Source of the DNA: Lytechinus pictus
Taxonomy: Eukaryota
Length of the DNA: 64,000 nt
Assembly: GCF_037042905.1 (NCBI RefSeq)
Contig: NC_087248.1
Span: 5,642,001 to 5,706,000 of the forward strand
Direction: 5' to 3'
Made by a program: the position numbers and the translations under genes. Shown one piece after another: positions 1-64,000 of this stretch. A model generated the notes under the pieces. The model was not told where the DNA came from and ran no database searches. It worked only from the letters and a program-made list of their open reading frames with translations. Within the stretch, counting starts at the first letter, position 1, and the number at the start of each line of letters is the position of its first letter.

Positions 1-1143
1 GTAGTCACTCCTCCTCAGAATATCGCGTTTCATGGGCACCAGATAGAGGTTCACCAGGCTTTGTCACCACAGAACTTTATCAATATCACCTGCCAAGCTT
101 CGAATGAAATTGGGATGGCATCAACCTCCATTGTTGTGCATCTCATACCCGTATACAAGCCTCTAGTTTATATCTCCATGGTGACATCATCCCAAAACTC
201 ACAGCCGGATGAAGGGGTGAGATTTAGGTGCAACATTGATGCGAGCCCATCACCGGTCATCATACGATGGACAGTACAGCCTGACAATCGTGTAGTCATC
301 CAAAAGAGAGGAAGAGAGATGGTCCTCAGCAGTCTCAGTAACGAGTCCATGTACGTTGACATATCGTGTCTTGTCACGAACAGAATTGGAAGTGCCATGG
401 CTCATGCATTCGTCTATCTTCCACCGGAACATTCGGGCAAGTCTCTCACCAATCCACAAGACCCTGAAGGAACAACGTTTTCATATCCAAATGAAAATGA
501 AACAATCTCAACCACACAATACCCGGTGAACTCCACCAACCAATTCACCACTCCAGAAACAAATCTTTCAACGACACAGCTCCCAGAGACTAATTCAACA
601 TCGCCCTATTCAAACATCACCGTATTTGAGCCAGAGGTTGTTGAACCCGGTTCCCTTCCTTATTCACCATTTGAGGAGCGTTTATTCATACCATTTCTTC
701 CACAGGCAACGTTGGAATCAAACCCGACTGAACAGACGGATAGGCCTACCACCACACTATATTACCCATCAATCAGTTCTAACCTGTCTGTCCCCAAAAC
801 TCAGGCGATATCCCATGGCATGGACCCTACTCATGCTAACCTTTTGGTGCGCAATAAGTACATAATCGTAGGGGGCGTCACAGGTGGTATTTTTCTTGTG
901 TTCACTTTGGTTGCCATGGCAATTTGTTTATCTCGCATCAAAGTAAACAGATCCCTTCAGGCTGCATCTACAAGGGTGATCTACACTCCGGGTGATAATT
1001 CCCTGGCTCTACCTTTTGCTCAACCCAGGCGACAAAGTAGTCGAAACCCGTATAAGTCGTTGTCTGCTGCCGTTCAGACGTGTGAACAAAGCACTTCCGG
1101 TGTCGAGAGAGGGTATTTCAGAAACGCCTCGACGAAATTTTGA
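1..1143 (+). CDS. Ig-superfamily type-I transmembrane protein (nectin/CADM/nephrin-like), 5'-partial; last long exon
   Basis: Frame is open from base 1. It contains the end of one Ig domain (NITCQASNEIG), a second Ig domain (FRCNIDASPSPVIIRW...ISCLVTNRIGSA), a T/S/P-rich stalk with many N-x-S/T sites, a TM helix (YIIVGGVTGGIFLVFTLVAMAICL) and a cytoplasmic tail ending STKF*. AATAAA at ~1310. Confidence 0.8.
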   Translation, partial: VVTPPQNIAFHGHQIEVHQALSPQNFINITCQASNEIGMASTSIVVHLIPVYKPLVYISMVTSSQNSQPDEGVRFRCNIDASPSPVIIRWTVQPDNRVVIQKRGREMVLSSLSNESMYVDISCLVTNRIGSAMAHAFVYLPPEHSGKSLTNPQDPEGTTFSYPNENETISTTQYPVNSTNQFTTPETNLSTTQLPETNSTSPYSNITVFEPEVVEPGSLPYSPFEERLFIPFLPQATLESNPTEQTDRPTTTLYYPSISSNLSVPKTQAISHGMDPTHANLLVRNKYIIVGGVTGGIFLVFTLVAMAICLSRIKVNRSLQAASTRVIYTPGDNSLALPFAQPRRQSSRNPYKSLSAAVQTCEQSTSGVERGYFRNASTKF

Positions 1144-2354
1144 AGAGTGAAGTTTGTGTAATCGAAATAGTGAAGTCCAATGATTATATGAAATTTTTGT
1201 AATGATGTCTGCTTTGCTGGAATCTCTCTATAATCAATTCTTATAAACCATTTCTTGTATACTGTTGACATCTTCATTGTTAGTATCTTTCAAGAATTAA
1301 AAAAATGATAATAAATTTATATTTCGTTGTGTAAATCGTGTGAATTATATGATCAGGTTCACGTAGACTCGATGGACATAAAATATCTGTTAAATCTGTG
1401 TACCAATTGATAATTGAAATTAGAAATTTAATATGAAATAGAATTCAGATTTAAACTATGATAACCATTTATATTGACATTTTATAATATTATATTTATT
1501 ACATCTAGTTATTAGATACGAGCTGCATGTTCTTTGATTGGAAGAAAAGAAATAATCATCGGAAACTTATGATAACTAAGGTAATAGCATGAAAGGGAAC
1601 GAATATTTTCTAAAGAAGGAAACAGATAACACAAAAACAAAAGTTCTGGCTTGTCATCTACATATATATTCCCTCATACATACAGGGAGTTCTTGAATCT
1701 TAAATCCGTGTTTCTTACACTTGTGTAATCCTAAAATTGTTTTAAAAATACAAAGTACCCGATTCAAACATAATACTGAACGATGTTGATAAGTTTCTAG
1801 ACTTAGATTTCTTTATGAGAATACTTTATTCTAGTGTGTATTTTGATCAATGGATCAAAATTGTCCGCAATTACTCCGATATTCATGTTTTATTTATATT
1901 GTGATACATTGTTATGCTTCCGGCAATTGCTATTATATGCCACAAAAACTGTTAAACTTAATCAGTACAAAATAATGATTAGTGTTTCTAAATAGTATTT
2001 GTGTTAACACGTATTTATTTCTGGAGTGTGATTGAATGTCTCAGAGTTATACTTATATTCTAGACATAACTGCCAGAGTTTGGTTGGGTGGGGGTCAGGT
2101 TCAGCTGGTGTTCTGGAATAGAACATGATGTGGCGTATATGTGAGTGACGAACCTGGAAATTCAAATTCCCTGGTTCAACTAGGTAAAAGCAGGGAACTC
2201 GGTAATTTCATGGTGAAGTATACAATTATACTCATATAAAGAGGGATAGATATTTCTTGATATATGAATATATAAATAGATATAACATAGATAGAGACAA
2301 AGAAGCAAAGAGAATGAGGCAGTGACATATAGGAGAAAGGGTTTGAGGAAATGT

Positions 2355-2610
2355 TAGATTATAGCGAGAAAAGGAGAGGAAGAAGGCGAGGTGGGGGGGG
2401 GATTGGGCAGAGAGGGAGAGAGAGAGAGAGAGAGGGAGGGGGAGAGAGACACACATACGCACACACAGGTGGAGTCAGACACAAAGAGGGAGAGAGGGGG
2501 AGGAAAAGGGGTGAGAGGGGAGGAGAAGGGGAAGAAAGAAGGGGAGAGGGAGGGAGAGAGAGATCGAGATCAGGGGGGGGGGGTGATTGGAGAGTCAAAA
2601 GAGGGTAGGG
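2355..2610. repeat. GA/G-rich low-complexity microsatellite region
   Basis: (GA)n and G runs; produces the spurious ORFs at 2232-2708. Confidence 0.85.
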
Positions 2611-3505
2611 GATGCATAGATAGTGAGGGGTATCATGCACCATTCAATAAGTACCCCTCAAACAGTATTCTTGCTGTTCATTTCATAAAACCAAGCATTA
2701 TCTACTGAATCAATAATGGTAGCCGTTTTCAATTTTTCTATTAATACAATTCATGTTAATCATGATAGCTCGGTTCAGGGACCTGTATGGCGTCCCTTTG
2801 CCTACCAAAGATAAATTTCTAGATTTGTTTTATGATACCCCCCAAAAATAAGATAAGAACATAAAAAATAATTAGATATATAAATAAATATAATAGTTGA
2901 AAAAAAAATCGGAAAATATATAGCCCCCACCCCAAAAATCAAGTTTAGAAGAAAAAAAAGAAGATGAATGAGTTGGGGATTAGATGAAAAAATTGGACAT
3001 GGCCCGAGGGGGGAGGGGGGGGGGGGGCTTGTGAGCCCCTATACGTAACTGGATCTAGCTAACACTGTCACAATGTTTCATGGATCCTAGCTCCTCCTCG
3101 ATTTTGAACCCAACGCAGCACTGACCCGACGGTCCCGACCCAATCTATAGAGTTCGTCTTTTATGGACCTACTATGACTGTCAGTAGTAGGTCCATGGTC
3201 TTTATGATCTGTACAGTAATCATGGTTGTGAATATAGTTGGAAATACTACCTGTAAGCATTGGCTAATCTAACAAAGACAGAAAGGCGATCAGTGGTGAT
3301 AATTTCTTAATTCATGACATTCATGCTACAACGAATCCCGCAAAACGAATCCCATGCATGATATAGTGACGTACTATACTCAACATCACGGTAAACGTGT
3401 ATTTACACAGCATGCAGCAGTGCAATATTATACCAGTCTGTGCAACCTAATTTGGCTACAAAATAGCAAATTTTGTTGCACATGAGCAATTGTATTGTCA
3501 CTTAC

Positions 3506-3590
3506 CAGTCACCCAATTCCTAAATGTAGTCTCTGTCTGTTTGAATTTTCCCTTCACATCCCCGTTGTCTTTGCCTTGGTCGGAAGCCAT
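3506..3590 (-). CDS. Exon 1 of a glutathionyl-hydroquinone reductase (YqjG/ECM4, GST Xi/omega-like); rest of gene lies left of the window
   Basis: caacaacATGG start; MASDQGKDNGDVKGKFKQTETTFRNWVT+G then a perfect GTAAGT donor at 3505. Matches the recalled YqjG N-terminal motif G-K-F-x-R-x-x-S-x-F-R-N-W-L-T-A-D-G. An in-frame upstream ATG is at 3713. Confidence 0.7.
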
Positions 3591-5288
3591 GTTGTTGAAT
3601 GTTAATAGACTCGTGTGTATTCTGGAGCAGACGACAAGTCGGATTGATTCAGCAGCAAAGATGTCTGATTTTAAAGAAGACACACACGACTTCAGAAAGA
3701 TATATGACACCATTAGTAAAATGTCGTAAATAATCAGCTTATATTTATGGTGGTATTGCTGGGCAACCTACACTTTCCTCTACGACATGCTACACAGTAA
3801 TAGTGGGAGGGGTCATGCGATGTGCCGGTACGTGTTCATCTATTGGATGAGGTATAAAATGCATCCATTTTGTGCGTGGTATATGGAGATCGGGGAAAAG
3901 AGAAATGGTATACGGCCAAATCAATTCCAACATAAATGGACGATTTGATTTTGTACGAGTATTAAAGAAGTAATGATATTGACATCAAAATTGCATTTTC
4001 AATAAAACAATGAAACAAAGTGGTCGCTATTTCGGAGTCAATCAGTGATGTAATATGCCAAACATTTTGAGGGGCCAGATGTGGCAGATGGAGAAAAAAT
4101 TCTTTAAAAAATGCGATCGAGCAAAAACATTTTTAAACCTAGATTTTGACCTGATAATCAGAAAATTTGAAAATAGTTCACCCTTTTCCTTTGATTTCAG
4201 AGCCGTTTCTCCCTCACATGGGCCCCATGATACTTTGATTTAAGAAAAGGTCAACTAAAATAAATATGTGAGGGCGCTGAGTGGAGTAATGTATTGCAAT
4301 TGTATGTTTACTTGTGTTTATTAAGCCATAGCTGATTCTGGGAAAGAACGAAGCGAGCGACAAAATCAACATGAGAAAACTGTCGTTCTTTTTTCACAAT
4401 CATGAAAACCTATTTTGGTATGGCTTTCACTTGCTATGCTATATGCATCAGACCTCATCGCGTCAATCAGATGAACCCTTTTTAGTGCGAAAAAAAAATC
4501 GATAGTTTCTTTTGTCACTTTCTTTTGTACTGTCTGTGGTATGTAGTGCCCACATTTTTAGCATCTCTCTGCCCATGTTGCTATTAAAAAAAAAATCTTT
4601 CTCCATTAACCGATCGCGAAAACAAATATGCCCGGGAATATAGGCATATTGAGAAAACATTTCTTGCTACTATCACTATGTAGTTATTTTAAAGTATATT
4701 CTTTATATAGGCCGACGTTACATGCTTGATGTTAATTATAGCTGTTTTTTCTGAAACTTTCTGGAGAACTTTACATGACTTTGTATATTAGCCTATATAG
4801 TTTGGCAGACAAAGGTCTGCGTATTGTCATCAGTAGACTATGCATGATAACCGGCATTGTAATAAGGACAAAGACGCGTGTAAGCTTTAATGGACAACAG
4901 AACTTACGCCGCAGATTTATTGAAATATTTTGTAAAATAATAAAATTATTGAATTTTTATTTTAGCAATATTTTGTGAAACATATTATGCAAAGGTAAAT
5001 TGGCAAACATTCTTGGAGGAAAAAGCTGAATAATATATCCAGATAACAAAATACAAAAGAATAAGCGGGGAGATGAGATCGTCAGCTACCGCACTGCATA
5101 TTTAGGCCCAAAACTGTTTCATAAGACAAACCTTTGAAAATTTGTTATTTGTTAACCTTTCTTATTTGCCAGCCGAATTTGATAAAACTGTCTGTGAATC
5201 TGACTTTACTGTATCTGTTCAAATCTGATAATTTTGAGAAACAAAACTGAATGCCTAATGTTGTCTTTCGATCTATCACAGATCTATC

Positions 5289-5443
5289 ACTCAACCCAGG
5301 TGAGGTAAATGGGTACCGGTAGGAAGTAATTCCTTAAAAAGCTGTGTGCGCTATGAACGCCTAGCTTAGCCGGGTAATATAGGAGCGCCTTGAGCACCTA
5401 ACAAGGTGGATATGTGCGCAATATAAATACCCTATATTATTAT
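5289..5443 (+). mobile_element. 5'-truncated SINE with Deu/Nin-like core and L2-type 3' tail
   Basis: ACTCAACCCAGGTGAGGTAAATGGGTACCGG core, then GCGCCTTGAGCAC...GTGCGCAATATAAAT stem-loop and a (TAT)n tail. Confidence 0.6.
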
Positions 5444-5547
5444 AAGGTGAGAAAGAAGAAAGGGAAACAAGGAAACCATAAGTCTTTTCTTTCTTCTGTC
5501 ATATTCACTTTCCATTTATTTATTTATTTACATGTTTGTTTGTTCGT

Positions 5548-5640
5548 TCATCCATCCATCTATCTATCTATCTATATGTCTGTCTGTCTGTCTGTCTGCC
5601 TGTCTATCTATCTATCTATCTATATATTTATTTATCTATT
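5548..5640. repeat. (TCCA)/(TCTA)/(TCTG)n microsatellite
   Basis: Direct reading of tetranucleotide runs. Confidence 0.9.
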
Positions 5641-5727
5641 TTTTTATTTTTTGGAGGACGGTTGGGCGACGGCCCATTGCAAATTTCCAGACACGCAATT
5701 TGCACCTGCAACCCGTCTGATTACTGT

Positions 5728-5885
5728 NNNNNNNNNNNNNNNNNNNNNNNNNNNNNNNNNNNNNNNNNNNNNNNNNNNNNNNNNNNNNNNNNNNNNNNNN
5801 NNNNNNNNNNNNNNNNNNNNNNNNNNNNNNNNNNNNNNNNNNNNNNNNNNNNNNNNNNNNNNNNNNNNNNNNNNNNNNNNNNNNN
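5728..5885. other. Assembly gap (158 N)
   Basis: Run of n. Confidence 1.
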
Positions 5886-6048
5886 TGTTATAGGGAGGGT
5901 CCTTTCTTTGCTTGTCAAATATATCACACGTGACCTTCATTTTTAATGAAAACATTTTCTTTTGGCTTGTCTAAGTTTCCTTGGGAAAATGTCCCCCCCC
6001 CTTTGGAAAATCCTGAATCTGCCCCTGTCCCCTGAGTTTAATTGCGAA

Positions 6049-7955
6049 CAGGGGTGGATCCAGTGGCGTAACAGGCGGGGGGGGGGGCAGGGGGCAAGTT
6101 GCCCCCCCCTGGCGGATTTCACCGGGAAAATAAAAGAAAAATGGGAAAAAGAAAAAAAGGAGGGAGAAAGAAAGGGAAAGGGGAAGGAAAGGGGAAAAGG
6201 AAAGGAGGAAAAGGAAAGGGAAAGGGAAAGTGAAAAGAAAACGAAGAAAAAACTTTTTTTAAATGGAAAAGGACGGAAAGCGGGAAATTGTACGAAAGAA
6301 GAAAATTTGAGAAAGAACAAATCATTCCGAAATAGGCCCATGTAATGCAATAGCACGGTGGGAAATAAATTAAAAGATGACAAAATGGCAAACAATAGCG
6401 GTAAACGAAGGTAGAGAGTAATTAGTCAAAAGCTAAATTGGAAAACAAAGAAAAGGGACAAGAAAAAAAAATAACACGACCGGGCTGCCGATGATTGAAA
6501 TTAAAGAGCGGGAAGAAAGATGGACTGCATACAACATTGTGCTATAAGCTTGCTAAATTTTATGCAAATAAGCTACCGGGGCTTTGCCCCAGACCCCACG
6601 CAGTAGGGGCTCTTCATTTATAACCTTCAAATGACTCTATAACGCCCCCCAATCAATCACGTTCAATCACTGGCATACAGGCGGGGGGGGGGGGGTCTTG
6701 CATGGTTCCACACCCAAGAGAAAATAAAAGAAATTATAGGAGACAACGTATAATGAAATGAATGGAAACAATGAAATGTGTTATTTGCTTAATATAATGG
6801 AAAAATCTATCACATAATTAGAATTTAATTTCAACAGGCAATTTTTTTTTCCAGCTCGCTTTGCACGCTGGCGACTTTTTTACAAATTTTTCCCACATTG
6901 CTATGTTTTTGCCCCCTCAAAATATTTGGTTCATTACGCAACTGGGTTGAATAAATGTGTTGTGTAAAAGCTATATTCTGTATATGCCTGCGATTTGATT
7001 AAAATAGCGGCAATCTGCGAGGTTTAAATGGCTTTGATATCAAGAAGTTCCGGGGGCTCTTCCCCGGACCCCAACCGCACAGCACTGCCGCGTATGGAAG
7101 GGTTTGGTCATGGCCCAAAAAAGTTCTACAAACAAGAACAAAAAAGGAGGAAAGAAAAGCAAAAGTGTATAGGATATGATTTTATTTACTGAATATAATG
7201 TCAAAAAAATAGCTCAAAGTTAGATTCTCATGAAAAGGTGATTTTTTTCTCGCTCGCTTCGCTCGCTCGGGACTTATATAAAGCAGCTTTTTAGCACATG
7301 CGCTATACTGCGCCCCTGTTTTTTTTTTCTTCTTTTTTTACTCTTCACGAAACTGCCACAAAGAATCCTGTTCACAGTGGCGTACAGACCACAGAAAAAG
7401 AATCTAAAGAGAGAAGAGTGAAATATATCATTTTCTGGATATCATGTCAAAATTTATCACAGAATTTGATTTTTAATTAAAAAGGTCAAAATTTTTGCTC
7501 GCTCGCTTCGCTCGCTCGCAACTTTTTTTTAAAAGATAAATTCTGCCCGATACGCAATATCTGGCCGCCTCAAATTAGTCGCCCCATAACACCATTACGC
7601 CTGTTCATACCATGATATGACCGGGAAATTTTTGGCTCTTGCCCCCCCTGGCCACCGACCCCTGTTACGCCGCTGGGTGGATCCAGGATTTTCTAAAAAA
7701 AATGGGAGGGGGCACATTTTTCCGCTGAAAATTTGACGAGCAAAAAAAAAAAATGTTTTCACCTAAAATCGGAGGTAATTTCGTCCGCGGAAAAGTTGAA
7801 AAGCAAAAAAAAAGCAAAAAAAAATGGGCCTCACTTTCGAATGAGGGGGGGGGGGGGCACACTTGGGTAAAGCGGTATCAAATTTTGATTATGGCTCTCA
7901 AATGGGGGGGGGGGGAGGCACGGGCCGGCACGGGCCGGCTGTGGATCCGCAAGTG
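6049..7955. mobile_element. Outer hAT-like non-autonomous element, interrupted by a nested insertion
   Basis: Termini CAGGGGTGGATCCA / TGGATCCGCAAGTG; 8-bp flanks ATTGCGAA (6041-6048) and GTTGCGAA (7956-7963), 7/8 identical. Confidence 0.65.
6061..7675. mobile_element. Inner hAT-like non-autonomous element (composite MITE)
   Basis: TIRs CAGTGGCGTAACAGG / CCTGTTACGCCGCTG; perfect 8-bp TSD GGTGGATC at 6053-6060 and 7676-7683. Confidence 0.8.
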
Positions 7956-8085
7956 GTTGCGAAATTCCTTTTTGCACAGGGTTATAGATATTATACGGTA
8001 TGCCTATTCAAAAAAAAAAAAAATGGCAATCTCTGCTCAATCGATCATCAGCTCATTTTTTTTTATGTAATGCACTGCCCTCTTT

Positions 8086-8125
8086 CGCGTATGCGCTGTC
8101 CAGTAAAATATTCATCATGGCCGCC
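8086..8125 (+). promoter_or_regulatory. Putative NRF1-like and YY1-like sites at the ATP5PO start
   Basis: CGCGTATGCGC (8086-8096) resembles NRF1 GCGCATGCGC; CATGGCCGCC over the ATG resembles YY1. Both factors are typical of OXPHOS promoters. Confidence 0.35.
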
Positions 8126-11100
8126 AGGAGATGTCTACCTTTGGTAAGATACGATTATTTTCGACATTTATTGATGTAATTTTTGAGCTAATTTTGGAAG
8201 TAAACGATTAAGCATTAATTTTTGTAGATATTGATGTATTTCCCAATGCAAATGAGTGTGTATCATATGAACAGTAAGGCGTGATGGGTTGTCTGTGTGC
8301 GGCGAGTGGAACTCCGACTCCGTCTCCAGTGCCAGTGCAGTGTTGCTGTGCCTGCGCCTGTGCAGTGGCATGGCCAGATGAGTGCAGCACTGTTTGCAAG
8401 CTGCATGCACACGGCAGGCTCGCAGAGCAGAAAAATCTGATCAGTATATCGGCGCCCAACGACGGGGTAGAATCCAGATGTGAATGAAAGTTTATTGATC
8501 GGCGCTAACACAGAATCGCTATTATTAAAACCGCAATGCATCACGGGATCGAAAAAGGGGCAAGCTCGCTAGCTCAGCGCATGCAAATGCGCACTGCGGT
8601 CTCTGCCCCCTTTTTGATCCTATCATATAATCATGCTTTGCGTTGCAGCTTCCTCTGTTGATATTTGCCGATTCACGTTAAACCTAATGCAGTTTCAAAC
8701 TGGCCGACTTCAAGCGAATTGTTCGCAAATATTTATCTAGTAAACGAAAATCTACACATTGTAAGTCTAGTCTCTCGGTCACATTTCAAGTCAATAAAAT
8801 ATGCCTATCGCTTTTCCAAATATCGCGATTGGAACGATCTACCTCGATCTCAACGTCATCGGCATGATACATGAAATTTTGAATTTCATGCCAATCTTCC
8901 CGATGAGAAAACGCAAATTTGAATGGTGGGGAAAGCGGGAAGTGCGCGTGCGTAAATGGCACGCTGGGCAGTTGTGCGAATGGGATGAGTGTGACCTAGT
9001 CTTTGCAGACACATTAGTGGCACATGGACGTAATTCAGCTCCTGCTTCTGTTCTTGCAAAGTATTTTTCCCTGCCTCCCTGGAAGCCATTTTCCCTGTGA
9101 TCGTACGATGTATCCGATGCGCAGGTTAAGGTTGCCAAATCCTAGCAAGATCGGCGTAGTGGAATGGCCCCTTAGCTTTTATAACTGGATGAGCCCACTG
9201 CTAAATGCGATGGAGCTTGCTGTGTCTAATTTTCCTCTTCATAACTTTAATTTTTGAATGAAACAAAAAGAAAAAGTGTATGTTTACATTTCACTCCAAG
9301 ATCCATTATATCTTGAAAATATGACCAATCATCAATTCTTGATAACAACTTTGTCATTTAAACATTAGGAAAGAAAAAGTGTAAAAAACAATTGCGCAAT
9401 CCTTTGGGCGATCACCAGCCAGACAATTGAACCATGCTGTGTTTTGATTGTCTGCCTGAGTGATTTGGCCCATTGATATTGCATGACATGACTATGGAGT
9501 ATGGTGCAACCATCGTCAAATTTTTCTTGCTGCTCAGTGCTCACTAACTTTTGGTTTATCATTTCACAAAGAAAAATTTAGATATCAATAATCATATTGC
9601 CAAAACATGCAGACAGATTATTGTATTTTTGCAAGTTTAATTTTACCATCTGCTGATGGGAAGTGGTTTTCCACACCTTGATTATGCCATTGGTACAAAC
9701 AAATTTGCACTCACATTATCGATGGGTGCTGGTAGGCTTTTGCACTGCCACTGGTTGTCATAGTTGTGTCCAACAAAATTCCTGCAGACGCTGGTGATCT
9801 AGTTTAGGATTGTGGATTATAGAACACACTTGAAAATGATTTCCCCTTCAGTTTTCTGCCATTTGATGCGCAGGGCTCAAAATAAAGTTAACTGTATCAT
9901 ATTGAATAGTGCACAGCTCAGTCATCCATGACATATGCACCATTTCTTTCTAAATCTCAAAATAACATTGATCATGGATCTAAAAAATCCATAGACCTAC
10001 ATCCTATTATTTGGTGTTTTGAAATATATGATGAGGTTTTCAGCATACTATTTGTATGTATTTATTAGAATATAAGAAATTTCAAATTAATTAATTATGA
10101 AATGTTTAAGAAATTATTGTTTGATCCAAAGTCCAGTTTTGGTGCATGGATTCCTCAGACCTGCCAACCAGTACGTTTTAGCTGTATTTAGTACGTTTTT
10201 GCAACCAAAATACGGCAGTACGTTTTTTCTTTGAAAAATACATTTTTTTTTTTACTAGATCGTAATTTATTGAGAAAAATAATGTCTCTATGTCTCTATT
10301 TCATAAAACGAACACAAATATGGTTATTAGATCAATGAAATTTCAGGTAACTTTTTTTTCAATCATTTTGTTAAAACCAGGGTGAAAATATACACATGTT
10401 TAATGTTTGTTTTTTTCATCTGCAAGAGCAGTGCGCATTTTAGCTTGCATGCAGCTTGAGCGCCGCGATGAGCGAGTGCGCCAAGCATTTTATTATGAAA
10501 TACACTTTTTTTGGGAAAAATACATTTTTTTTTAAATCACAGAATACAGTTTTTCATTCCCAGAGGTTGGCAGGTCTGCATATTTATCTTACACGGTAAA
10601 AATACTGATTTTTGTCAAAATACAATAATAGTGGTATCTCTTCTTATGTTTTGCAGGTTCGTCATTTCAGCACTTCATCAGTGGGTGCTCAAATGGTGAA
10701 GGTAAGTTCATTGAGACTTATGGTATCTCTCCTTCTATTAAAAAAAAAATTATCAGAATTCATGATGACATAGTTTGTGATACACTTCAGATAGATTCAG
10801 ATAGGTTGTTACATAGGACTGTACATACAGAACTTTGTTGAAACACATTTACTTCCCAGTCGGCCTGAATTGCCAATCAAATTTGAGAAGTCAAATTATT
10901 CCCCTAGATATATATTATTAATCTGTGTGATTGCATCAACATGGATATTTTCTTTCATTACTCCTACAGCCACCCATCCAGGTGTATGGCTTTGGTGGTC
11001 GCTATGCTACAGCTCTCTATTCGGCAGCGAGCAAACAGAAAGCCCTCGACCAAGTAGATAAAGATTTAGGCAATGTTGAGGTATGTCATTCCAAACTTAT

Positions 11101-13905
11101 TTCTTTACAGATTTCTTTTTTTATTCGTAATGTATGAAAACCCAATTCTATCAAAATTTCACATACATGTGCGAAGGTGACTTCATATCTATCTAATATG
11201 TAATCAGATTTATCTCATTATTTACTTTATTTAGAGTTTATTTATTTTTAAATTATTTTTGAAAGGGAGGGGAAGGGATACATGTTTTGATATACATGAG
11301 TGGGTGGTTTGTTGGTATATGAATAAAAGAATTGGATGAAAATACAGGTGAATCTGCCCAAGTTGAATCACACTTGATTGGATCACAGAAATTTGTTTAA
11401 CTTGTGCAACTCTAAATACTACATACATGTACATGTATTGGGCATATTCTGGATCCCATTTCATAAAGATTTGATAACAAATGCACAGTTTATTATCAGC
11501 CAATGCGATTGAAGAATTTCAACAGCTTTTAACTGTTTTTTAATTGGTCTGATGGGAATGCTTTGACTTGGATAATTATTCAACCATTTGAAAGCCAGCT
11601 TATGTAGGATACTGGGTATGGTTTGTTTAACATGACCTACATGTAAATGTATTTAAAATGTAATCTCTTTATTAATGTAAGCATTAACACCTATTCCTTT
11701 GTGTTTGTTTGATACTCTTAGTCACTAATGAAGAAGAGTGCCGCTATGTCAGACTTCATGACCAACCCCACAATCAACAAGAAGGCTAAAATCAGTAAGT
11801 CTGTGTTATATTAAGCTTGAAGTGACTTAAAACTAAACTAACATAGTTTCAGTCAACCATGATTTATTGAGAAACTCTTTGAAAAGAAGGTCAATTAATA
11901 GACAGGTTCAGAGCAATTTCCAGAAATGTTAAAAAAGAGCCCTGAAAAATACTTGCATTTCAAGTAAAGATACATGTGAGTAAAGATAATGTGAGAATGC
12001 CATAAGTAGTCAAATTTCTTGTGACTACAGAAATATGGTGACTTAGGCCAAATTCAACTTTGGAGACTTAACTAACACATTCTTTGCTCAAGCTGATCTG
12101 AAAAATTGCGACATTGAGAAGGTTGATTCATCCAGAATCTGCTTTGTTGAAGTTAGTGCTTAAAGATTTTTTTCGGGGAAACTAAAGATAGTTTTTTGTT
12201 TGTCTTTTGTAGGTGTAATATCTGATGTACTGAAGGGAGAGAAGATGTCTGATTCCACAGTAAACTTCTTCAGCATGTTAGCAGAGAATGGACGTCTTAA
12301 CAAGGTGAAGGTTATCTTTGTTGCTTGGAGAAAGATCATGGCTGCACACAGAGGAGAGATTGTGTGCAATGTCACTACGGCAAAGGTTAGTAATCAAAGT
12401 GTCGGATGGTCTTATTCTGATTCCATCACCAAAATACCCGTAAATTTACGAGAACTTATTTAGGCCTCAAAATAACCAGTAATTCTGTTACGCATTCATA
12501 CCTATACGAACCTGGTGATTTTGGGGTAAGTTCTTGAGCATGCGCAGTATGTTCTGAGTAGCAGATAACTAGTCTTGGAATATACACATTAAGATGATCA
12601 TTAATAATACAGAGATTTTTTAAAGGGGGAACTTCATTGTTTTGAAGGTAAAAGTATGTGTTTGAATATATTGAGTGGTGAATTAGTGTGTTATCATTCA
12701 AGTGGGTCTATATGACAAGACTACTCTGCTCAGAATGTTGCATTGTGGTTTAAGAACCTGACCAGGTTTGAGTAGTTGAGGACTGAGGTGTTGCTGTACA
12801 AGGCTACTGGTTTGCTGTATCACTCCTAATTCTCATTTCATTCTAGTCTTTTAAGTCACCCACTATGATATTTTATAGACCCAATGAGTTAATTGATTGG
12901 TGAATATATCTTATATTCAATGCAGGCTTAAACGCTTTTGATTCAAGTCAACACAGCCCTAACACCCACTGTATTTCATAGGCTCAATAAGTTAATCGAT
13001 TTGTGAATATACCATCCCTATTCATTGCAGGCTTAAACGCTTTAAATTCAAGTCAACTCAGTCATAACACTATCATATTTCATAGGCTCAATGAGTTAAA
13101 TGATTTGTAAATATATCTTCCCTATACATTGCAGGCTTTGGATTCTAGTCAACAGAAGCAGGTTCAAGAAGCTCTCAAGGCTTTTGTCAAGAAGGGTGAA
13201 TCATTGCAGCTCAACCTCAATGTAAGTTCTATATTAAGTTGACCTTCCATAAGTCTTACAATTGCCTAAGTCAAAGCAGTTTTTCTGACCAGATTATGCT
13301 CAGAATGTGTTACATGTCCCTTAGTTGAATTTTGCCTCAATCAAGATTTTTTAGTCCCGAGAGGTTTGGCTGAGGCAGATTCAACCATATGTACCTTTAG
13401 GAATAGAGTTTACATTCTAGTCGTAGTACCACAATGAGTAGCTTGATTAATTCATAATTTTCATTTGTACTCCACTTTGTAGAACTTTTTTACATTACCC
13501 CAGTCTCAATGTATTTATCCTGTCATCTTTTCTAAATTGTCTTTTCCCATTTTCAGATTGTTCCTTAATTTAGCTCAACATTACACCTTTATGTGTGAGA
13601 TAACACATATGTGAAAAAAACCAAGTACACTCTCAAATTGAATTCTAGCATTGATCCAATTCTACTGTGGACTATATGGATTCTGGAACTGGGGCAGCTA
13701 GTCATATTATGCCTCACACTAATGCTGCTGAACACTCTTGCTGAACTTCAATGTTTCATGTCTGTTCATCTTTATTTTCTTTCGTTCCCAGGTTGACCCA
13801 GCACTGATCGGAGGTATGATCGTGGAGGTCGGCGATAAGTACGTTGACATGTCTACCGCATCAAAGGTCAGGAACCTCACAAACCTCATCAAGGAAGCAG
13901 CATAA
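8117..13905 (+). CDS. ATP5PO: ATP synthase peripheral stalk subunit OSCP (subunit O), 209 aa, 7 exons
   Basis: Exons 8117-8143, 10657-10701, 10970-11080, 11722-11794, 12213-12385, 13135-13221, 13792-13905; all GT-AG and in frame. Motifs [64 protein letters not shown] at 14429. Confidence 0.97.
10156..10578. mobile_element. MITE with CAGACCTGCCAACC TIRs (ATP5PO intron 1)
   Basis: Perfect 14-bp terminal inverted repeat; no clear TSD. Confidence 0.6.
12861..13153 (+). repeat. ~105-bp tandem triplication including the ATP5PO exon-6 splice acceptor
   Basis: Three diverged copies of ...ttgcag|GCT...ATTC(A/T)AGTCAAC; AG ends at 12925, 13030 and 13134 (the last is the used acceptor). Confidence 0.8.
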
Positions 13906-14868
13906 CCTTTGACCTTTGAACCCTTGTAAATGAATATTAGAGAATTTATAGTGATGAAGTGTGTATTCCAGTTACACAATGTGGGGGTGACTTTGCTTGG
14001 GGCAGAAGTTGTACTCCATGGATAAATGGGAAACTCAGAGCAAATTGGGACCTGTTGGATGTGGTCATATGTACATCCTTGGTATGATAAATTTACTTGA
14101 AACCTATTCTTTAAATCACCCAGTTCCAAGTCACATGGATTATTATCAATAAGAAAAATATTTGTTTAAACCAAGAGATCCATGTATATCTTACAGGAAA
14201 GATACTTGTTCAAACCCAGAAGATCCATGTATACTATACATGTATAACTCATGAGTATGTATTCACATACAAACTTCTTTTTAATTATCCCTCGCTGATC
14301 ACTATGGGTGTTATTTGAGATGTATTTATGCCATTGAAAACACTTTGCCACTCTGATGTAATGTGGAATTTTCAAAGAACTTTGCTGGAATTTGACCATA
14401 TATTTGTGTATCTTTGAATAGAGAATGTAATAAATACAATGAAAATTTAACGTGTCAATATCAATGTCTGATTTTGTTGGCCTTTAAAGGATTTTCAGTG
14501 TAGGATAATTCTCAGAAAAATGTTACAATCCTTTGTTATGACCATCTTTTGACCCATAGCCTCAATCAAAGTCTTGCACAGTCTCTATGACATTTTTGTC
14601 AGGACAATAACTGCATTCATGCTTGGTGGCTCCTGATGTTTTACATGCAAACAAGTTTGTTAAATCCATACAACACTTATTTGTGCTGTGCTTTTATATT
14701 TTGGGATTGGGATTTGCTGAGCACGGAGAACAGGTGCAGTGTGTGCCTTGTCTATTTGTATTCATTCTTGCATGGGTTTGTCAGAGGCTGGGGGTCAACT
14801 GATAGGGGGAGTTGAGTTAATTACTTTTTTGAATGACCCTGGTTTTCTTGGTTTATTTTCATTTGGTC

Positions 14869-15249
14869 TAATGCCAATTCGTCCAATTACCAACTCGTTT
14901 ACTATCATTTGGTCTACCATCAGTTCGTCCACTATCCACATGGTCTAATTGCCATTTTTTCCACTCACCATTTCGTCTAATAACCAGTTGGTTCAATGGC
15001 CAATTTAGTCCATATACTATTTGGTCTAATTGGACTAAGTGTTAATTGTGCAACATGAATGAAAATTAAATGGATATTAGACCAACTGGTTATGAGACGA
15101 AATGGTCATGGACGAACTGGGGATTAGAATAAGTGATTATTGGCCCAAATGGTTGTTAGACGAAATGTTGATGGACGGAATGGCATTAGACTAAAAGAAG
15201 GTAGACCATGTGATGAGTGGACGAGTTAGCAATAGACGAATTGGCAATT
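14869..15249. mobile_element. Foldback/palindromic MITE-like element
   Basis: TGCCAATTCGTCCAATTACCAACTCGT is inverted at ACGAGTTAGCAATAGACGAATTGGCA; internal ~17-bp subrepeats switch orientation in the middle. Confidence 0.6.
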
Positions 15250-15314
15250 TCCCTTCTTTCGCAAAGGAATGTATTTGAAGGTGGGAGCATTGGCATCAAA
15301 TTAAACATCATCAG

Positions 15315-15472
15315 GGGCCCGTTTCATAAAGATTTACAACTGTCGTAACTTTGCCATTATGGCAACTACCATGGCAACCTTGATTCTGATTGGCTGCTGA
15401 GCCCTGTTACCATGGTAGTTGCCATAATGACAAAGTTACAACGGTTGCAAGTCCTTTATGAAACGGGGCCCC
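15315..15472. mobile_element. Short hairpin PIF/Harbinger-like MITE
   Basis: GGGCCCGTTTCATAAAG...CTTTATGAAACGGGGCCC; nearly fully palindromic; left flank CAG. Confidence 0.7.
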
Positions 15473-16037
15473 TTATCAGTTATGCAGCCTGTACACAATC
15501 AGAATAATCTATTGCCCAGTAAAATAGTTAAATTATAGGTTTAAAGGTGGATTTCTCACAAAGTTGAATCAATAATGTTACAGAAAGGGACAATTGCATT
15601 ACTTTCACTTTTTAAGTGAAATAATGCAAATCTTTACAATTTTACTAAGTCTTATCAGATTTTTTTTTTTTTTTTTTTTTTTTTGGGGGGGGGGTTAGAT
15701 CTGGCTCAATTAATGCCCAATGATACTAATGACACTGTCTTCCTTTTGTGAAAATGATAAAAGTAACTAACGAAAGTAAATGTGATTTTAATGTGCCATA
15801 TCTGCTCTGCATTGCTGAATGCACAAAGGAAAGAGAAATATATATTTCTATACAATTTCATGCAACACGCCCAAAGACAAAGAGACAGTGAAAAATCAAT
15901 TTTTTATCAAGATAACAATTTTTCATGAGACATACTTAGACTGGGGGTTAATCAGTTTGAACATATTGAAAGCTTGTCATCGTTTAGATGTGTATATAAA
16001 CAATCTGAACACATTTTAAAGTCAAATTGACACACAT

Positions 16038-16522
16038 TTCACTCTGACAAAAAGTTCATCGTAAAAATAGCAGAAAAAATCATAAAAAATATTGCCAATG
16101 CTTTGAGAAAAATCCATAAAAGAATTAAAAAGTTATTAGAATTTTAATTATTTGATTTGTGATGTCATATGCGAGCAGCATTCCTACATAGCGAATGGTA
16201 AAGAGTCCATGAAAAGTCATTTTCTCAAAAAAGTAAAAATGTTACTGTACCTTTTGTATATCAAAAGACGAATTATTTCACATCCGATCATGAATAGAAA
16301 ACAAAAATAGGTCATCACGAACCATTAAAAAAAATAAATTAATGTATTTTATATTACATGATATATGGGGCAGCTGCTCGTTTATGACGTCACAAATCCA
16401 CAACTGAAAAATTCTAATAACTTTCTTAATCTTTAACATATTTTCCTTAAACCTTCACCAATATTTTTTATTATTTTTTTCTGCTAATTTTACATTTTTT
16501 TTCCTCAGGACGAACTTCCCCT
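16038..16522. mobile_element. TTAA-type (Kolobok-like) MITE, family 2, damaged left end
   Basis: Right end GAACTTCCCCT|TTAA; similar to the 55605-56387 copy. Confidence 0.55.
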
Positions 16523-16695
16523 TTAAAGATGATGATTACGGGGGGGGGGGGGGCTCATCGAAATGTAGAAATTAAGGAAATATGAGAGTGGCAAGGGAAG
16601 GAGAAAGGAAGGGGAAGAGGAGTAGAGAGAGGGAAGAGAAAAAATGAGAGAGGGGTGGGGAGAGAAAGAGAGGAGAGGGATTAAAAGACAGTTAA

Positions 16696-17280
16696 AGGAC
16701 AAGTCCACCCCAACCATTAGTTGATTTGAATAAAAAGAGAAAATTCCAACAAGCCAACAAGCATAACACTGAAAATTTCATCAAAATCGGATGTAAAATA
16801 AGAAAGTTATGGCATTTGAAAGTTTTGCTTAATTTCACAAAACAGTTATATGCACATCCTGGTCGGTATGCAAATGAAAGACTGATGACGTCATCCACTC
16901 ACTATTTCTGTTGTATTTCATTATATGAAATATTCAAATTTTCTCCTCATTGTCAAGTGAAACAAAGATAAATTCCTCTCTGAACACGTGGAATTAGCAT
17001 TGTTCTAATACTTAATGGTTCAGTCAAGTTGTTTCTTATTGTCAAATCTGTAAAAAAATGAAATATTTTATAATTCAAACAATAAAAAACAAAAGAAATA
17101 GTGAGTGATGGACATCATCACTGAGATGTGTATATAACTGTTTTGTGAAAAATAAGCGAAACTTTTAAATGTCATAACTTTCTTATTTTACATCCGATTT
17201 TGATGATTTTTTTAGCGTTTTGCTAGTTTGATTTTTCTCTATTCATTCAAATCATCATTTTTCTGGGGTGGACTTGACCT
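16696..17280. mobile_element. TTAA-flanked Kolobok-like MITE, family 1, copy 1 (167 bp upstream of the GST ATG)
   Basis: TTAA|AGGACAAGTCCACCCC...GGGGTGGACTTGACCT; ~130-bp TIRs; five copies in the window. Confidence 0.85.
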
Positions 17281-17447
17281 TTTAAAATAAATATTGACTA
17301 TTTTATTCACTAGAACGAAGCCAAATAGTATGCGTCTGTAATGCTTTACAATTCCAAAGTCTAACAATTTCATCATGTCCCCTGACTGATTGTAATATTG
17401 ATATATAGTGATCAGAGGCCAGAGGGCCGGCATTTTCAGAATTCAAG

Positions 17448-20400
17448 ATGGCAGAAGGCAAACCTCGTCTAACATATTTCGCAGGTCGGGGGTTAGCTGA
17501 ACCCATTCGACTGGCTTTTTCAGCATCGGGAATCCAAGTAAGTATGGGGACAGGACTAGGACTCAAGATAAACACCAATCACCAAAGCGATATTTACAGA
17601 GTTTTTATACATTCATTGTTTGACACCCCAAGTCGGTGTTTTATTTCTGAATGGATACGAAACTGGTCAGTCTTTTCCCTTCAATCTCAAAACTGCAATA
17701 TTCAAGGATGGGGGGGGGGGGGGGGGGGGAGGGGGGTAAAGTTCTTATTTTTCTAATTCAATGAGGCTACCATAATCCAAAATAGAAACCCCCAAGCTTC
17801 TCTCTGATACCTTTCGTACCCCCGTTGTCATGCATGACTAAATTTATCTAGAAGACAACGGTATGGGTTTCACTTTTTGCAAGTTAGTGCAAAAAAAGTG
17901 AAGTGAGTGGTACCTTACTGTTATGGGAGTGCGTTCATCATCAAGGCAGACGAAAGGGCTAGAGGCCAATAAATAAATCTGTCATCTGACACTTGTGGTG
18001 GAGTGCGCACTGGAAGCGTTTTGAATTAAAAAAAAATGAAAAGGGATAGTTGCATCAGGTCCCATTTCCCCCACATATTATAATTATAGTAAATCAAAAT
18101 ACTTAAAATTGCCAGTAGTACACTAAAGGTGCAGTCATCGCCATTTTGATGTTTGTATGCAATTTGTTAATACTCTCACTTTAAATGTCATATCATTGTT
18201 TTCACTTTTTGATCTGCATGTATTTTATTTTCAGTATGAAGACGTTTACCTCGAATCGAGAGATCAGTTATTGCAGTTGATACAAGGTAGACAAGAAAGT
18301 GCTGATAATACAAAACAGACCAAAACGAAGAAAAATGGAGGGGGGGGGGGGGGGGCTAATCATGAAATAGAATAACCAGATTGTATTTTTTTTTCGTGTA
18401 CACGCGGCGTTTATTGAAAAAAGTGTGTGGGGGTGGGTGAGGGTGAAGACCCCGCCCTCCCTAGTTCAGTGGCCCATAACTCTTCTTTATTTTCGTTGAA
18501 CATGACATATACATCGAATATACCCACCAAGAAGCAAGTCGCAAGGGTCTGTATTTCTGGATACATGCAGTTTCATTATTTAAAATGGTGACTTTCGTTT
18601 CGTTAGTAATTACTAGAGAAACCATGCACTGAAACATTTTGGAAACTTTGCAATTATATACTTAATTTATCATTGAAAACTTTGAATTGATTAGAAGATA
18701 TTATCATCCCTTGTATTACATAGGAACCTAGTCTTTTGAACTGCACAGAAGCAATGAAGTAAATTGAGGTTTATTTTATCCATATTTATAGTAACTATCA
18801 CAAAAGCATTTACTATGAGAGTATGGTAGTTAAAAAAATGGCAAGTTACCACAGATCGAAGTAAATTCAAGAGAACTATGCCACTATGGTATTGTTTCAT
18901 TTTTTTTTAGATGGAAAGTTGATGTTCAAACAGGTTCCACTGCTTGAGGTAAACGGTCAGTGCTTGATCGGTGGTGAAGCCATTCTCAGATACGCATGTA
19001 GGGAGGGAAACTTAGAGGGAAAAACAAACGAAGAAAAAACACGGTTAGTATGTATTTTCATCATTCAGAGAGTAAGTGAGAAATATTTAATGTCTTAGGA
19101 CTTAAGGTCTGCTAAATGCACAGATTATTATTATTTTTTACTCATCTATATGCACAAGGATCGCCAAATGATATTTGAAGGGTACCCCAACCTGAAGCTA
19201 GGATGAAAAACTATCAAAATTAAATAAGCGAAAGACTGAAATTTCTATAAAAGTCTGATTTAGAGTAATATACATTTTGACACCCGGACGTTACGTTATA
19301 GTTTTTTTTGTGAACACATACAAAATTATTTTTGTTGTGCAACTTTCGTCGCATATCCAATTCCATGATCCTATTTTGTGGAAGAAATGTATATTATATG
19401 ACTGATAAATTTTCGTTGAGAAGATCGAATGTGTCTATAAATTTTAGACATGATTCCCTATAATCAATGCTCTGGTTTTTTTTGGCGAAATTTGTGCTAC
19501 AGAGTAGACATGCTGTCGATGGGGGCAAAAGACATGGAATTCCCAAACCTGATGTCACCAGCGTTTATCGAGGTAATAACATCAAAGGAAGCCGCTGATG
19601 AAGCACGTGAGAAGGGCGTCAAGGGGTGCAGAGAACGGTATCTACCAGTCTTTGAAAAGGTACTTAAAGGTCAAGTCCACCTCAGAAAAATGTTGGTTTG
19701 AATCAATAGAGAAAAATCAGGCAAGCACAATGCTGAAAATTTCATCAAAATCGGATGTAAAATAAGAAAGTTATGACATTTTAAAGTTTCGCTTATTTTT
19801 CACAAAATAGTTATATGCACAATTTAGTCACATGCAAATGAGAGAATCGATGATGTCCCTAACTCACTATTTTTTTTGTTTTTTATTTTTTGAATTATAC
19901 AATATTTCAATTTTTACAGATTTGACAATAAGGACCAATTTGACTGATCCATAAAATGTTAAACAATGGTAGTTCAGGGAGAAATAAAACTTTGTTTCAC
20001 AGGACAATGGGTAGAAAATTAGAATATTTCATATTTCATATAATAAAATACAAAGGAAATAGTGAGTGAGTGATGTCATCAGTTTCCTCATTTGCATACC
20101 GACCGGGATGTACATATAACTATTTTGTGAAATTAAGCAAAATTTAAAAATATCATAACTTTCTTATTTTACATCCGATTTTGATGAAATTTTCAGTGTT
20201 GTGCTTTTTTTATTTTTCTCTTTTTATTCAAATCCAACTTTTTGTTGGGGTGGACTTGTCCTTTAAAAGAGAGTGAGAGAATGAGAGGGATAGGGGGCTC
20301 TGAGAGGGGTTGGGAAAGGAAGAGAGGGGGATTGGAGGGGTTTCATTTTGGAAGTATCATGACTTTCATAGCTGGATAGAGGGATAGAGAAATACACGTA

Positions 20401-21699
20401 GGAGAGAGAAAAAGGCCCAAGCATATTTGAGACGGATATTTAGAGCCAATGTTACTAAAAATACTAAAGACAATAATCTTTTCCTATTCATGAAAGATTT
20501 AATCTTTTTTTAAAAAAGTTATTAAATTTGACGCTCCTTGAAACTGTGATTTAATTGTTTCATCTCTTCAAATGACAACTTTTAGTTTGATATCGACTGT
20601 CTATCTTAAACACAAATGAAAAGACAAGAGACGAGACGAGTTTTAACGGAAGTGGTGATTTTTTCCCCTCATAGATGTATAAATTCTATCGATCTCGTCA
20701 CTTACTCCAATCATTAGCTTTTAGATGAAAGTACATCTGGCTTTCTGGTTGGGGATTCAATGACCATGGCTGATATCACGTTGTTTGATGCTCTTTGCTA
20801 TCTTCACGAAGATCCAAAGCTTAAACCAGATCTTGAGAACTTTCCTCGATGCTCGGTGAGTACACTCTTCAAGTCTGGGGCCTGTTGCATGAAAGAAAAA
20901 CTCTGGTAATTTGTTTGCCAGATAGTTTTTCAATGTGTTAAGTGTCAATGGCATAGTTTTGTTTGCCAGAGTTTTTGCTTCTTTGCCAGATTGTTTTTAA
21001 TGTTAAAAGGTTTATGCAACAGGTCCCAGATAATCATATACTGATCGAGGTAGCGGTGCATGGGTCGGAGGCTGGCGGGGGCACCCCTAGAGGATAAAAC
21101 AATTTTACTTTAAGATGTAACGCTCGTTGGCCTCCGCTCCTGGATCCCTATTAACCCCCTCCTTTCGCTTGCAAGCTTTTTTTTCCTCGATAATGCTGTA
21201 GTTGTCTTGCCAACACGCCCCCCAAAAAAAACAAAATAAAAAATCACTGAATCAAGAAAAAAAAAAGTTTTTCCCCCGCTAGGGGGGAAATAAAACCCCC
21301 GAGTAGGGCCTTTTGTTTCCTAAAAGATCATTATTTTAAAAATAACAATACATAACTTCAAATTATAATTCCAAATTACAGTGCACTTCAAATAAAATGT
21401 AGGCTATACTGAATATGTTTAATTAATTTTGAATGTCTTGCAATAGATGCTTCAAAAGAAACTTTTTAATTACGGTATGTTTTCTTTTATATTGAAACTT
21501 CTGCATTATCCCCTGCTTTAGACATTCTTATCAAAACGCTCTGATTTTCATTTTTATCTGTATTCTGTAGGCCTTTATTGACCATTTCTCCCAGCAGTCT
21601 GGCATTAAGGAATACCTGGCCAGTCCTCGTCGAAAGCCGCTGCCATACCCAGAATATGCCAAACATTGCTGTGATGTACTCAACCTGACAGGAAATTAA
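17448..21699 (+). CDS. Glutathione S-transferase, alpha-class-like, 232 aa, 6 exons
   Basis: Exons 17448-17537, 18235-18286, 18911-19043, 19503-19659, 20718-20855, 21571-21699; in frame. Motifs KPRLTYFAGRG, GKLMFKQVPLLEVNG, RYLPVFEK, FLVGDSMTMADI, IKEYLASPRRKP. The 52- and 133-nt exons match recalled GSTA exon sizes. Confidence 0.92.
19668..20262. mobile_element. Kolobok-like MITE family 1, copy 2 (opposite orientation), 8 nt into GST intron 4
   Basis: TTAA at 19664-19667 and 20263-20266; termini AGGTCAAGTCCAC / GTGGACTTGTCCT. Confidence 0.88.
20878..21026. mobile_element. Short Harbinger-like MITE
   Basis: CTG|GGGCCTGTTGCAT...ATGCAACAGGTCC|CAG. Confidence 0.65.
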
Positions 21700-22504
21700 A
21701 ATTCCAATGTTTGAAGTACACCGAAGCTGAGTTGACCGTAAAAGATATACAAATTCTTAATAGATGAGAGATAAAAAAATGTCATAAGATTTGCATGCAA
21801 TTATTATAAATTGTATCATAATTTGGGGCTAACCTGGATTAGCATCTTGCTATTCTGCTAGCTCCAATACCAAATGTTTTGTTTATATGTGATGTACTAT
21901 TCCATGTAATTGTACCTGACAGTGATATTTGGTAATAAATTCAATTCAATTCAATTACATGTATAGTGTTCTAGAATGTATGATATTGATGATTATCTAC
22001 AGATATATCTGAACAAGTGTATCACTGAGGAGGCATCATTATCATTATTGTCTTCTTCCTGATCATTATCTCTATCATTACTATCATTTTAGTTATCGCC
22101 ACCATCATCAACGCCACCACCACCACCACCACCAATATCAGCATTATCATATACATGTATCATACAAATACAATCTCATTCAGCCACTCTATAAACACTC
22201 CCTTAAAATTCCATCACAATTTTACTTAATGTCCAAGTAAACACAAAACTGAGAGACGACAAACTATTACAAAACGACACATGTTCTAACATATAACTAT
22301 GTTTATTCACATCGTGAACAACAAGTATTTTCTACAATAAATATATAAATGTATAACAAACATATCATGTAATTGTATTTATATCTACTCTTCTTAAAGA
22401 GGGCAAGTACATGTATAACCATGATAACTCTTTACTTCTTTGCAAGAAAGAAGTATTCTGGTGAGTGATTCATGACACTTTACTTGTTTATGACTTTAGT
22501 TTAA

Positions 22505-22782
22505 GGCTTGGTCCCACAGCACTTACGGATGCAGAGAGGATGTAAAACGGAAAAGAATTTTGCAATCCATTGGAAAACGTTATGTATCCGTTGTGAACTC
22601 TTTGCGTACGTGTTTCATACGCTCTATATCCATCGAGCATCCGTCCACTGTGATTTCATTGTTCGCCCATTTTGTCCATTGTCTGGAGCGGATAAAGACG
22701 GATGGAGCCACCCTGAAATTTTGCTTGTCCGCTGTATCCGTTATGAATACGTTTTGTGTCTGTCGGCCAGTGGGACCAGGCC
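22505..22782. mobile_element. Harbinger-like MITE
   Basis: TIRs GGCTTGGTCCCAC / GTGGGACCAGGCC; left flank TAA. Confidence 0.65.
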
Positions 22783-25631
22783 TTTAGATGACAATAATAA
22801 TTTAATAACAAGAATGGACACTTGTACAGTGCCTGTATCTGCTGTGTTTGGATGCTGTTTGACATTACGCTTAGACATTGTTATCCATGCCATTTTTCTG
22901 GTACATATTCATTTACACCTGGGTGGAGAGTGGCAAACATAGACAAATGACTAGCCAAAGGCCATTATTGCTGTGCTTGGATTTGAACACAGGACCTTTG
23001 GTTTAAAGCCCACTAATCCACAACATATCTCAGCCAATCAGATCAACAATTGAAAGTAGCTTAAAACAGTTGTTTTCATGATAAACATCATTTCAAGGAG
23101 CTTGTCATTACTGTGTCATCACTGACTGTATACTGTAGTGACAGTCAAACCCAGAATTTCACTATCAATATCACTGAATGCAAATTTTTATCATGACATA
23201 CAGAATGATGTAATATATAAGATATTCATTTTTCTCCAAATATACCACAGCAACAGATATGAAATCTGCCTGTGAATAAAAAAATCACAGGCAGACCTGT
23301 GGGATCCAAACATCCCCCAACAAATTAATTATTCCAATGATGACATACTGATGTAGTTCATGAAATGACGACTACAGCAATATAAGCATCTATTTCTGTG
23401 TAATCATGGTATGATATATCCTAAAATGGGGCATATAGTCAAGGCATGAAAAAAAAAAAAGTTGAATAAAGGGAACAAATAAAATAATTCAGGAAAACAA
23501 CAATAAACTGATAGACAAACACTCTATTCAAATAATTAACACTCTTTGGACTTACAATGCATGGACAAGCTGTATATAAAAATACACAACCCACAATATT
23601 GCATGTACAAGCAAAACTACACTAAAATTGGAACAAATCTGCCAACATAATACAACTCATGTGTCCTACAAAGCTGTGTATTAGCCTATTTTGTGCATCA
23701 TTCTTAAAGTGACTTGAAACAGTGATAATTGAGATCTAAGATAATTTATGATCATATGTGAGAAAAACTGTGACAAGGAACTGGTATGGTGTTTCATGTC
23801 ACATGACCATGGATAATACAGATTATGTAATGTGCCAGATGGGTGGTAGCCTACACATGTTATATGTTTTCTTTATAGGTCTGTCATGAATCAAGGAATA
23901 AAAAACATATTGTCATTTGGCTTTACAAAGATTTCTAAATGGAAACAGAAAAAATAAGAAATAGGTCTTCAGAATTGTGGTCATAATGACATGTTTATTG
24001 TTTGACAAAGGATTATTTAATTCATCCAAGTACTTTTAAAGAGATACTGAATTGAATTCCATCCAAGGTAGACACAAAACTGAAGTATACTCATCCATGA
24101 TACACCATTCTGCTTGGCACATATCAATGATGATAGTCAGATAGTCTATTACCCTGATTAATTCTAACCTGGCAAGATAGTGACTACATGTATGTAATAC
24201 TCAATGACACTTTAAACATGCTACATATATAAAGATGTGGTACAAAAACCGTTTCTTGTAAAACACACAGAATACAATCACCACAATAATCTAAAATACA
24301 AGTAATTTTTAAAATTAATAATCATACTATTCTGTTTCATTTTAAATAAATGTGTCTAGCAATAATAAATTTGAATAAATTAGAATTTTAAAAATCAGAA
24401 ATTTTCAATGTCAACAATTGATTAAAAGAATCTGAACAGTTGGTCCATTGATAACTAAAGTAGAACTATAAACATTCATAACAATATCATATAAATTTTA
24501 TATTATTTTTTCTGAACAGACTGTGATCTACGAAACAAAGACTGATTACACAGTTAAATACATAATATCTGTTAATAGGATCATAAATAATGAGTTGTAC
24601 ATTGATGTAATAAAGTTACCTACAAAATTGCAATCTAGTAATCTATTAATACTGATCCAGCAGCAAAATGGTCTAGTACTTTCTCCAAGTATAAGTTTAA
24701 CATTTCTATTTCTGATTACATGTCACAGCATAATCTTTAAAAACCCAACTGCAACAATTGAATATGATTTTATGATGAGTTTAATGATTTTCTCCATATT
24801 ATATCAATGCCAACATTCCACTGTGGATTGTAAAAAACGCACCATAAAATACTACTAAACAAAATGTTCCTACAATTCATAATTCATGTTATAATTATTC
24901 ACATGGACAGCCATATACATAAGTCATGCACAAATTTGTTACAGTAGAAATAATTTATCTGTGAAAACCAAAAAAGGAAAAATGTCTGCCTTAAGAGGGA
25001 CAGTATCAATACTCTCATGTTTCTTCACATGTGCTTCATCAATATATACTGGATGAGATTAGGATTGGGTTCATAATATTCTTCTTCCTCAGAGAAATAT
25101 TTCATTTGACAATTGATACAAAGTAAATACATGACTGCGTACTATTACCCCCGGCTTTAGCATGGCTACTCTTATATGAAAGTACTATTAATGAATCCAG
25201 GTCAGTGTTTTGAAAAAAATGTGTATGCAATTGCAAATATGATCTTAGTTGGCCATTGCAATTAGCAATCAAACTTTTGGTACAGGGCGAGGTATGCACC
25301 TTGTATGGCTTCTTAACTATCTTTACTTCTATTGAATATAAACACATTGTATGGCTGCCCCTAATTACATTTGCATATTTTGTATGCATTCACTAGCAAT
25401 CTCAACATTTATATTTAGCATCCAAGTACAGTTGTAGTACTTCTTTAAATAAAATTTTATGTCAAGGTAATAAAAAATGCAGAATGTTGAGTTTAAGTAG
25501 CATATATCATTATTCACTGCATGAAAAGGAAATAATTGTAGAATATACTACATAACTACGATTGTACATGTCAAATAAAAAATGTGATCATACTAGTATA
25601 ATACAATTATCTTATGAAGATTGTTTTCATC

Positions 25632-26116
25632 TGTGTTATTGATTATCCTATCAAAGGAATGCTTTTGAATATTGAAATATTATTGTGTGAAATTTTTCAA
25701 ATATGTTCTTATTAAGAACAAGGAAATATAGAGAATTTAATGATAAAGGAGAATTTGTAACCAGTCCCAGCAGCATATCTCATAAAACTTTCTAGCCTGG
25801 GTAAGCACTGAAAACAAACCTCTTTCAGTATTTAACTCCGGGGTAAAGTCTTGAAAGCATACCCCCTTCCAATTTGTGTTATTGATTATCCTATCAAAGG
25901 AATGCTTATGAATAGTGAGATGTTATTATGTGAAATATTTCAAATGTGTTCTTATTAAGAACAAGGAAATATAGAAAATTTAATGATAAAAGGAGAAAGT
26001 GTTACAAGTCCCAGCGGCATATCTCATAAAACTTTGCCCTAGGCAAGCACTGAAAACAAACCCCTTTTAATATTTAACTCCGGGGTAAAGTCTTGAAATC
26101 ATACCCCCTTCCAATT
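25632..26116. repeat. Diverged ~243-bp tandem duplication
   Basis: TGTGTTATTGATTATCCTATCAAAGGAATGC at 25632 and 25875; both copies end CCCCTTCCAATTT. Confidence 0.85.
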
Positions 26117-26337
26117 TCAGGGAATGTAACTTCTTTGTTTGCTCATTGCAACACTGCAGTTTTATTTCCCTCAATATCCCTTTTTGTGCCTTGCTGAAAG
26201 TTGGGCCAGGGCACATGCCTCTTTGACCCCCTAGATTTCCTACTGTGGTCATCTGAACTATTTTAGTCACATTAGTACATTGCTTTTATCCACAAAGTTG
26301 GAAGAGATCTTGAATCACTCATCCTCGCATGTGCCAG

Positions 26338-26506
26338 GAGCCGTTTCATAAAGCTGTTTGTAAGTTGAGAGCGACTTTAAGAACGACTGGTGAACCTTCT
26401 TACGTGCTAAACCATTGCCAATGAACATTATGGTGTATATCATTTTTACTACAAGAAAGGATCACCAGTCGTTCTTAACTTACGAACAGCTTTATGAAAC
26501 ACCAAC
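26338..26506. mobile_element. Short Harbinger-like MITE with CAG TSD
   Basis: GTTTCATAAAGCTGTT...AACAGCTTTATGAAAC inverted repeat; CAG on both flanks. Confidence 0.65.
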
Positions 26507-26612
26507 CAGGATAAATTATCCCCCTCTAATTGAGAAATTCGTATTTTTCGATTAGAAGAATTTGACTAAATAGCAGAACGTAAGAAGAAATGAGAATGAA
26601 CTGAATTGTATC

Positions 26613-29600
26613 CTACCAAAGGGGATGTTTTTTAAACATGCCTTGCCATTTCGTGGACTCTGCTTCATGCATCCGTGTGTTGAGGAATGTCATCTTTACA
26701 TTCAAATCAGTCATACCCTACATAAATAGAAATGAAAATAAAATAAAAGTCATTCATTAATGTTGAACCAGATAGGGTACACCTGTACATTAAATACTGT
26801 CCATTAATTTCAATTTATTTTAATTTAATCACCACAACAAATATATACACAACAATCATAGCACACATTATTACAACATTAAAAATATGGCTTGGACCAC
26901 ATAAAAAAGAGCAAGTTGCTTGTAAACGTATGAAAGGTTCCCTAATGAATGTTTCAATGGGGGGGGGGGGGGAACTATTCATGGGAAAAACACCATTCGT
27001 CTTCTAAACAACAGGTGGTCACTAACTAAAAGCACATTGGATTGAATCTTCCTTGGTCATATATTACACAAGACAATGAATGATAGCTGTTACCAGATTA
27101 GATGGGATTGGAAGTCAAGGGATTCTTGACACCTAGTCTAGATATTCAAAGTTTGCACTTGGAAATAAAATTAGCTTAAAAATCTTTATCAAATTAAACT
27201 GACTACATTTTGTTTTTCATTGAGATTTATTATAGACTGTGAGAAAAGACTCTGTTGAGTCTATGACAAAGATATTAATAAGGATAATATAAAAGTCTGG
27301 ATTACCTTTGCAATGGTGGCTTCCCTTTTAGTTTTCATTTCAGGGACAGCCTGCTCTAACTTGTCAATCTGTAAAAAGAAATATATTGATACATTTAGTT
27401 GATGGTAGTTCAACTAGAAAAGCATGGCTAGGTAAGGGGTGCAGTTGAACATCTAGACAATGCAGATTAAACCAAGAATCATTAAAGGACAAGTCCACCC
27501 CAACACAAAATTGATTTGAATAAAAAGAGAAAAATCCAACGAGCATAACATTGAAAATTTCATCAAATCGGATGTAAAATAAGAAAGTTATGACATTTAA
27601 AGTTTCGCTTAGTTTCACAAAACAGTTATATGCACATCCTGGTTGGTATGCGAATGAGGAGACTGATGACATCATCCACTCACTATTTCTTTTGTATTTT
27701 ATTATATGAAATATTCGAATTTTCTCCTCATTATCAAGTGATTAATTCCTCCCTGAACATGTGGAATTAGCATTGTTTAATACTATATGATTCAGTCAAG
27801 TCGGTCCCTATGGTCAAATCTGTAAAAAATGAAATATTGTATGATTCAAACAATAAAAAAACAAAAGAAATAGTGAGTGATGGACATCATCGACTGAGTC
27901 ATTTGCATGTCACTGAGTTGTGCATATCACTGTTTTGTGAAAATTAAGGGAAACTTTAAAATGCCATAACTTTCTAATTTCACATCCGATTTTGATGAAA
28001 TTTTCAGTGTTAAGCTAGTTTGATTTTTCTCTATTTATTCAAATCAACATTTTGCTGGGGTGGACTTGACCTTTAATAAAAATAATTGCTTCACTGCATA
28101 CTTGCTGAATAGATGGTACTCTTGAAAATCCCATATTAATTAATTAATGAAAAGTACTATACAAAAAAGGGTTAAAACTCTATTAAAAGAAAAGCAATGA
28201 AACTAAAAGTTATGGAATGCCCTTGGACTTGATACTCACTCTCTTAACAATCTGCTGCAACCTTTGCTTGATAATATCATTGTAACCATTTATCTTCACT
28301 GATCGCTTCATGGGCTTAACTGTTTGGAAAACAATACAGAAATTATACTGATGTGTTGAAATAGTAAATTGTTCAAAATTTACTATTTATTAGGCATTCA
28401 CTCATTGAAGGCTGACACACATTCATGTTTTCACTGTTACATACATTACTTACCCACAGAGTTCTGAATAAAATTCCATGCATATTAATAATTTATTAGA
28501 GGATAAGTAGGCTTTTGAAACTTATATTCACTTTTTCTCAATAATTATTTCCAATTTAATTTTTGAATTTCTTTCACATAAAATTTCCAATTTACTGTCA
28601 GCAAAAGTAATGTGATGGAAGAAGTTTGTATTACTCGTCATGGACATGATACAATAACATTAATACTGCAAATTATTCCATATTAATATAGAATAATTGA
28701 AAATTCTGCTATGATGACATACATGTAGACAATCCAGTTTGAAATGAAAATAGGCTTATACCTTGGTCACATTTGCTCTACGGCTGCCGAACGGTGAGTC
28801 GAAAACAGACGTTTTATTAATTTTATATCATTCCACCTATATGTAGCTGGTACAAACAAAATTAAAACTGCTGTTTTCAACTCGCCTACGGTCGCCGTAG
28901 AGCGAATGTGACCGAGGTATTAATAGGCTAAAATAACGATCTGTACACAGATATATACCGTACCACACTACCACTTCAAATGAATAATAGATTTACTAAT
29001 GATATGAATTATAGATTTAACTTATGATAAAAAAGAGATAAAATCAGATCAGATTCATACATACCATTCTGGTAACGTCTTGTGACTTCAAGGACATATG
29101 GTCTGTTGGAGAAAGTGTTAAAAATAGAAAATGTTAGAAAGAAATATAGTGCCAACACACATTCCAGATAAATGAAAAATATTTAAAAACTGTTAACATA
29201 AAAAAATCAAATGAAATTGTATAACACAGTGCATTACTGTCCAGCTAGAGATCATATTTGATTACATGTAAATAATTTTGATTTTCACATGTTATGTGTA
29301 CTGCAATTCCAATAATCTGTATTGATGTAAACCCAAAGTATTCTTTTGGTGCACATGAATTTACAAACATGAAAAGTAAGATACTCACTGAAACTTTGAA
29401 TTTGGTGTGATGAATCCATTAATTGGGATGAGAGAACCACGGTTGTTACGAAGCTGTAAATATAAGAATTTGCCTTGTTATAAAAACTATTAAAGGCACA
29501 CCAAGAGTCCGCTCATATGCTCTCATGTTCATAATTAATTGAAATCTATTGATTGAGATTAACGTTAATGAACCAAAATTGTTACAAATATGTAAAGAAA

Positions 29601-31062
29601 AAAACATCAATCAAATTATTATAAATAATGTAGATGATTGATAGCACTAGGATGAACAAAATTGTTGAATAAAATTACAATTAAAGACTGGAATGGCTCT
29701 CAAACATTAATAGAAATTAATAGACTGAGAGAAATCTGCACCACTTAAAAATATTAATTTCTCTCAAAGCAAAGGCTTCCAAGTAAATCCCAATAACTTG
29801 CTTCACACTATTACACATAAAAATGTAATCACTTATGAAATCTGCATCCATTGTTCTCAGTCTCAATTATACCTCTAAAATAAATGTATTTTGAGAGATT
29901 GTCTAACCATCACATCTTAATGCAGCCCCAGGATGCACTATACATTATAGAGGCACGTAACAAATGCATGAATTAAAGTTGAATTTTGAAAAGATATTTT
30001 CACTTTAATAATCTGAAACCTTTTGAACTTTCTATTATTACCTTCAAAGAAAAATTTTCATCATGATTTCCCTATTTTGAAGAGATGTGGAATGACAAAT
30101 TTGCAACTTAATTTGCAAGAGATTAATAATCTGAAGCCTGATGGACCTTTCTTACCTTCATAACCAAGTTTTCATCTTGTAATGCCAGACTAACCCTGAA
30201 GATATCTTGAATCTCTGGGGTGGGGCTCTCTTGAGGTAAAATCACACACCGTGGAACAGATTTTGATTTGTCTTCTATCTCAGCTATTTAAAAAAAAAGG
30301 TATAAAAGTCGTGAAAAAGAAATATTGAAGTTACTACATGTAGTAACTTGACTTGGCTTAAGCTGAAAATCAACATTTCAGCAGAATTGCATGTCAGTAA
30401 AATGAGGAAACTGAAACACAGTTTGAACCTAAAGTACCATAATTGATAATAAGAACTGAACATTTTGGTCACGACTCATGCATGTGTGTAAAAGAAAAGA
30501 GGCAAAAGCAAAGTCTAATTCTCCTTCATTACTTGACCTTTAACGTCTTCAGTTCTACCAATAGAGTCAATAACATGCCTTCCATAATTAAATCATCAGA
30601 GAGGGATTTTGTCTGCGAATCAGCGATTTTTAGTGTGTGGGTTTTGCCTTTTTTTTTAGCCCTTCCCCTTTTCAATCTCATTTAGATCTATTTCATTATC
30701 TGCTCTCCAATATTTTCCCCACCCCTGCCAAATTCAAATTACAGTCACAACATATCTAGAATGCATTGCATTTCACTGTCATAATTCAGCAACATGACTC
30801 AATATGTGATGACATCAGCCAACATCAAACTGAACGCGTGGGGCTGGCCACATTATGTTACTCAACACTGCAGACGTCTGTCAGTAATTGGGCTCGTCTT
30901 ACATCATTTATCTCACCAAAAATCACTTCCAAAACTTCATCAACAGAATTCAAAATCACTACATAACATTGAGAGTTGAAAAAAATACTCACATGACAAA
31001 TCATTGCGGTGTATGATGACCCAAACACGGTTGAGAGAAGATGCCTTCCTGTCAGTGGCCAT
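26613..31062 (-). CDS. Uncharacterised 182-aa protein resembling the PDE9A N-terminal region plus coiled coil; no catalytic domain
   Basis: Exons (transcript order) 30993-31062, 30156-30283, 29389-29453, 29065-29102, 28240-28319, 27306-27368, 26613-26717; all GT-AG with consistent phases. Protein: MATDRKASSLNRVWVIIHRNDLSSEIEDKSKSVPRCVILPQESPTPEIQDIFRVSLALQDENLVMKLRNNRGSLIPINGFITPNSKFQPYVLEVTRRYQNVKPMKRSVKINGYNDIIKQRLQQIVKRIDKLEQAVPEMKTKREATIAKGMTDLNVKMTFLNTRMHEAESTKWQGMFKKHPLW*. Confidence 0.85.
27486..28072. mobile_element. Kolobok-like MITE family 1, copy 3
   Basis: TTAA at 27482-27485 and 28073-28076; same TIRs as copy 1. Confidence 0.88.
28759..28919. mobile_element. Harbinger/Tourist-like MITE with TTA TSD
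   Basis: TTA|TACCTTGGTCACATTTGCTCTACGGC...GCCGTAGAGCGAATGTGACCGAGGTA|TTA. Confidence 0.75.
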
Positions 31063-33354
31063 AGTTAATGTTTGGATCGCGCTGCTCTGTGTCTCAGTTC
31101 ACCGGTACCAATCTAGTTGCGACTGTACCGGTACTGTGAAACCATAGAGCTATATTAGCTCCATGGTAAAACATATCCCCTATGTTATGTGTGTATAAGT
31201 GGTTTTTGGACTCAATGGTTTTCAGTCGTAAATAATGAAATCGGTTTCATCGAATCAGGGAGGTGGAATTGGAAGGAGAGACATATCAAATTAATTAATT
31301 GAATACGGGAGCGGGATTAAAATAAGAGATATATAGAATTCTTCCTAATTTTATTCGTACTTATATACTGTTTGGTTTAATTTAATTGGCTTAATCGTTT
31401 ATTTTCATTTCTATATCCATTTTCAACATTAATACAAAAATATATATACAAATCAAAATAGCTACGCCTGCAGACAAATATAAACTAAAATAACGAGCCC
31501 AATAACAAATGAGTAATAATTACCCCCAAAAAAACTTCAGTTCTAAAACAAAGAATTTAACATTTTCAAAAGTATATGCATTTGTTGTTGTTCGGGCGAA
31601 ATAGGCATTAAAAAATAATAGAATTAGAAATGAAGAAAGGGGCCAACTAAAATGCGATGCCTGTATAAGGCTGGTCTCTCAAAATCATAAGAAATACTTT
31701 GAGAACGCAAACAAAAATATCAAGGGGTACTCCAGGCTGAAAATGATATTGAACAGATAAAGAAAAATCAGACAGACAGAACACTGCAAGATTCCATCAA
31801 AATCAGACCGTATAGGAATATGCCTAACAACTGAAGCCACTTATGAAATTTTAATGATTTGTATTAGTTCGGTGAAACAGTTCTATGCATGTCTTCGTGA
31901 TCATTCAATGAGCAAACTGATGTTGTCATATTCCCACTTGTTCTTTGTCCGGCCAAGAACGGAATAAACAAAAATGGATTGACAATTGATTCAATGCATT
32001 AGATAATCATTTTCAGATATATTTAGTGTAATGTTGGCCTTGTTGGGTCAATATAGAAGTAAAAGTATCATGGAAGACCAGGGGCATGCAGCCGCAACGC
32101 GCGCGAGGGGGGGGGGGGGATCAGTAAGGACAGGTACGTACTCGAGCATTCTGTTCCCGATTAAAAAAAGAAAGAAAATGCTTAGAATGCCCAGTGTTCA
32201 GGTCGGATATCACAAATTTTCAGCTCGCACTTCGCGCTCACATTATTCGATTGGTGAGATATGTATCATATTCATGAGTCACAATATGCAGTCCTTAACT
32301 TTTTTTTTTGGCTTTGCTCCCCAAACGAAAATACATTCCGCCGCCCCTGTGGAAGACTGACGTGATTCGGTAGCTATGTATTAAAGTAAAAATTTTCAAT
32401 ATTGGTCTATATAGCCAATTATATAAAAATTATGGGAAATTGTTAAACATTATGTTGACAGTATGTTCCTAGAATGGTCTTAAACTCAATTGGGACATAT
32501 TGTATCCCAAATAATATTAATAAAGTTCTGGCAAAAGGAATAGGCCTACAAGAATATACAAATAGAAGATTAATTAAAGACCCATTTACCGATGGCCAGA
32601 AGATGGCCAAAAGGACACTAGTTCCTATTAAAGTTTCTTTCATCACTGGTCAAACAAACATCATCATCATCATCATCGTTTAAAAACACATCAAAATGTC
32701 ATAAAAATATAAGTCAGCTCAGGGCCGGGTACTTGGCAGGGGGGGGGGGGCAGGGCTTAATTTCTAGAATCACAAATTTCTTCAATCTTTCCAAACGCCC
32801 GTTCCACCTCTTAACCTTACTAATCGATAAGAGAAAACCTTGAGGGGATCGGGGATCAACACCCCATGGACCTCTAATACCAATCAATCAATCATTCTCA
32901 CTCGCGAGCGAGCTCCCCAAGCAACAGGTCTTTTACCCCTGTTGTTTGGCGATCGCGTAGCAACAGTAAACGCTCATTGGTTTTACGTGTACCGGTACTG
33001 ACCGCAACCCCGTGCTCTCGCGACTGAAGTAAACAATATTTTTACCTTCATTACATTAGGCAAAATATCACATGAATCATCAAAGGGATCATCCAAATAT
33101 TCTTTTATCTATTGGAAAATATTGGATGCTAAATTGGAACCTGCTATTTTTGTGAGAAAACTTGTGAAATTGTCATTAGTTTACTCGGTTGAAGCCCGGA
33201 AGAGATTTTTCTTTCAGCGGTTCACGATCAGACTTTGAGCCTGGCCTGCCGGCCTAGGTTTTCGTGGGACGCCAAGGTCAGCCTAACGCCCACTGTGCTA
33301 ATGAGATTTTGAGGGTGCTTGGCTTTACTGAAACTTGAAGAAGCAGCCTTGGAC

Positions 33355-36300
33355 ATGGCAGTTCATGTCACAACTGCAGTTGGAAAAGTCGGACGTCGTG
33401 GTATGTAATTTTGTAATTAAACTGATTAAATAGCATAGATCTATCAGTATAATCTAGTCATTATGAATAATGATTGATAGAGCTTTGATCTTTTGTTTTC
33501 TATCTCACAGACACAGAGCCCCAGGCCATGGCCATGCCCCCATGGCTCCCGGGGCCCATGAATTTTCAGCTGCCTGGCAAAAGATGAACATTTTGTCATT
33601 TTATTTTATTTTGATTGCACTAAATACGCCTATTATGAATATTTATGGTACTTTAATGATCCGTTTTGAATTCAAGTCTAAATATAAATAAGTTGTAGCA
33701 GTTGCACATGTAATGTCAATGAGACTCGAGGCCCACTGAGCATTTTTTGTTCTTTAGTGAAGTTGCTCTCTCAGCCCCTCTCTATCGTCCTCGATGAGTA
33801 GAAATTTGGTTTTTGTTTTATGATTATTTTGATAAAGAAAAAAACTCTATTTGTCAAGACTTTAAAATTGAGAATGAGACAGTCAACATAAAAAAACAGA
33901 TATGAAAAAGGCTAAAGCAATAATTATTTGCAATGAAATACCTTTATCAACTTTTCAGTATCAAGTTGATATATTTTCTGATCATATTACTTAGTTCATA
34001 CTTCCAGTTATACAACTTTTTTTAAATCTTTCATCATGCAGAGAGAGAAAGAAGACATTTCAATGAGCGTAGAGGTTATGAAGAGGAAGAAGGAAGAGGA
34101 AGAAGATATATAAACCCAGGCTATGGAGATCAACCTGATTGGCATCCACATGTAACAAAACAAGAGGTCAAATATACAGAGTAAGTAAAAAATATTCTCA
34201 TTATTTTTAGGTAAACTGCATTGTCTGAGCTGAATGAGCTCCCATGACTGGGATATTCTGAAATTAATTCATCTCATGGAGTAGTCCTTAATTTTTTTTA
34301 CCAATAATAGCCAGAATGGAAAGCAAACAATCAAACAGAATGAAATTTCACAATATATAATCAGTCCCATTGTCCTTTTTTTTAATAAATAAGGTGTCAT
34401 TTCCTTTCAAATCTGAATAGCAAATTATCTTTGATAATACCATTTCATTTTTTTTTCTAACCAAAATTGGTGAAATGAATACACCAATATTTCATCTATT
34501 GCTTACACTATTTCATCAATTGATTGATAACTTAGCTAATTTAAATGGGCTCATTCATTTATCTATTCATTTATGTATTCATTTATATATATGCATTTAT
34601 GGAATTCATCATCTATTTGTGCACATAAATCAGATTTATTAAGATATTTTTGCTTTTTATAGACATTTTCATTCACCTATATGTAAATCAATTGTTTTAT
34701 CACTATTGCCCTTTTTAAACCCAACAGCCATGGTCTTGATTGGTCATCTAGAGCAAGATTTATTCCTCCTCCTAAGACTTATACAGGAGAGTATCCAGAG
34801 GAAGTTACATTGCCAAAGTTGCGCTGCTTTCCAGGTAAAAAAACCCCGAAAAACTTGTCATTAATAATCATACACTTTTATAGTCAAGTAGATTTTTGAG
34901 TATAAATGATTCCATATCATAATTTTGTGCAATTTGATGTATGATGTTCCAATTTATACTTCTGATTCTAATTTACCTTTTCACTTTTAGGTGAGGTTAA
35001 GTCATAATAATGTGTTTATATTTTATAATTTTAATTATTTGATGGTATATGGATGCCAGTTTGCTCATTTCAAATAGCACCTAACCTCTTCATTATTTTA
35101 TAGAAATTTTTAAGCACTATACAGAAATGTAGCTTAATTTCTCTGGCTGTTTAATTTAGCAAATCCAATTTATACTTCTGATTCTAATTTACCTTTTCAC
35201 TTTTAGGTGAGGTTAAGTCATAATAATGTGTTTATATTTTATAATTTTAATTATTTGATGGTATATGGATGCCAGTTTGCTCATTTCAAATAGCACCTAA
35301 CCTCTTCATTATTTTATAGAAATTTTTAAGCACTATACAGAAATGTAGCTTAATTTCTCTGGCTGTTTAATTTAGCAAACCAGCCATCACGTGCCCTGTA
35401 ATTCAACTTGGGAACAAAATCTTCCAATTGTCCAATTTAGTTTCAGTTTTTTCACTGGTATCAACTCTTTCAGGTTCCTCTCTATCAAGTCTCATTTTGT
35501 CATTGAGACATTTTGAAAGTGTAAGTTTACTGTATTACTTATTCCTCTTCCCTCCAGGTAAAAATTCTTCTGTGACAACAACGACAGAGTGGACGACATA
35601 CCCTGAAGGCTATCATATAGGAAGGAGATGCAAGTTTGTGAAGAGCGATAAAGCAAAGCACCTAGCCAGTACAACATCAGCAGCAGAAATAACTCATTCT
35701 ATGATGCTAGGCAAGAATAGAAAATGTAAGACTTCAATTAAGTACAGCTATTCAGTTGGAGTGATCTAAATGATCTAAAGCATTGTTGGCAAGAACAATC
35801 CCTTGCTTAATCTATGGTCATTTTTTTTCTTCAATGGGAGAAGTAAAAAAATAAGAGATTTCTAATATATCTTTAAAAAAAATGAGCACATTTTGCAAGG
35901 AGGGGCAGTGCCAGGGTATTTTGATGGGAGAAGGGTGAAGGGGGGGGGGGGGGGGTTAAATTAAAGGTTACATCAATTGTCTTAATTGAATAATCTATCA
36001 TATAGAGTTACTCAACCCATATCACTTTTTTTATTTATTTATGTTGCCTTCTTTCTTCTCCCATTCATGCTTTTTTTCACTTCTTGCAAGATCATAGGCA
36101 GTGGGAATTTCCCTTGTCATTCATTTGTAATTTCAAATGTAAAAAAAGTATAATCAGAGTGTATTCATTTGAAGATCTTGCAATCAACACAGCTAAAAAA
36201 AAAAGATCACTCTTCATTTCCTTTCAAAGAATTGATACTTCATAGCGAATATAGATGTATAACATATATTTAATGTTGGGTTAGTGTACAAGTTTGCATT

Positions 36301-38615
36301 GCGTACATACATTTATGTAATAATAATAATAATAATTGGCATTTATATAGCGCTTTATCAATCTACGACTGTTCAAATATGTAAAACATATTGTCTATTC
36401 ACCATTCATTTTCAGTTTAAATAAGAAGATTTAAAATGTGCATTGAAAACAAAGAGTCTTTAGGGAGACTTCTCCAATCTTATTCACACTTTGTTTCTAT
36501 TTGTTTGTTTCTTCCAGTGAATTCAGTATGGGAGAGAAGAGGTGAGTTTCCTGCTGCTTCTGGTGGTGATAAAAGCTACCAGGCCCCAGAATATTCTCCA
36601 AACTTCCATCATTATGGTTCTACCAGACCAGTCGTAACGTTCGGGTAAGTCTCTATTAGGATTGACATCATTCTATGTAACCTCACTGTTTTAAATGCCG
36701 GAATGTACATATTGCTAAAGGGCGCGGAATGGTTTTGAAAGGGGGGGAAGGCGCTGACCAAGAAAAAACAAACATGATCAGGGGCCTGTAAAACAAAGCT
36801 TAGCAATGATCGTAGAACATTTTTCTACGATTGATTCCATTGGCTACAATGTACAATCAATCGTAGAAATCAAGCGTACGATTAATCGCGAACCTTTGTT
36901 ACGGGACCCTGATGGTCATGTTTTTACATTTTGTACACGGTTTTGAAAAAAAGGGGGGGGGGGGGGGCTGAAGCCTACCCAGCCCCTTCCCCCGTTTCCG
37001 CGGCCCCAGTTGCTAGTTTGATTTAAATGAAATAAATTGTTCTTGTGAAACAATAGATGTAGATTGAGGATGAAGATTTGTAAAGGGTTTATAATATGAA
37101 TTATGCTGACATTCCAATCTTACAAATTCTTTTTTCAATTCCTTGATTCTCTTTTGGAAAATCATAGGTTAGATTTTTTTAGTGCCCTCAGTAATCTTTG
37201 TATTTTTCTTAAAAAGGGCCATTCAGGAACTTATCTTACAAATTTACTGATTGGATATAAAAAAAGTTACGTGCAAAGATAATGTCCTAACATCTTCAGT
37301 CAATGCAATGCTTGAGAAAGTTTAAAAAACAAAAAACATATATTTTACTTTAGTTGGGTACCTGTTGGCTTCGATTGATACACATTAGTCTCTCAGAGCT
37401 AACTAACTGTGGTGTGAAAAGAGTTAACTTATTTACCAACCTTTCTTTTGTTTCCAGTGGTACTATCAAATTAAAACCTGACACATTCGTTCCGCTTCAG
37501 GACCTACCGACAGAATACTGGTGAGTTTTGTTTCCTCAATTCACAATGTCATAGAATCAAATAAATAATCAGGAAGTAGCTTCAACCATTTCAATCACCT
37601 GCGTATGAATATCACTTGTCAAATCTCTCTATTGAAGTCTTTACAGACACTGAGTTTACCCTGTACTGTACTATGTGAAATGTAAATGAAAACAACAACT
37701 GGAAGGGGATGAAACAATTTTCTATGACATATTAAATAGAAAAAAAACATGGATAAAGACATCTAGACTCTTGCCTATAAAAAAAAGTAAAGTAAGAATT
37801 TAAGAGAAAAGGACAGTGTATCAGAATTGTCATCGGATATGTTTAAAGGTCAAGTCCACCCAAGAAAAATATTAATTTGAACAAATAGAGATAAATCAAA
37901 CTAGCATAACACTGAAAATTTCATCAAAATTGGAAGTAAAATAAGAAAGTTATGACATTTTTAAGTTTCGCTTATTTTTCACAAAACAGTGATATGCACA
38001 ACTCAGTGACATGCAAATGAGACAGTCGATGATGTCCCTCACTCACCATTTCTTTTGTTTTATTATTGTTTGAATTATACAATATTTCATTTTTTTTACA
38101 GATTTGACCATAAGGACCAACTTGACCAAACCATATAGTATAAAAAATGCTAATTCCACATGTTCAGGGGGAATTAATCATTGTGTCACTTGACAATGAG
38201 GAGAAAATAGGAATATTTCATACAATAAAATACAAAAGAAATAGTGAGTGGACGATGTCATCAGTCTCCTCATTTGCATACTGATCAGGATGTGCATATA
38301 ACTGTTTTGTGAAATTAAGCAAAACTTTGAAATGTCATAACTTTCTTATTTTACATCCGATTTTGATGAAATTTTCAGCGTTATGCTTATTGGATTTTTC
38401 TCTATTTATTCAAATCAACTTTGTGTTGAGGTGGACTTGTCCTTAAAATATGTGTTCCCTTTGTATTTTATCATTATTATTTTACCCTCTTTTTGTTTTT
38501 CAGTGAGCCTTTCAATATGAAGGAAAGGAGAAGGAAATATGAAACTGAAGTAGATTCTGTTATCAGCCTCAATGACTGGAAACCAGCACCTCAACTCCTA
38601 GCAACGTCCTTCTGA
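33355..38615 (+). CDS. SPATS1: Spermatogenesis-associated serine-rich protein 1-like, 253 aa, 7 exons
   Basis: Exons 33355-33400, 34042-34180, 34728-34834, 35558-35725, 36518-36644, 37458-37520, 38504-38615; in frame. YPEEVTLPKL, EWTTYP, YHIGRRC, GDKSYQAPEYSPNFHHYGS, KPDTFVPLQDLP and LNDWKPA align with recalled human SPATS1 YPEEFSLLKL, EWTFYP, YHVGKQC, GDNPYMYPEQSKGFHKAGS, KFDTFIPLEPLP and LDNWQPA. Confidence 0.85.
34948..35379. repeat. 216-bp tandem duplication in SPATS1 intron 3, identical by eye
   Basis: 34948-35163 repeated at 35164-35379. Confidence 0.9.
36782..36908. mobile_element. Short Harbinger-like MITE
   Basis: CAG|GGGCCTGTAAAACAAAG...CTTTGTTACGGGACC|CTG with internal palindrome. 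Confidence 0.6.
37847..38443. mobile_element. Kolobok-like MITE family 1, copy 4
   Basis: TTAA|AGGTCAAGTCCACC...GGTGGACTTGTCCT|TAAA. Confidence 0.85.
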
Positions 38616-39533
38616 ATTAAAAGAAATCACTATTGTGTGACAATCCAAGATGGCCGCTTCAATGCAGAGTGCTTCATTCTTTTGTTTTGTTAACGTTATG
38701 TGGGATATGTAACAAAGTTTAAAACTTAGTCGTTGTGTGTGATTAACATGTGCGAGGTACATGTATTTGTTTCAAAGTTTGTTAAGTCAGTGCATATGTG
38801 ACATTTTTCTGATAAGAAGAATCAGAGTATTTTTGTAGTTTTTTGTTCCGTAAATCTACTCTTCTGTGCACATTTTTCAAAAATAAATTATTTTGCAGCT
38901 TTGGCCAAATTAGATGAAAGCCCAATTATGTTACCAAAATGATACTAGTTCCTGTTCCCTGCAAAATGCCTTTATTATCATTTAGTTAAGCAATCAATGT
39001 TTTATATTCATTAAATTGTTATAAACAAGTCTGTTATTATGCTATTGAGTTCACATACTGTTTGGCCCTATTAATATTAATTCCTTTTATTATGGGGCAA
39101 ATTTCTCAGGGATATTTGTTCCAATTTGAAGTCTCACTTTTGCCTGTTTATTGAAATTCTTTAAATGTTCACTGATTGACAATCAAAAGTCATAACCTTT
39201 ATTAGGAACTCCAGGGGTGGTATGCTGAGGTCATTTAAAAAAAAAATGAAATTTCACATTGCAGAGTCTGAAGTAGTGAGACTAGATGCAACCATGCACA
39301 CACATTGTAGGGTTAGAAGTCTAGCCTCCACCCAAGACATGGTATCATTTATTAAAGTGTCAAATTTGAGTCTCTGCTTTGCATTTATGAAAGTGTTCCT
39401 GGTAATAATTACCTTAATATTCTTCACAAAGTAAACAATAGTTTTAACATTTGGCTTCCCAGTATCGTAGCATAGAATTACCATATATGTTGACTACAAC
39501 TTCAGAATATGTTATGTAATCTTGAGTAATTAA

Positions 39534-39820
39534 AGGGAATTCCGACCCAAATTAAGATTAAGAGAAGCGGAAATGTTGAGGTGAAAGTTTGAACAAAAGT
39601 AGATAATAACACTCCTCCATTTGCTCCAGTACAAAAAAATACTGGAATGCCATATTTTCAAAACTTCCTCAGGATATTTTATCTTTTATGAATTTTTTAA
39701 TGATCTCAGTCTGCAAAAAGCCATAACTTTCTTATTCCTTTCAAACTTCGACAATCCTTTTTTCAACTTTTTTATGCTGTCACATTATACTAGTACCTCA
39801 TTCCAAGGTAGGATTTCCCT
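39534..39820. mobile_element. Degenerate TTAA-flanked MITE of another family
   Basis: TTAA|AGGGAATTCCGACC...GGTAGGATTTCCCT|TTAA; its right TTAA is shared with the next element. Confidence 0.55.
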
Positions 39821-39824
39821 TTAA

Positions 39825-40425
39825 AGGTCAAGTCCACCTCAGAAAAACGTTGATTTAAATCAATAGAGAAAAATGAGACAAGAATAATGCTGAAAATTTC
39901 ATCGAAATCGTATGTAAAATAGGAAAGTTATGGCATTTTAAAGTTTCGCTTATTTTTCAGAAATTAGTTATATATTCACAATTTAGTCATATGCAAATGA
40001 GAGAATCGATGATGTCCCTCACTCACTATTTTGTTTTTATTGTTATTTGTTTAAATTATACAATATTTCAATTTTTACAGATTTCACAAAAAGGACCAAC
40101 TTTACTAAACCATTAATGTTGAACAATGGTAATTCCACATGTTTAGGGAGAAATAAAACTTTGTTTCACATGACAATGAGGAGAAAATCTGAATTTTTCA
40201 TATGTCATATAATAAAATACAAAAGAAATAGTGAGTGATGTCATCAGTTCCCTCATTTGCATACCAACCGGGATGTGCATATAACTGTTTTGGGAAATTA
40301 AGCGAAACTTGAAACTGTCATAACTTTCTTATTATAAATCTGATTTTGATTAAATTTTCAGTGTTTTGCTTTTTGGATTGTTTTCTTTTTATTCAAATCA
40401 ACTCTTTGTTGGGATGGATTGTCCT
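39825..40425. mobile_element. Kolobok-like MITE family 1, copy 5
   Basis: TTAA at 39821-39824 and 40426-40429; same body as copy 2. Confidence 0.85.
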
Positions 40426-42431
40426 TTAATGATAGCAGCCATTGTTAACATTTATCGATGAGATATCCACAAAGAAAAAAAAATGTACCTAAGAATTACA
40501 AATGTTATCATTCCATGCTGATAAACAATCACAGAGAACATTCTTGAATTCTAGAAAAGACTTGGCATATTTATTACTTTTCTAATTTCATCTATTAAAC
40601 ACTGATATTTACATAAGCTGTGTTAAGGCCGAACCTTTTACAGATCTTCAATACATTTAGGTATTATTTCTTGTATTGAATAAAATCCATTCCATTTAGA
40701 GTATGAAATATAAATGCCTTTTGAATTTACATGCATTTAGTTATTAGTACAGTAGGAAATCTGTGACGACCTCTACATGATATAAATTTCTGCGAGATTT
40801 AGTTTTGTAAGACACATCATTCTGTATTTTCCGTTACATATTTTTATACTGAAATGTCAAATGTTTGTACATGTAGATTAGAATATTTAAATATTTACTA
40901 CATCTGAATCATCAATCAACTCTCTTTTTTTTATACATCTTTCATGATTTCATGTCATCTAATTTTATAATACCATGTAAATGTACATAGGTACCGTAAG
41001 CATTGCTACATTAACAAATGAATGTAACCTTTTTTACTTGTAAATATTCTCTACAGGACAACACTGTCCTTTTTAGAAATAAATATGTTTGAAATATAAA
41101 AAAACCATATTTACATTGTGTTTTCTTGTATATGGATGTCTCCTCTTCTCCCTCTCTGTACAAAACAATGTGGGTTGTGTCAGATTAGATAAGAACATGA
41201 GGTTGTAAAATAACCAATTAGAAGACCTGACAAACAGAGTGCATCTACATGTAGTCTTTATGAATCAGGAACCAGTTTCATAGTGTCCACACAGATAGAT
41301 TGGACGAGGATGTGAAACAATCCTACAGAGTCTAGCGAGAAAGAAAGACCATCTACTCAATATATTTTAAATCATTTCAATGAGAGTTCTACATACACTG
41401 TATGTGAAGTAAAATGGCATATCATGAGCTACAATATAATAATAATAAAGGTATATTTACCCAAGGTAGCCACTTCAGTTCCGAAAACTGTTCTCCCAGC
41501 GGGCCCTGCTATTGATATGATCTGATATGATTTTGAATTTCTTAGTATTTTAGAAATGAAATGTGCTTCCAATATTTCAATCCTTCCTTGAGTCATAAAT
41601 ATTCAAGTCCTTTGTTGTGCATAATTGCCATTTTAAGGCTGTTTTGGCAAAATGCTAGCTAATATTGGACCACACATTCATGATTACATGGTATGAGGTT
41701 GTCATGCCTTTTTTCTTGCCATATTCTTATGCATAAGGACACCGTTTCATGAAGTTTTCAACACCGACAAGTTGTAATCTCCTGACAGTAAAGGAACAAT
41801 TTGAGGTCGGTGTTTTTCCACTAATCAAAACCAACAATTTCACTTAAATTGTAAGAGCTGATAGTTTTATCAGTGCTGATGACTTTCAGGAAACACCATC
41901 CTGATGTTGAAACGATGTGCAAGTTCAAACAAATGATCAATTATTCCAAAGGAGAATGACCTTTGCATTTCATTACGTGTACAATCAAACTGAGGCTATG
42001 TTAATAAATCCAAAGATAGATAGATGATGTCCCTCTATCTATGGTATACAAAAGCACTCTTAAGCACAGAAGCACTCTTAAACCTACTTCAATATGAAGA
42101 GATTCACATTTCCAATCATGATTTCATATACTTGTAGCAAATTACGTCATAGGTGTATGAGAGTGATTTATCAAATGGTTGCATGGATCACGAAGCAAGT
42201 GTTATAAATCTTTCAAATCTTTGAGAAGATAACAGATCAAAGCCAAAATTATCCACACTGAAACACAATGATCCTTTAGAGGCTTGAGACAAAAGAACCA
42301 AAGCGACACAAGCAGTTCTTGGCTTGCAGTTCTCTCCTTTATCTCTTTGACTAGTCTTGCAAGTCAAGCTGCTTCGTCACAGGAGTCACTGAAATAAGAG
42401 TTCACTCCACACATTCTTAGCTTTGTTTCAG

Positions 42432-45400
42432 TCAGACGAGCTTGATGGTGTTTATCCTCCTTGGAGCAGGAGCCACAGGTTTTGGAGGCATGACGATCGG
42501 CTTCGGAGGCATCTGGACCTGCTTCACAGGAATGTCTTCCTTGACTTCCATCTCTTCTGCTTCATCGCTATCACTCTCTGCAGTCAAATCAACCACGTCT
42601 TCATTGTCCTCATCATCATCGTAATCATCTTCGTCATCTTCATCGTCGTCGGGTATAATGATGTCTTCATCTGCTTCACTGTCTTCATCGGGTACAGTGT
42701 TTATACCAGATACAGAAGGAACATCATTCTGCTGGTTGCTAGGTGTGGGTGTTGTCTTGACGCTGGATGACGACGGTGATGATGATGGATGATCTTCTTT
42801 TGAGGGTTGATTTGTAGAGGAGGAGGATGAGGATGAAGAATTTGCAGTTTGGTTGGAAGGTGGGGAGGACAATGTAGTCAACTGGATTCTCCTTGGTGGT
42901 GGCTTTGACCTAGAAAAAAAAAAAGTACAAATTTTTTTAAAATTGTATGAAAATACTTACTGCAATAATACAAATACCAACAGAAAAAATTGAAAGCTGA
43001 GTATTTCTATGAAATACAGACTCTACTTATAAGGATAAAAAATTATTTTTAGGATGTGAAAAAAAAGTACTCCAATAAAATCAGATGGCAGAAGAAAAAA
43101 ACAATCCATAATTAGTAAATAGGGTATCATAGTAGAAGTTGGTAATACACTTATACACAGATCAAACTAAAATACTGATTTCCAAACTAGAAAAAATTGA
43201 TTTCATTTCATTTGGGTGCAGAGAGAGGGAGAGTTTTTTTTGTGAAAGCCTCATATTCCATCACAAAACATTTATGATAAAAACTGTTCTTTCAAAGGAG
43301 TGGGTAACCAAAACCCTAATTCCTTTTTTCTTGACTTACCCAGGTGGTCCTGATATCATTACTGGTGTGATCCTCTTGGGTTCCTTTGCTCCATTCATTC
43401 CTACAGGTTTGACACTCGTAGAGGCTGGGTGATTAGGCAACGTGCCATTAGAAACCGGTTGCTGATTTGCTGGTTTAGAAATCCCTGCAGCCTGATTGGG
43501 TGATTTTGAAATCCCTGCAGTCTGGTTTGGTGACTTTGAAATCTCTGTGACCACGTTGGGTGATTTTGAAATCCCTGTATTCTGATTGGGTGATTTTGAA
43601 ATCCCTGCATTCTGATTGGGTAATTTTGAAATCCCTGCATTCTGGCTGGGTGATTTTGAAATCCCTGCATTCTGATTGGGTGATTTTGAAATCCCGGCAT
43701 TCTGATTGGATTGGACCTGAGATACTGCAGCAGCAGGTGCAGGAGTAGGTGAAGGTGAAACCTTTGTAGTAACAGATGCAGCGGGTGAAGGGGTAGGGAC
43801 CGGTTGAGAGACGTATGGAACACCAAGTTCATCAGGTTCAAAGGTCACAAAGGAGCAGTAGCCGTCTGTTGATGAGACAGCTAATATCCTGCCATCGGAT
43901 GACCTGTAAAGGATATATAAAGCGTATGAAAGATTCAATTCAATTGGAACATTACATGATCATAATTACATACAAAGCCAATGCCCCAGCAAAAATGAGG
44001 GTAGGAGAAAAAAGCAAATCAAATTTAAAAAAAGAACAAAGATTGGATTTTATTACATAAATATATAATAATAATAATACAGAGTATTTCTAAAGCGCCA
44101 AATCCACATTGATTATGTGCTCAAGGCGAGAAAACCGTGTTCATTACTTTTCTTGAAACTTAATACTTTCTTTGTGGATTAAAATAAAAGAAAATGTAAT
44201 GCACACACAAACTACAGTCCCATGTATTACTAACCATGTGACATCACTGAGCTGATGATAGTGGATGTTTGAGATGAGACCAAATGGAATGCTTTGCTGG
44301 GTATCATATAGGAGCAGAGAGTCCTCCGTTGCTACGGCAAACACCATCCGATAAGGCAAGCTGATGAGAATATCACAAATCAAACATTAATATCATAAAT
44401 GAAATATGTTAGGTTGCATGTATCAGGGTAATAAAGACATAATATTTACATAAAAAAACATTTAAAATGATGTAACACACACAAAAACAATAAATGCTGA
44501 AACCCACACACACATCATTAACAAATACCAGCAAATGCACATTTCACAAATATATTACTTCAAGAGCTTTCTCTAAAAAGCATTTAAAGCGACCTTTTAT
44601 TGACAAATCATGGGGAAATTAAGGCTTATCTCAGAAAAGAGAAGGGATTCAAGTCTTTCACTCGGCTGCATGCCTGGGGGTGTTATGTAATAGACGCTGG
44701 CATGTCTGGGAGGTCTGTAGGAGAGCAATAGTTAGTAGACTAACCAACCAGAAGTAAACTGCATGTTTTCACTTTGAAACATGTAACTTCTCAGAGGTTA
44801 TGTATTTTGGTTTAGCAATCAAGAGACCTGCTATGAGTCTAGGAATTGGGATTGTTGGAAACTGGAACTGCGATGATCCGAAGAAAATAACCATCACGAG
44901 TTCGGTCAGATTCGCGCTGTCCGAACTTTTATCGCATTAGTCCGACGGGCGCTCATGACGGATGGATTATATTATGCAAGTCAACTGGCCTTTTGCAAAT
45001 TTTGTATTGATTCAATTTCCCCATGATTTGTCAGTGGCTGGGCCCTTTAAGATATTGCAATTCAATGCAAGTGCTGAAGAAAGCTGCTGGGTATTTCCAT
45101 ACAACAATCAACCTTTTTTACTCCACAACACAAACTGCTAAAGCTATGATATTAAGAGATTAACAAATTTTCATGCAAACTTGAAAACAGAAACAAATAA
45201 TTTCAGGGTGGTCCCACATATGGACGGTCAGACATAAAAATTGTGTGTATTTGCTCCTTTTAAAAGCTTTAACAACTACAGAATCAAGTATGAAGTACTG
45301 AGGTTCTTACTCAAATAACTGTGAAGATTGATCCTTTGTCTCAGGCTCTGATGGTTTGGTAGATGATTTATCTTGAACATCTTTACTAGGATCCGATTTC

Positions 45401-48400
45401 TCTTGACCGTCTCCATTTGATTCCTGAGAAGTGTTAGCATCGGTCTCCATTGGTTCTAGGGAGGGAAGAGAAAAAGAAATACAAATTTGTTGCAAATATA
45501 TATATCTTTTAATATAAAACTATGTCAAGTTATTTCCTTCTCATTCTTTCAAATTACCAAAATTTAAGGTTCATCTCAATGTTGCAAGAGGAAAAAAATC
45601 ATTTGAATACTGTGATCATAATAAACCAAGGGAATAAGTGCAACTTGGGGTGTATTAGGTTACTAGACAGAAGGTGGACTTTAAATGTTAAATATCATTA
45701 AGAAGTTGTTTGAAAGAATCACATTATCCTGTATATGTTTGCAATGCCTCACTAGATCAAATGGAATGGTGCTGGACCCTTTTTAAACCATTTAAAAAAG
45801 GTTGGAGCTGTTGATATCATTTTGAAATTTTGATAGCATATTTTACCATCTTTTTGCTCTGCTTTCTTTTCCAGTGTTGCTGTGGTAGAATCAGCCTCGC
45901 TTGATTCCTGTCTGAGTTCAAACAATACTGGGCAACATCGTACAGCGATGGTGGCCTTGGTAGGGCATGGCAAGTGTAGAACAGGTCTGGAAAAAATTTG
46001 AAATATTTAACAAAGCAATATCAATACCTGAATAACACATCTTATAAATCTAGAACTTCCACCTTTCTGGGAGCTAGATTTGTAGTATTTTTCTGCATAT
46101 TGAGATGTATATTGCATAATCACATTGACAACGAACTGCCTAAGCTCTTTTAACTACTAGTATCTAAAAGCTACATGTATAGTCAAAAACTTCCAGAATA
46201 ATCAATTCATAACACAGAAAATATTACCTTTAGAAATTCTGACAAACTACAACCGCTTTAATTATCATTCAAATTGACATTGAGATTTTCTGCAATGGCA
46301 ATTGCATTTGGACTTACTTTGAGAAGGATGCTGATGAGAATACATAGGTTGTATTGAGGACACTGTCCCCTAGTTCCAGGATACCAGCAGGAGCAATAAG
46401 AAGCTCACCATCAGGACTAAAGCTTAACCGTCTGAAGAATGATTTCATGGTGTCATCGTGGAACATACGGTACTGCTTCGTCATACCCTATCAATGAGAT
46501 ATATAAGGACTAAAGATTAGGGGTCTAAAGAATGATTTCATGGTGTTATCAAGAAACATACGGTACTGCTTTGTCATACCCAATCAATGAGACATATAAG
46601 GACTAAAGGTTAGGGGTCTGAAGAATGATTTCATGGTGTTATCAAGAAACATACGGTACTGCTTTGTCATACCCTATCAATGAGATATAAGGACTAAAGG
46701 TTAGGGGTATAAGGAATGATTTCATGGTGTTATCAAGAAACATACGGTACTGCTTTGTCATACCCTATCAATGAGATATAAGGACTAAAGGTTAGGGGTA
46801 TAAGGAATGATTTCATGGTGTTATCAAGAAACATACGGTACTGCTTTGTCATACCCTATCAATGAGATATAAGGACTAAAGGTTAGGGGTATAAGGAATG
46901 ATTTCATGGTGTTATCAAGAAACATACGGTACTGCTTCGTCATACCCTATCAATGAGGTATATAAGGACTAAAGGTTAGGCGTCTGAAGAATGATTTCAT
47001 GGTGTTATCAAGAAACATACGGTACTGCTTTGTCATACCCTATCAATGAGATATATAAGGACTAAAGGTTAGGGGTATAAGGAATGATTTCATGGTGTTA
47101 TCAAGAAACATACGGTACTGCTTCGTCATACCCTGTCAATGAGATATAAGGACTAAAGGTTAGGGGTAAAAGGAATGATTTCATGGTGTTATCAAGAAAC
47201 ATATGGTACTGCTTCGTCATACCCTACCAATGAGATATAAGGACTAAAGTTTAGGGGTCTAAAGAATGATTTCATTGTGTCATCATGGAACATACATGTA
47301 CGATGCTGTTTTGTCATATCCTATCAATTAGTTATGGGATAAGAAAATAATAATGAAAATATCATATGTATCATCTGAATTATACAGATTCTTTCTGTCA
47401 ATAATTCACTGACAATCTAGTCTTAGCTCTAAGGACCTCCACAGAAAGGAACATAGTTCATGGAATCTCAATTTACCATGCCTTTTTAAAGAAATACTGC
47501 AATTTTTTTTAATGTATAGTAGTGTTCTTTGTATTTAATCAAGCTGTACGGATATTTGTTCAATTATTTCTGTCTCACAGAAAGAAAATTTGTTTATAAA
47601 AAGAAAAACAAATAAATAAATAATGCACACCAAGTAAGTGTAAATGTCATCAAACTACCTTGAAATGAAATAATTAAAATTTGAAAGAAATTTGGAAAAA
47701 GTTTTCTTTGGTAACTAACCTCTCCATTATTACCCGCTGCAGCCATGGTGAGTTTGTTGACATGATGAATGCATCTATTGTTGAGTAGATTGTACACTCT
47801 CATTGATCTGTGATTTAAAGAGAATTTAGTCAATTCAATTAATCACGATTGGATTCATGAGTAAATAAACAAAGGGCTTGTCCTTAGAGTGGATTTATCG
47901 AGAGAGTAATGCCAGTTATGCCACATTATTATACATATTGAACAGTTGCACTAAATTTGCTATTATTGTAATTTTACCAACCAAAATAACTGATCAAAAT
48001 CAATTCCTGATCAGCTCATTTCTTCCAGAGACTTGGCAATAAATCTCATTAATGTTTTAATTTGATAACCCCCACATGAAACCAACTAAAGTATTTGCAA
48101 CAAAGCATTGCTATAAATCTGTTCCCCTGGATCTTGTCACGCAATTGCATGCTAACCACAGATAGAAAGGTCAAATATTTTTTTCATTTTACAAAGAATG
48201 AAACATACCTATCACAGCTGATTGTAGCACAGAATCTATCCTTAGGATCCCAGGCTACTCCTTGAACAAAACTTCTATGATCCTTTAGAAGAAACAACTT
48301 CTCACCTGAAAGATAGATATATCACTTAGATTCTAAATGATCACTGTATTTCATATTGAAAAAAAAAAAATATATATTTAGAGAGAGAAAATATGATCAA

Positions 48401-51400
48401 TCCTCTTCCAGTCGACACGGGGATTTACTTTTGAATACCTTGAATAAATTTATGGTTTAAAAAACATTCATTCCATCTATTTAATAAATGAAACCCTACA
48501 ATTTATAAGTAGGAAACAACTTAATTGATGTAAAGACATTTCTACCTTACACCAAGTACCTAATGTTGCCTGTTTGGTCTGAAAAAATTAGTCACAAAAA
48601 ATTCAGAATCAGCAGGATTAGAACCTGCTATATCTTGCATGCCAATGTGACTAATATAATACTACATGCAGTGGTGTATCTGGGGATGAAAGGGAGGCAA
48701 GTGCCTCGGATGCCACTTTCAGGGGGTGCAAAACAGGGGAACGGGGCGCGAATAAAGAAAAGGAAAATAATAAAAATGAAGAGACAAGGCAAAGGAGTAA
48801 AGGCACAGAAAACATACCAAAGAAGGTGATTAATACCCCCTCCTATGCTATATGCAGTTTTCTACACATTTAGAAAATTAATCTTGCATGTCTTTACCCA
48901 GGGATGAATAATCGTGCCAACTTTTGATTAGTGATATACTTATTCTCTTCAAGAATTCCAACAAACAGTCCTTAAAATATTCCCTTTTTCAAATGCAAAT
49001 ATCATAACTTTTCATCTCTAGCTGCGGGTTTGTGTTATGATTCCTTACTCTCTATTAATTCTTACAAACAATTCTGATTTTAATAATTTAATTTAATTCT
49101 GATTTCTGGTTTAATTGTTAAAGTATTTTATCAACCACTGTAAGGGAGATACAAATCCTCTTCATTAATTTTTTACAAACAATCATTAAAATATCCCTTT
49201 TAGGGGGAAAACACATGAGTGTGCCTTATAAACAGAATTGGCATTGCCATAAATTGGTGAAATTTAAGGCTAGTGTACAGATTCCATCCAACAGATTTTA
49301 ATGTGCCAAGTATTGTATCATATCAAAGTGTATCATGGATTGCATCTAGTAAGTCCTTACCTTTCTGTATATCCCAGATGATAGCACTGTTATCCACAGA
49401 CCCTGAGATCATTCTTGATCCATTGGATGACCAGGAGATATCATAAACATCCTCAAGATGACCCCTGGAAAAGTATATCATGTGATAATTGATTGAACAC
49501 CAGATATGAGTGTTATTTTGATGAGGATGTAAGTTTTTTTTTGTAATCAGGTTTCATTATTAGTATACAGTTAATGCAAATTGCATACCTTGATTCATAA
49601 CATTTATATGAACTTTCAATCATACTGATCAATAAGTTTACACCCAAGTTGAATGCGGCAAATCAAGGCACTTCACATTTCGACATGGACAAAACACAGC
49701 AAAAGATGCTCAGTATCATATAAAACAATACCTTAAAGAAACAGCATAAACTTTTGGTAAGGCATCTAAGATTAATAACTAAGCAAAGACACTACTGCAG
49801 CAAACCCTGTTTCATTAGCAGGATACAACTAAGAATTGATTAAAAAGTCTTAGAATCCAGAATTATCATTTTCCTACATGGAAAACGGTGTTTTCTGTGG
49901 CTGAAAATATGTTGAAAAAGTTTCAATTCATATTTTAGTCTTAAAAAAATGTATCCCTTCATTTGGTTATAACTATGGAGAATTATAATAGATTGTTATA
50001 CATTTTCAAAATCTTAAGGCTTTTTTCTAATTGGATCTGACTGAGGTAATTGTTTCACACTCAGAATTTGTCAATTGGGAATGGCTTTGTCTGTATGCAT
50101 GACCCCTAAAATGTAGGGTTCATGACAATTATGTTGGGACAATATGCCTTTGGGTCAGCTATGGTTAGTTAGGGTTAGGGAGAATCTAAGAATTAATATC
50201 AACGGTGTCTACCAAGATCTCAGGTACCAACTTCATTTATAAGCTAATGGTCACTTTGAATCATTGAAATAATTCATAACAATCAATTTAACCCTTGCCG
50301 TCTACTGTAGTGTGACATGGTAGGAGAGGGTAGACTCACCTGAGTGTCTTGGTTGTAGCCCATGTTTCCTTGCAGTCTTCATCTTCCTTGCCAAAGACCG
50401 GTGCTACGTTACCAACCTCCTGAAGCTTCCACAGGATTACCAGCCCATCTGATACAAACAAATTGAGAATACAATCATTAAATGTTATCGTAGGTTAAAT
50501 AGATATTTCTGAACATGGAATTTTCTTTGGTGCAGTCCTTTCCTTGACACCATGCTAGGCCGTAATGAAGAGGAAAACATTTGAGATAATATCCATGAAA
50601 CAAAAAGTTGAACAAGTTCCTGATAAAGTAGATGAATTGACAAAGTTTCATAATTTGTATATTTCAGTAATCATCACCCAAAACAATTTTTGAGGGGGGG
50701 GGGGGGGGTGGATGAGAAAAAAGATGAAAGGAAGAAAAAATAGAGAAAGAAATATAATGAGAGAGAATTGTAGTCTTAAAAAGGGGGGGGGGGGTTAGTG
50801 GGATATGTACGTGGCTCATAGAGCAGAGAAAGGAGCTTGAGTAGGAAATAGAACATGACAATTTTCTTAATTGGGACGGAAACCTCTCAAAGGGAAAATA
50901 AGGAGGAAACAGGCATCTAACATTCAAGACTACACACTTGTGTGGAGATCACAGACTTTCTTGAACATCTTACCATCTGCCCCTGAGGCTAAGATGTCTC
51001 CATCAGGTGAGAACCTGACCACATTAACAGCTTTGGTATGACGAGAGAGACTAGCAGCGAATGTGGGTTGAGCCTTGCCATCATTATCAACATTGACGTA
51101 CCATACCTGTAGATGAATATAAAAAAAATATCTCATGAATAAACACATTTTCTTTAGAATAAGCTTGGAGCAGAAAATTTTCATGATCTCTGTAGATGAT
51201 ACAATTTTATTTGATCAAATTCTAAAGTTCTACAAAAGCCAAAGAGAGGGCAGTTATGGTTTAAAATCTTTTGTCTTAATCATTGGTCAAAGACCATTTC
51301 TCAACCAATCCAACAGCCTATAACTAGGCACAGATTTATTATGAGTCAAGTATGAATTAATGTGAATGACCACTTTAATGCCATCAAAAAGTAGGCCTCA

Positions 51401-54400
51401 ATAAATTTTGATTTTGTTGTAAAAGGGATCGGCAGATCTTGAATCTGTATGCACTTGTATGATACACAAATTTTCTAAATATCAGATACGAGAGACTCCC
51501 CTACAATAGCAGGCATACAGAATACACTTCAGGATTTCAAGCTACTAAAACTACCCAGAAAAGGAAAGAGGGGTGGTGGTCTCTGTGTAATTTTGCGAAA
51601 TTCCTTTTCTACTAAAAAGAAGCCACATGTGTTTGACACATTTGAATGCCTTGAGGTAACTGCAAGCTCTAGAAAGATGAGTAGCCAGAGAAGTCTCTCT
51701 TTGTTTGTAATCTATAGACCACCATCGTGCTTGCGTGGTCAATCATTTGGACATTTTCTGATTGAGTTCTCAAAACTTCTTGAATCGGCCAACTTGCTTC
51801 TGAATCAAGTGGTTATCTTGGGTGATTTCAATATACATGTTGACAGTGACACAAATGCAGACGCAAAGAACTTTAAAGATCTACTGGAATCAGCGGGTTT
51901 GAGTCAGCGTATATCCCAACCTACTCATATTAAAGGACACACTCTTGATTTGGTAATTATGAGGGATAATGATCACTCAATTAGGGACATTGTGGTAACC
52001 CAGACTTTGCCATCAGATCATTCTGCAATCATCTTTTCACTCCCCTTCGTGAGACCATCGCCAACATCTAATGTCATTCATGCCCGTATGTTACGTGAAC
52101 TTGACATTGATCAATTCAAGTTAGATATCATCGAGTCCTTCGAAGCAGTTACAAACCTAGAGGAAATGGAAATTGACCAGAAGGTACATGTTTTCAATGA
52201 CTCTCTTGCTTCTAATCTAGATCGTCATGCACCAATCAAGAAAAGGAAAGTGAGAGTGCGTCCCTATGCTCCATGGTACAACGACGCAATCCACAAGGCC
52301 AAACAAGACCTTCGTGCAAGGGAAAGGAGATGGAGAAAGACCAAGCGTTCATCTAGAACAGTTGTATCTGATGACATGAAGGAAGCAACGAGAGAATATT
52401 ACCAACTTGTCAATAACTTTAAGCGTCAGCATCTTCAAGAACTTATATCCACTAGCAACAGCAAACAACTGTTTCATGTGATTGACAAGATGATTGCTGA
52501 AAAGCCTGATAAATCATTGCCATCACATCAGTCAAGTGCTGAGATTGCCCAGAAGTTCTCAAAGTTTTTTGACAGTAAAATTGAACAACTGAGATCTTCA
52601 TTTTCTTCCTCTTCTGTTGTTGTGGAGGGGGAAACCTGTGATCGTCGTCTTGAGAAGTTTGCGCCAGTTTCCCAAGCAGATGTACTAAAGATTATCAGGT
52701 CACATAAAATAAAATCATGTGACCTAGATCCTCTTCCAGCGCTAATTCTTAGCCAGTGTCTCGAGCTCCTGGTACCGGCCATCACGGACATTACCAACGA
52801 TTCACTAGAATGCGGAGTCTTCCCTTCGGCGCTCAAATCTGCTTTGGTCATTCCCACCCTAAAGAGACCGTCACTGGATGCAGAAAGTTTAAGGAACTAC
52901 AGACCAATTTCAAATTTACCTTTTTTGGGTAAGGTAATAGAACGAGTTGTCTCAAATCAATTTACTGAATACCTTACTGCAAACTCCCTTCTCGCATCCC
53001 GACAGTCTGCATATCGAAAAGATCATAGTGTGGAAACGGCGCTACTTCGTGTTCAAGATGATATTCTACAAGCTTTGGATACCGGAGATGATGCTATTCT
53101 CATACTTTTGGACCTAACATCAGCCTTCGACACAGTTGATCACGATGTTCTTCTTTCCAGGCTGAAAACACGATTTGGTGTCTCTGGGACTGTAGCAAAG
53201 TGGTTTGACTCTTACATCACTGGACGATATCAACAGGTGATCATTGATGGCTCACGATCTGAACCAACTCTACTTAAATGGGGGGTGCCGCAAGGTTCGG
53301 TTATCGGGCCTGTACTCTTTACATGCTACACGACACCGTTGGAAGATCTTATTCATTCCTATGGATTCTCGTCTATGATATATGCTGATGACACACAATT
53401 ATATATCTCATTCAAGTCTGGACAAGCTCTCCGAATGTTGCAGAAACTGGAAGATTGTCTTGGTGCCATTCGTTCCTGGATGACTGTGAACTATCTACTC
53501 CTTAATGACAACAAGATGGAAGTTCTGCATATCTCTTCCCATCGTAGACATACCCCTGAGCTACCTCCAATTCAAATTGCAAATGTTCATATACATCCCT
53601 CTAAAACGGTTACTAACTTAGGTGTTTTGTTTGATAAAAACTTTTCAATGCGTCCCCATGTCAACAGCATCTGTCGTAAAGCATCCTTCGCCCTAAGAAA
53701 AATTGGTAAAATTCGAAAATATCTCTCAAAGTCATCCACTGAAGTCCTCATTCATGCATTTATTAGCTCACTTCTTGACAGTTGCAATAGCCTGCTCCTT
53801 GGAATTCCAGAAAAGGATATTTCTAAGCTGCAGAGAATTCAAAACTCTGCAGCCCGTCTAGTTTCCCTCACAAAAAAACATGACCATGTAACCCCTACTC
53901 TTAAACAATTGCACTGGCTCCCCATTAAATTCCGTATACAATTCAAAATTCTACTCCTAACATTAAAATCTCTTCATGGACATGCTCCAAAATATATCTC
54001 CGAATTAATCCAGGCATATACTCCCAGTAGATCCCTTCGCTCTGCAAATCAAAATTTCTTAACAGTCAAAAAAGCAAAAACTAAACTTTTTGGTGATAGG
54101 TCCTTTTCAAGCTCTGCCCCACGTCTTTGGAACACTCTTCCAGCTTCCCTCCGTTGTATCCCAAATATCACTTCATTTCATTCTAATTTAAAGACATACC
54201 TCATGAAGAAAGCATTTTCAACATAGCTCCATTTACAGTGTCCTTTTTCCTCTCTTAGTTATATGATTTCTAATTTCACTTTTGTTAATATATTTTGTAT
54301 GTTCTACATTGTAAAGCGCTTTGATATGATTTCATGAAAAGCGCTATATAAGTTTAAGTTATTATTATTAAGTTATTATTACCTGTACATTGAATCTGAA

Positions 54401-55195
54401 ATTTTCAAAATGTACCGGTAATTGTTTGAAGTTGCAATAGCAATTTACCATGGAATTTGTGTTACATGTAGCTAGTCACAAATTATACATCAAAATGGAT
54501 TGAAAAGAATTTGCATTCTGGGGAGTGTTTCATCAACATTTTCATCAGACAAGTTGTCAGATCTGACATCTTTCTCTGATGTTGATTGGCTGAGAGGTAC
54601 TGTTACTATGGTAACTGTCGGATAAAACGTCCGACAAGTCCTTTCATGAAACGCTCCCCAGATATACTTTCTTAAGACGGGGGGGGGGGGGGGGGGAGAT
54701 GGCATATATATTGGACATTTTCCTTCCAATCTGCAAGAGGATGGATTAAAATTTCTGTGACATTTGTACTTTGAAATGATATCAGGAACATGTGACAGAA
54801 AAGAAAAGAGTAGATGATAACATTTAGCTTTGCTAAATCTACCTAAAAAACAGCAAAAGCCTCCTGTGTAGAGCTCTAGGGAGCATTTCATTTGCAATTC
54901 TGTCAGTGATTTCCCCAAACAGATGTTAAATGCTGCTACAAATCCTTGCAAGTGATTGGTTTAGAGCAAATTAGTCAGTGATCATCACTGGAAAACTTTT
55001 CATGAAATACTCCCTTGAATTATGCAATAGACCTGGCATGCCTGCTTCAATCTGTGCTTGTCGTATATTTACCAGAATATTTGTGTCTGTGCTAGCCGTC
55101 GCTATCCTGCGTAACGACCTTTTCCCAGGTTGAAAGTCAGCACTGTAGACAGGATCACGTCCATGCCAAGAAATCTCTGGAGTTTCTACCTTCAT
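42432..55195 (-). CDS. CHAF1B: Chromatin assembly factor 1 subunit B (p60), 758 aa, 12 coding exons
   Basis: Exons (transcript order) 55073-55195, 50974-51106, 50340-50448, 49361-49464, 48209-48305, 47720-47807, 46318-46487, 45847-45986, 45311-45455, 44235-44360, 43340-43903, 42432-42909; total 2277 nt, in frame. Motifs [82 protein letters not shown]. Probable non-coding first exon ends at a GTAAGT donor at 57344. Confidence 0.96.
43468..43707 (-). repeat. Coding 30-bp minisatellite, 8 copies of [10 protein letters not shown], in the CHAF1B tail
   Basis: GGTGATTTTGAAATCCCTGCATTCTGATTG repeated on the + strand; in frame in the 43340-43903 exon. Confidence 0.93.
44588..45046. mobile_element. 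TTAA-flanked MITE of another family
   Basis: Subterminal inverted repeat TGACAAATCATGGGGAAATT / AATTTCCCCATGATTTGTCA; TTAA on both flanks. Confidence 0.6.
46414..47330 (-). repeat. Ten-copy 91/93-bp minisatellite built from a CHAF1B 3' splice site plus the first ~75 nt of the exon
   Basis: GGACTAAAG anchors at 46414 (exonic), 46507, 46600, 46691, 46782, 46873, 46966, 47059, 47150 and 47241. Confidence 0.95.
51483..54381 (+). mobile_element. L2/CR1-group LINE, 5'-truncated inside the AP endonuclease; antisense within a CHAF1B intron
   Basis: Stop-free frame 51479-54226 with APE motifs (RGGG, IYRPP, GDFNIH, GHTLDL, SDH) and RT motifs ([38 protein letters not shown]). 3' UTR ends in a GCGCTTT...AAAGCGC stem-loop and (TTA)n tail. 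Confidence 0.95.
51593..54226 (+). CDS. LINE ORF2 (partial endonuclease plus reverse transcriptase); natural start lost
   Basis: 877-aa ORF from the track; lacks the N-terminal APE motifs (N-x-R-S, TETWL); its TTG start is arbitrary. Confidence 0.85.
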   Translation: MRNSFSTKKKPHVFDTFECLEVTASSRKMSSQRSLSLFVIYRPPSCLRGQSFGHFLIEFSKLLESANLLLNQVVILGDFNIHVDSDTNADAKNFKDLLESAGLSQRISQPTHIKGHTLDLVIMRDNDHSIRDIVVTQTLPSDHSAIIFSLPFVRPSPTSNVIHARMLRELDIDQFKLDIIESFEAVTNLEEMEIDQKVHVFNDSLASNLDRHAPIKKRKVRVRPYAPWYNDAIHKAKQDLRARERRWRKTKRSSRTVVSDDMKEATREYYQLVNNFKRQHLQELISTSNSKQLFHVIDKMIAEKPDKSLPSHQSSAEIAQKFSKFFDSKIEQLRSSFSSSSVVVEGETCDRRLEKFAPVSQADVLKIIRSHKIKSCDLDPLPALILSQCLELLVPAITDITNDSLECGVFPSALKSALVIPTLKRPSLDAESLRNYRPISNLPFLGKVIERVVSNQFTEYLTANSLLASRQSAYRKDHSVETALLRVQDDILQALDTGDDAILILLDLTSAFDTVDHDVLLSRLKTRFGVSGTVAKWFDSYITGRYQQVIIDGSRSEPTLLKWGVPQGSVIGPVLFTCYTTPLEDLIHSYGFSSMIYADDTQLYISFKSGQALRMLQKLEDCLGAIRSWMTVNYLLLNDNKMEVLHISSHRRHTPELPPIQIANVHIHPSKTVTNLGVLFDKNFSMRPHVNSICRKASFALRKIGKIRKYLSKSSTEVLIHAFISSLLDSCNSLLLGIPEKDISKLQRIQNSAARLVSLTKKHDHVTPTLKQLHWLPIKFRIQFKILLLTLKSLHGHAPKYISELIQAYTPSRSLRSANQNFLTVKKAKTKLFGDRSFSSSAPRLWNTLPASLRCIPNITSFHSNLKTYLMKKAFST
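54521..54658. mobile_element. Short Harbinger-like MITE
   Basis: CTG|GGGAGTGTTTCAT...ATGAAACGCTCCC|CAG. Confidence 0.65.
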
Positions 55196-55604
55196 CTGTA
55201 TATTAAATGAAAATTTTATGAATGAACATCGTGAAACCTTTGCAATGATGCATCTGATTTACTTGTTCATGTTCACTGCAGAAATAAAATCACTCTTACT
55301 TTTTCAAGAAAATTGTATTTTATAGGTTAGTTTTTTTTGTGAAAATAGAGATTCTAGCAATTTAGTGCTGTTTCAGGAATTTTTATAGTGATTAAAAAAA
55401 ATAACCTGGTCCTGGTGTTGTGACATAGGTGTGGATCTACATGTAGTTGAAGTAGATATAGTTAAAACAAGCAACTTGGGACTAGGTCTACTTCACACTT
55501 GAACTCAATATTACATGACATATTATGGGATTTATTAGGGTATTTTTCTACAGTCTACACATCGTTTCGTTTTGTAAATATGGTCACCTATATTGTGCAC
55601 TTAA

Positions 55605-56387
55605 AGGGGAAGTTCACCCTGATGAAAATTTTGTTGTGGAAATAGCAGGAAAAAAATGATAAGAAATAATGGTGAAGGTTTGATGAAAATCAATGAAGAT
55701 TAAGGAAGTTTTTTTAGAATTTGAACTTTTTGATTTAGGATCTCATAAACGAGCAGCTGCCCCATAATTAAAATGCATAAATTTCATTTTTTAATTGTTC
55801 GTGATGACAAATTTTTTAATTTTCTTTTTAAAAGTGGGTGGGTCTGTCAAATCATTTGTCTAACGTTCTTAGACCCAAGGACTAGAAACCCCAACGTTAG
55901 AGGCTAGACCTAGACTAAAACCCTTTTAAATTTTCTGAAAAAATGACAACTCACTGATTTTTTTTCCATAATCCATCTAGATCTAGACCTCTATAGGAAA
56001 GCTGTTCACATGCACATTACCTCAGGCGATGGTTCGTATAGGCTCCACTACACTTCACTACCGCTACCCTCCGCTCCACCTATCCGAACCATCGGGGACA
56101 AAAATTATCTCTCAAAACCAAGTGACAAACTGTGTCATTTTATGGTACAAAAGTCAGTCGTCAGAAATAAACTTTAGATCTAGATCTAACGTATTATATC
56201 ATGGCCAAAGCGAAATCTAATAACTTTTTTAATTCTTTGAATGGATTTTCTTTAATGCTAGATCTAACACTGACTAACAGTAACAGTTAAGTTAGGCCAG
56301 GTTCAAGTCAAGACAGATGTTTAAACCATCTCCAAATATTTTTTCTATTTCTAAAATTAAACTTTTTGTCGGGGTGAACTTCCCCTC
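55605..56387. mobile_element. TTAA-type MITE family 2, with internal insertions
   Basis: TTAA|AGGGGAAGTTCACCCTGA ... TCGGGGTGAACTTCCCCT. Confidence 0.6.
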
Positions 56388-57344
56388 TTCGGCGATGGAT
56401 TCACAATCTGGTGCGCCACCTATCAGTTGCAGCAGACAGACAGAAATTTGGATTGCCTCATTGGAAAAAATTGACATCTGTTGCGCGCGCTATCATGGCT
56501 ATGCATGTCATGCAAGCGGCTCATATCATATCACTGCTCTTGCCTTCACTAGACCAAAACAAAGCTTCAGTCTCTGTTTTATTGGTTGTTCCGCTGAACT
56601 CCGTTGGCTCCACTCACCAATTACACTTTTTTTACAGAGACCGAAGTTCTAACTCGATCTGTACAGGGTCAGGGACTCAAGCTCAATGACAATATGACTA
56701 TGGTTACAGTTTAGTCTATTTTAGTTCGGATAAACCAGGGAAGTGGGAGTTGCGCGAGCGACAGCCGAAGACGAAGTCACCGTTTTTCCCCTTTTAAGCT
56801 TATTTTGTCCCCGTTTTTGTGCATTTCAGGCCAAAAGGGAATAATAATCTTTATTTATTTTGGCCCATTTCTTTACTTTTTAGCCAAATTTAGGCCTAAC
56901 ACTAACAGTTAAAGCCTAACTTTTATATATTTTTATGAAATAAAGTCTACGTCTTTAAATAAAGACAAAAATCGATGAGCCCTGTCGTCGGCATGGTCGG
57001 GGGGATTTTGTATTGTTTACCCCCTAATGGCGGCTGCACGATCGCGAGCCGTCTGTGAACGAGGAGAAATAAAACAGAATTAAAAATGTTAAAAAAACTC
57101 CTTGAAACAGACGCCTGCCAGCTGTCGACTAGAGCAGTGGCAGGGCAGCGCTAGCAGCCGGGCGCCGCTATCGGTCGATCTCGTCTCGTGAAACAGCGAA
57201 AACATCACTCAATCAAAGCCACACAAACGACAGGTAGAGTAATTCATAAATAACAAATTGCAATCGAAAACATTAACTATGAACTGACAATCATTATTCA
57301 CAGCACAAAAACTAGAAATCAGCCATTTAAAGAAGAATACTTAC

Positions 57345-57804
57345 ATTGTTTTTATCTTGGACAGTTTCAGGTAATGTGTCAGAATTTTCTCAAAAGTTCC
57401 CGCGAAATAAAATAATTATAACTCAAGAGGGCAGTAAATGAATTGATTAGTCTTAAAGATCAGACTAATGTATTTCCACTGTGACATTTTCAAATAAAAT
57501 ATATTATATCATCGTATTTTTTATGGAAAATAAATATATAATATCTCAATATATCTATGAATGATCGACCTTTAGTTATATTTCTCATAAAACAACTCAG
57601 TATAATAAATAATCAATTCTAGGAATTTACAAATGGACTAGTAATTGAGACAATCCCCCTGCAACTTCCGGTACAAGCTCAAGCTGAATGAATGAAAGAC
57701 CAGTCGCTACCAGAAGTTTCCAAACAAAACTCTCGTTTTATTTTGATTTTGTCAATATATTTTCAAATATTTCTCGTGAAAGCAATCGCAAACAAATAAC
57801 CATA
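57345..57804. promoter_or_regulatory. Bidirectional promoter region of CHAF1B and CHORDC1
   Basis: E2F-like TTCCCGCGAAA (57397-57407) on the CHAF1B side; ETS/GABP-like ACTTCCGGT (57664-57672) and HSE-like cTACc-aGAAg-tTTCc (57707-57721) on the CHORDC1 side. Confidence 0.55.
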
Positions 57805-60800
57805 ATGTCTGCTGTAAATACACAAAAGCTTCAGTGTTACAACAAGGGATGTGGGCGTGTTTATTTGCTGGAGGAAGACGGTGAAGGTGAGAAGAAAACA
57901 ATTATGAGAAGCGAGTTAATCTTTGTCAGCGGTATTTGGTAGCGTTGTTATGCGGCCCCTAGCCCGGTGGTACTGAGTGAAGCCGGTGTTGGCGGTGTAG
58001 TGTGGTGCTGTGCCGTGTAGTGGTCGTGGACATCATTGATTGTGCAGTGTCTGTTATCTGATACTTCTTGGAGTTGTTTTTTGGCGTGTATGGGATTCTG
58101 GCTTGGGCATTGCATTGGCGGGATGGTTTGGAGAAATTTAGGCTGAGCTGACTAAAATAGGCTTTTGGGTTTTGGAGATAGTTTTGGAGACCAAAGTCCA
58201 ATTTCCCTTGTTTACATTTGCTGCAAAAGCCGGATTAGGCCTACCTTGGCGGAAACAAAACTGTGATAAGCAGATTCCTCATGAAAAATTACCCCTTTTC
58301 ACCGTCTACTTTAAAAATTCACCATCTACTTTTGTTTTGATAAGGATTTTTGTTGTCAATCACACACAAAACATATGGGCTTCTGACCTCAGACTCTCAG
58401 TGAGACAAAATTTTGGGTGGAAAAAATCATGCTTTTGTTGGCGAGTCTCCAATATGGGAGATTGTCTCCCCTATTGGAGAGAGTCTCCCATATTGGCCGT
58501 GCGCGTCTACTGACAGAAAGCATGAAAAGTGCTGTTTTGGCTTTTGCCCGAGTTTTGGTAAGCCTTGGTGACAATTTGTTTGGTGCAGTGCATCGATCTG
58601 CTGTGTAGTCGTCTGTATGTATGTACAGCACCACCCAAGGATTCATTAGTTACATGCCGTCGCGCACAGAAAAATCAAGCCACAGAAGTCGTGTGTTGTG
58701 GACACCAGAAGTGGGATCCCAGCACGCGCAACCCACTAATTAGAAATCCACTGTCAAACGCGGTTCATTCATGGTGCGAGGTTAGTATACTAATAATACT
58801 AACCTCGCAATACGTGCGAGTGGTACAGCACAAACAAAATGATTCAGATCAATTCTGATCCCAATTTCAGATTATTGACATTAGACTTTGATCTGTATGT
58901 CTCTTAATTTCCAAGAACTGTTAGTGTTAAAAGAACGACACAATACCTGCGCAAGGTTTGTTTTGCCTTCCAGGTCAAGGGAATAAGGGATCACCAGTCA
59001 CCATGATGAAACAAAACTGGGAAAAACAATTTCCTGTCAGCAGGTCAGCTGATGGTACTGGAGACTTTACCTTGAAGAACATGGCATTAAAAATATTTTG
59101 ACTTGATGATTTTTGAAATCTGAATTTTTTCATTTGCCAGCTTCTAGGGGGTGAAATTCAGCTTTATTCTTTATTTATGCTGCCATCTTACAAAATAAGG
59201 AAGGAGTTGTTCAATGTCACATCAGCAGTGGCTGGATCACAAGTCAAAACATGCATGATTTTATTTTCAATGTTGTCTTAATTGTGTCTTATATGTATTG
59301 TGTAGAATTTTAACTTCACACTAACTCCAAGAGGGACTAACCTCATTCTTATTCACAGTACGACAATACACCAGACGGTGGACTGTACTTTTTCCAGAAG
59401 AAGAAGAAGAAGAAAGAAAAAGCAAGCAAATTAAATAAAAAGGAAAGGGAGAAAAGAACATGCAAAGAAAAGAAAAGGAGGAGGGTGATGAAAAGTGAGG
59501 AGAAAGAAAAGAAATGTGAACCATGACATTTCTTGCGTACTGTTTTGGAAAATATACAAAAAATAGCTGTGCTGAAAATAATGGACTTTGACTGGTTGTC
59601 ATAAAAGAGAAAGAGAAGAAGAAGAAACAGGTTTGGATCAAGTACCCTTCAAGTTTTATTTGTAATTAACACTTATTTTTCTTGGAGTTGTGTCTTGATT
59701 TTCTTTATTGTTATTGTATTTGTAATAAACACTTTTTTTTATTGTATTTGTAATTAACACTTACTTTTTTTTGGAATTGTGTCTGAATTTTTCCAGGTTG
59801 TTGTATTCACCATCCTGGGGCTCCTGTATTCCATGATGCCTTGAAAGGATGGTCATGCTGTAAGAAGAGAACCACTGATTTCACTGAATTCCTCAACATA
59901 CCGGTATGTTGAAAGCTCATTCCATTCTAGATCATGAATTGCAAATTATCTGTGCACGGGATAAATCAAGGTTGTTTTAGAGAACAAGAGAGTGAAGAGA
60001 TTTTTCTTCCTTGCAATTTTGAGCTTTTTTTAATGAAAATAATATTGTTTATAATTTTTTTTACGTTTTTTTAATGACAAATATTTGATTGAAAACATTC
60101 TTGTCCTCATCCATAAGCCATTTTTTGAAGAAAATCGTGCTTTATATTTTAATTAGTAGTCACCAAGTCCTTATATGTTTCTTTCAAATTATGAAATATT
60201 TCCCAAGAATGAAGTACATGTAACACGACATATATACATGTACATGTAAACAGCATTGATTGTTCAAATAATGAATAACAAAATTACACGGACATCCATA
60301 GTTTATGGAATACTTGTATGCAGAGTTAACTTTGATCAAAACACGTGTATTTGTAGTGTGGGTTTTTTTGTGTGCAGAAATGTTGCTTCTTTAACAGACA
60401 TTATAATTGGTTGATGGCATCCATGTGTTGATTTATTATTGATTTTGTTTTCTTGTACAGGGATGTGCAAAGTCAAAACACAATCCAATGAAACCGGTTG
60501 AAGAGCCCAAACCAGAATCAACCAACGATGATGATGTTGTGCCTGAGGTGAGTAGTAATTGAGATTAATATCTGGGGTCCGTCTTACAAAGAGTTGCGAT
60601 TGATCCAATCAATCGCAACTATGGAAAGCCTGCAAAGTCAACATATAAAATGCATGTTTGTTCAAAAGATTTTCTAGTTATGAATGTATATCCATAAATT
60701 AATTGATTTCTTGACAATTTGGTGTGTTCTCCTTTGTTTAGGAAGGACATTTTGCAAATTTCCTTTAGAAAAAATTATGACACTGATGGATTTCCATAGA

Positions 60801-63371
60801 GTTACGATTGATTGGATCAATCGTAACTCTTTATAAGATGGGGCCCAGAAGGAATGTAGGGATGGGGAGGTTAGTGAGTAGAGTAATCCTTCCTGTTATC
60901 TTTACTGCTATTTAGCAATTGACCATTGCTGTACAGGAAGGAGAAAGAGAAGGTGATGTTATAATCATGTTTATACTATGCAGCACAAATCAATTTGATT
61001 ATTAAGATACTTTGTGTGAATTTGTAGATAAAGAATGAGGAGGAGGAGGTGGATAACGAGGAGGAGAAGAAGGAGAAATGGAAGGAGAAGGAGGAGTAGG
61101 AGGAGAAAAGTTAGAAGAAGATGAAAAAGTAAGTTTTTGTAATTTATAGTCAAGGTCACACTCACTTTCTGTTCATTTAGTATTACTGTATTTGTGGATA
61201 TGAATTCATCTTAAAAACATATTTCCTGTCATGATGGATTTTAATGAATGCATGTATTTTTGTTTCTATAGGTTGCAGTAGAACCCCCACCACGTCGGCC
61301 AATTCAGAATGCTGATCCTGAAGAAAGACCCAGGTATGTTACTAGGAATCATTTTTTCTTGGCAATATATGAGAACTCCATTCTCAAATTACCAAGCTCA
61401 AACTCAGTAATAAGTTGCAAGACAAAATAGTCTGTAATAACACCCATATAAATGGGAGATCACAATCAAACTTTATTTTGATGTACATGTAGCACACAAG
61501 AACCTATTCCAGTGTATGTAAAGTTGTGTGTATCATATGCATGTACAGCTTTTATATGAAACATGCCCTTCTATGCCATATATCACCATTGAACTTCAAA
61601 ATACTCTGTATCCACTCATATGCATACATGTATGGATAAACCCCATCTTTTTCGAGTGTGGAAAAAGGAATCTGAATTTCAACAAATTCAATATTTGGTT
61701 TTGATATGGCTATCCTATTGTTGATATTCTTACTACATAATCATGGGAAACGCTTTTTTTGCCTACATGTATTTTAGGCAATATCATCTCTACTTTTCGT
61801 TTCAAAATGTGTGGAAAGTCTTCTATACATTATCATCTTTTGTGAATTTTACAATTTTCAGGATTTTGAATGTAATTTAACAGAAAGCCTCATTTTGCGT
61901 TCATATTTATATTGAAAATTTCCACTCACCTGTCAAAAGAGAAGTTACCACAACAGAGAGTCAAGAAAAACATTTAGAGGTGAATTTGATGTTATTAGGA
62001 GAAACTAATGTAGTTTTGTCCATTTTACCTCTTATCTTACAGCATAGATGAGCCAATGATTAAACTACCTCTATCAGTTGATCCATCATTAAAAGCAGCT
62101 CTTGAAAGAATGTCATTAAATTCCCAAACACAGCAAGGTGAGTATTCTGCATCATATTAATATCTGAACTATGTATGAAGTCTGATGATAATTCAGGGAA
62201 GAATTTCCCTGGTATTGTATTCCACTTTGCTCCACAAAAAGTATTTCGTGTAGCATATATTTTGCATAGCACTATTAAGAACGTAGCTGAGAGCTTTTCT
62301 CTTTTAACCAAAAAATCTCATCAAATTTGGTTGGCAATGTGATTCCCTGATAAATTATATTTTATCCGTGTGGTAATAGATAAAAATGTAGAGTATACAA
62401 CTTTCAATTTAAACCTGGAAAGTAAATGGTGGTAGAAATGGAAATGATGCATCTTATAAAGTAGAGTGCTCAAACTGCTATTTGTCATCACACTGGCTGC
62501 AGCCCAACTACCATCCTGGCACACAAGCGTTTCAAATGACTATTAGTTTAGAGAACTTGAGGTGTTGGAGATGATAAATAAAAATGTACAGATCAGCTTT
62601 CAATAAAACCTGGAAAGTAAATGATGGTAGAAATGAAAATAATGCATCTTATAAAGCAGAGTGCTCAAACTGCTATTTGTCATTATCACACAAGCGGTTC
62701 AAATGACTGTTAGTTTAGAGAACTAGAGGTGTTGGAGATGAGAAAATGTAATTGATGACTGAATTGAGCTGATGAGAGTGGTGAAGAAGTTTAACATAAT
62801 TAGTAAGGAGTATGAGATTTATGTTGGCTCCCTTTTTCCAGCTGTTTATTATAATCAAGTAGGAGAAAACTTGTCCTGGTTTTATTTTGATCAATGTATT
62901 TGATAACAGCTGGATTTATATAGAGCTTTTTCCAGAGGATATAAAGCGCAACTTTTATTATAATGGGTTTAGCTTGAGCTGCCACTTAATTCTTGTGAGT
63001 AGTGCATTAATAATTAAAGAATTATTCCCTCAAGGTAGCAAATGACCTCACCTGTGTCAAGTGAAGCAATATAGAGTTATCTCTTGCTGAAGGAAATCAG
63101 TAAGGAGATTCAGTTGTTCCAATTACCCAATTTTTGAAATGCTTCTCTTCTTTAGATTTGAACACACAGGCCACTTCCTCTTTTATCTTTGATATTTAAT
63201 GTGCAATATGAAATGCTGCCTTTTTATTGTGAATTCAACTGGTTCCCTTATGAGTTTTTACTTGAATATAAATTTGTAACAATGTTGCTCCATGTTTTCC
63301 TTTCAGACACCACTCAGGATGATGGAGAAATCAAGAAGGGAACAGTATGCAAGAACAAGGGCTGTCAGATG
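57805..63371 (+). CDS. CHORDC1: Cysteine and histidine-rich domain-containing protein 1 (CHP-1/Morgana), 3'-partial
   Basis: Exons 57805-57886, 59797-59903, 60461-60547, 61272-61333, 62043-62137, 63307-63371; in frame. CHORD-I CYNKGCG...[36 protein letters not shown]...H, linker RPSIDEPM, and start of [16 protein letters not shown]. Confidence 0.95.
60575..60845. mobile_element. Harbinger-like MITE 27 nt downstream of the CHORDC1 exon-3 donor
   Basis: CTG|GGGTCCGTCTTACAAAGAGTT...AACTCTTTATAAGATGGGGCC|CAG. Confidence 0.72.
62375..62750. repeat. Diverged ~200-bp tandem duplication in a CHORDC1 intron
   Basis: AAACCTGGAAAGTAAATG...GCATCTTATAAAG...GAGGTGTTGGAGATGA present twice. Confidence 0.8.
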
Positions 63372-64000
63372 GTAAGTGATCACATCAATGCCCCTCCTAA
63401 AGTAAATTGAGAAAAGGTGATAATTACATGTAGAATAAACAAAATTAGAGAATATATGATTTATAAAAATAGATCGATGAAGCAGTATAGAACATAGAAA
63501 TGGGAAGGACTGATTAGATGAATGCAAGAATGAAATGAGTTACTAGTAGTTAATGAATGAATCATTTAGTGGTTAAATGAATGAATAACAAGATGAATGT
63601 AATTTGAATGAAAAATGAAAGATGTCAAAATTATACGTTCCACAGAATTGCTGAATGTTCACTTGTACTTAAAATCATTTAAACAAGAATTTTCATTACA
63701 GTTTCATGTAATTTTAACATTTGTTTTCTGTCTGACTTCCATTTTTCTCTGTTTTCACTTCACATCATGAACTACATGTATTTGAGACACAATGATTTGA
63801 GAACATTAAACTTTTTCATATGGTGCTCAAAATGGAGATGAATAATTTCAGGGAGGTCACTTATATTGGGGTCAGATCATCAGTATTTCTTCCAAATTGG
63901 CAATTACTGAGCTTAGTTAAAATCACACTGGAATTAATTCCTTGGGGTAATATACCACCACAAAAGGTAGATTGCAAAGTTATAATTACATCAATTATTA

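What the first reader, a model, noticed from the sequence alone, without database searches (positions are those of the whole stretch)
26613..31062. Stand-alone PDE9A-N-terminus-like protein with no phosphodiesterase domain
Seen: a clean 7-exon, 182-aa gene missed by the ORF track because its exons are short. From recall, CVILPQESPTPEIQDIFRVSL...LIPINGFITPNSKFQPYVLEV aligns with human PDE9A [20 protein letters not shown]...[22 protein letters not shown], and RSVKINGYNDIIKQRLQQIVKRIDKLE aligns with [26 protein letters not shown]. The gene stops at WQGMFKKHPLW* and I find no class I PDE catalytic exons before the convergent GST gene. Inference: a ubiquitin-like fold plus coiled coil that could act as a non-catalytic partner, anchor or dominant-negative regulator of PDE9-type cGMP phosphodiesterases. 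It is head-to-head with the sperm gene SPATS1, which is suggestive because cGMP drives echinoderm sperm chemotaxis.
Basis: partly seen in the sequence, partly recalled or inferred. Interest (0 to 1): 0.75.

Follow-up and report, generated by a model that had tools for sequence, protein, structure and literature searches.

The report
Small stand-alone gene resembling PDE9's front end
A real, transcribed seven-exon gene for a 182-residue basic protein with a heptad-repeat tail ends at its own stop codon with no phosphodiesterase domain, but its likeness to the front part of human PDE9A is only suggestive and could not be properly tested here.

Summary
Seven minus-strand exons (31062 to 26613) with canonical AG/GT borders splice into one 549-nt reading frame of 182 residues. 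RNA contigs from two runs match it without mismatch. They run straight through the stop codon and the GT at 26616 into collinear 3'UTR.

Stranded reads lie on the exons and downstream of the stop, and the introns have zero depth. So the main transcript ends here and does not splice on to a catalytic domain. The four exon differences listed for other individuals are all synonymous. No class I PDE catalytic motif occurs in any frame of the window.

The PDE9A likeness is not established. Exon-wise searches found nothing real.

One independent lead: the flanking genes (ATP5PO, CHAF1B) have human orthologues on chromosome 21, as does PDE9A. The ubiquitin-like fold, PDE9 regulation and the sperm link were not tested.

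Verdict: a real, apparently unannotated stand-alone gene, and a plausible but unproven relative of the PDE9 N-terminal region. Interest is moderate.

The parts
30993..31082 (-). Exon 1: at least 20 nt of 5'UTR (31082-31063) and CDS 31062-30993 (ATG at 31062; codons 1-23 plus 1 nt). Donor GTGAGT.
   Evidence: RNA contig X1 record 6 covers 30993-31082. In-frame stop 14 codons upstream.
30156..30283 (-). Exon 2 (128 nt, residues 24-66), the first block said to resemble PDE9A.
   Evidence: Laid in both RNA contigs with 0 mismatches.
29389..29453 (-). Exon 3 (65 nt, residues 67-88).
   Evidence: X2 record 11 piece 29389-29453. The listed difference at 29421 is synonymous.
29065..29102 (-). Exon 4 (38 nt, residues 88-101).
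   Evidence: The unlisted stretch of exactly 38 nt in X2 record 11 (record 361-398) fits it.
28240..28319 (-). Exon 5 (80 nt, residues 101-127), where the heptad-repeat helix starts (the KIN...KR block).
   Evidence: X2 record 11 piece 28240-28319. The listed difference at 28282 is synonymous.
27306..27368 (-). Exon 6 (63 nt, residues 128-148).
   Evidence: The unlisted 64 nt in X2 record 11 (record 217-280) equal 63 nt plus base 26717. The listed difference at 27351 is synonymous.
26613..26717 (-). Coding part of exon 7 (residues 149-182 plus TAG at 26615-26613). The GT at 26616-26615 is the unused candidate donor.
   Evidence: Both RNA contigs run through it collinearly. The listed difference at 26652 is synonymous.
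25250..26612 (-). 3'UTR. It is shown contiguous with the CDS down to 26482. Same-strand collinear RNA contigs and reads continue to at least 25250, and a 911-nt contig runs past the end of the stretch that was laid. The true 3' end is not determined.
   Evidence: contigs at 26088-26369, 25858-25975, 25704-25887, 25637-25733 and 25250-25586. X21 depth is 0.7-3.6 there against 0 in the introns. Poly(A) signal candidates.
26343..26500 (.). Palindromic MITE-like high-copy repeat inside the 3'UTR. It breaks the RNA assemblies.
   Evidence: Self-match in reverse orientation. Summed contig depth above 10,000 and many loose ends there.
27481..28077 (.). Foldback repeat of about 600 bp in intron 5, one of five copies in the window. 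It is not part of the transcript.
   Evidence: Very high summed contig depth on both strands.

Best explanation
This is an independent, transcribed protein-coding gene. It encodes a 21-kDa basic protein (pI 10). The N-terminal half (residues about 12-100, exons 1-4) is rich in beta-type hydrophobic patterns. The C-terminal half (about 105-175, exons 5-7) carries two heptad-repeat helices. Shown here: the protein ends at its own stop codon in the last exon and is followed by a long 3'UTR, and it carries no catalytic domain. Inferred: it most likely shares ancestry with the N-terminal, non-catalytic region of PDE9-type phosphodiesterases (my odds about 0.55). It could be a truncated or split derivative of an ancestral PDE9 locus, or a free form of a module that PDE9 carries fused. 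Inferred mechanism: the heptad helices pair with themselves or with a like helix in a partner, and the N-terminal domain supplies a docking or localisation surface. On that reading it acts as a non-enzymatic adaptor. Acting on PDE9 itself is only one possibility (about 0.1).
For: Gene model with canonical splice sites and a single open frame. Two RNA contigs match with 0 mismatches, join all exons and read through the stop and the GT at 26616. Stranded reads lie on the exons and downstream of the stop, and the introns are at depth 0. All four listed exon differences are synonymous. No PDE catalytic motifs occur in six frames of the 64-kb window. Heptad pattern: 7 of 8 a/d positions are hydrophobic in windows starting at residues 108-117 (spanning 108-144) and 140-146 (spanning 140-173). 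For PDE9 ancestry: the three recalled human blocks align in the same order, and 6 of 2000 shuffles reach the summed score. One of the blocks is confirmed as genuine human PDE9A sequence around K186 (PMC11833080), and that lysine-arginine pair is among the identities. The flanking genes are ATP5PO (OSCP exons) and CHAF1B (CAF1B propeller exons). Their human orthologues lie on chromosome 21, as does PDE9A (established knowledge).
Against: No profile, structure or full-length comparison with any PDE9 was possible. Identity in the aligned blocks is only about 20-27 percent, and the fragments were picked after the fact, so the shuffle figure is too favourable. phmmer with exon 2 against 1.84 billion representatives gave only spurious FG-GAP repeat proteins. 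Pfam, PDB and Atlas searches of exon pieces were blank. No orthologue from another species was obtained, so conservation rests on four synonymous differences within one species label, and 43 further differences were not listed. GST and SPATS1, the immediate neighbours, are on human chromosome 6, so the synteny signal is mixed. Minor isoforms that use the 26616 donor cannot be excluded, because the joint and loose-end tables were swamped by repeats.
Confidence: 0.55

Rival explanations
1. A lineage-restricted small coiled-coil protein with no relation to PDE9. On this reading the resemblance is chance similarity between a short alpha/beta segment and an amphipathic helix.
For: Individual block scores are weak: 4, 16 and 3 percent of shuffles reach them. 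No database hit of any kind appeared for exon pieces. Helical heptad segments align easily by chance.
Against: The three blocks are collinear. The summed score is rarely reached by shuffles. The gene sits between orthologues of human chromosome 21 genes.
Confidence: 0.33
2. The seven exons are the 5' part of a longer PDE9 gene. Its catalytic exons would lie beyond the GST and ATP5PO genes or outside the window, reached by splicing from the GT at 26616.
For: TG|GTAGGA at 26616 is a usable donor by sequence. In human PDE9A the catalytic domain follows directly after the aligned region (own knowledge).
Against: RNA contigs of two runs read through the site. Downstream same-strand depth is 0.7-3.6 while true introns are at 0. 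There are no PDE motifs anywhere in the window. Three genes of the opposite strand lie in the way.
Confidence: 0.04
3. A transcribed remnant: the leftover N-terminal exons of a PDE9 copy that lost its catalytic part, still spliced but without a function of its own.
For: Expression is low (a few reads deep in 1.3 billion letters read). Repeats have been inserted in the 3'UTR and in intron 5. The gene is absent from public protein sets as judged by exon 2.
Against: The 182-codon frame is intact. The stop lies in the last exon, so no nonsense-mediated decay is expected. All splice sites are intact. The four listed exon differences are all synonymous.
Confidence: 0.08

Closest known systems
N-terminal non-catalytic region of human PDE9A (UniProt O76083, roughly residues 11-230)
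   Same: The order of three similar blocks is the same: a V-I...D-[IL]-F block, a P-N-S...P-Y block and a K-I-N...L...K-R helix. The helix includes the position of K186, the CHIP ubiquitination site (PMC11833080). The length up to the point where the catalytic domain would start is similar. The human gene is on chromosome 21, like the orthologues of two flanking genes (plus own knowledge).
   Different: No catalytic domain follows, because the protein ends at its own stop codon. There is no N-terminal Met-Gly start. It lacks the roughly 75-residue low-complexity stretch that human PDE9A1 has between blocks 2 and 3 (my recall of the human sequence). Identity is only about 20-27 percent and is statistically unproven.
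Truncated, non-catalytic products of enzyme genes that act as adaptors or dominant negatives (a general class)
   Same: A regulatory or oligomerisation part is encoded without the catalytic part.
   Different: Here it is a separate gene with its own terminal exon and 3'UTR rather than a splice variant. No interaction has been shown.
Ubiquitin-like or doublecortin-like beta-grasp domains
   Different: Pfam found no such domain in the exon pieces. The fold was not predicted.

Membership tests
Class I cyclic nucleotide phosphodiesterase (PDE9 subfamily) | Catalytic HD domain (Pfam PF00233) with the H-D-x2-H-x-G metal-binding signature | tested here: not met
   Strict and loose motif scans of all six frames of the 64-kb window found none. 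The transcript ends in a 3'UTR after the stop. No profile search of every small open frame was done.
Class I cyclic nucleotide phosphodiesterase (PDE9 subfamily) | Significant sequence similarity to the PDE9-specific N-terminal region | tested here: inconclusive
Their scores are 24, 25 and 30, they are collinear, and 6 of 2000 shuffles reach the sum, with a post hoc selection bias. One fragment is verified as human PDE9A. The exon 2 phmmer search found no PDE.
Class I cyclic nucleotide phosphodiesterase (PDE9 subfamily) | Structural match of the N-terminal domain to the PDE9A model | not testable with these tools
Expressed protein-coding gene | Spliced transcript with one open frame, stop in the last exon, and constraint on the frame | tested here: met
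Coiled-coil protein | Heptad periodicity of hydrophobic residues over at least 28 residues with few Pro or Gly | tested here: met
   A crude a/d occupancy scan gives 7 of 8 in windows spanning residues 108-144 and 140-173, with P plus G at 1-2. No calibrated predictor was run.
Ubiquitin-like beta-grasp fold | Beta-grasp topology | not testable with these tools
   No model could be made. Pfam on exon pieces was blank.

The most novel reading that the evidence does not exclude
The front part of PDE9, which reviews treat as a region without a recognised domain, would be an autonomous ancient module. In echinoderms this module exists as a free protein that pairs through its heptad helices with PDE9-type enzymes or their anchoring sites. 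It would tune cGMP breakdown in trans, as an anchor, decoy or dominant negative.
Probability: 0.1. Interest if true: 0.7.

Novelty: new variant of a known kind. Interest (0 to 1): 0.4.

Why it matters
PDE9 is a drug target whose N-terminal region has no assigned domain or mechanism. A review figure marks it only as a variant-specific 'PAT7' part (PMC8589663), and it carries a ubiquitination site at K186 (PMC11833080). If a free-standing, selected homologue of just that region exists, the region would be a self-sufficient folding and interaction unit. That would give a natural handle for finding its partners. If the likeness is chance, the result is still a validated gene that exon 2 does not find in public protein sets. 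That is useful for annotation but ordinary.

Tried and rejected
1. phmmer of exon 2 (42 aa) against 1.84 billion representatives gave 22 hits. All eight checked by Pfam were bacterial FG-GAP repeat proteins scoring through several summed stretches, so they are spurious. This used the only job of that kind. It also shows that no protein closely matching exon 2 is in that library.

2. Pfam on five exon pieces gave nothing even at E 10.

3. PDB sequence search with exon 2 and exon 7 gave nothing at E 10.

4. The ESM Atlas feature search with exon 2 scored 0.67 at best, which is noise.

5. A comma-joined reference, tried to obtain the spliced protein as one query, is not accepted. I did not type the 182-aa sequence into any tool. 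As a result search for homologous proteins, structure prediction, fold search, the look-up of encoding contigs and the listing of cluster members were left out for the whole protein.

6. A search for an exon 2/3 junction pattern in metagenome contigs, hoping for a cDNA-like contig that would serve as a reference, gave 0 matches.

7. Earlier-findings look-ups for a PDE catalytic gene elsewhere in this genome, and for copies of exon 2, gave nothing.

8. Paper searches for a described PDE9 N-terminal domain or a sea urchin PDE9 found nothing relevant.

9. I considered reading the downstream RNA coverage as a retained intron. I rejected this because every true intron is at depth 0 in the same libraries.

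Full report
**What is there**

The seven exons are 31062-30993, 30283-30156, 29453-29389, 29102-29065, 28319-28240, 27368-27306 and 26717-26613. Each acceptor is a pyrimidine-rich tract ending in AG. Each donor is GTGAGT, GTAAGA, GTATGT or GTAATC.

The joined sequence is 549 nt and translates to 182 residues ending in TAG. An in-frame stop lies 14 codons upstream of the ATG. By my arithmetic a random frame of this length stays open about 1.6 times in 10,000.

**Transcription**

One search for runs and one laying of reads on 25250-31240 were allowed. Two RNA assemblies of the same organism label hold contigs (700 and 628 nt) that lie on the exons with no mismatch. The record stretches with no listed piece are 64 and 38 nt long. 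These are the lengths of exon 6 plus one base and of exon 4. Both contigs run collinearly through the stop codon and through the GT at 26616, down to 26482 and 26501. There a high-copy palindromic repeat (26343-26500) ends the assembly.

Two stranded rRNA-depleted libraries show reads with the first mate on + only, which means RNA of the minus strand.

- In X21 the bins that contain exons have depth of about 0.5-2.6.
- Depth is 0 in the bins that lie wholly inside introns and outside the repeats: 27050-27249, 28450-28649, 29650-30049 and 30450-30849.
- Depth is 0.7-3.6 in four of the five bins of the 1.0 kb from 26249 down to 25250, on the same strand. The 25850-26049 bin is at 0 there, though RNA contigs cover it.

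Further collinear low-depth contigs cover 26369-26088 and 25975-25250. One 911-nt contig runs on beyond the stretch that was laid. So the main product ends with this stop and has a 3'UTR of at least 0.13 kb, probably more than 1.4 kb.

The listed joint and loose-end tables were filled by repeat artefacts. The exon junctions therefore rest on the contigs, and a minor isoform using the 26616 donor cannot be excluded.

**Coding constraint**

The raw-read libraries come from individuals that differ from the window at four listed exon positions (26652, 27351, 28282, 29421). All four are third-position synonymous changes. About a quarter of random changes are synonymous, so this points to selection on the frame. 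The sample is small, and 43 further differences were not listed.

**No catalytic domain**

Strict and loose patterns for the class I PDE signatures found nothing credible in any of the six frames of the 64-kb window. The patterns covered the H-D-x2-H-x-G site, the A-T-D-M-x2-H site, F-H-N-x2-H and E-[EF]-[FY]-x2-[QGS]-[GS]-D-x-E.

Downstream on the opposite strand lie two other genes:

- a GST gene (17.4-20.9 kb; GST_N and GST_C exons);
- ATP5PO/OSCP (10.9-13.9 kb).

**The protein**

It has a mass of 21.2 kDa, a pI of 10.0 and a GRAVY score of -0.59. Hydrophobic residues occupy 7 of 8 a/d heptad positions in windows spanning residues 108-144 and 140-173, with few prolines or glycines. The N-terminal 100 residues have alternating hydrophobic stretches. 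The fold was not predicted.

**Is it like the PDE9A N-terminus?**

The spliced protein has no reference, and long sequences may not be typed. All whole-protein searches and the structure prediction were therefore left out, and no PDE9 sequence could be obtained.

Piece-wise searches were blank or spurious:

- Pfam on five exon pieces;
- phmmer of exon 2 against 1.84 billion representatives, which returned only FG-GAP repeat proteins;
- the PDB sequence search;
- the ESM Atlas feature search.

For a 42-residue query at about 25 percent identity, a blank is expected and says little.

What I could do was limited. A paper confirms that the peptide [13 protein letters not shown], with K186, is genuine human PDE9A (PMC11833080). 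This validates one recalled block and its numbering. The fragments fall at residues 36-55, 73-90 and 105-129, in the same order as in PDE9A.

Composition-preserving shuffles reach the individual scores in 4, 16 and 3 percent of trials, and the summed score in 6 of 2000. Because the fragments were chosen for looking similar, the true significance is weaker. My rough figure is between 0.01 and 0.1 once collinearity is counted.

**An independent lead**

The gene lies between exons of ATP5PO and of CHAF1B (CAF1B/HIR1 propeller exons at 43.3-55.3 kb). From my own knowledge of the human protein, the sequence reads as CHAF1B rather than HIRA. Human ATP5PO, CHAF1B and PDE9A are all on chromosome 21 (established knowledge). 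The immediate neighbours, GST and SPATS1, are on human chromosome 6. The linkage fits the idea that this is the old PDE9 locus or a derivative of it, but it is not proof.

**How it most likely works**

Shown here: a stand-alone, spliced, constrained small protein with a heptad-repeat tail and no enzyme domain. Inferred: ancestry shared with the PDE9 N-terminal region (about 0.55). Also inferred: a role as a non-enzymatic adaptor whose helices pair with themselves or with a like helix, while the N-terminal domain docks elsewhere.

A specific action on PDE9 is possible but unsupported (about 0.1). The sperm link rests only on a weak SPATS1-type exon 5.4 kb upstream (E 0.002). The papers I found do not tie PDE9 to sea urchin sperm.

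**Rivals**

- Chance resemblance in a lineage-restricted coiled-coil protein (0.33).
- A transcribed remnant without a function of its own (0.08).
- The 5' part of a longer PDE9 gene (0.04). The RNA evidence disfavours this.

**Novelty and score**

By exon 2, the gene is not represented in a library drawn from about 15 billion public proteins, so it is probably unannotated. If the PDE9 link holds, it is a new variant of a known kind: a regulatory region living as a separate gene. That would make the function of the undescribed PDE9 N-terminus testable. As the link is unproven, I score interest at 0.4.

The scan's other notes on this genome add nothing on phosphodiesterases.

Noticed in passing
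window 16692-17293, 19664-20266, 27481-28077, 37843-38447, 39821-40433: Five copies (82-90 percent alike) of a roughly 600-bp element. Each also matches itself in reverse orientation at about 72-76 percent, so it is foldback or large-MITE-like. RNA contigs matching it reach summed depths above 100,000, so the family is very abundant in transcriptome assemblies. One copy sits in intron 5 of the gene and two sit in or near the GST gene.
   Followed up: partly
window 26343-26500: A palindromic MITE-like repeat lies inside the 3'UTR of the gene. Its depth is very high, and RNA contig assemblies break there.
   Followed up: partly
window 10931-13902 (+) and 43339-55258 (-): ATP5PO/OSCP and CHAF1B exons flank the locus. 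Their human orthologues are on chromosome 21, as is PDE9A. The immediate neighbours GST (17.4-20.9 kb, +) and a SPATS1-type exon (36421-36645, +) correspond to human chromosome 6 genes.
   Followed up: partly
window 51479-54223 (+): An uninterrupted 915-codon open frame with the look of a non-LTR retrotransposon endonuclease plus reverse transcriptase. It lies inside a CHAF1B intron. I recognised it by eye only.
   Followed up: no
window 43339-43959 (-): The CHAF1B C-terminal exon holds about nine tandem copies of a 10-residue unit (consensus near [10 protein letters not shown]). This is a coding repeat expansion.
   Followed up: no
window 25740-26030: Two adjacent near-identical copies of an approximately 240-bp unit lie downstream of the stop codon. 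Raw reads were missing from the 25850-26049 bin, probably because they fit two places.
   Followed up: no
window 1-1140 (+): A 380-codon open frame runs off the window start. It has weak immunoglobulin I-set matches (below Pfam's cut-off), a Thr/Ser/Pro-rich stalk, a hydrophobic stretch and a short tail, so it is probably the last exon of an Ig-superfamily membrane protein.
   Followed up: partly
window 5728-5885: A run of 158 N (assembly gap or masked stretch). I left it alone.
   Followed up: no
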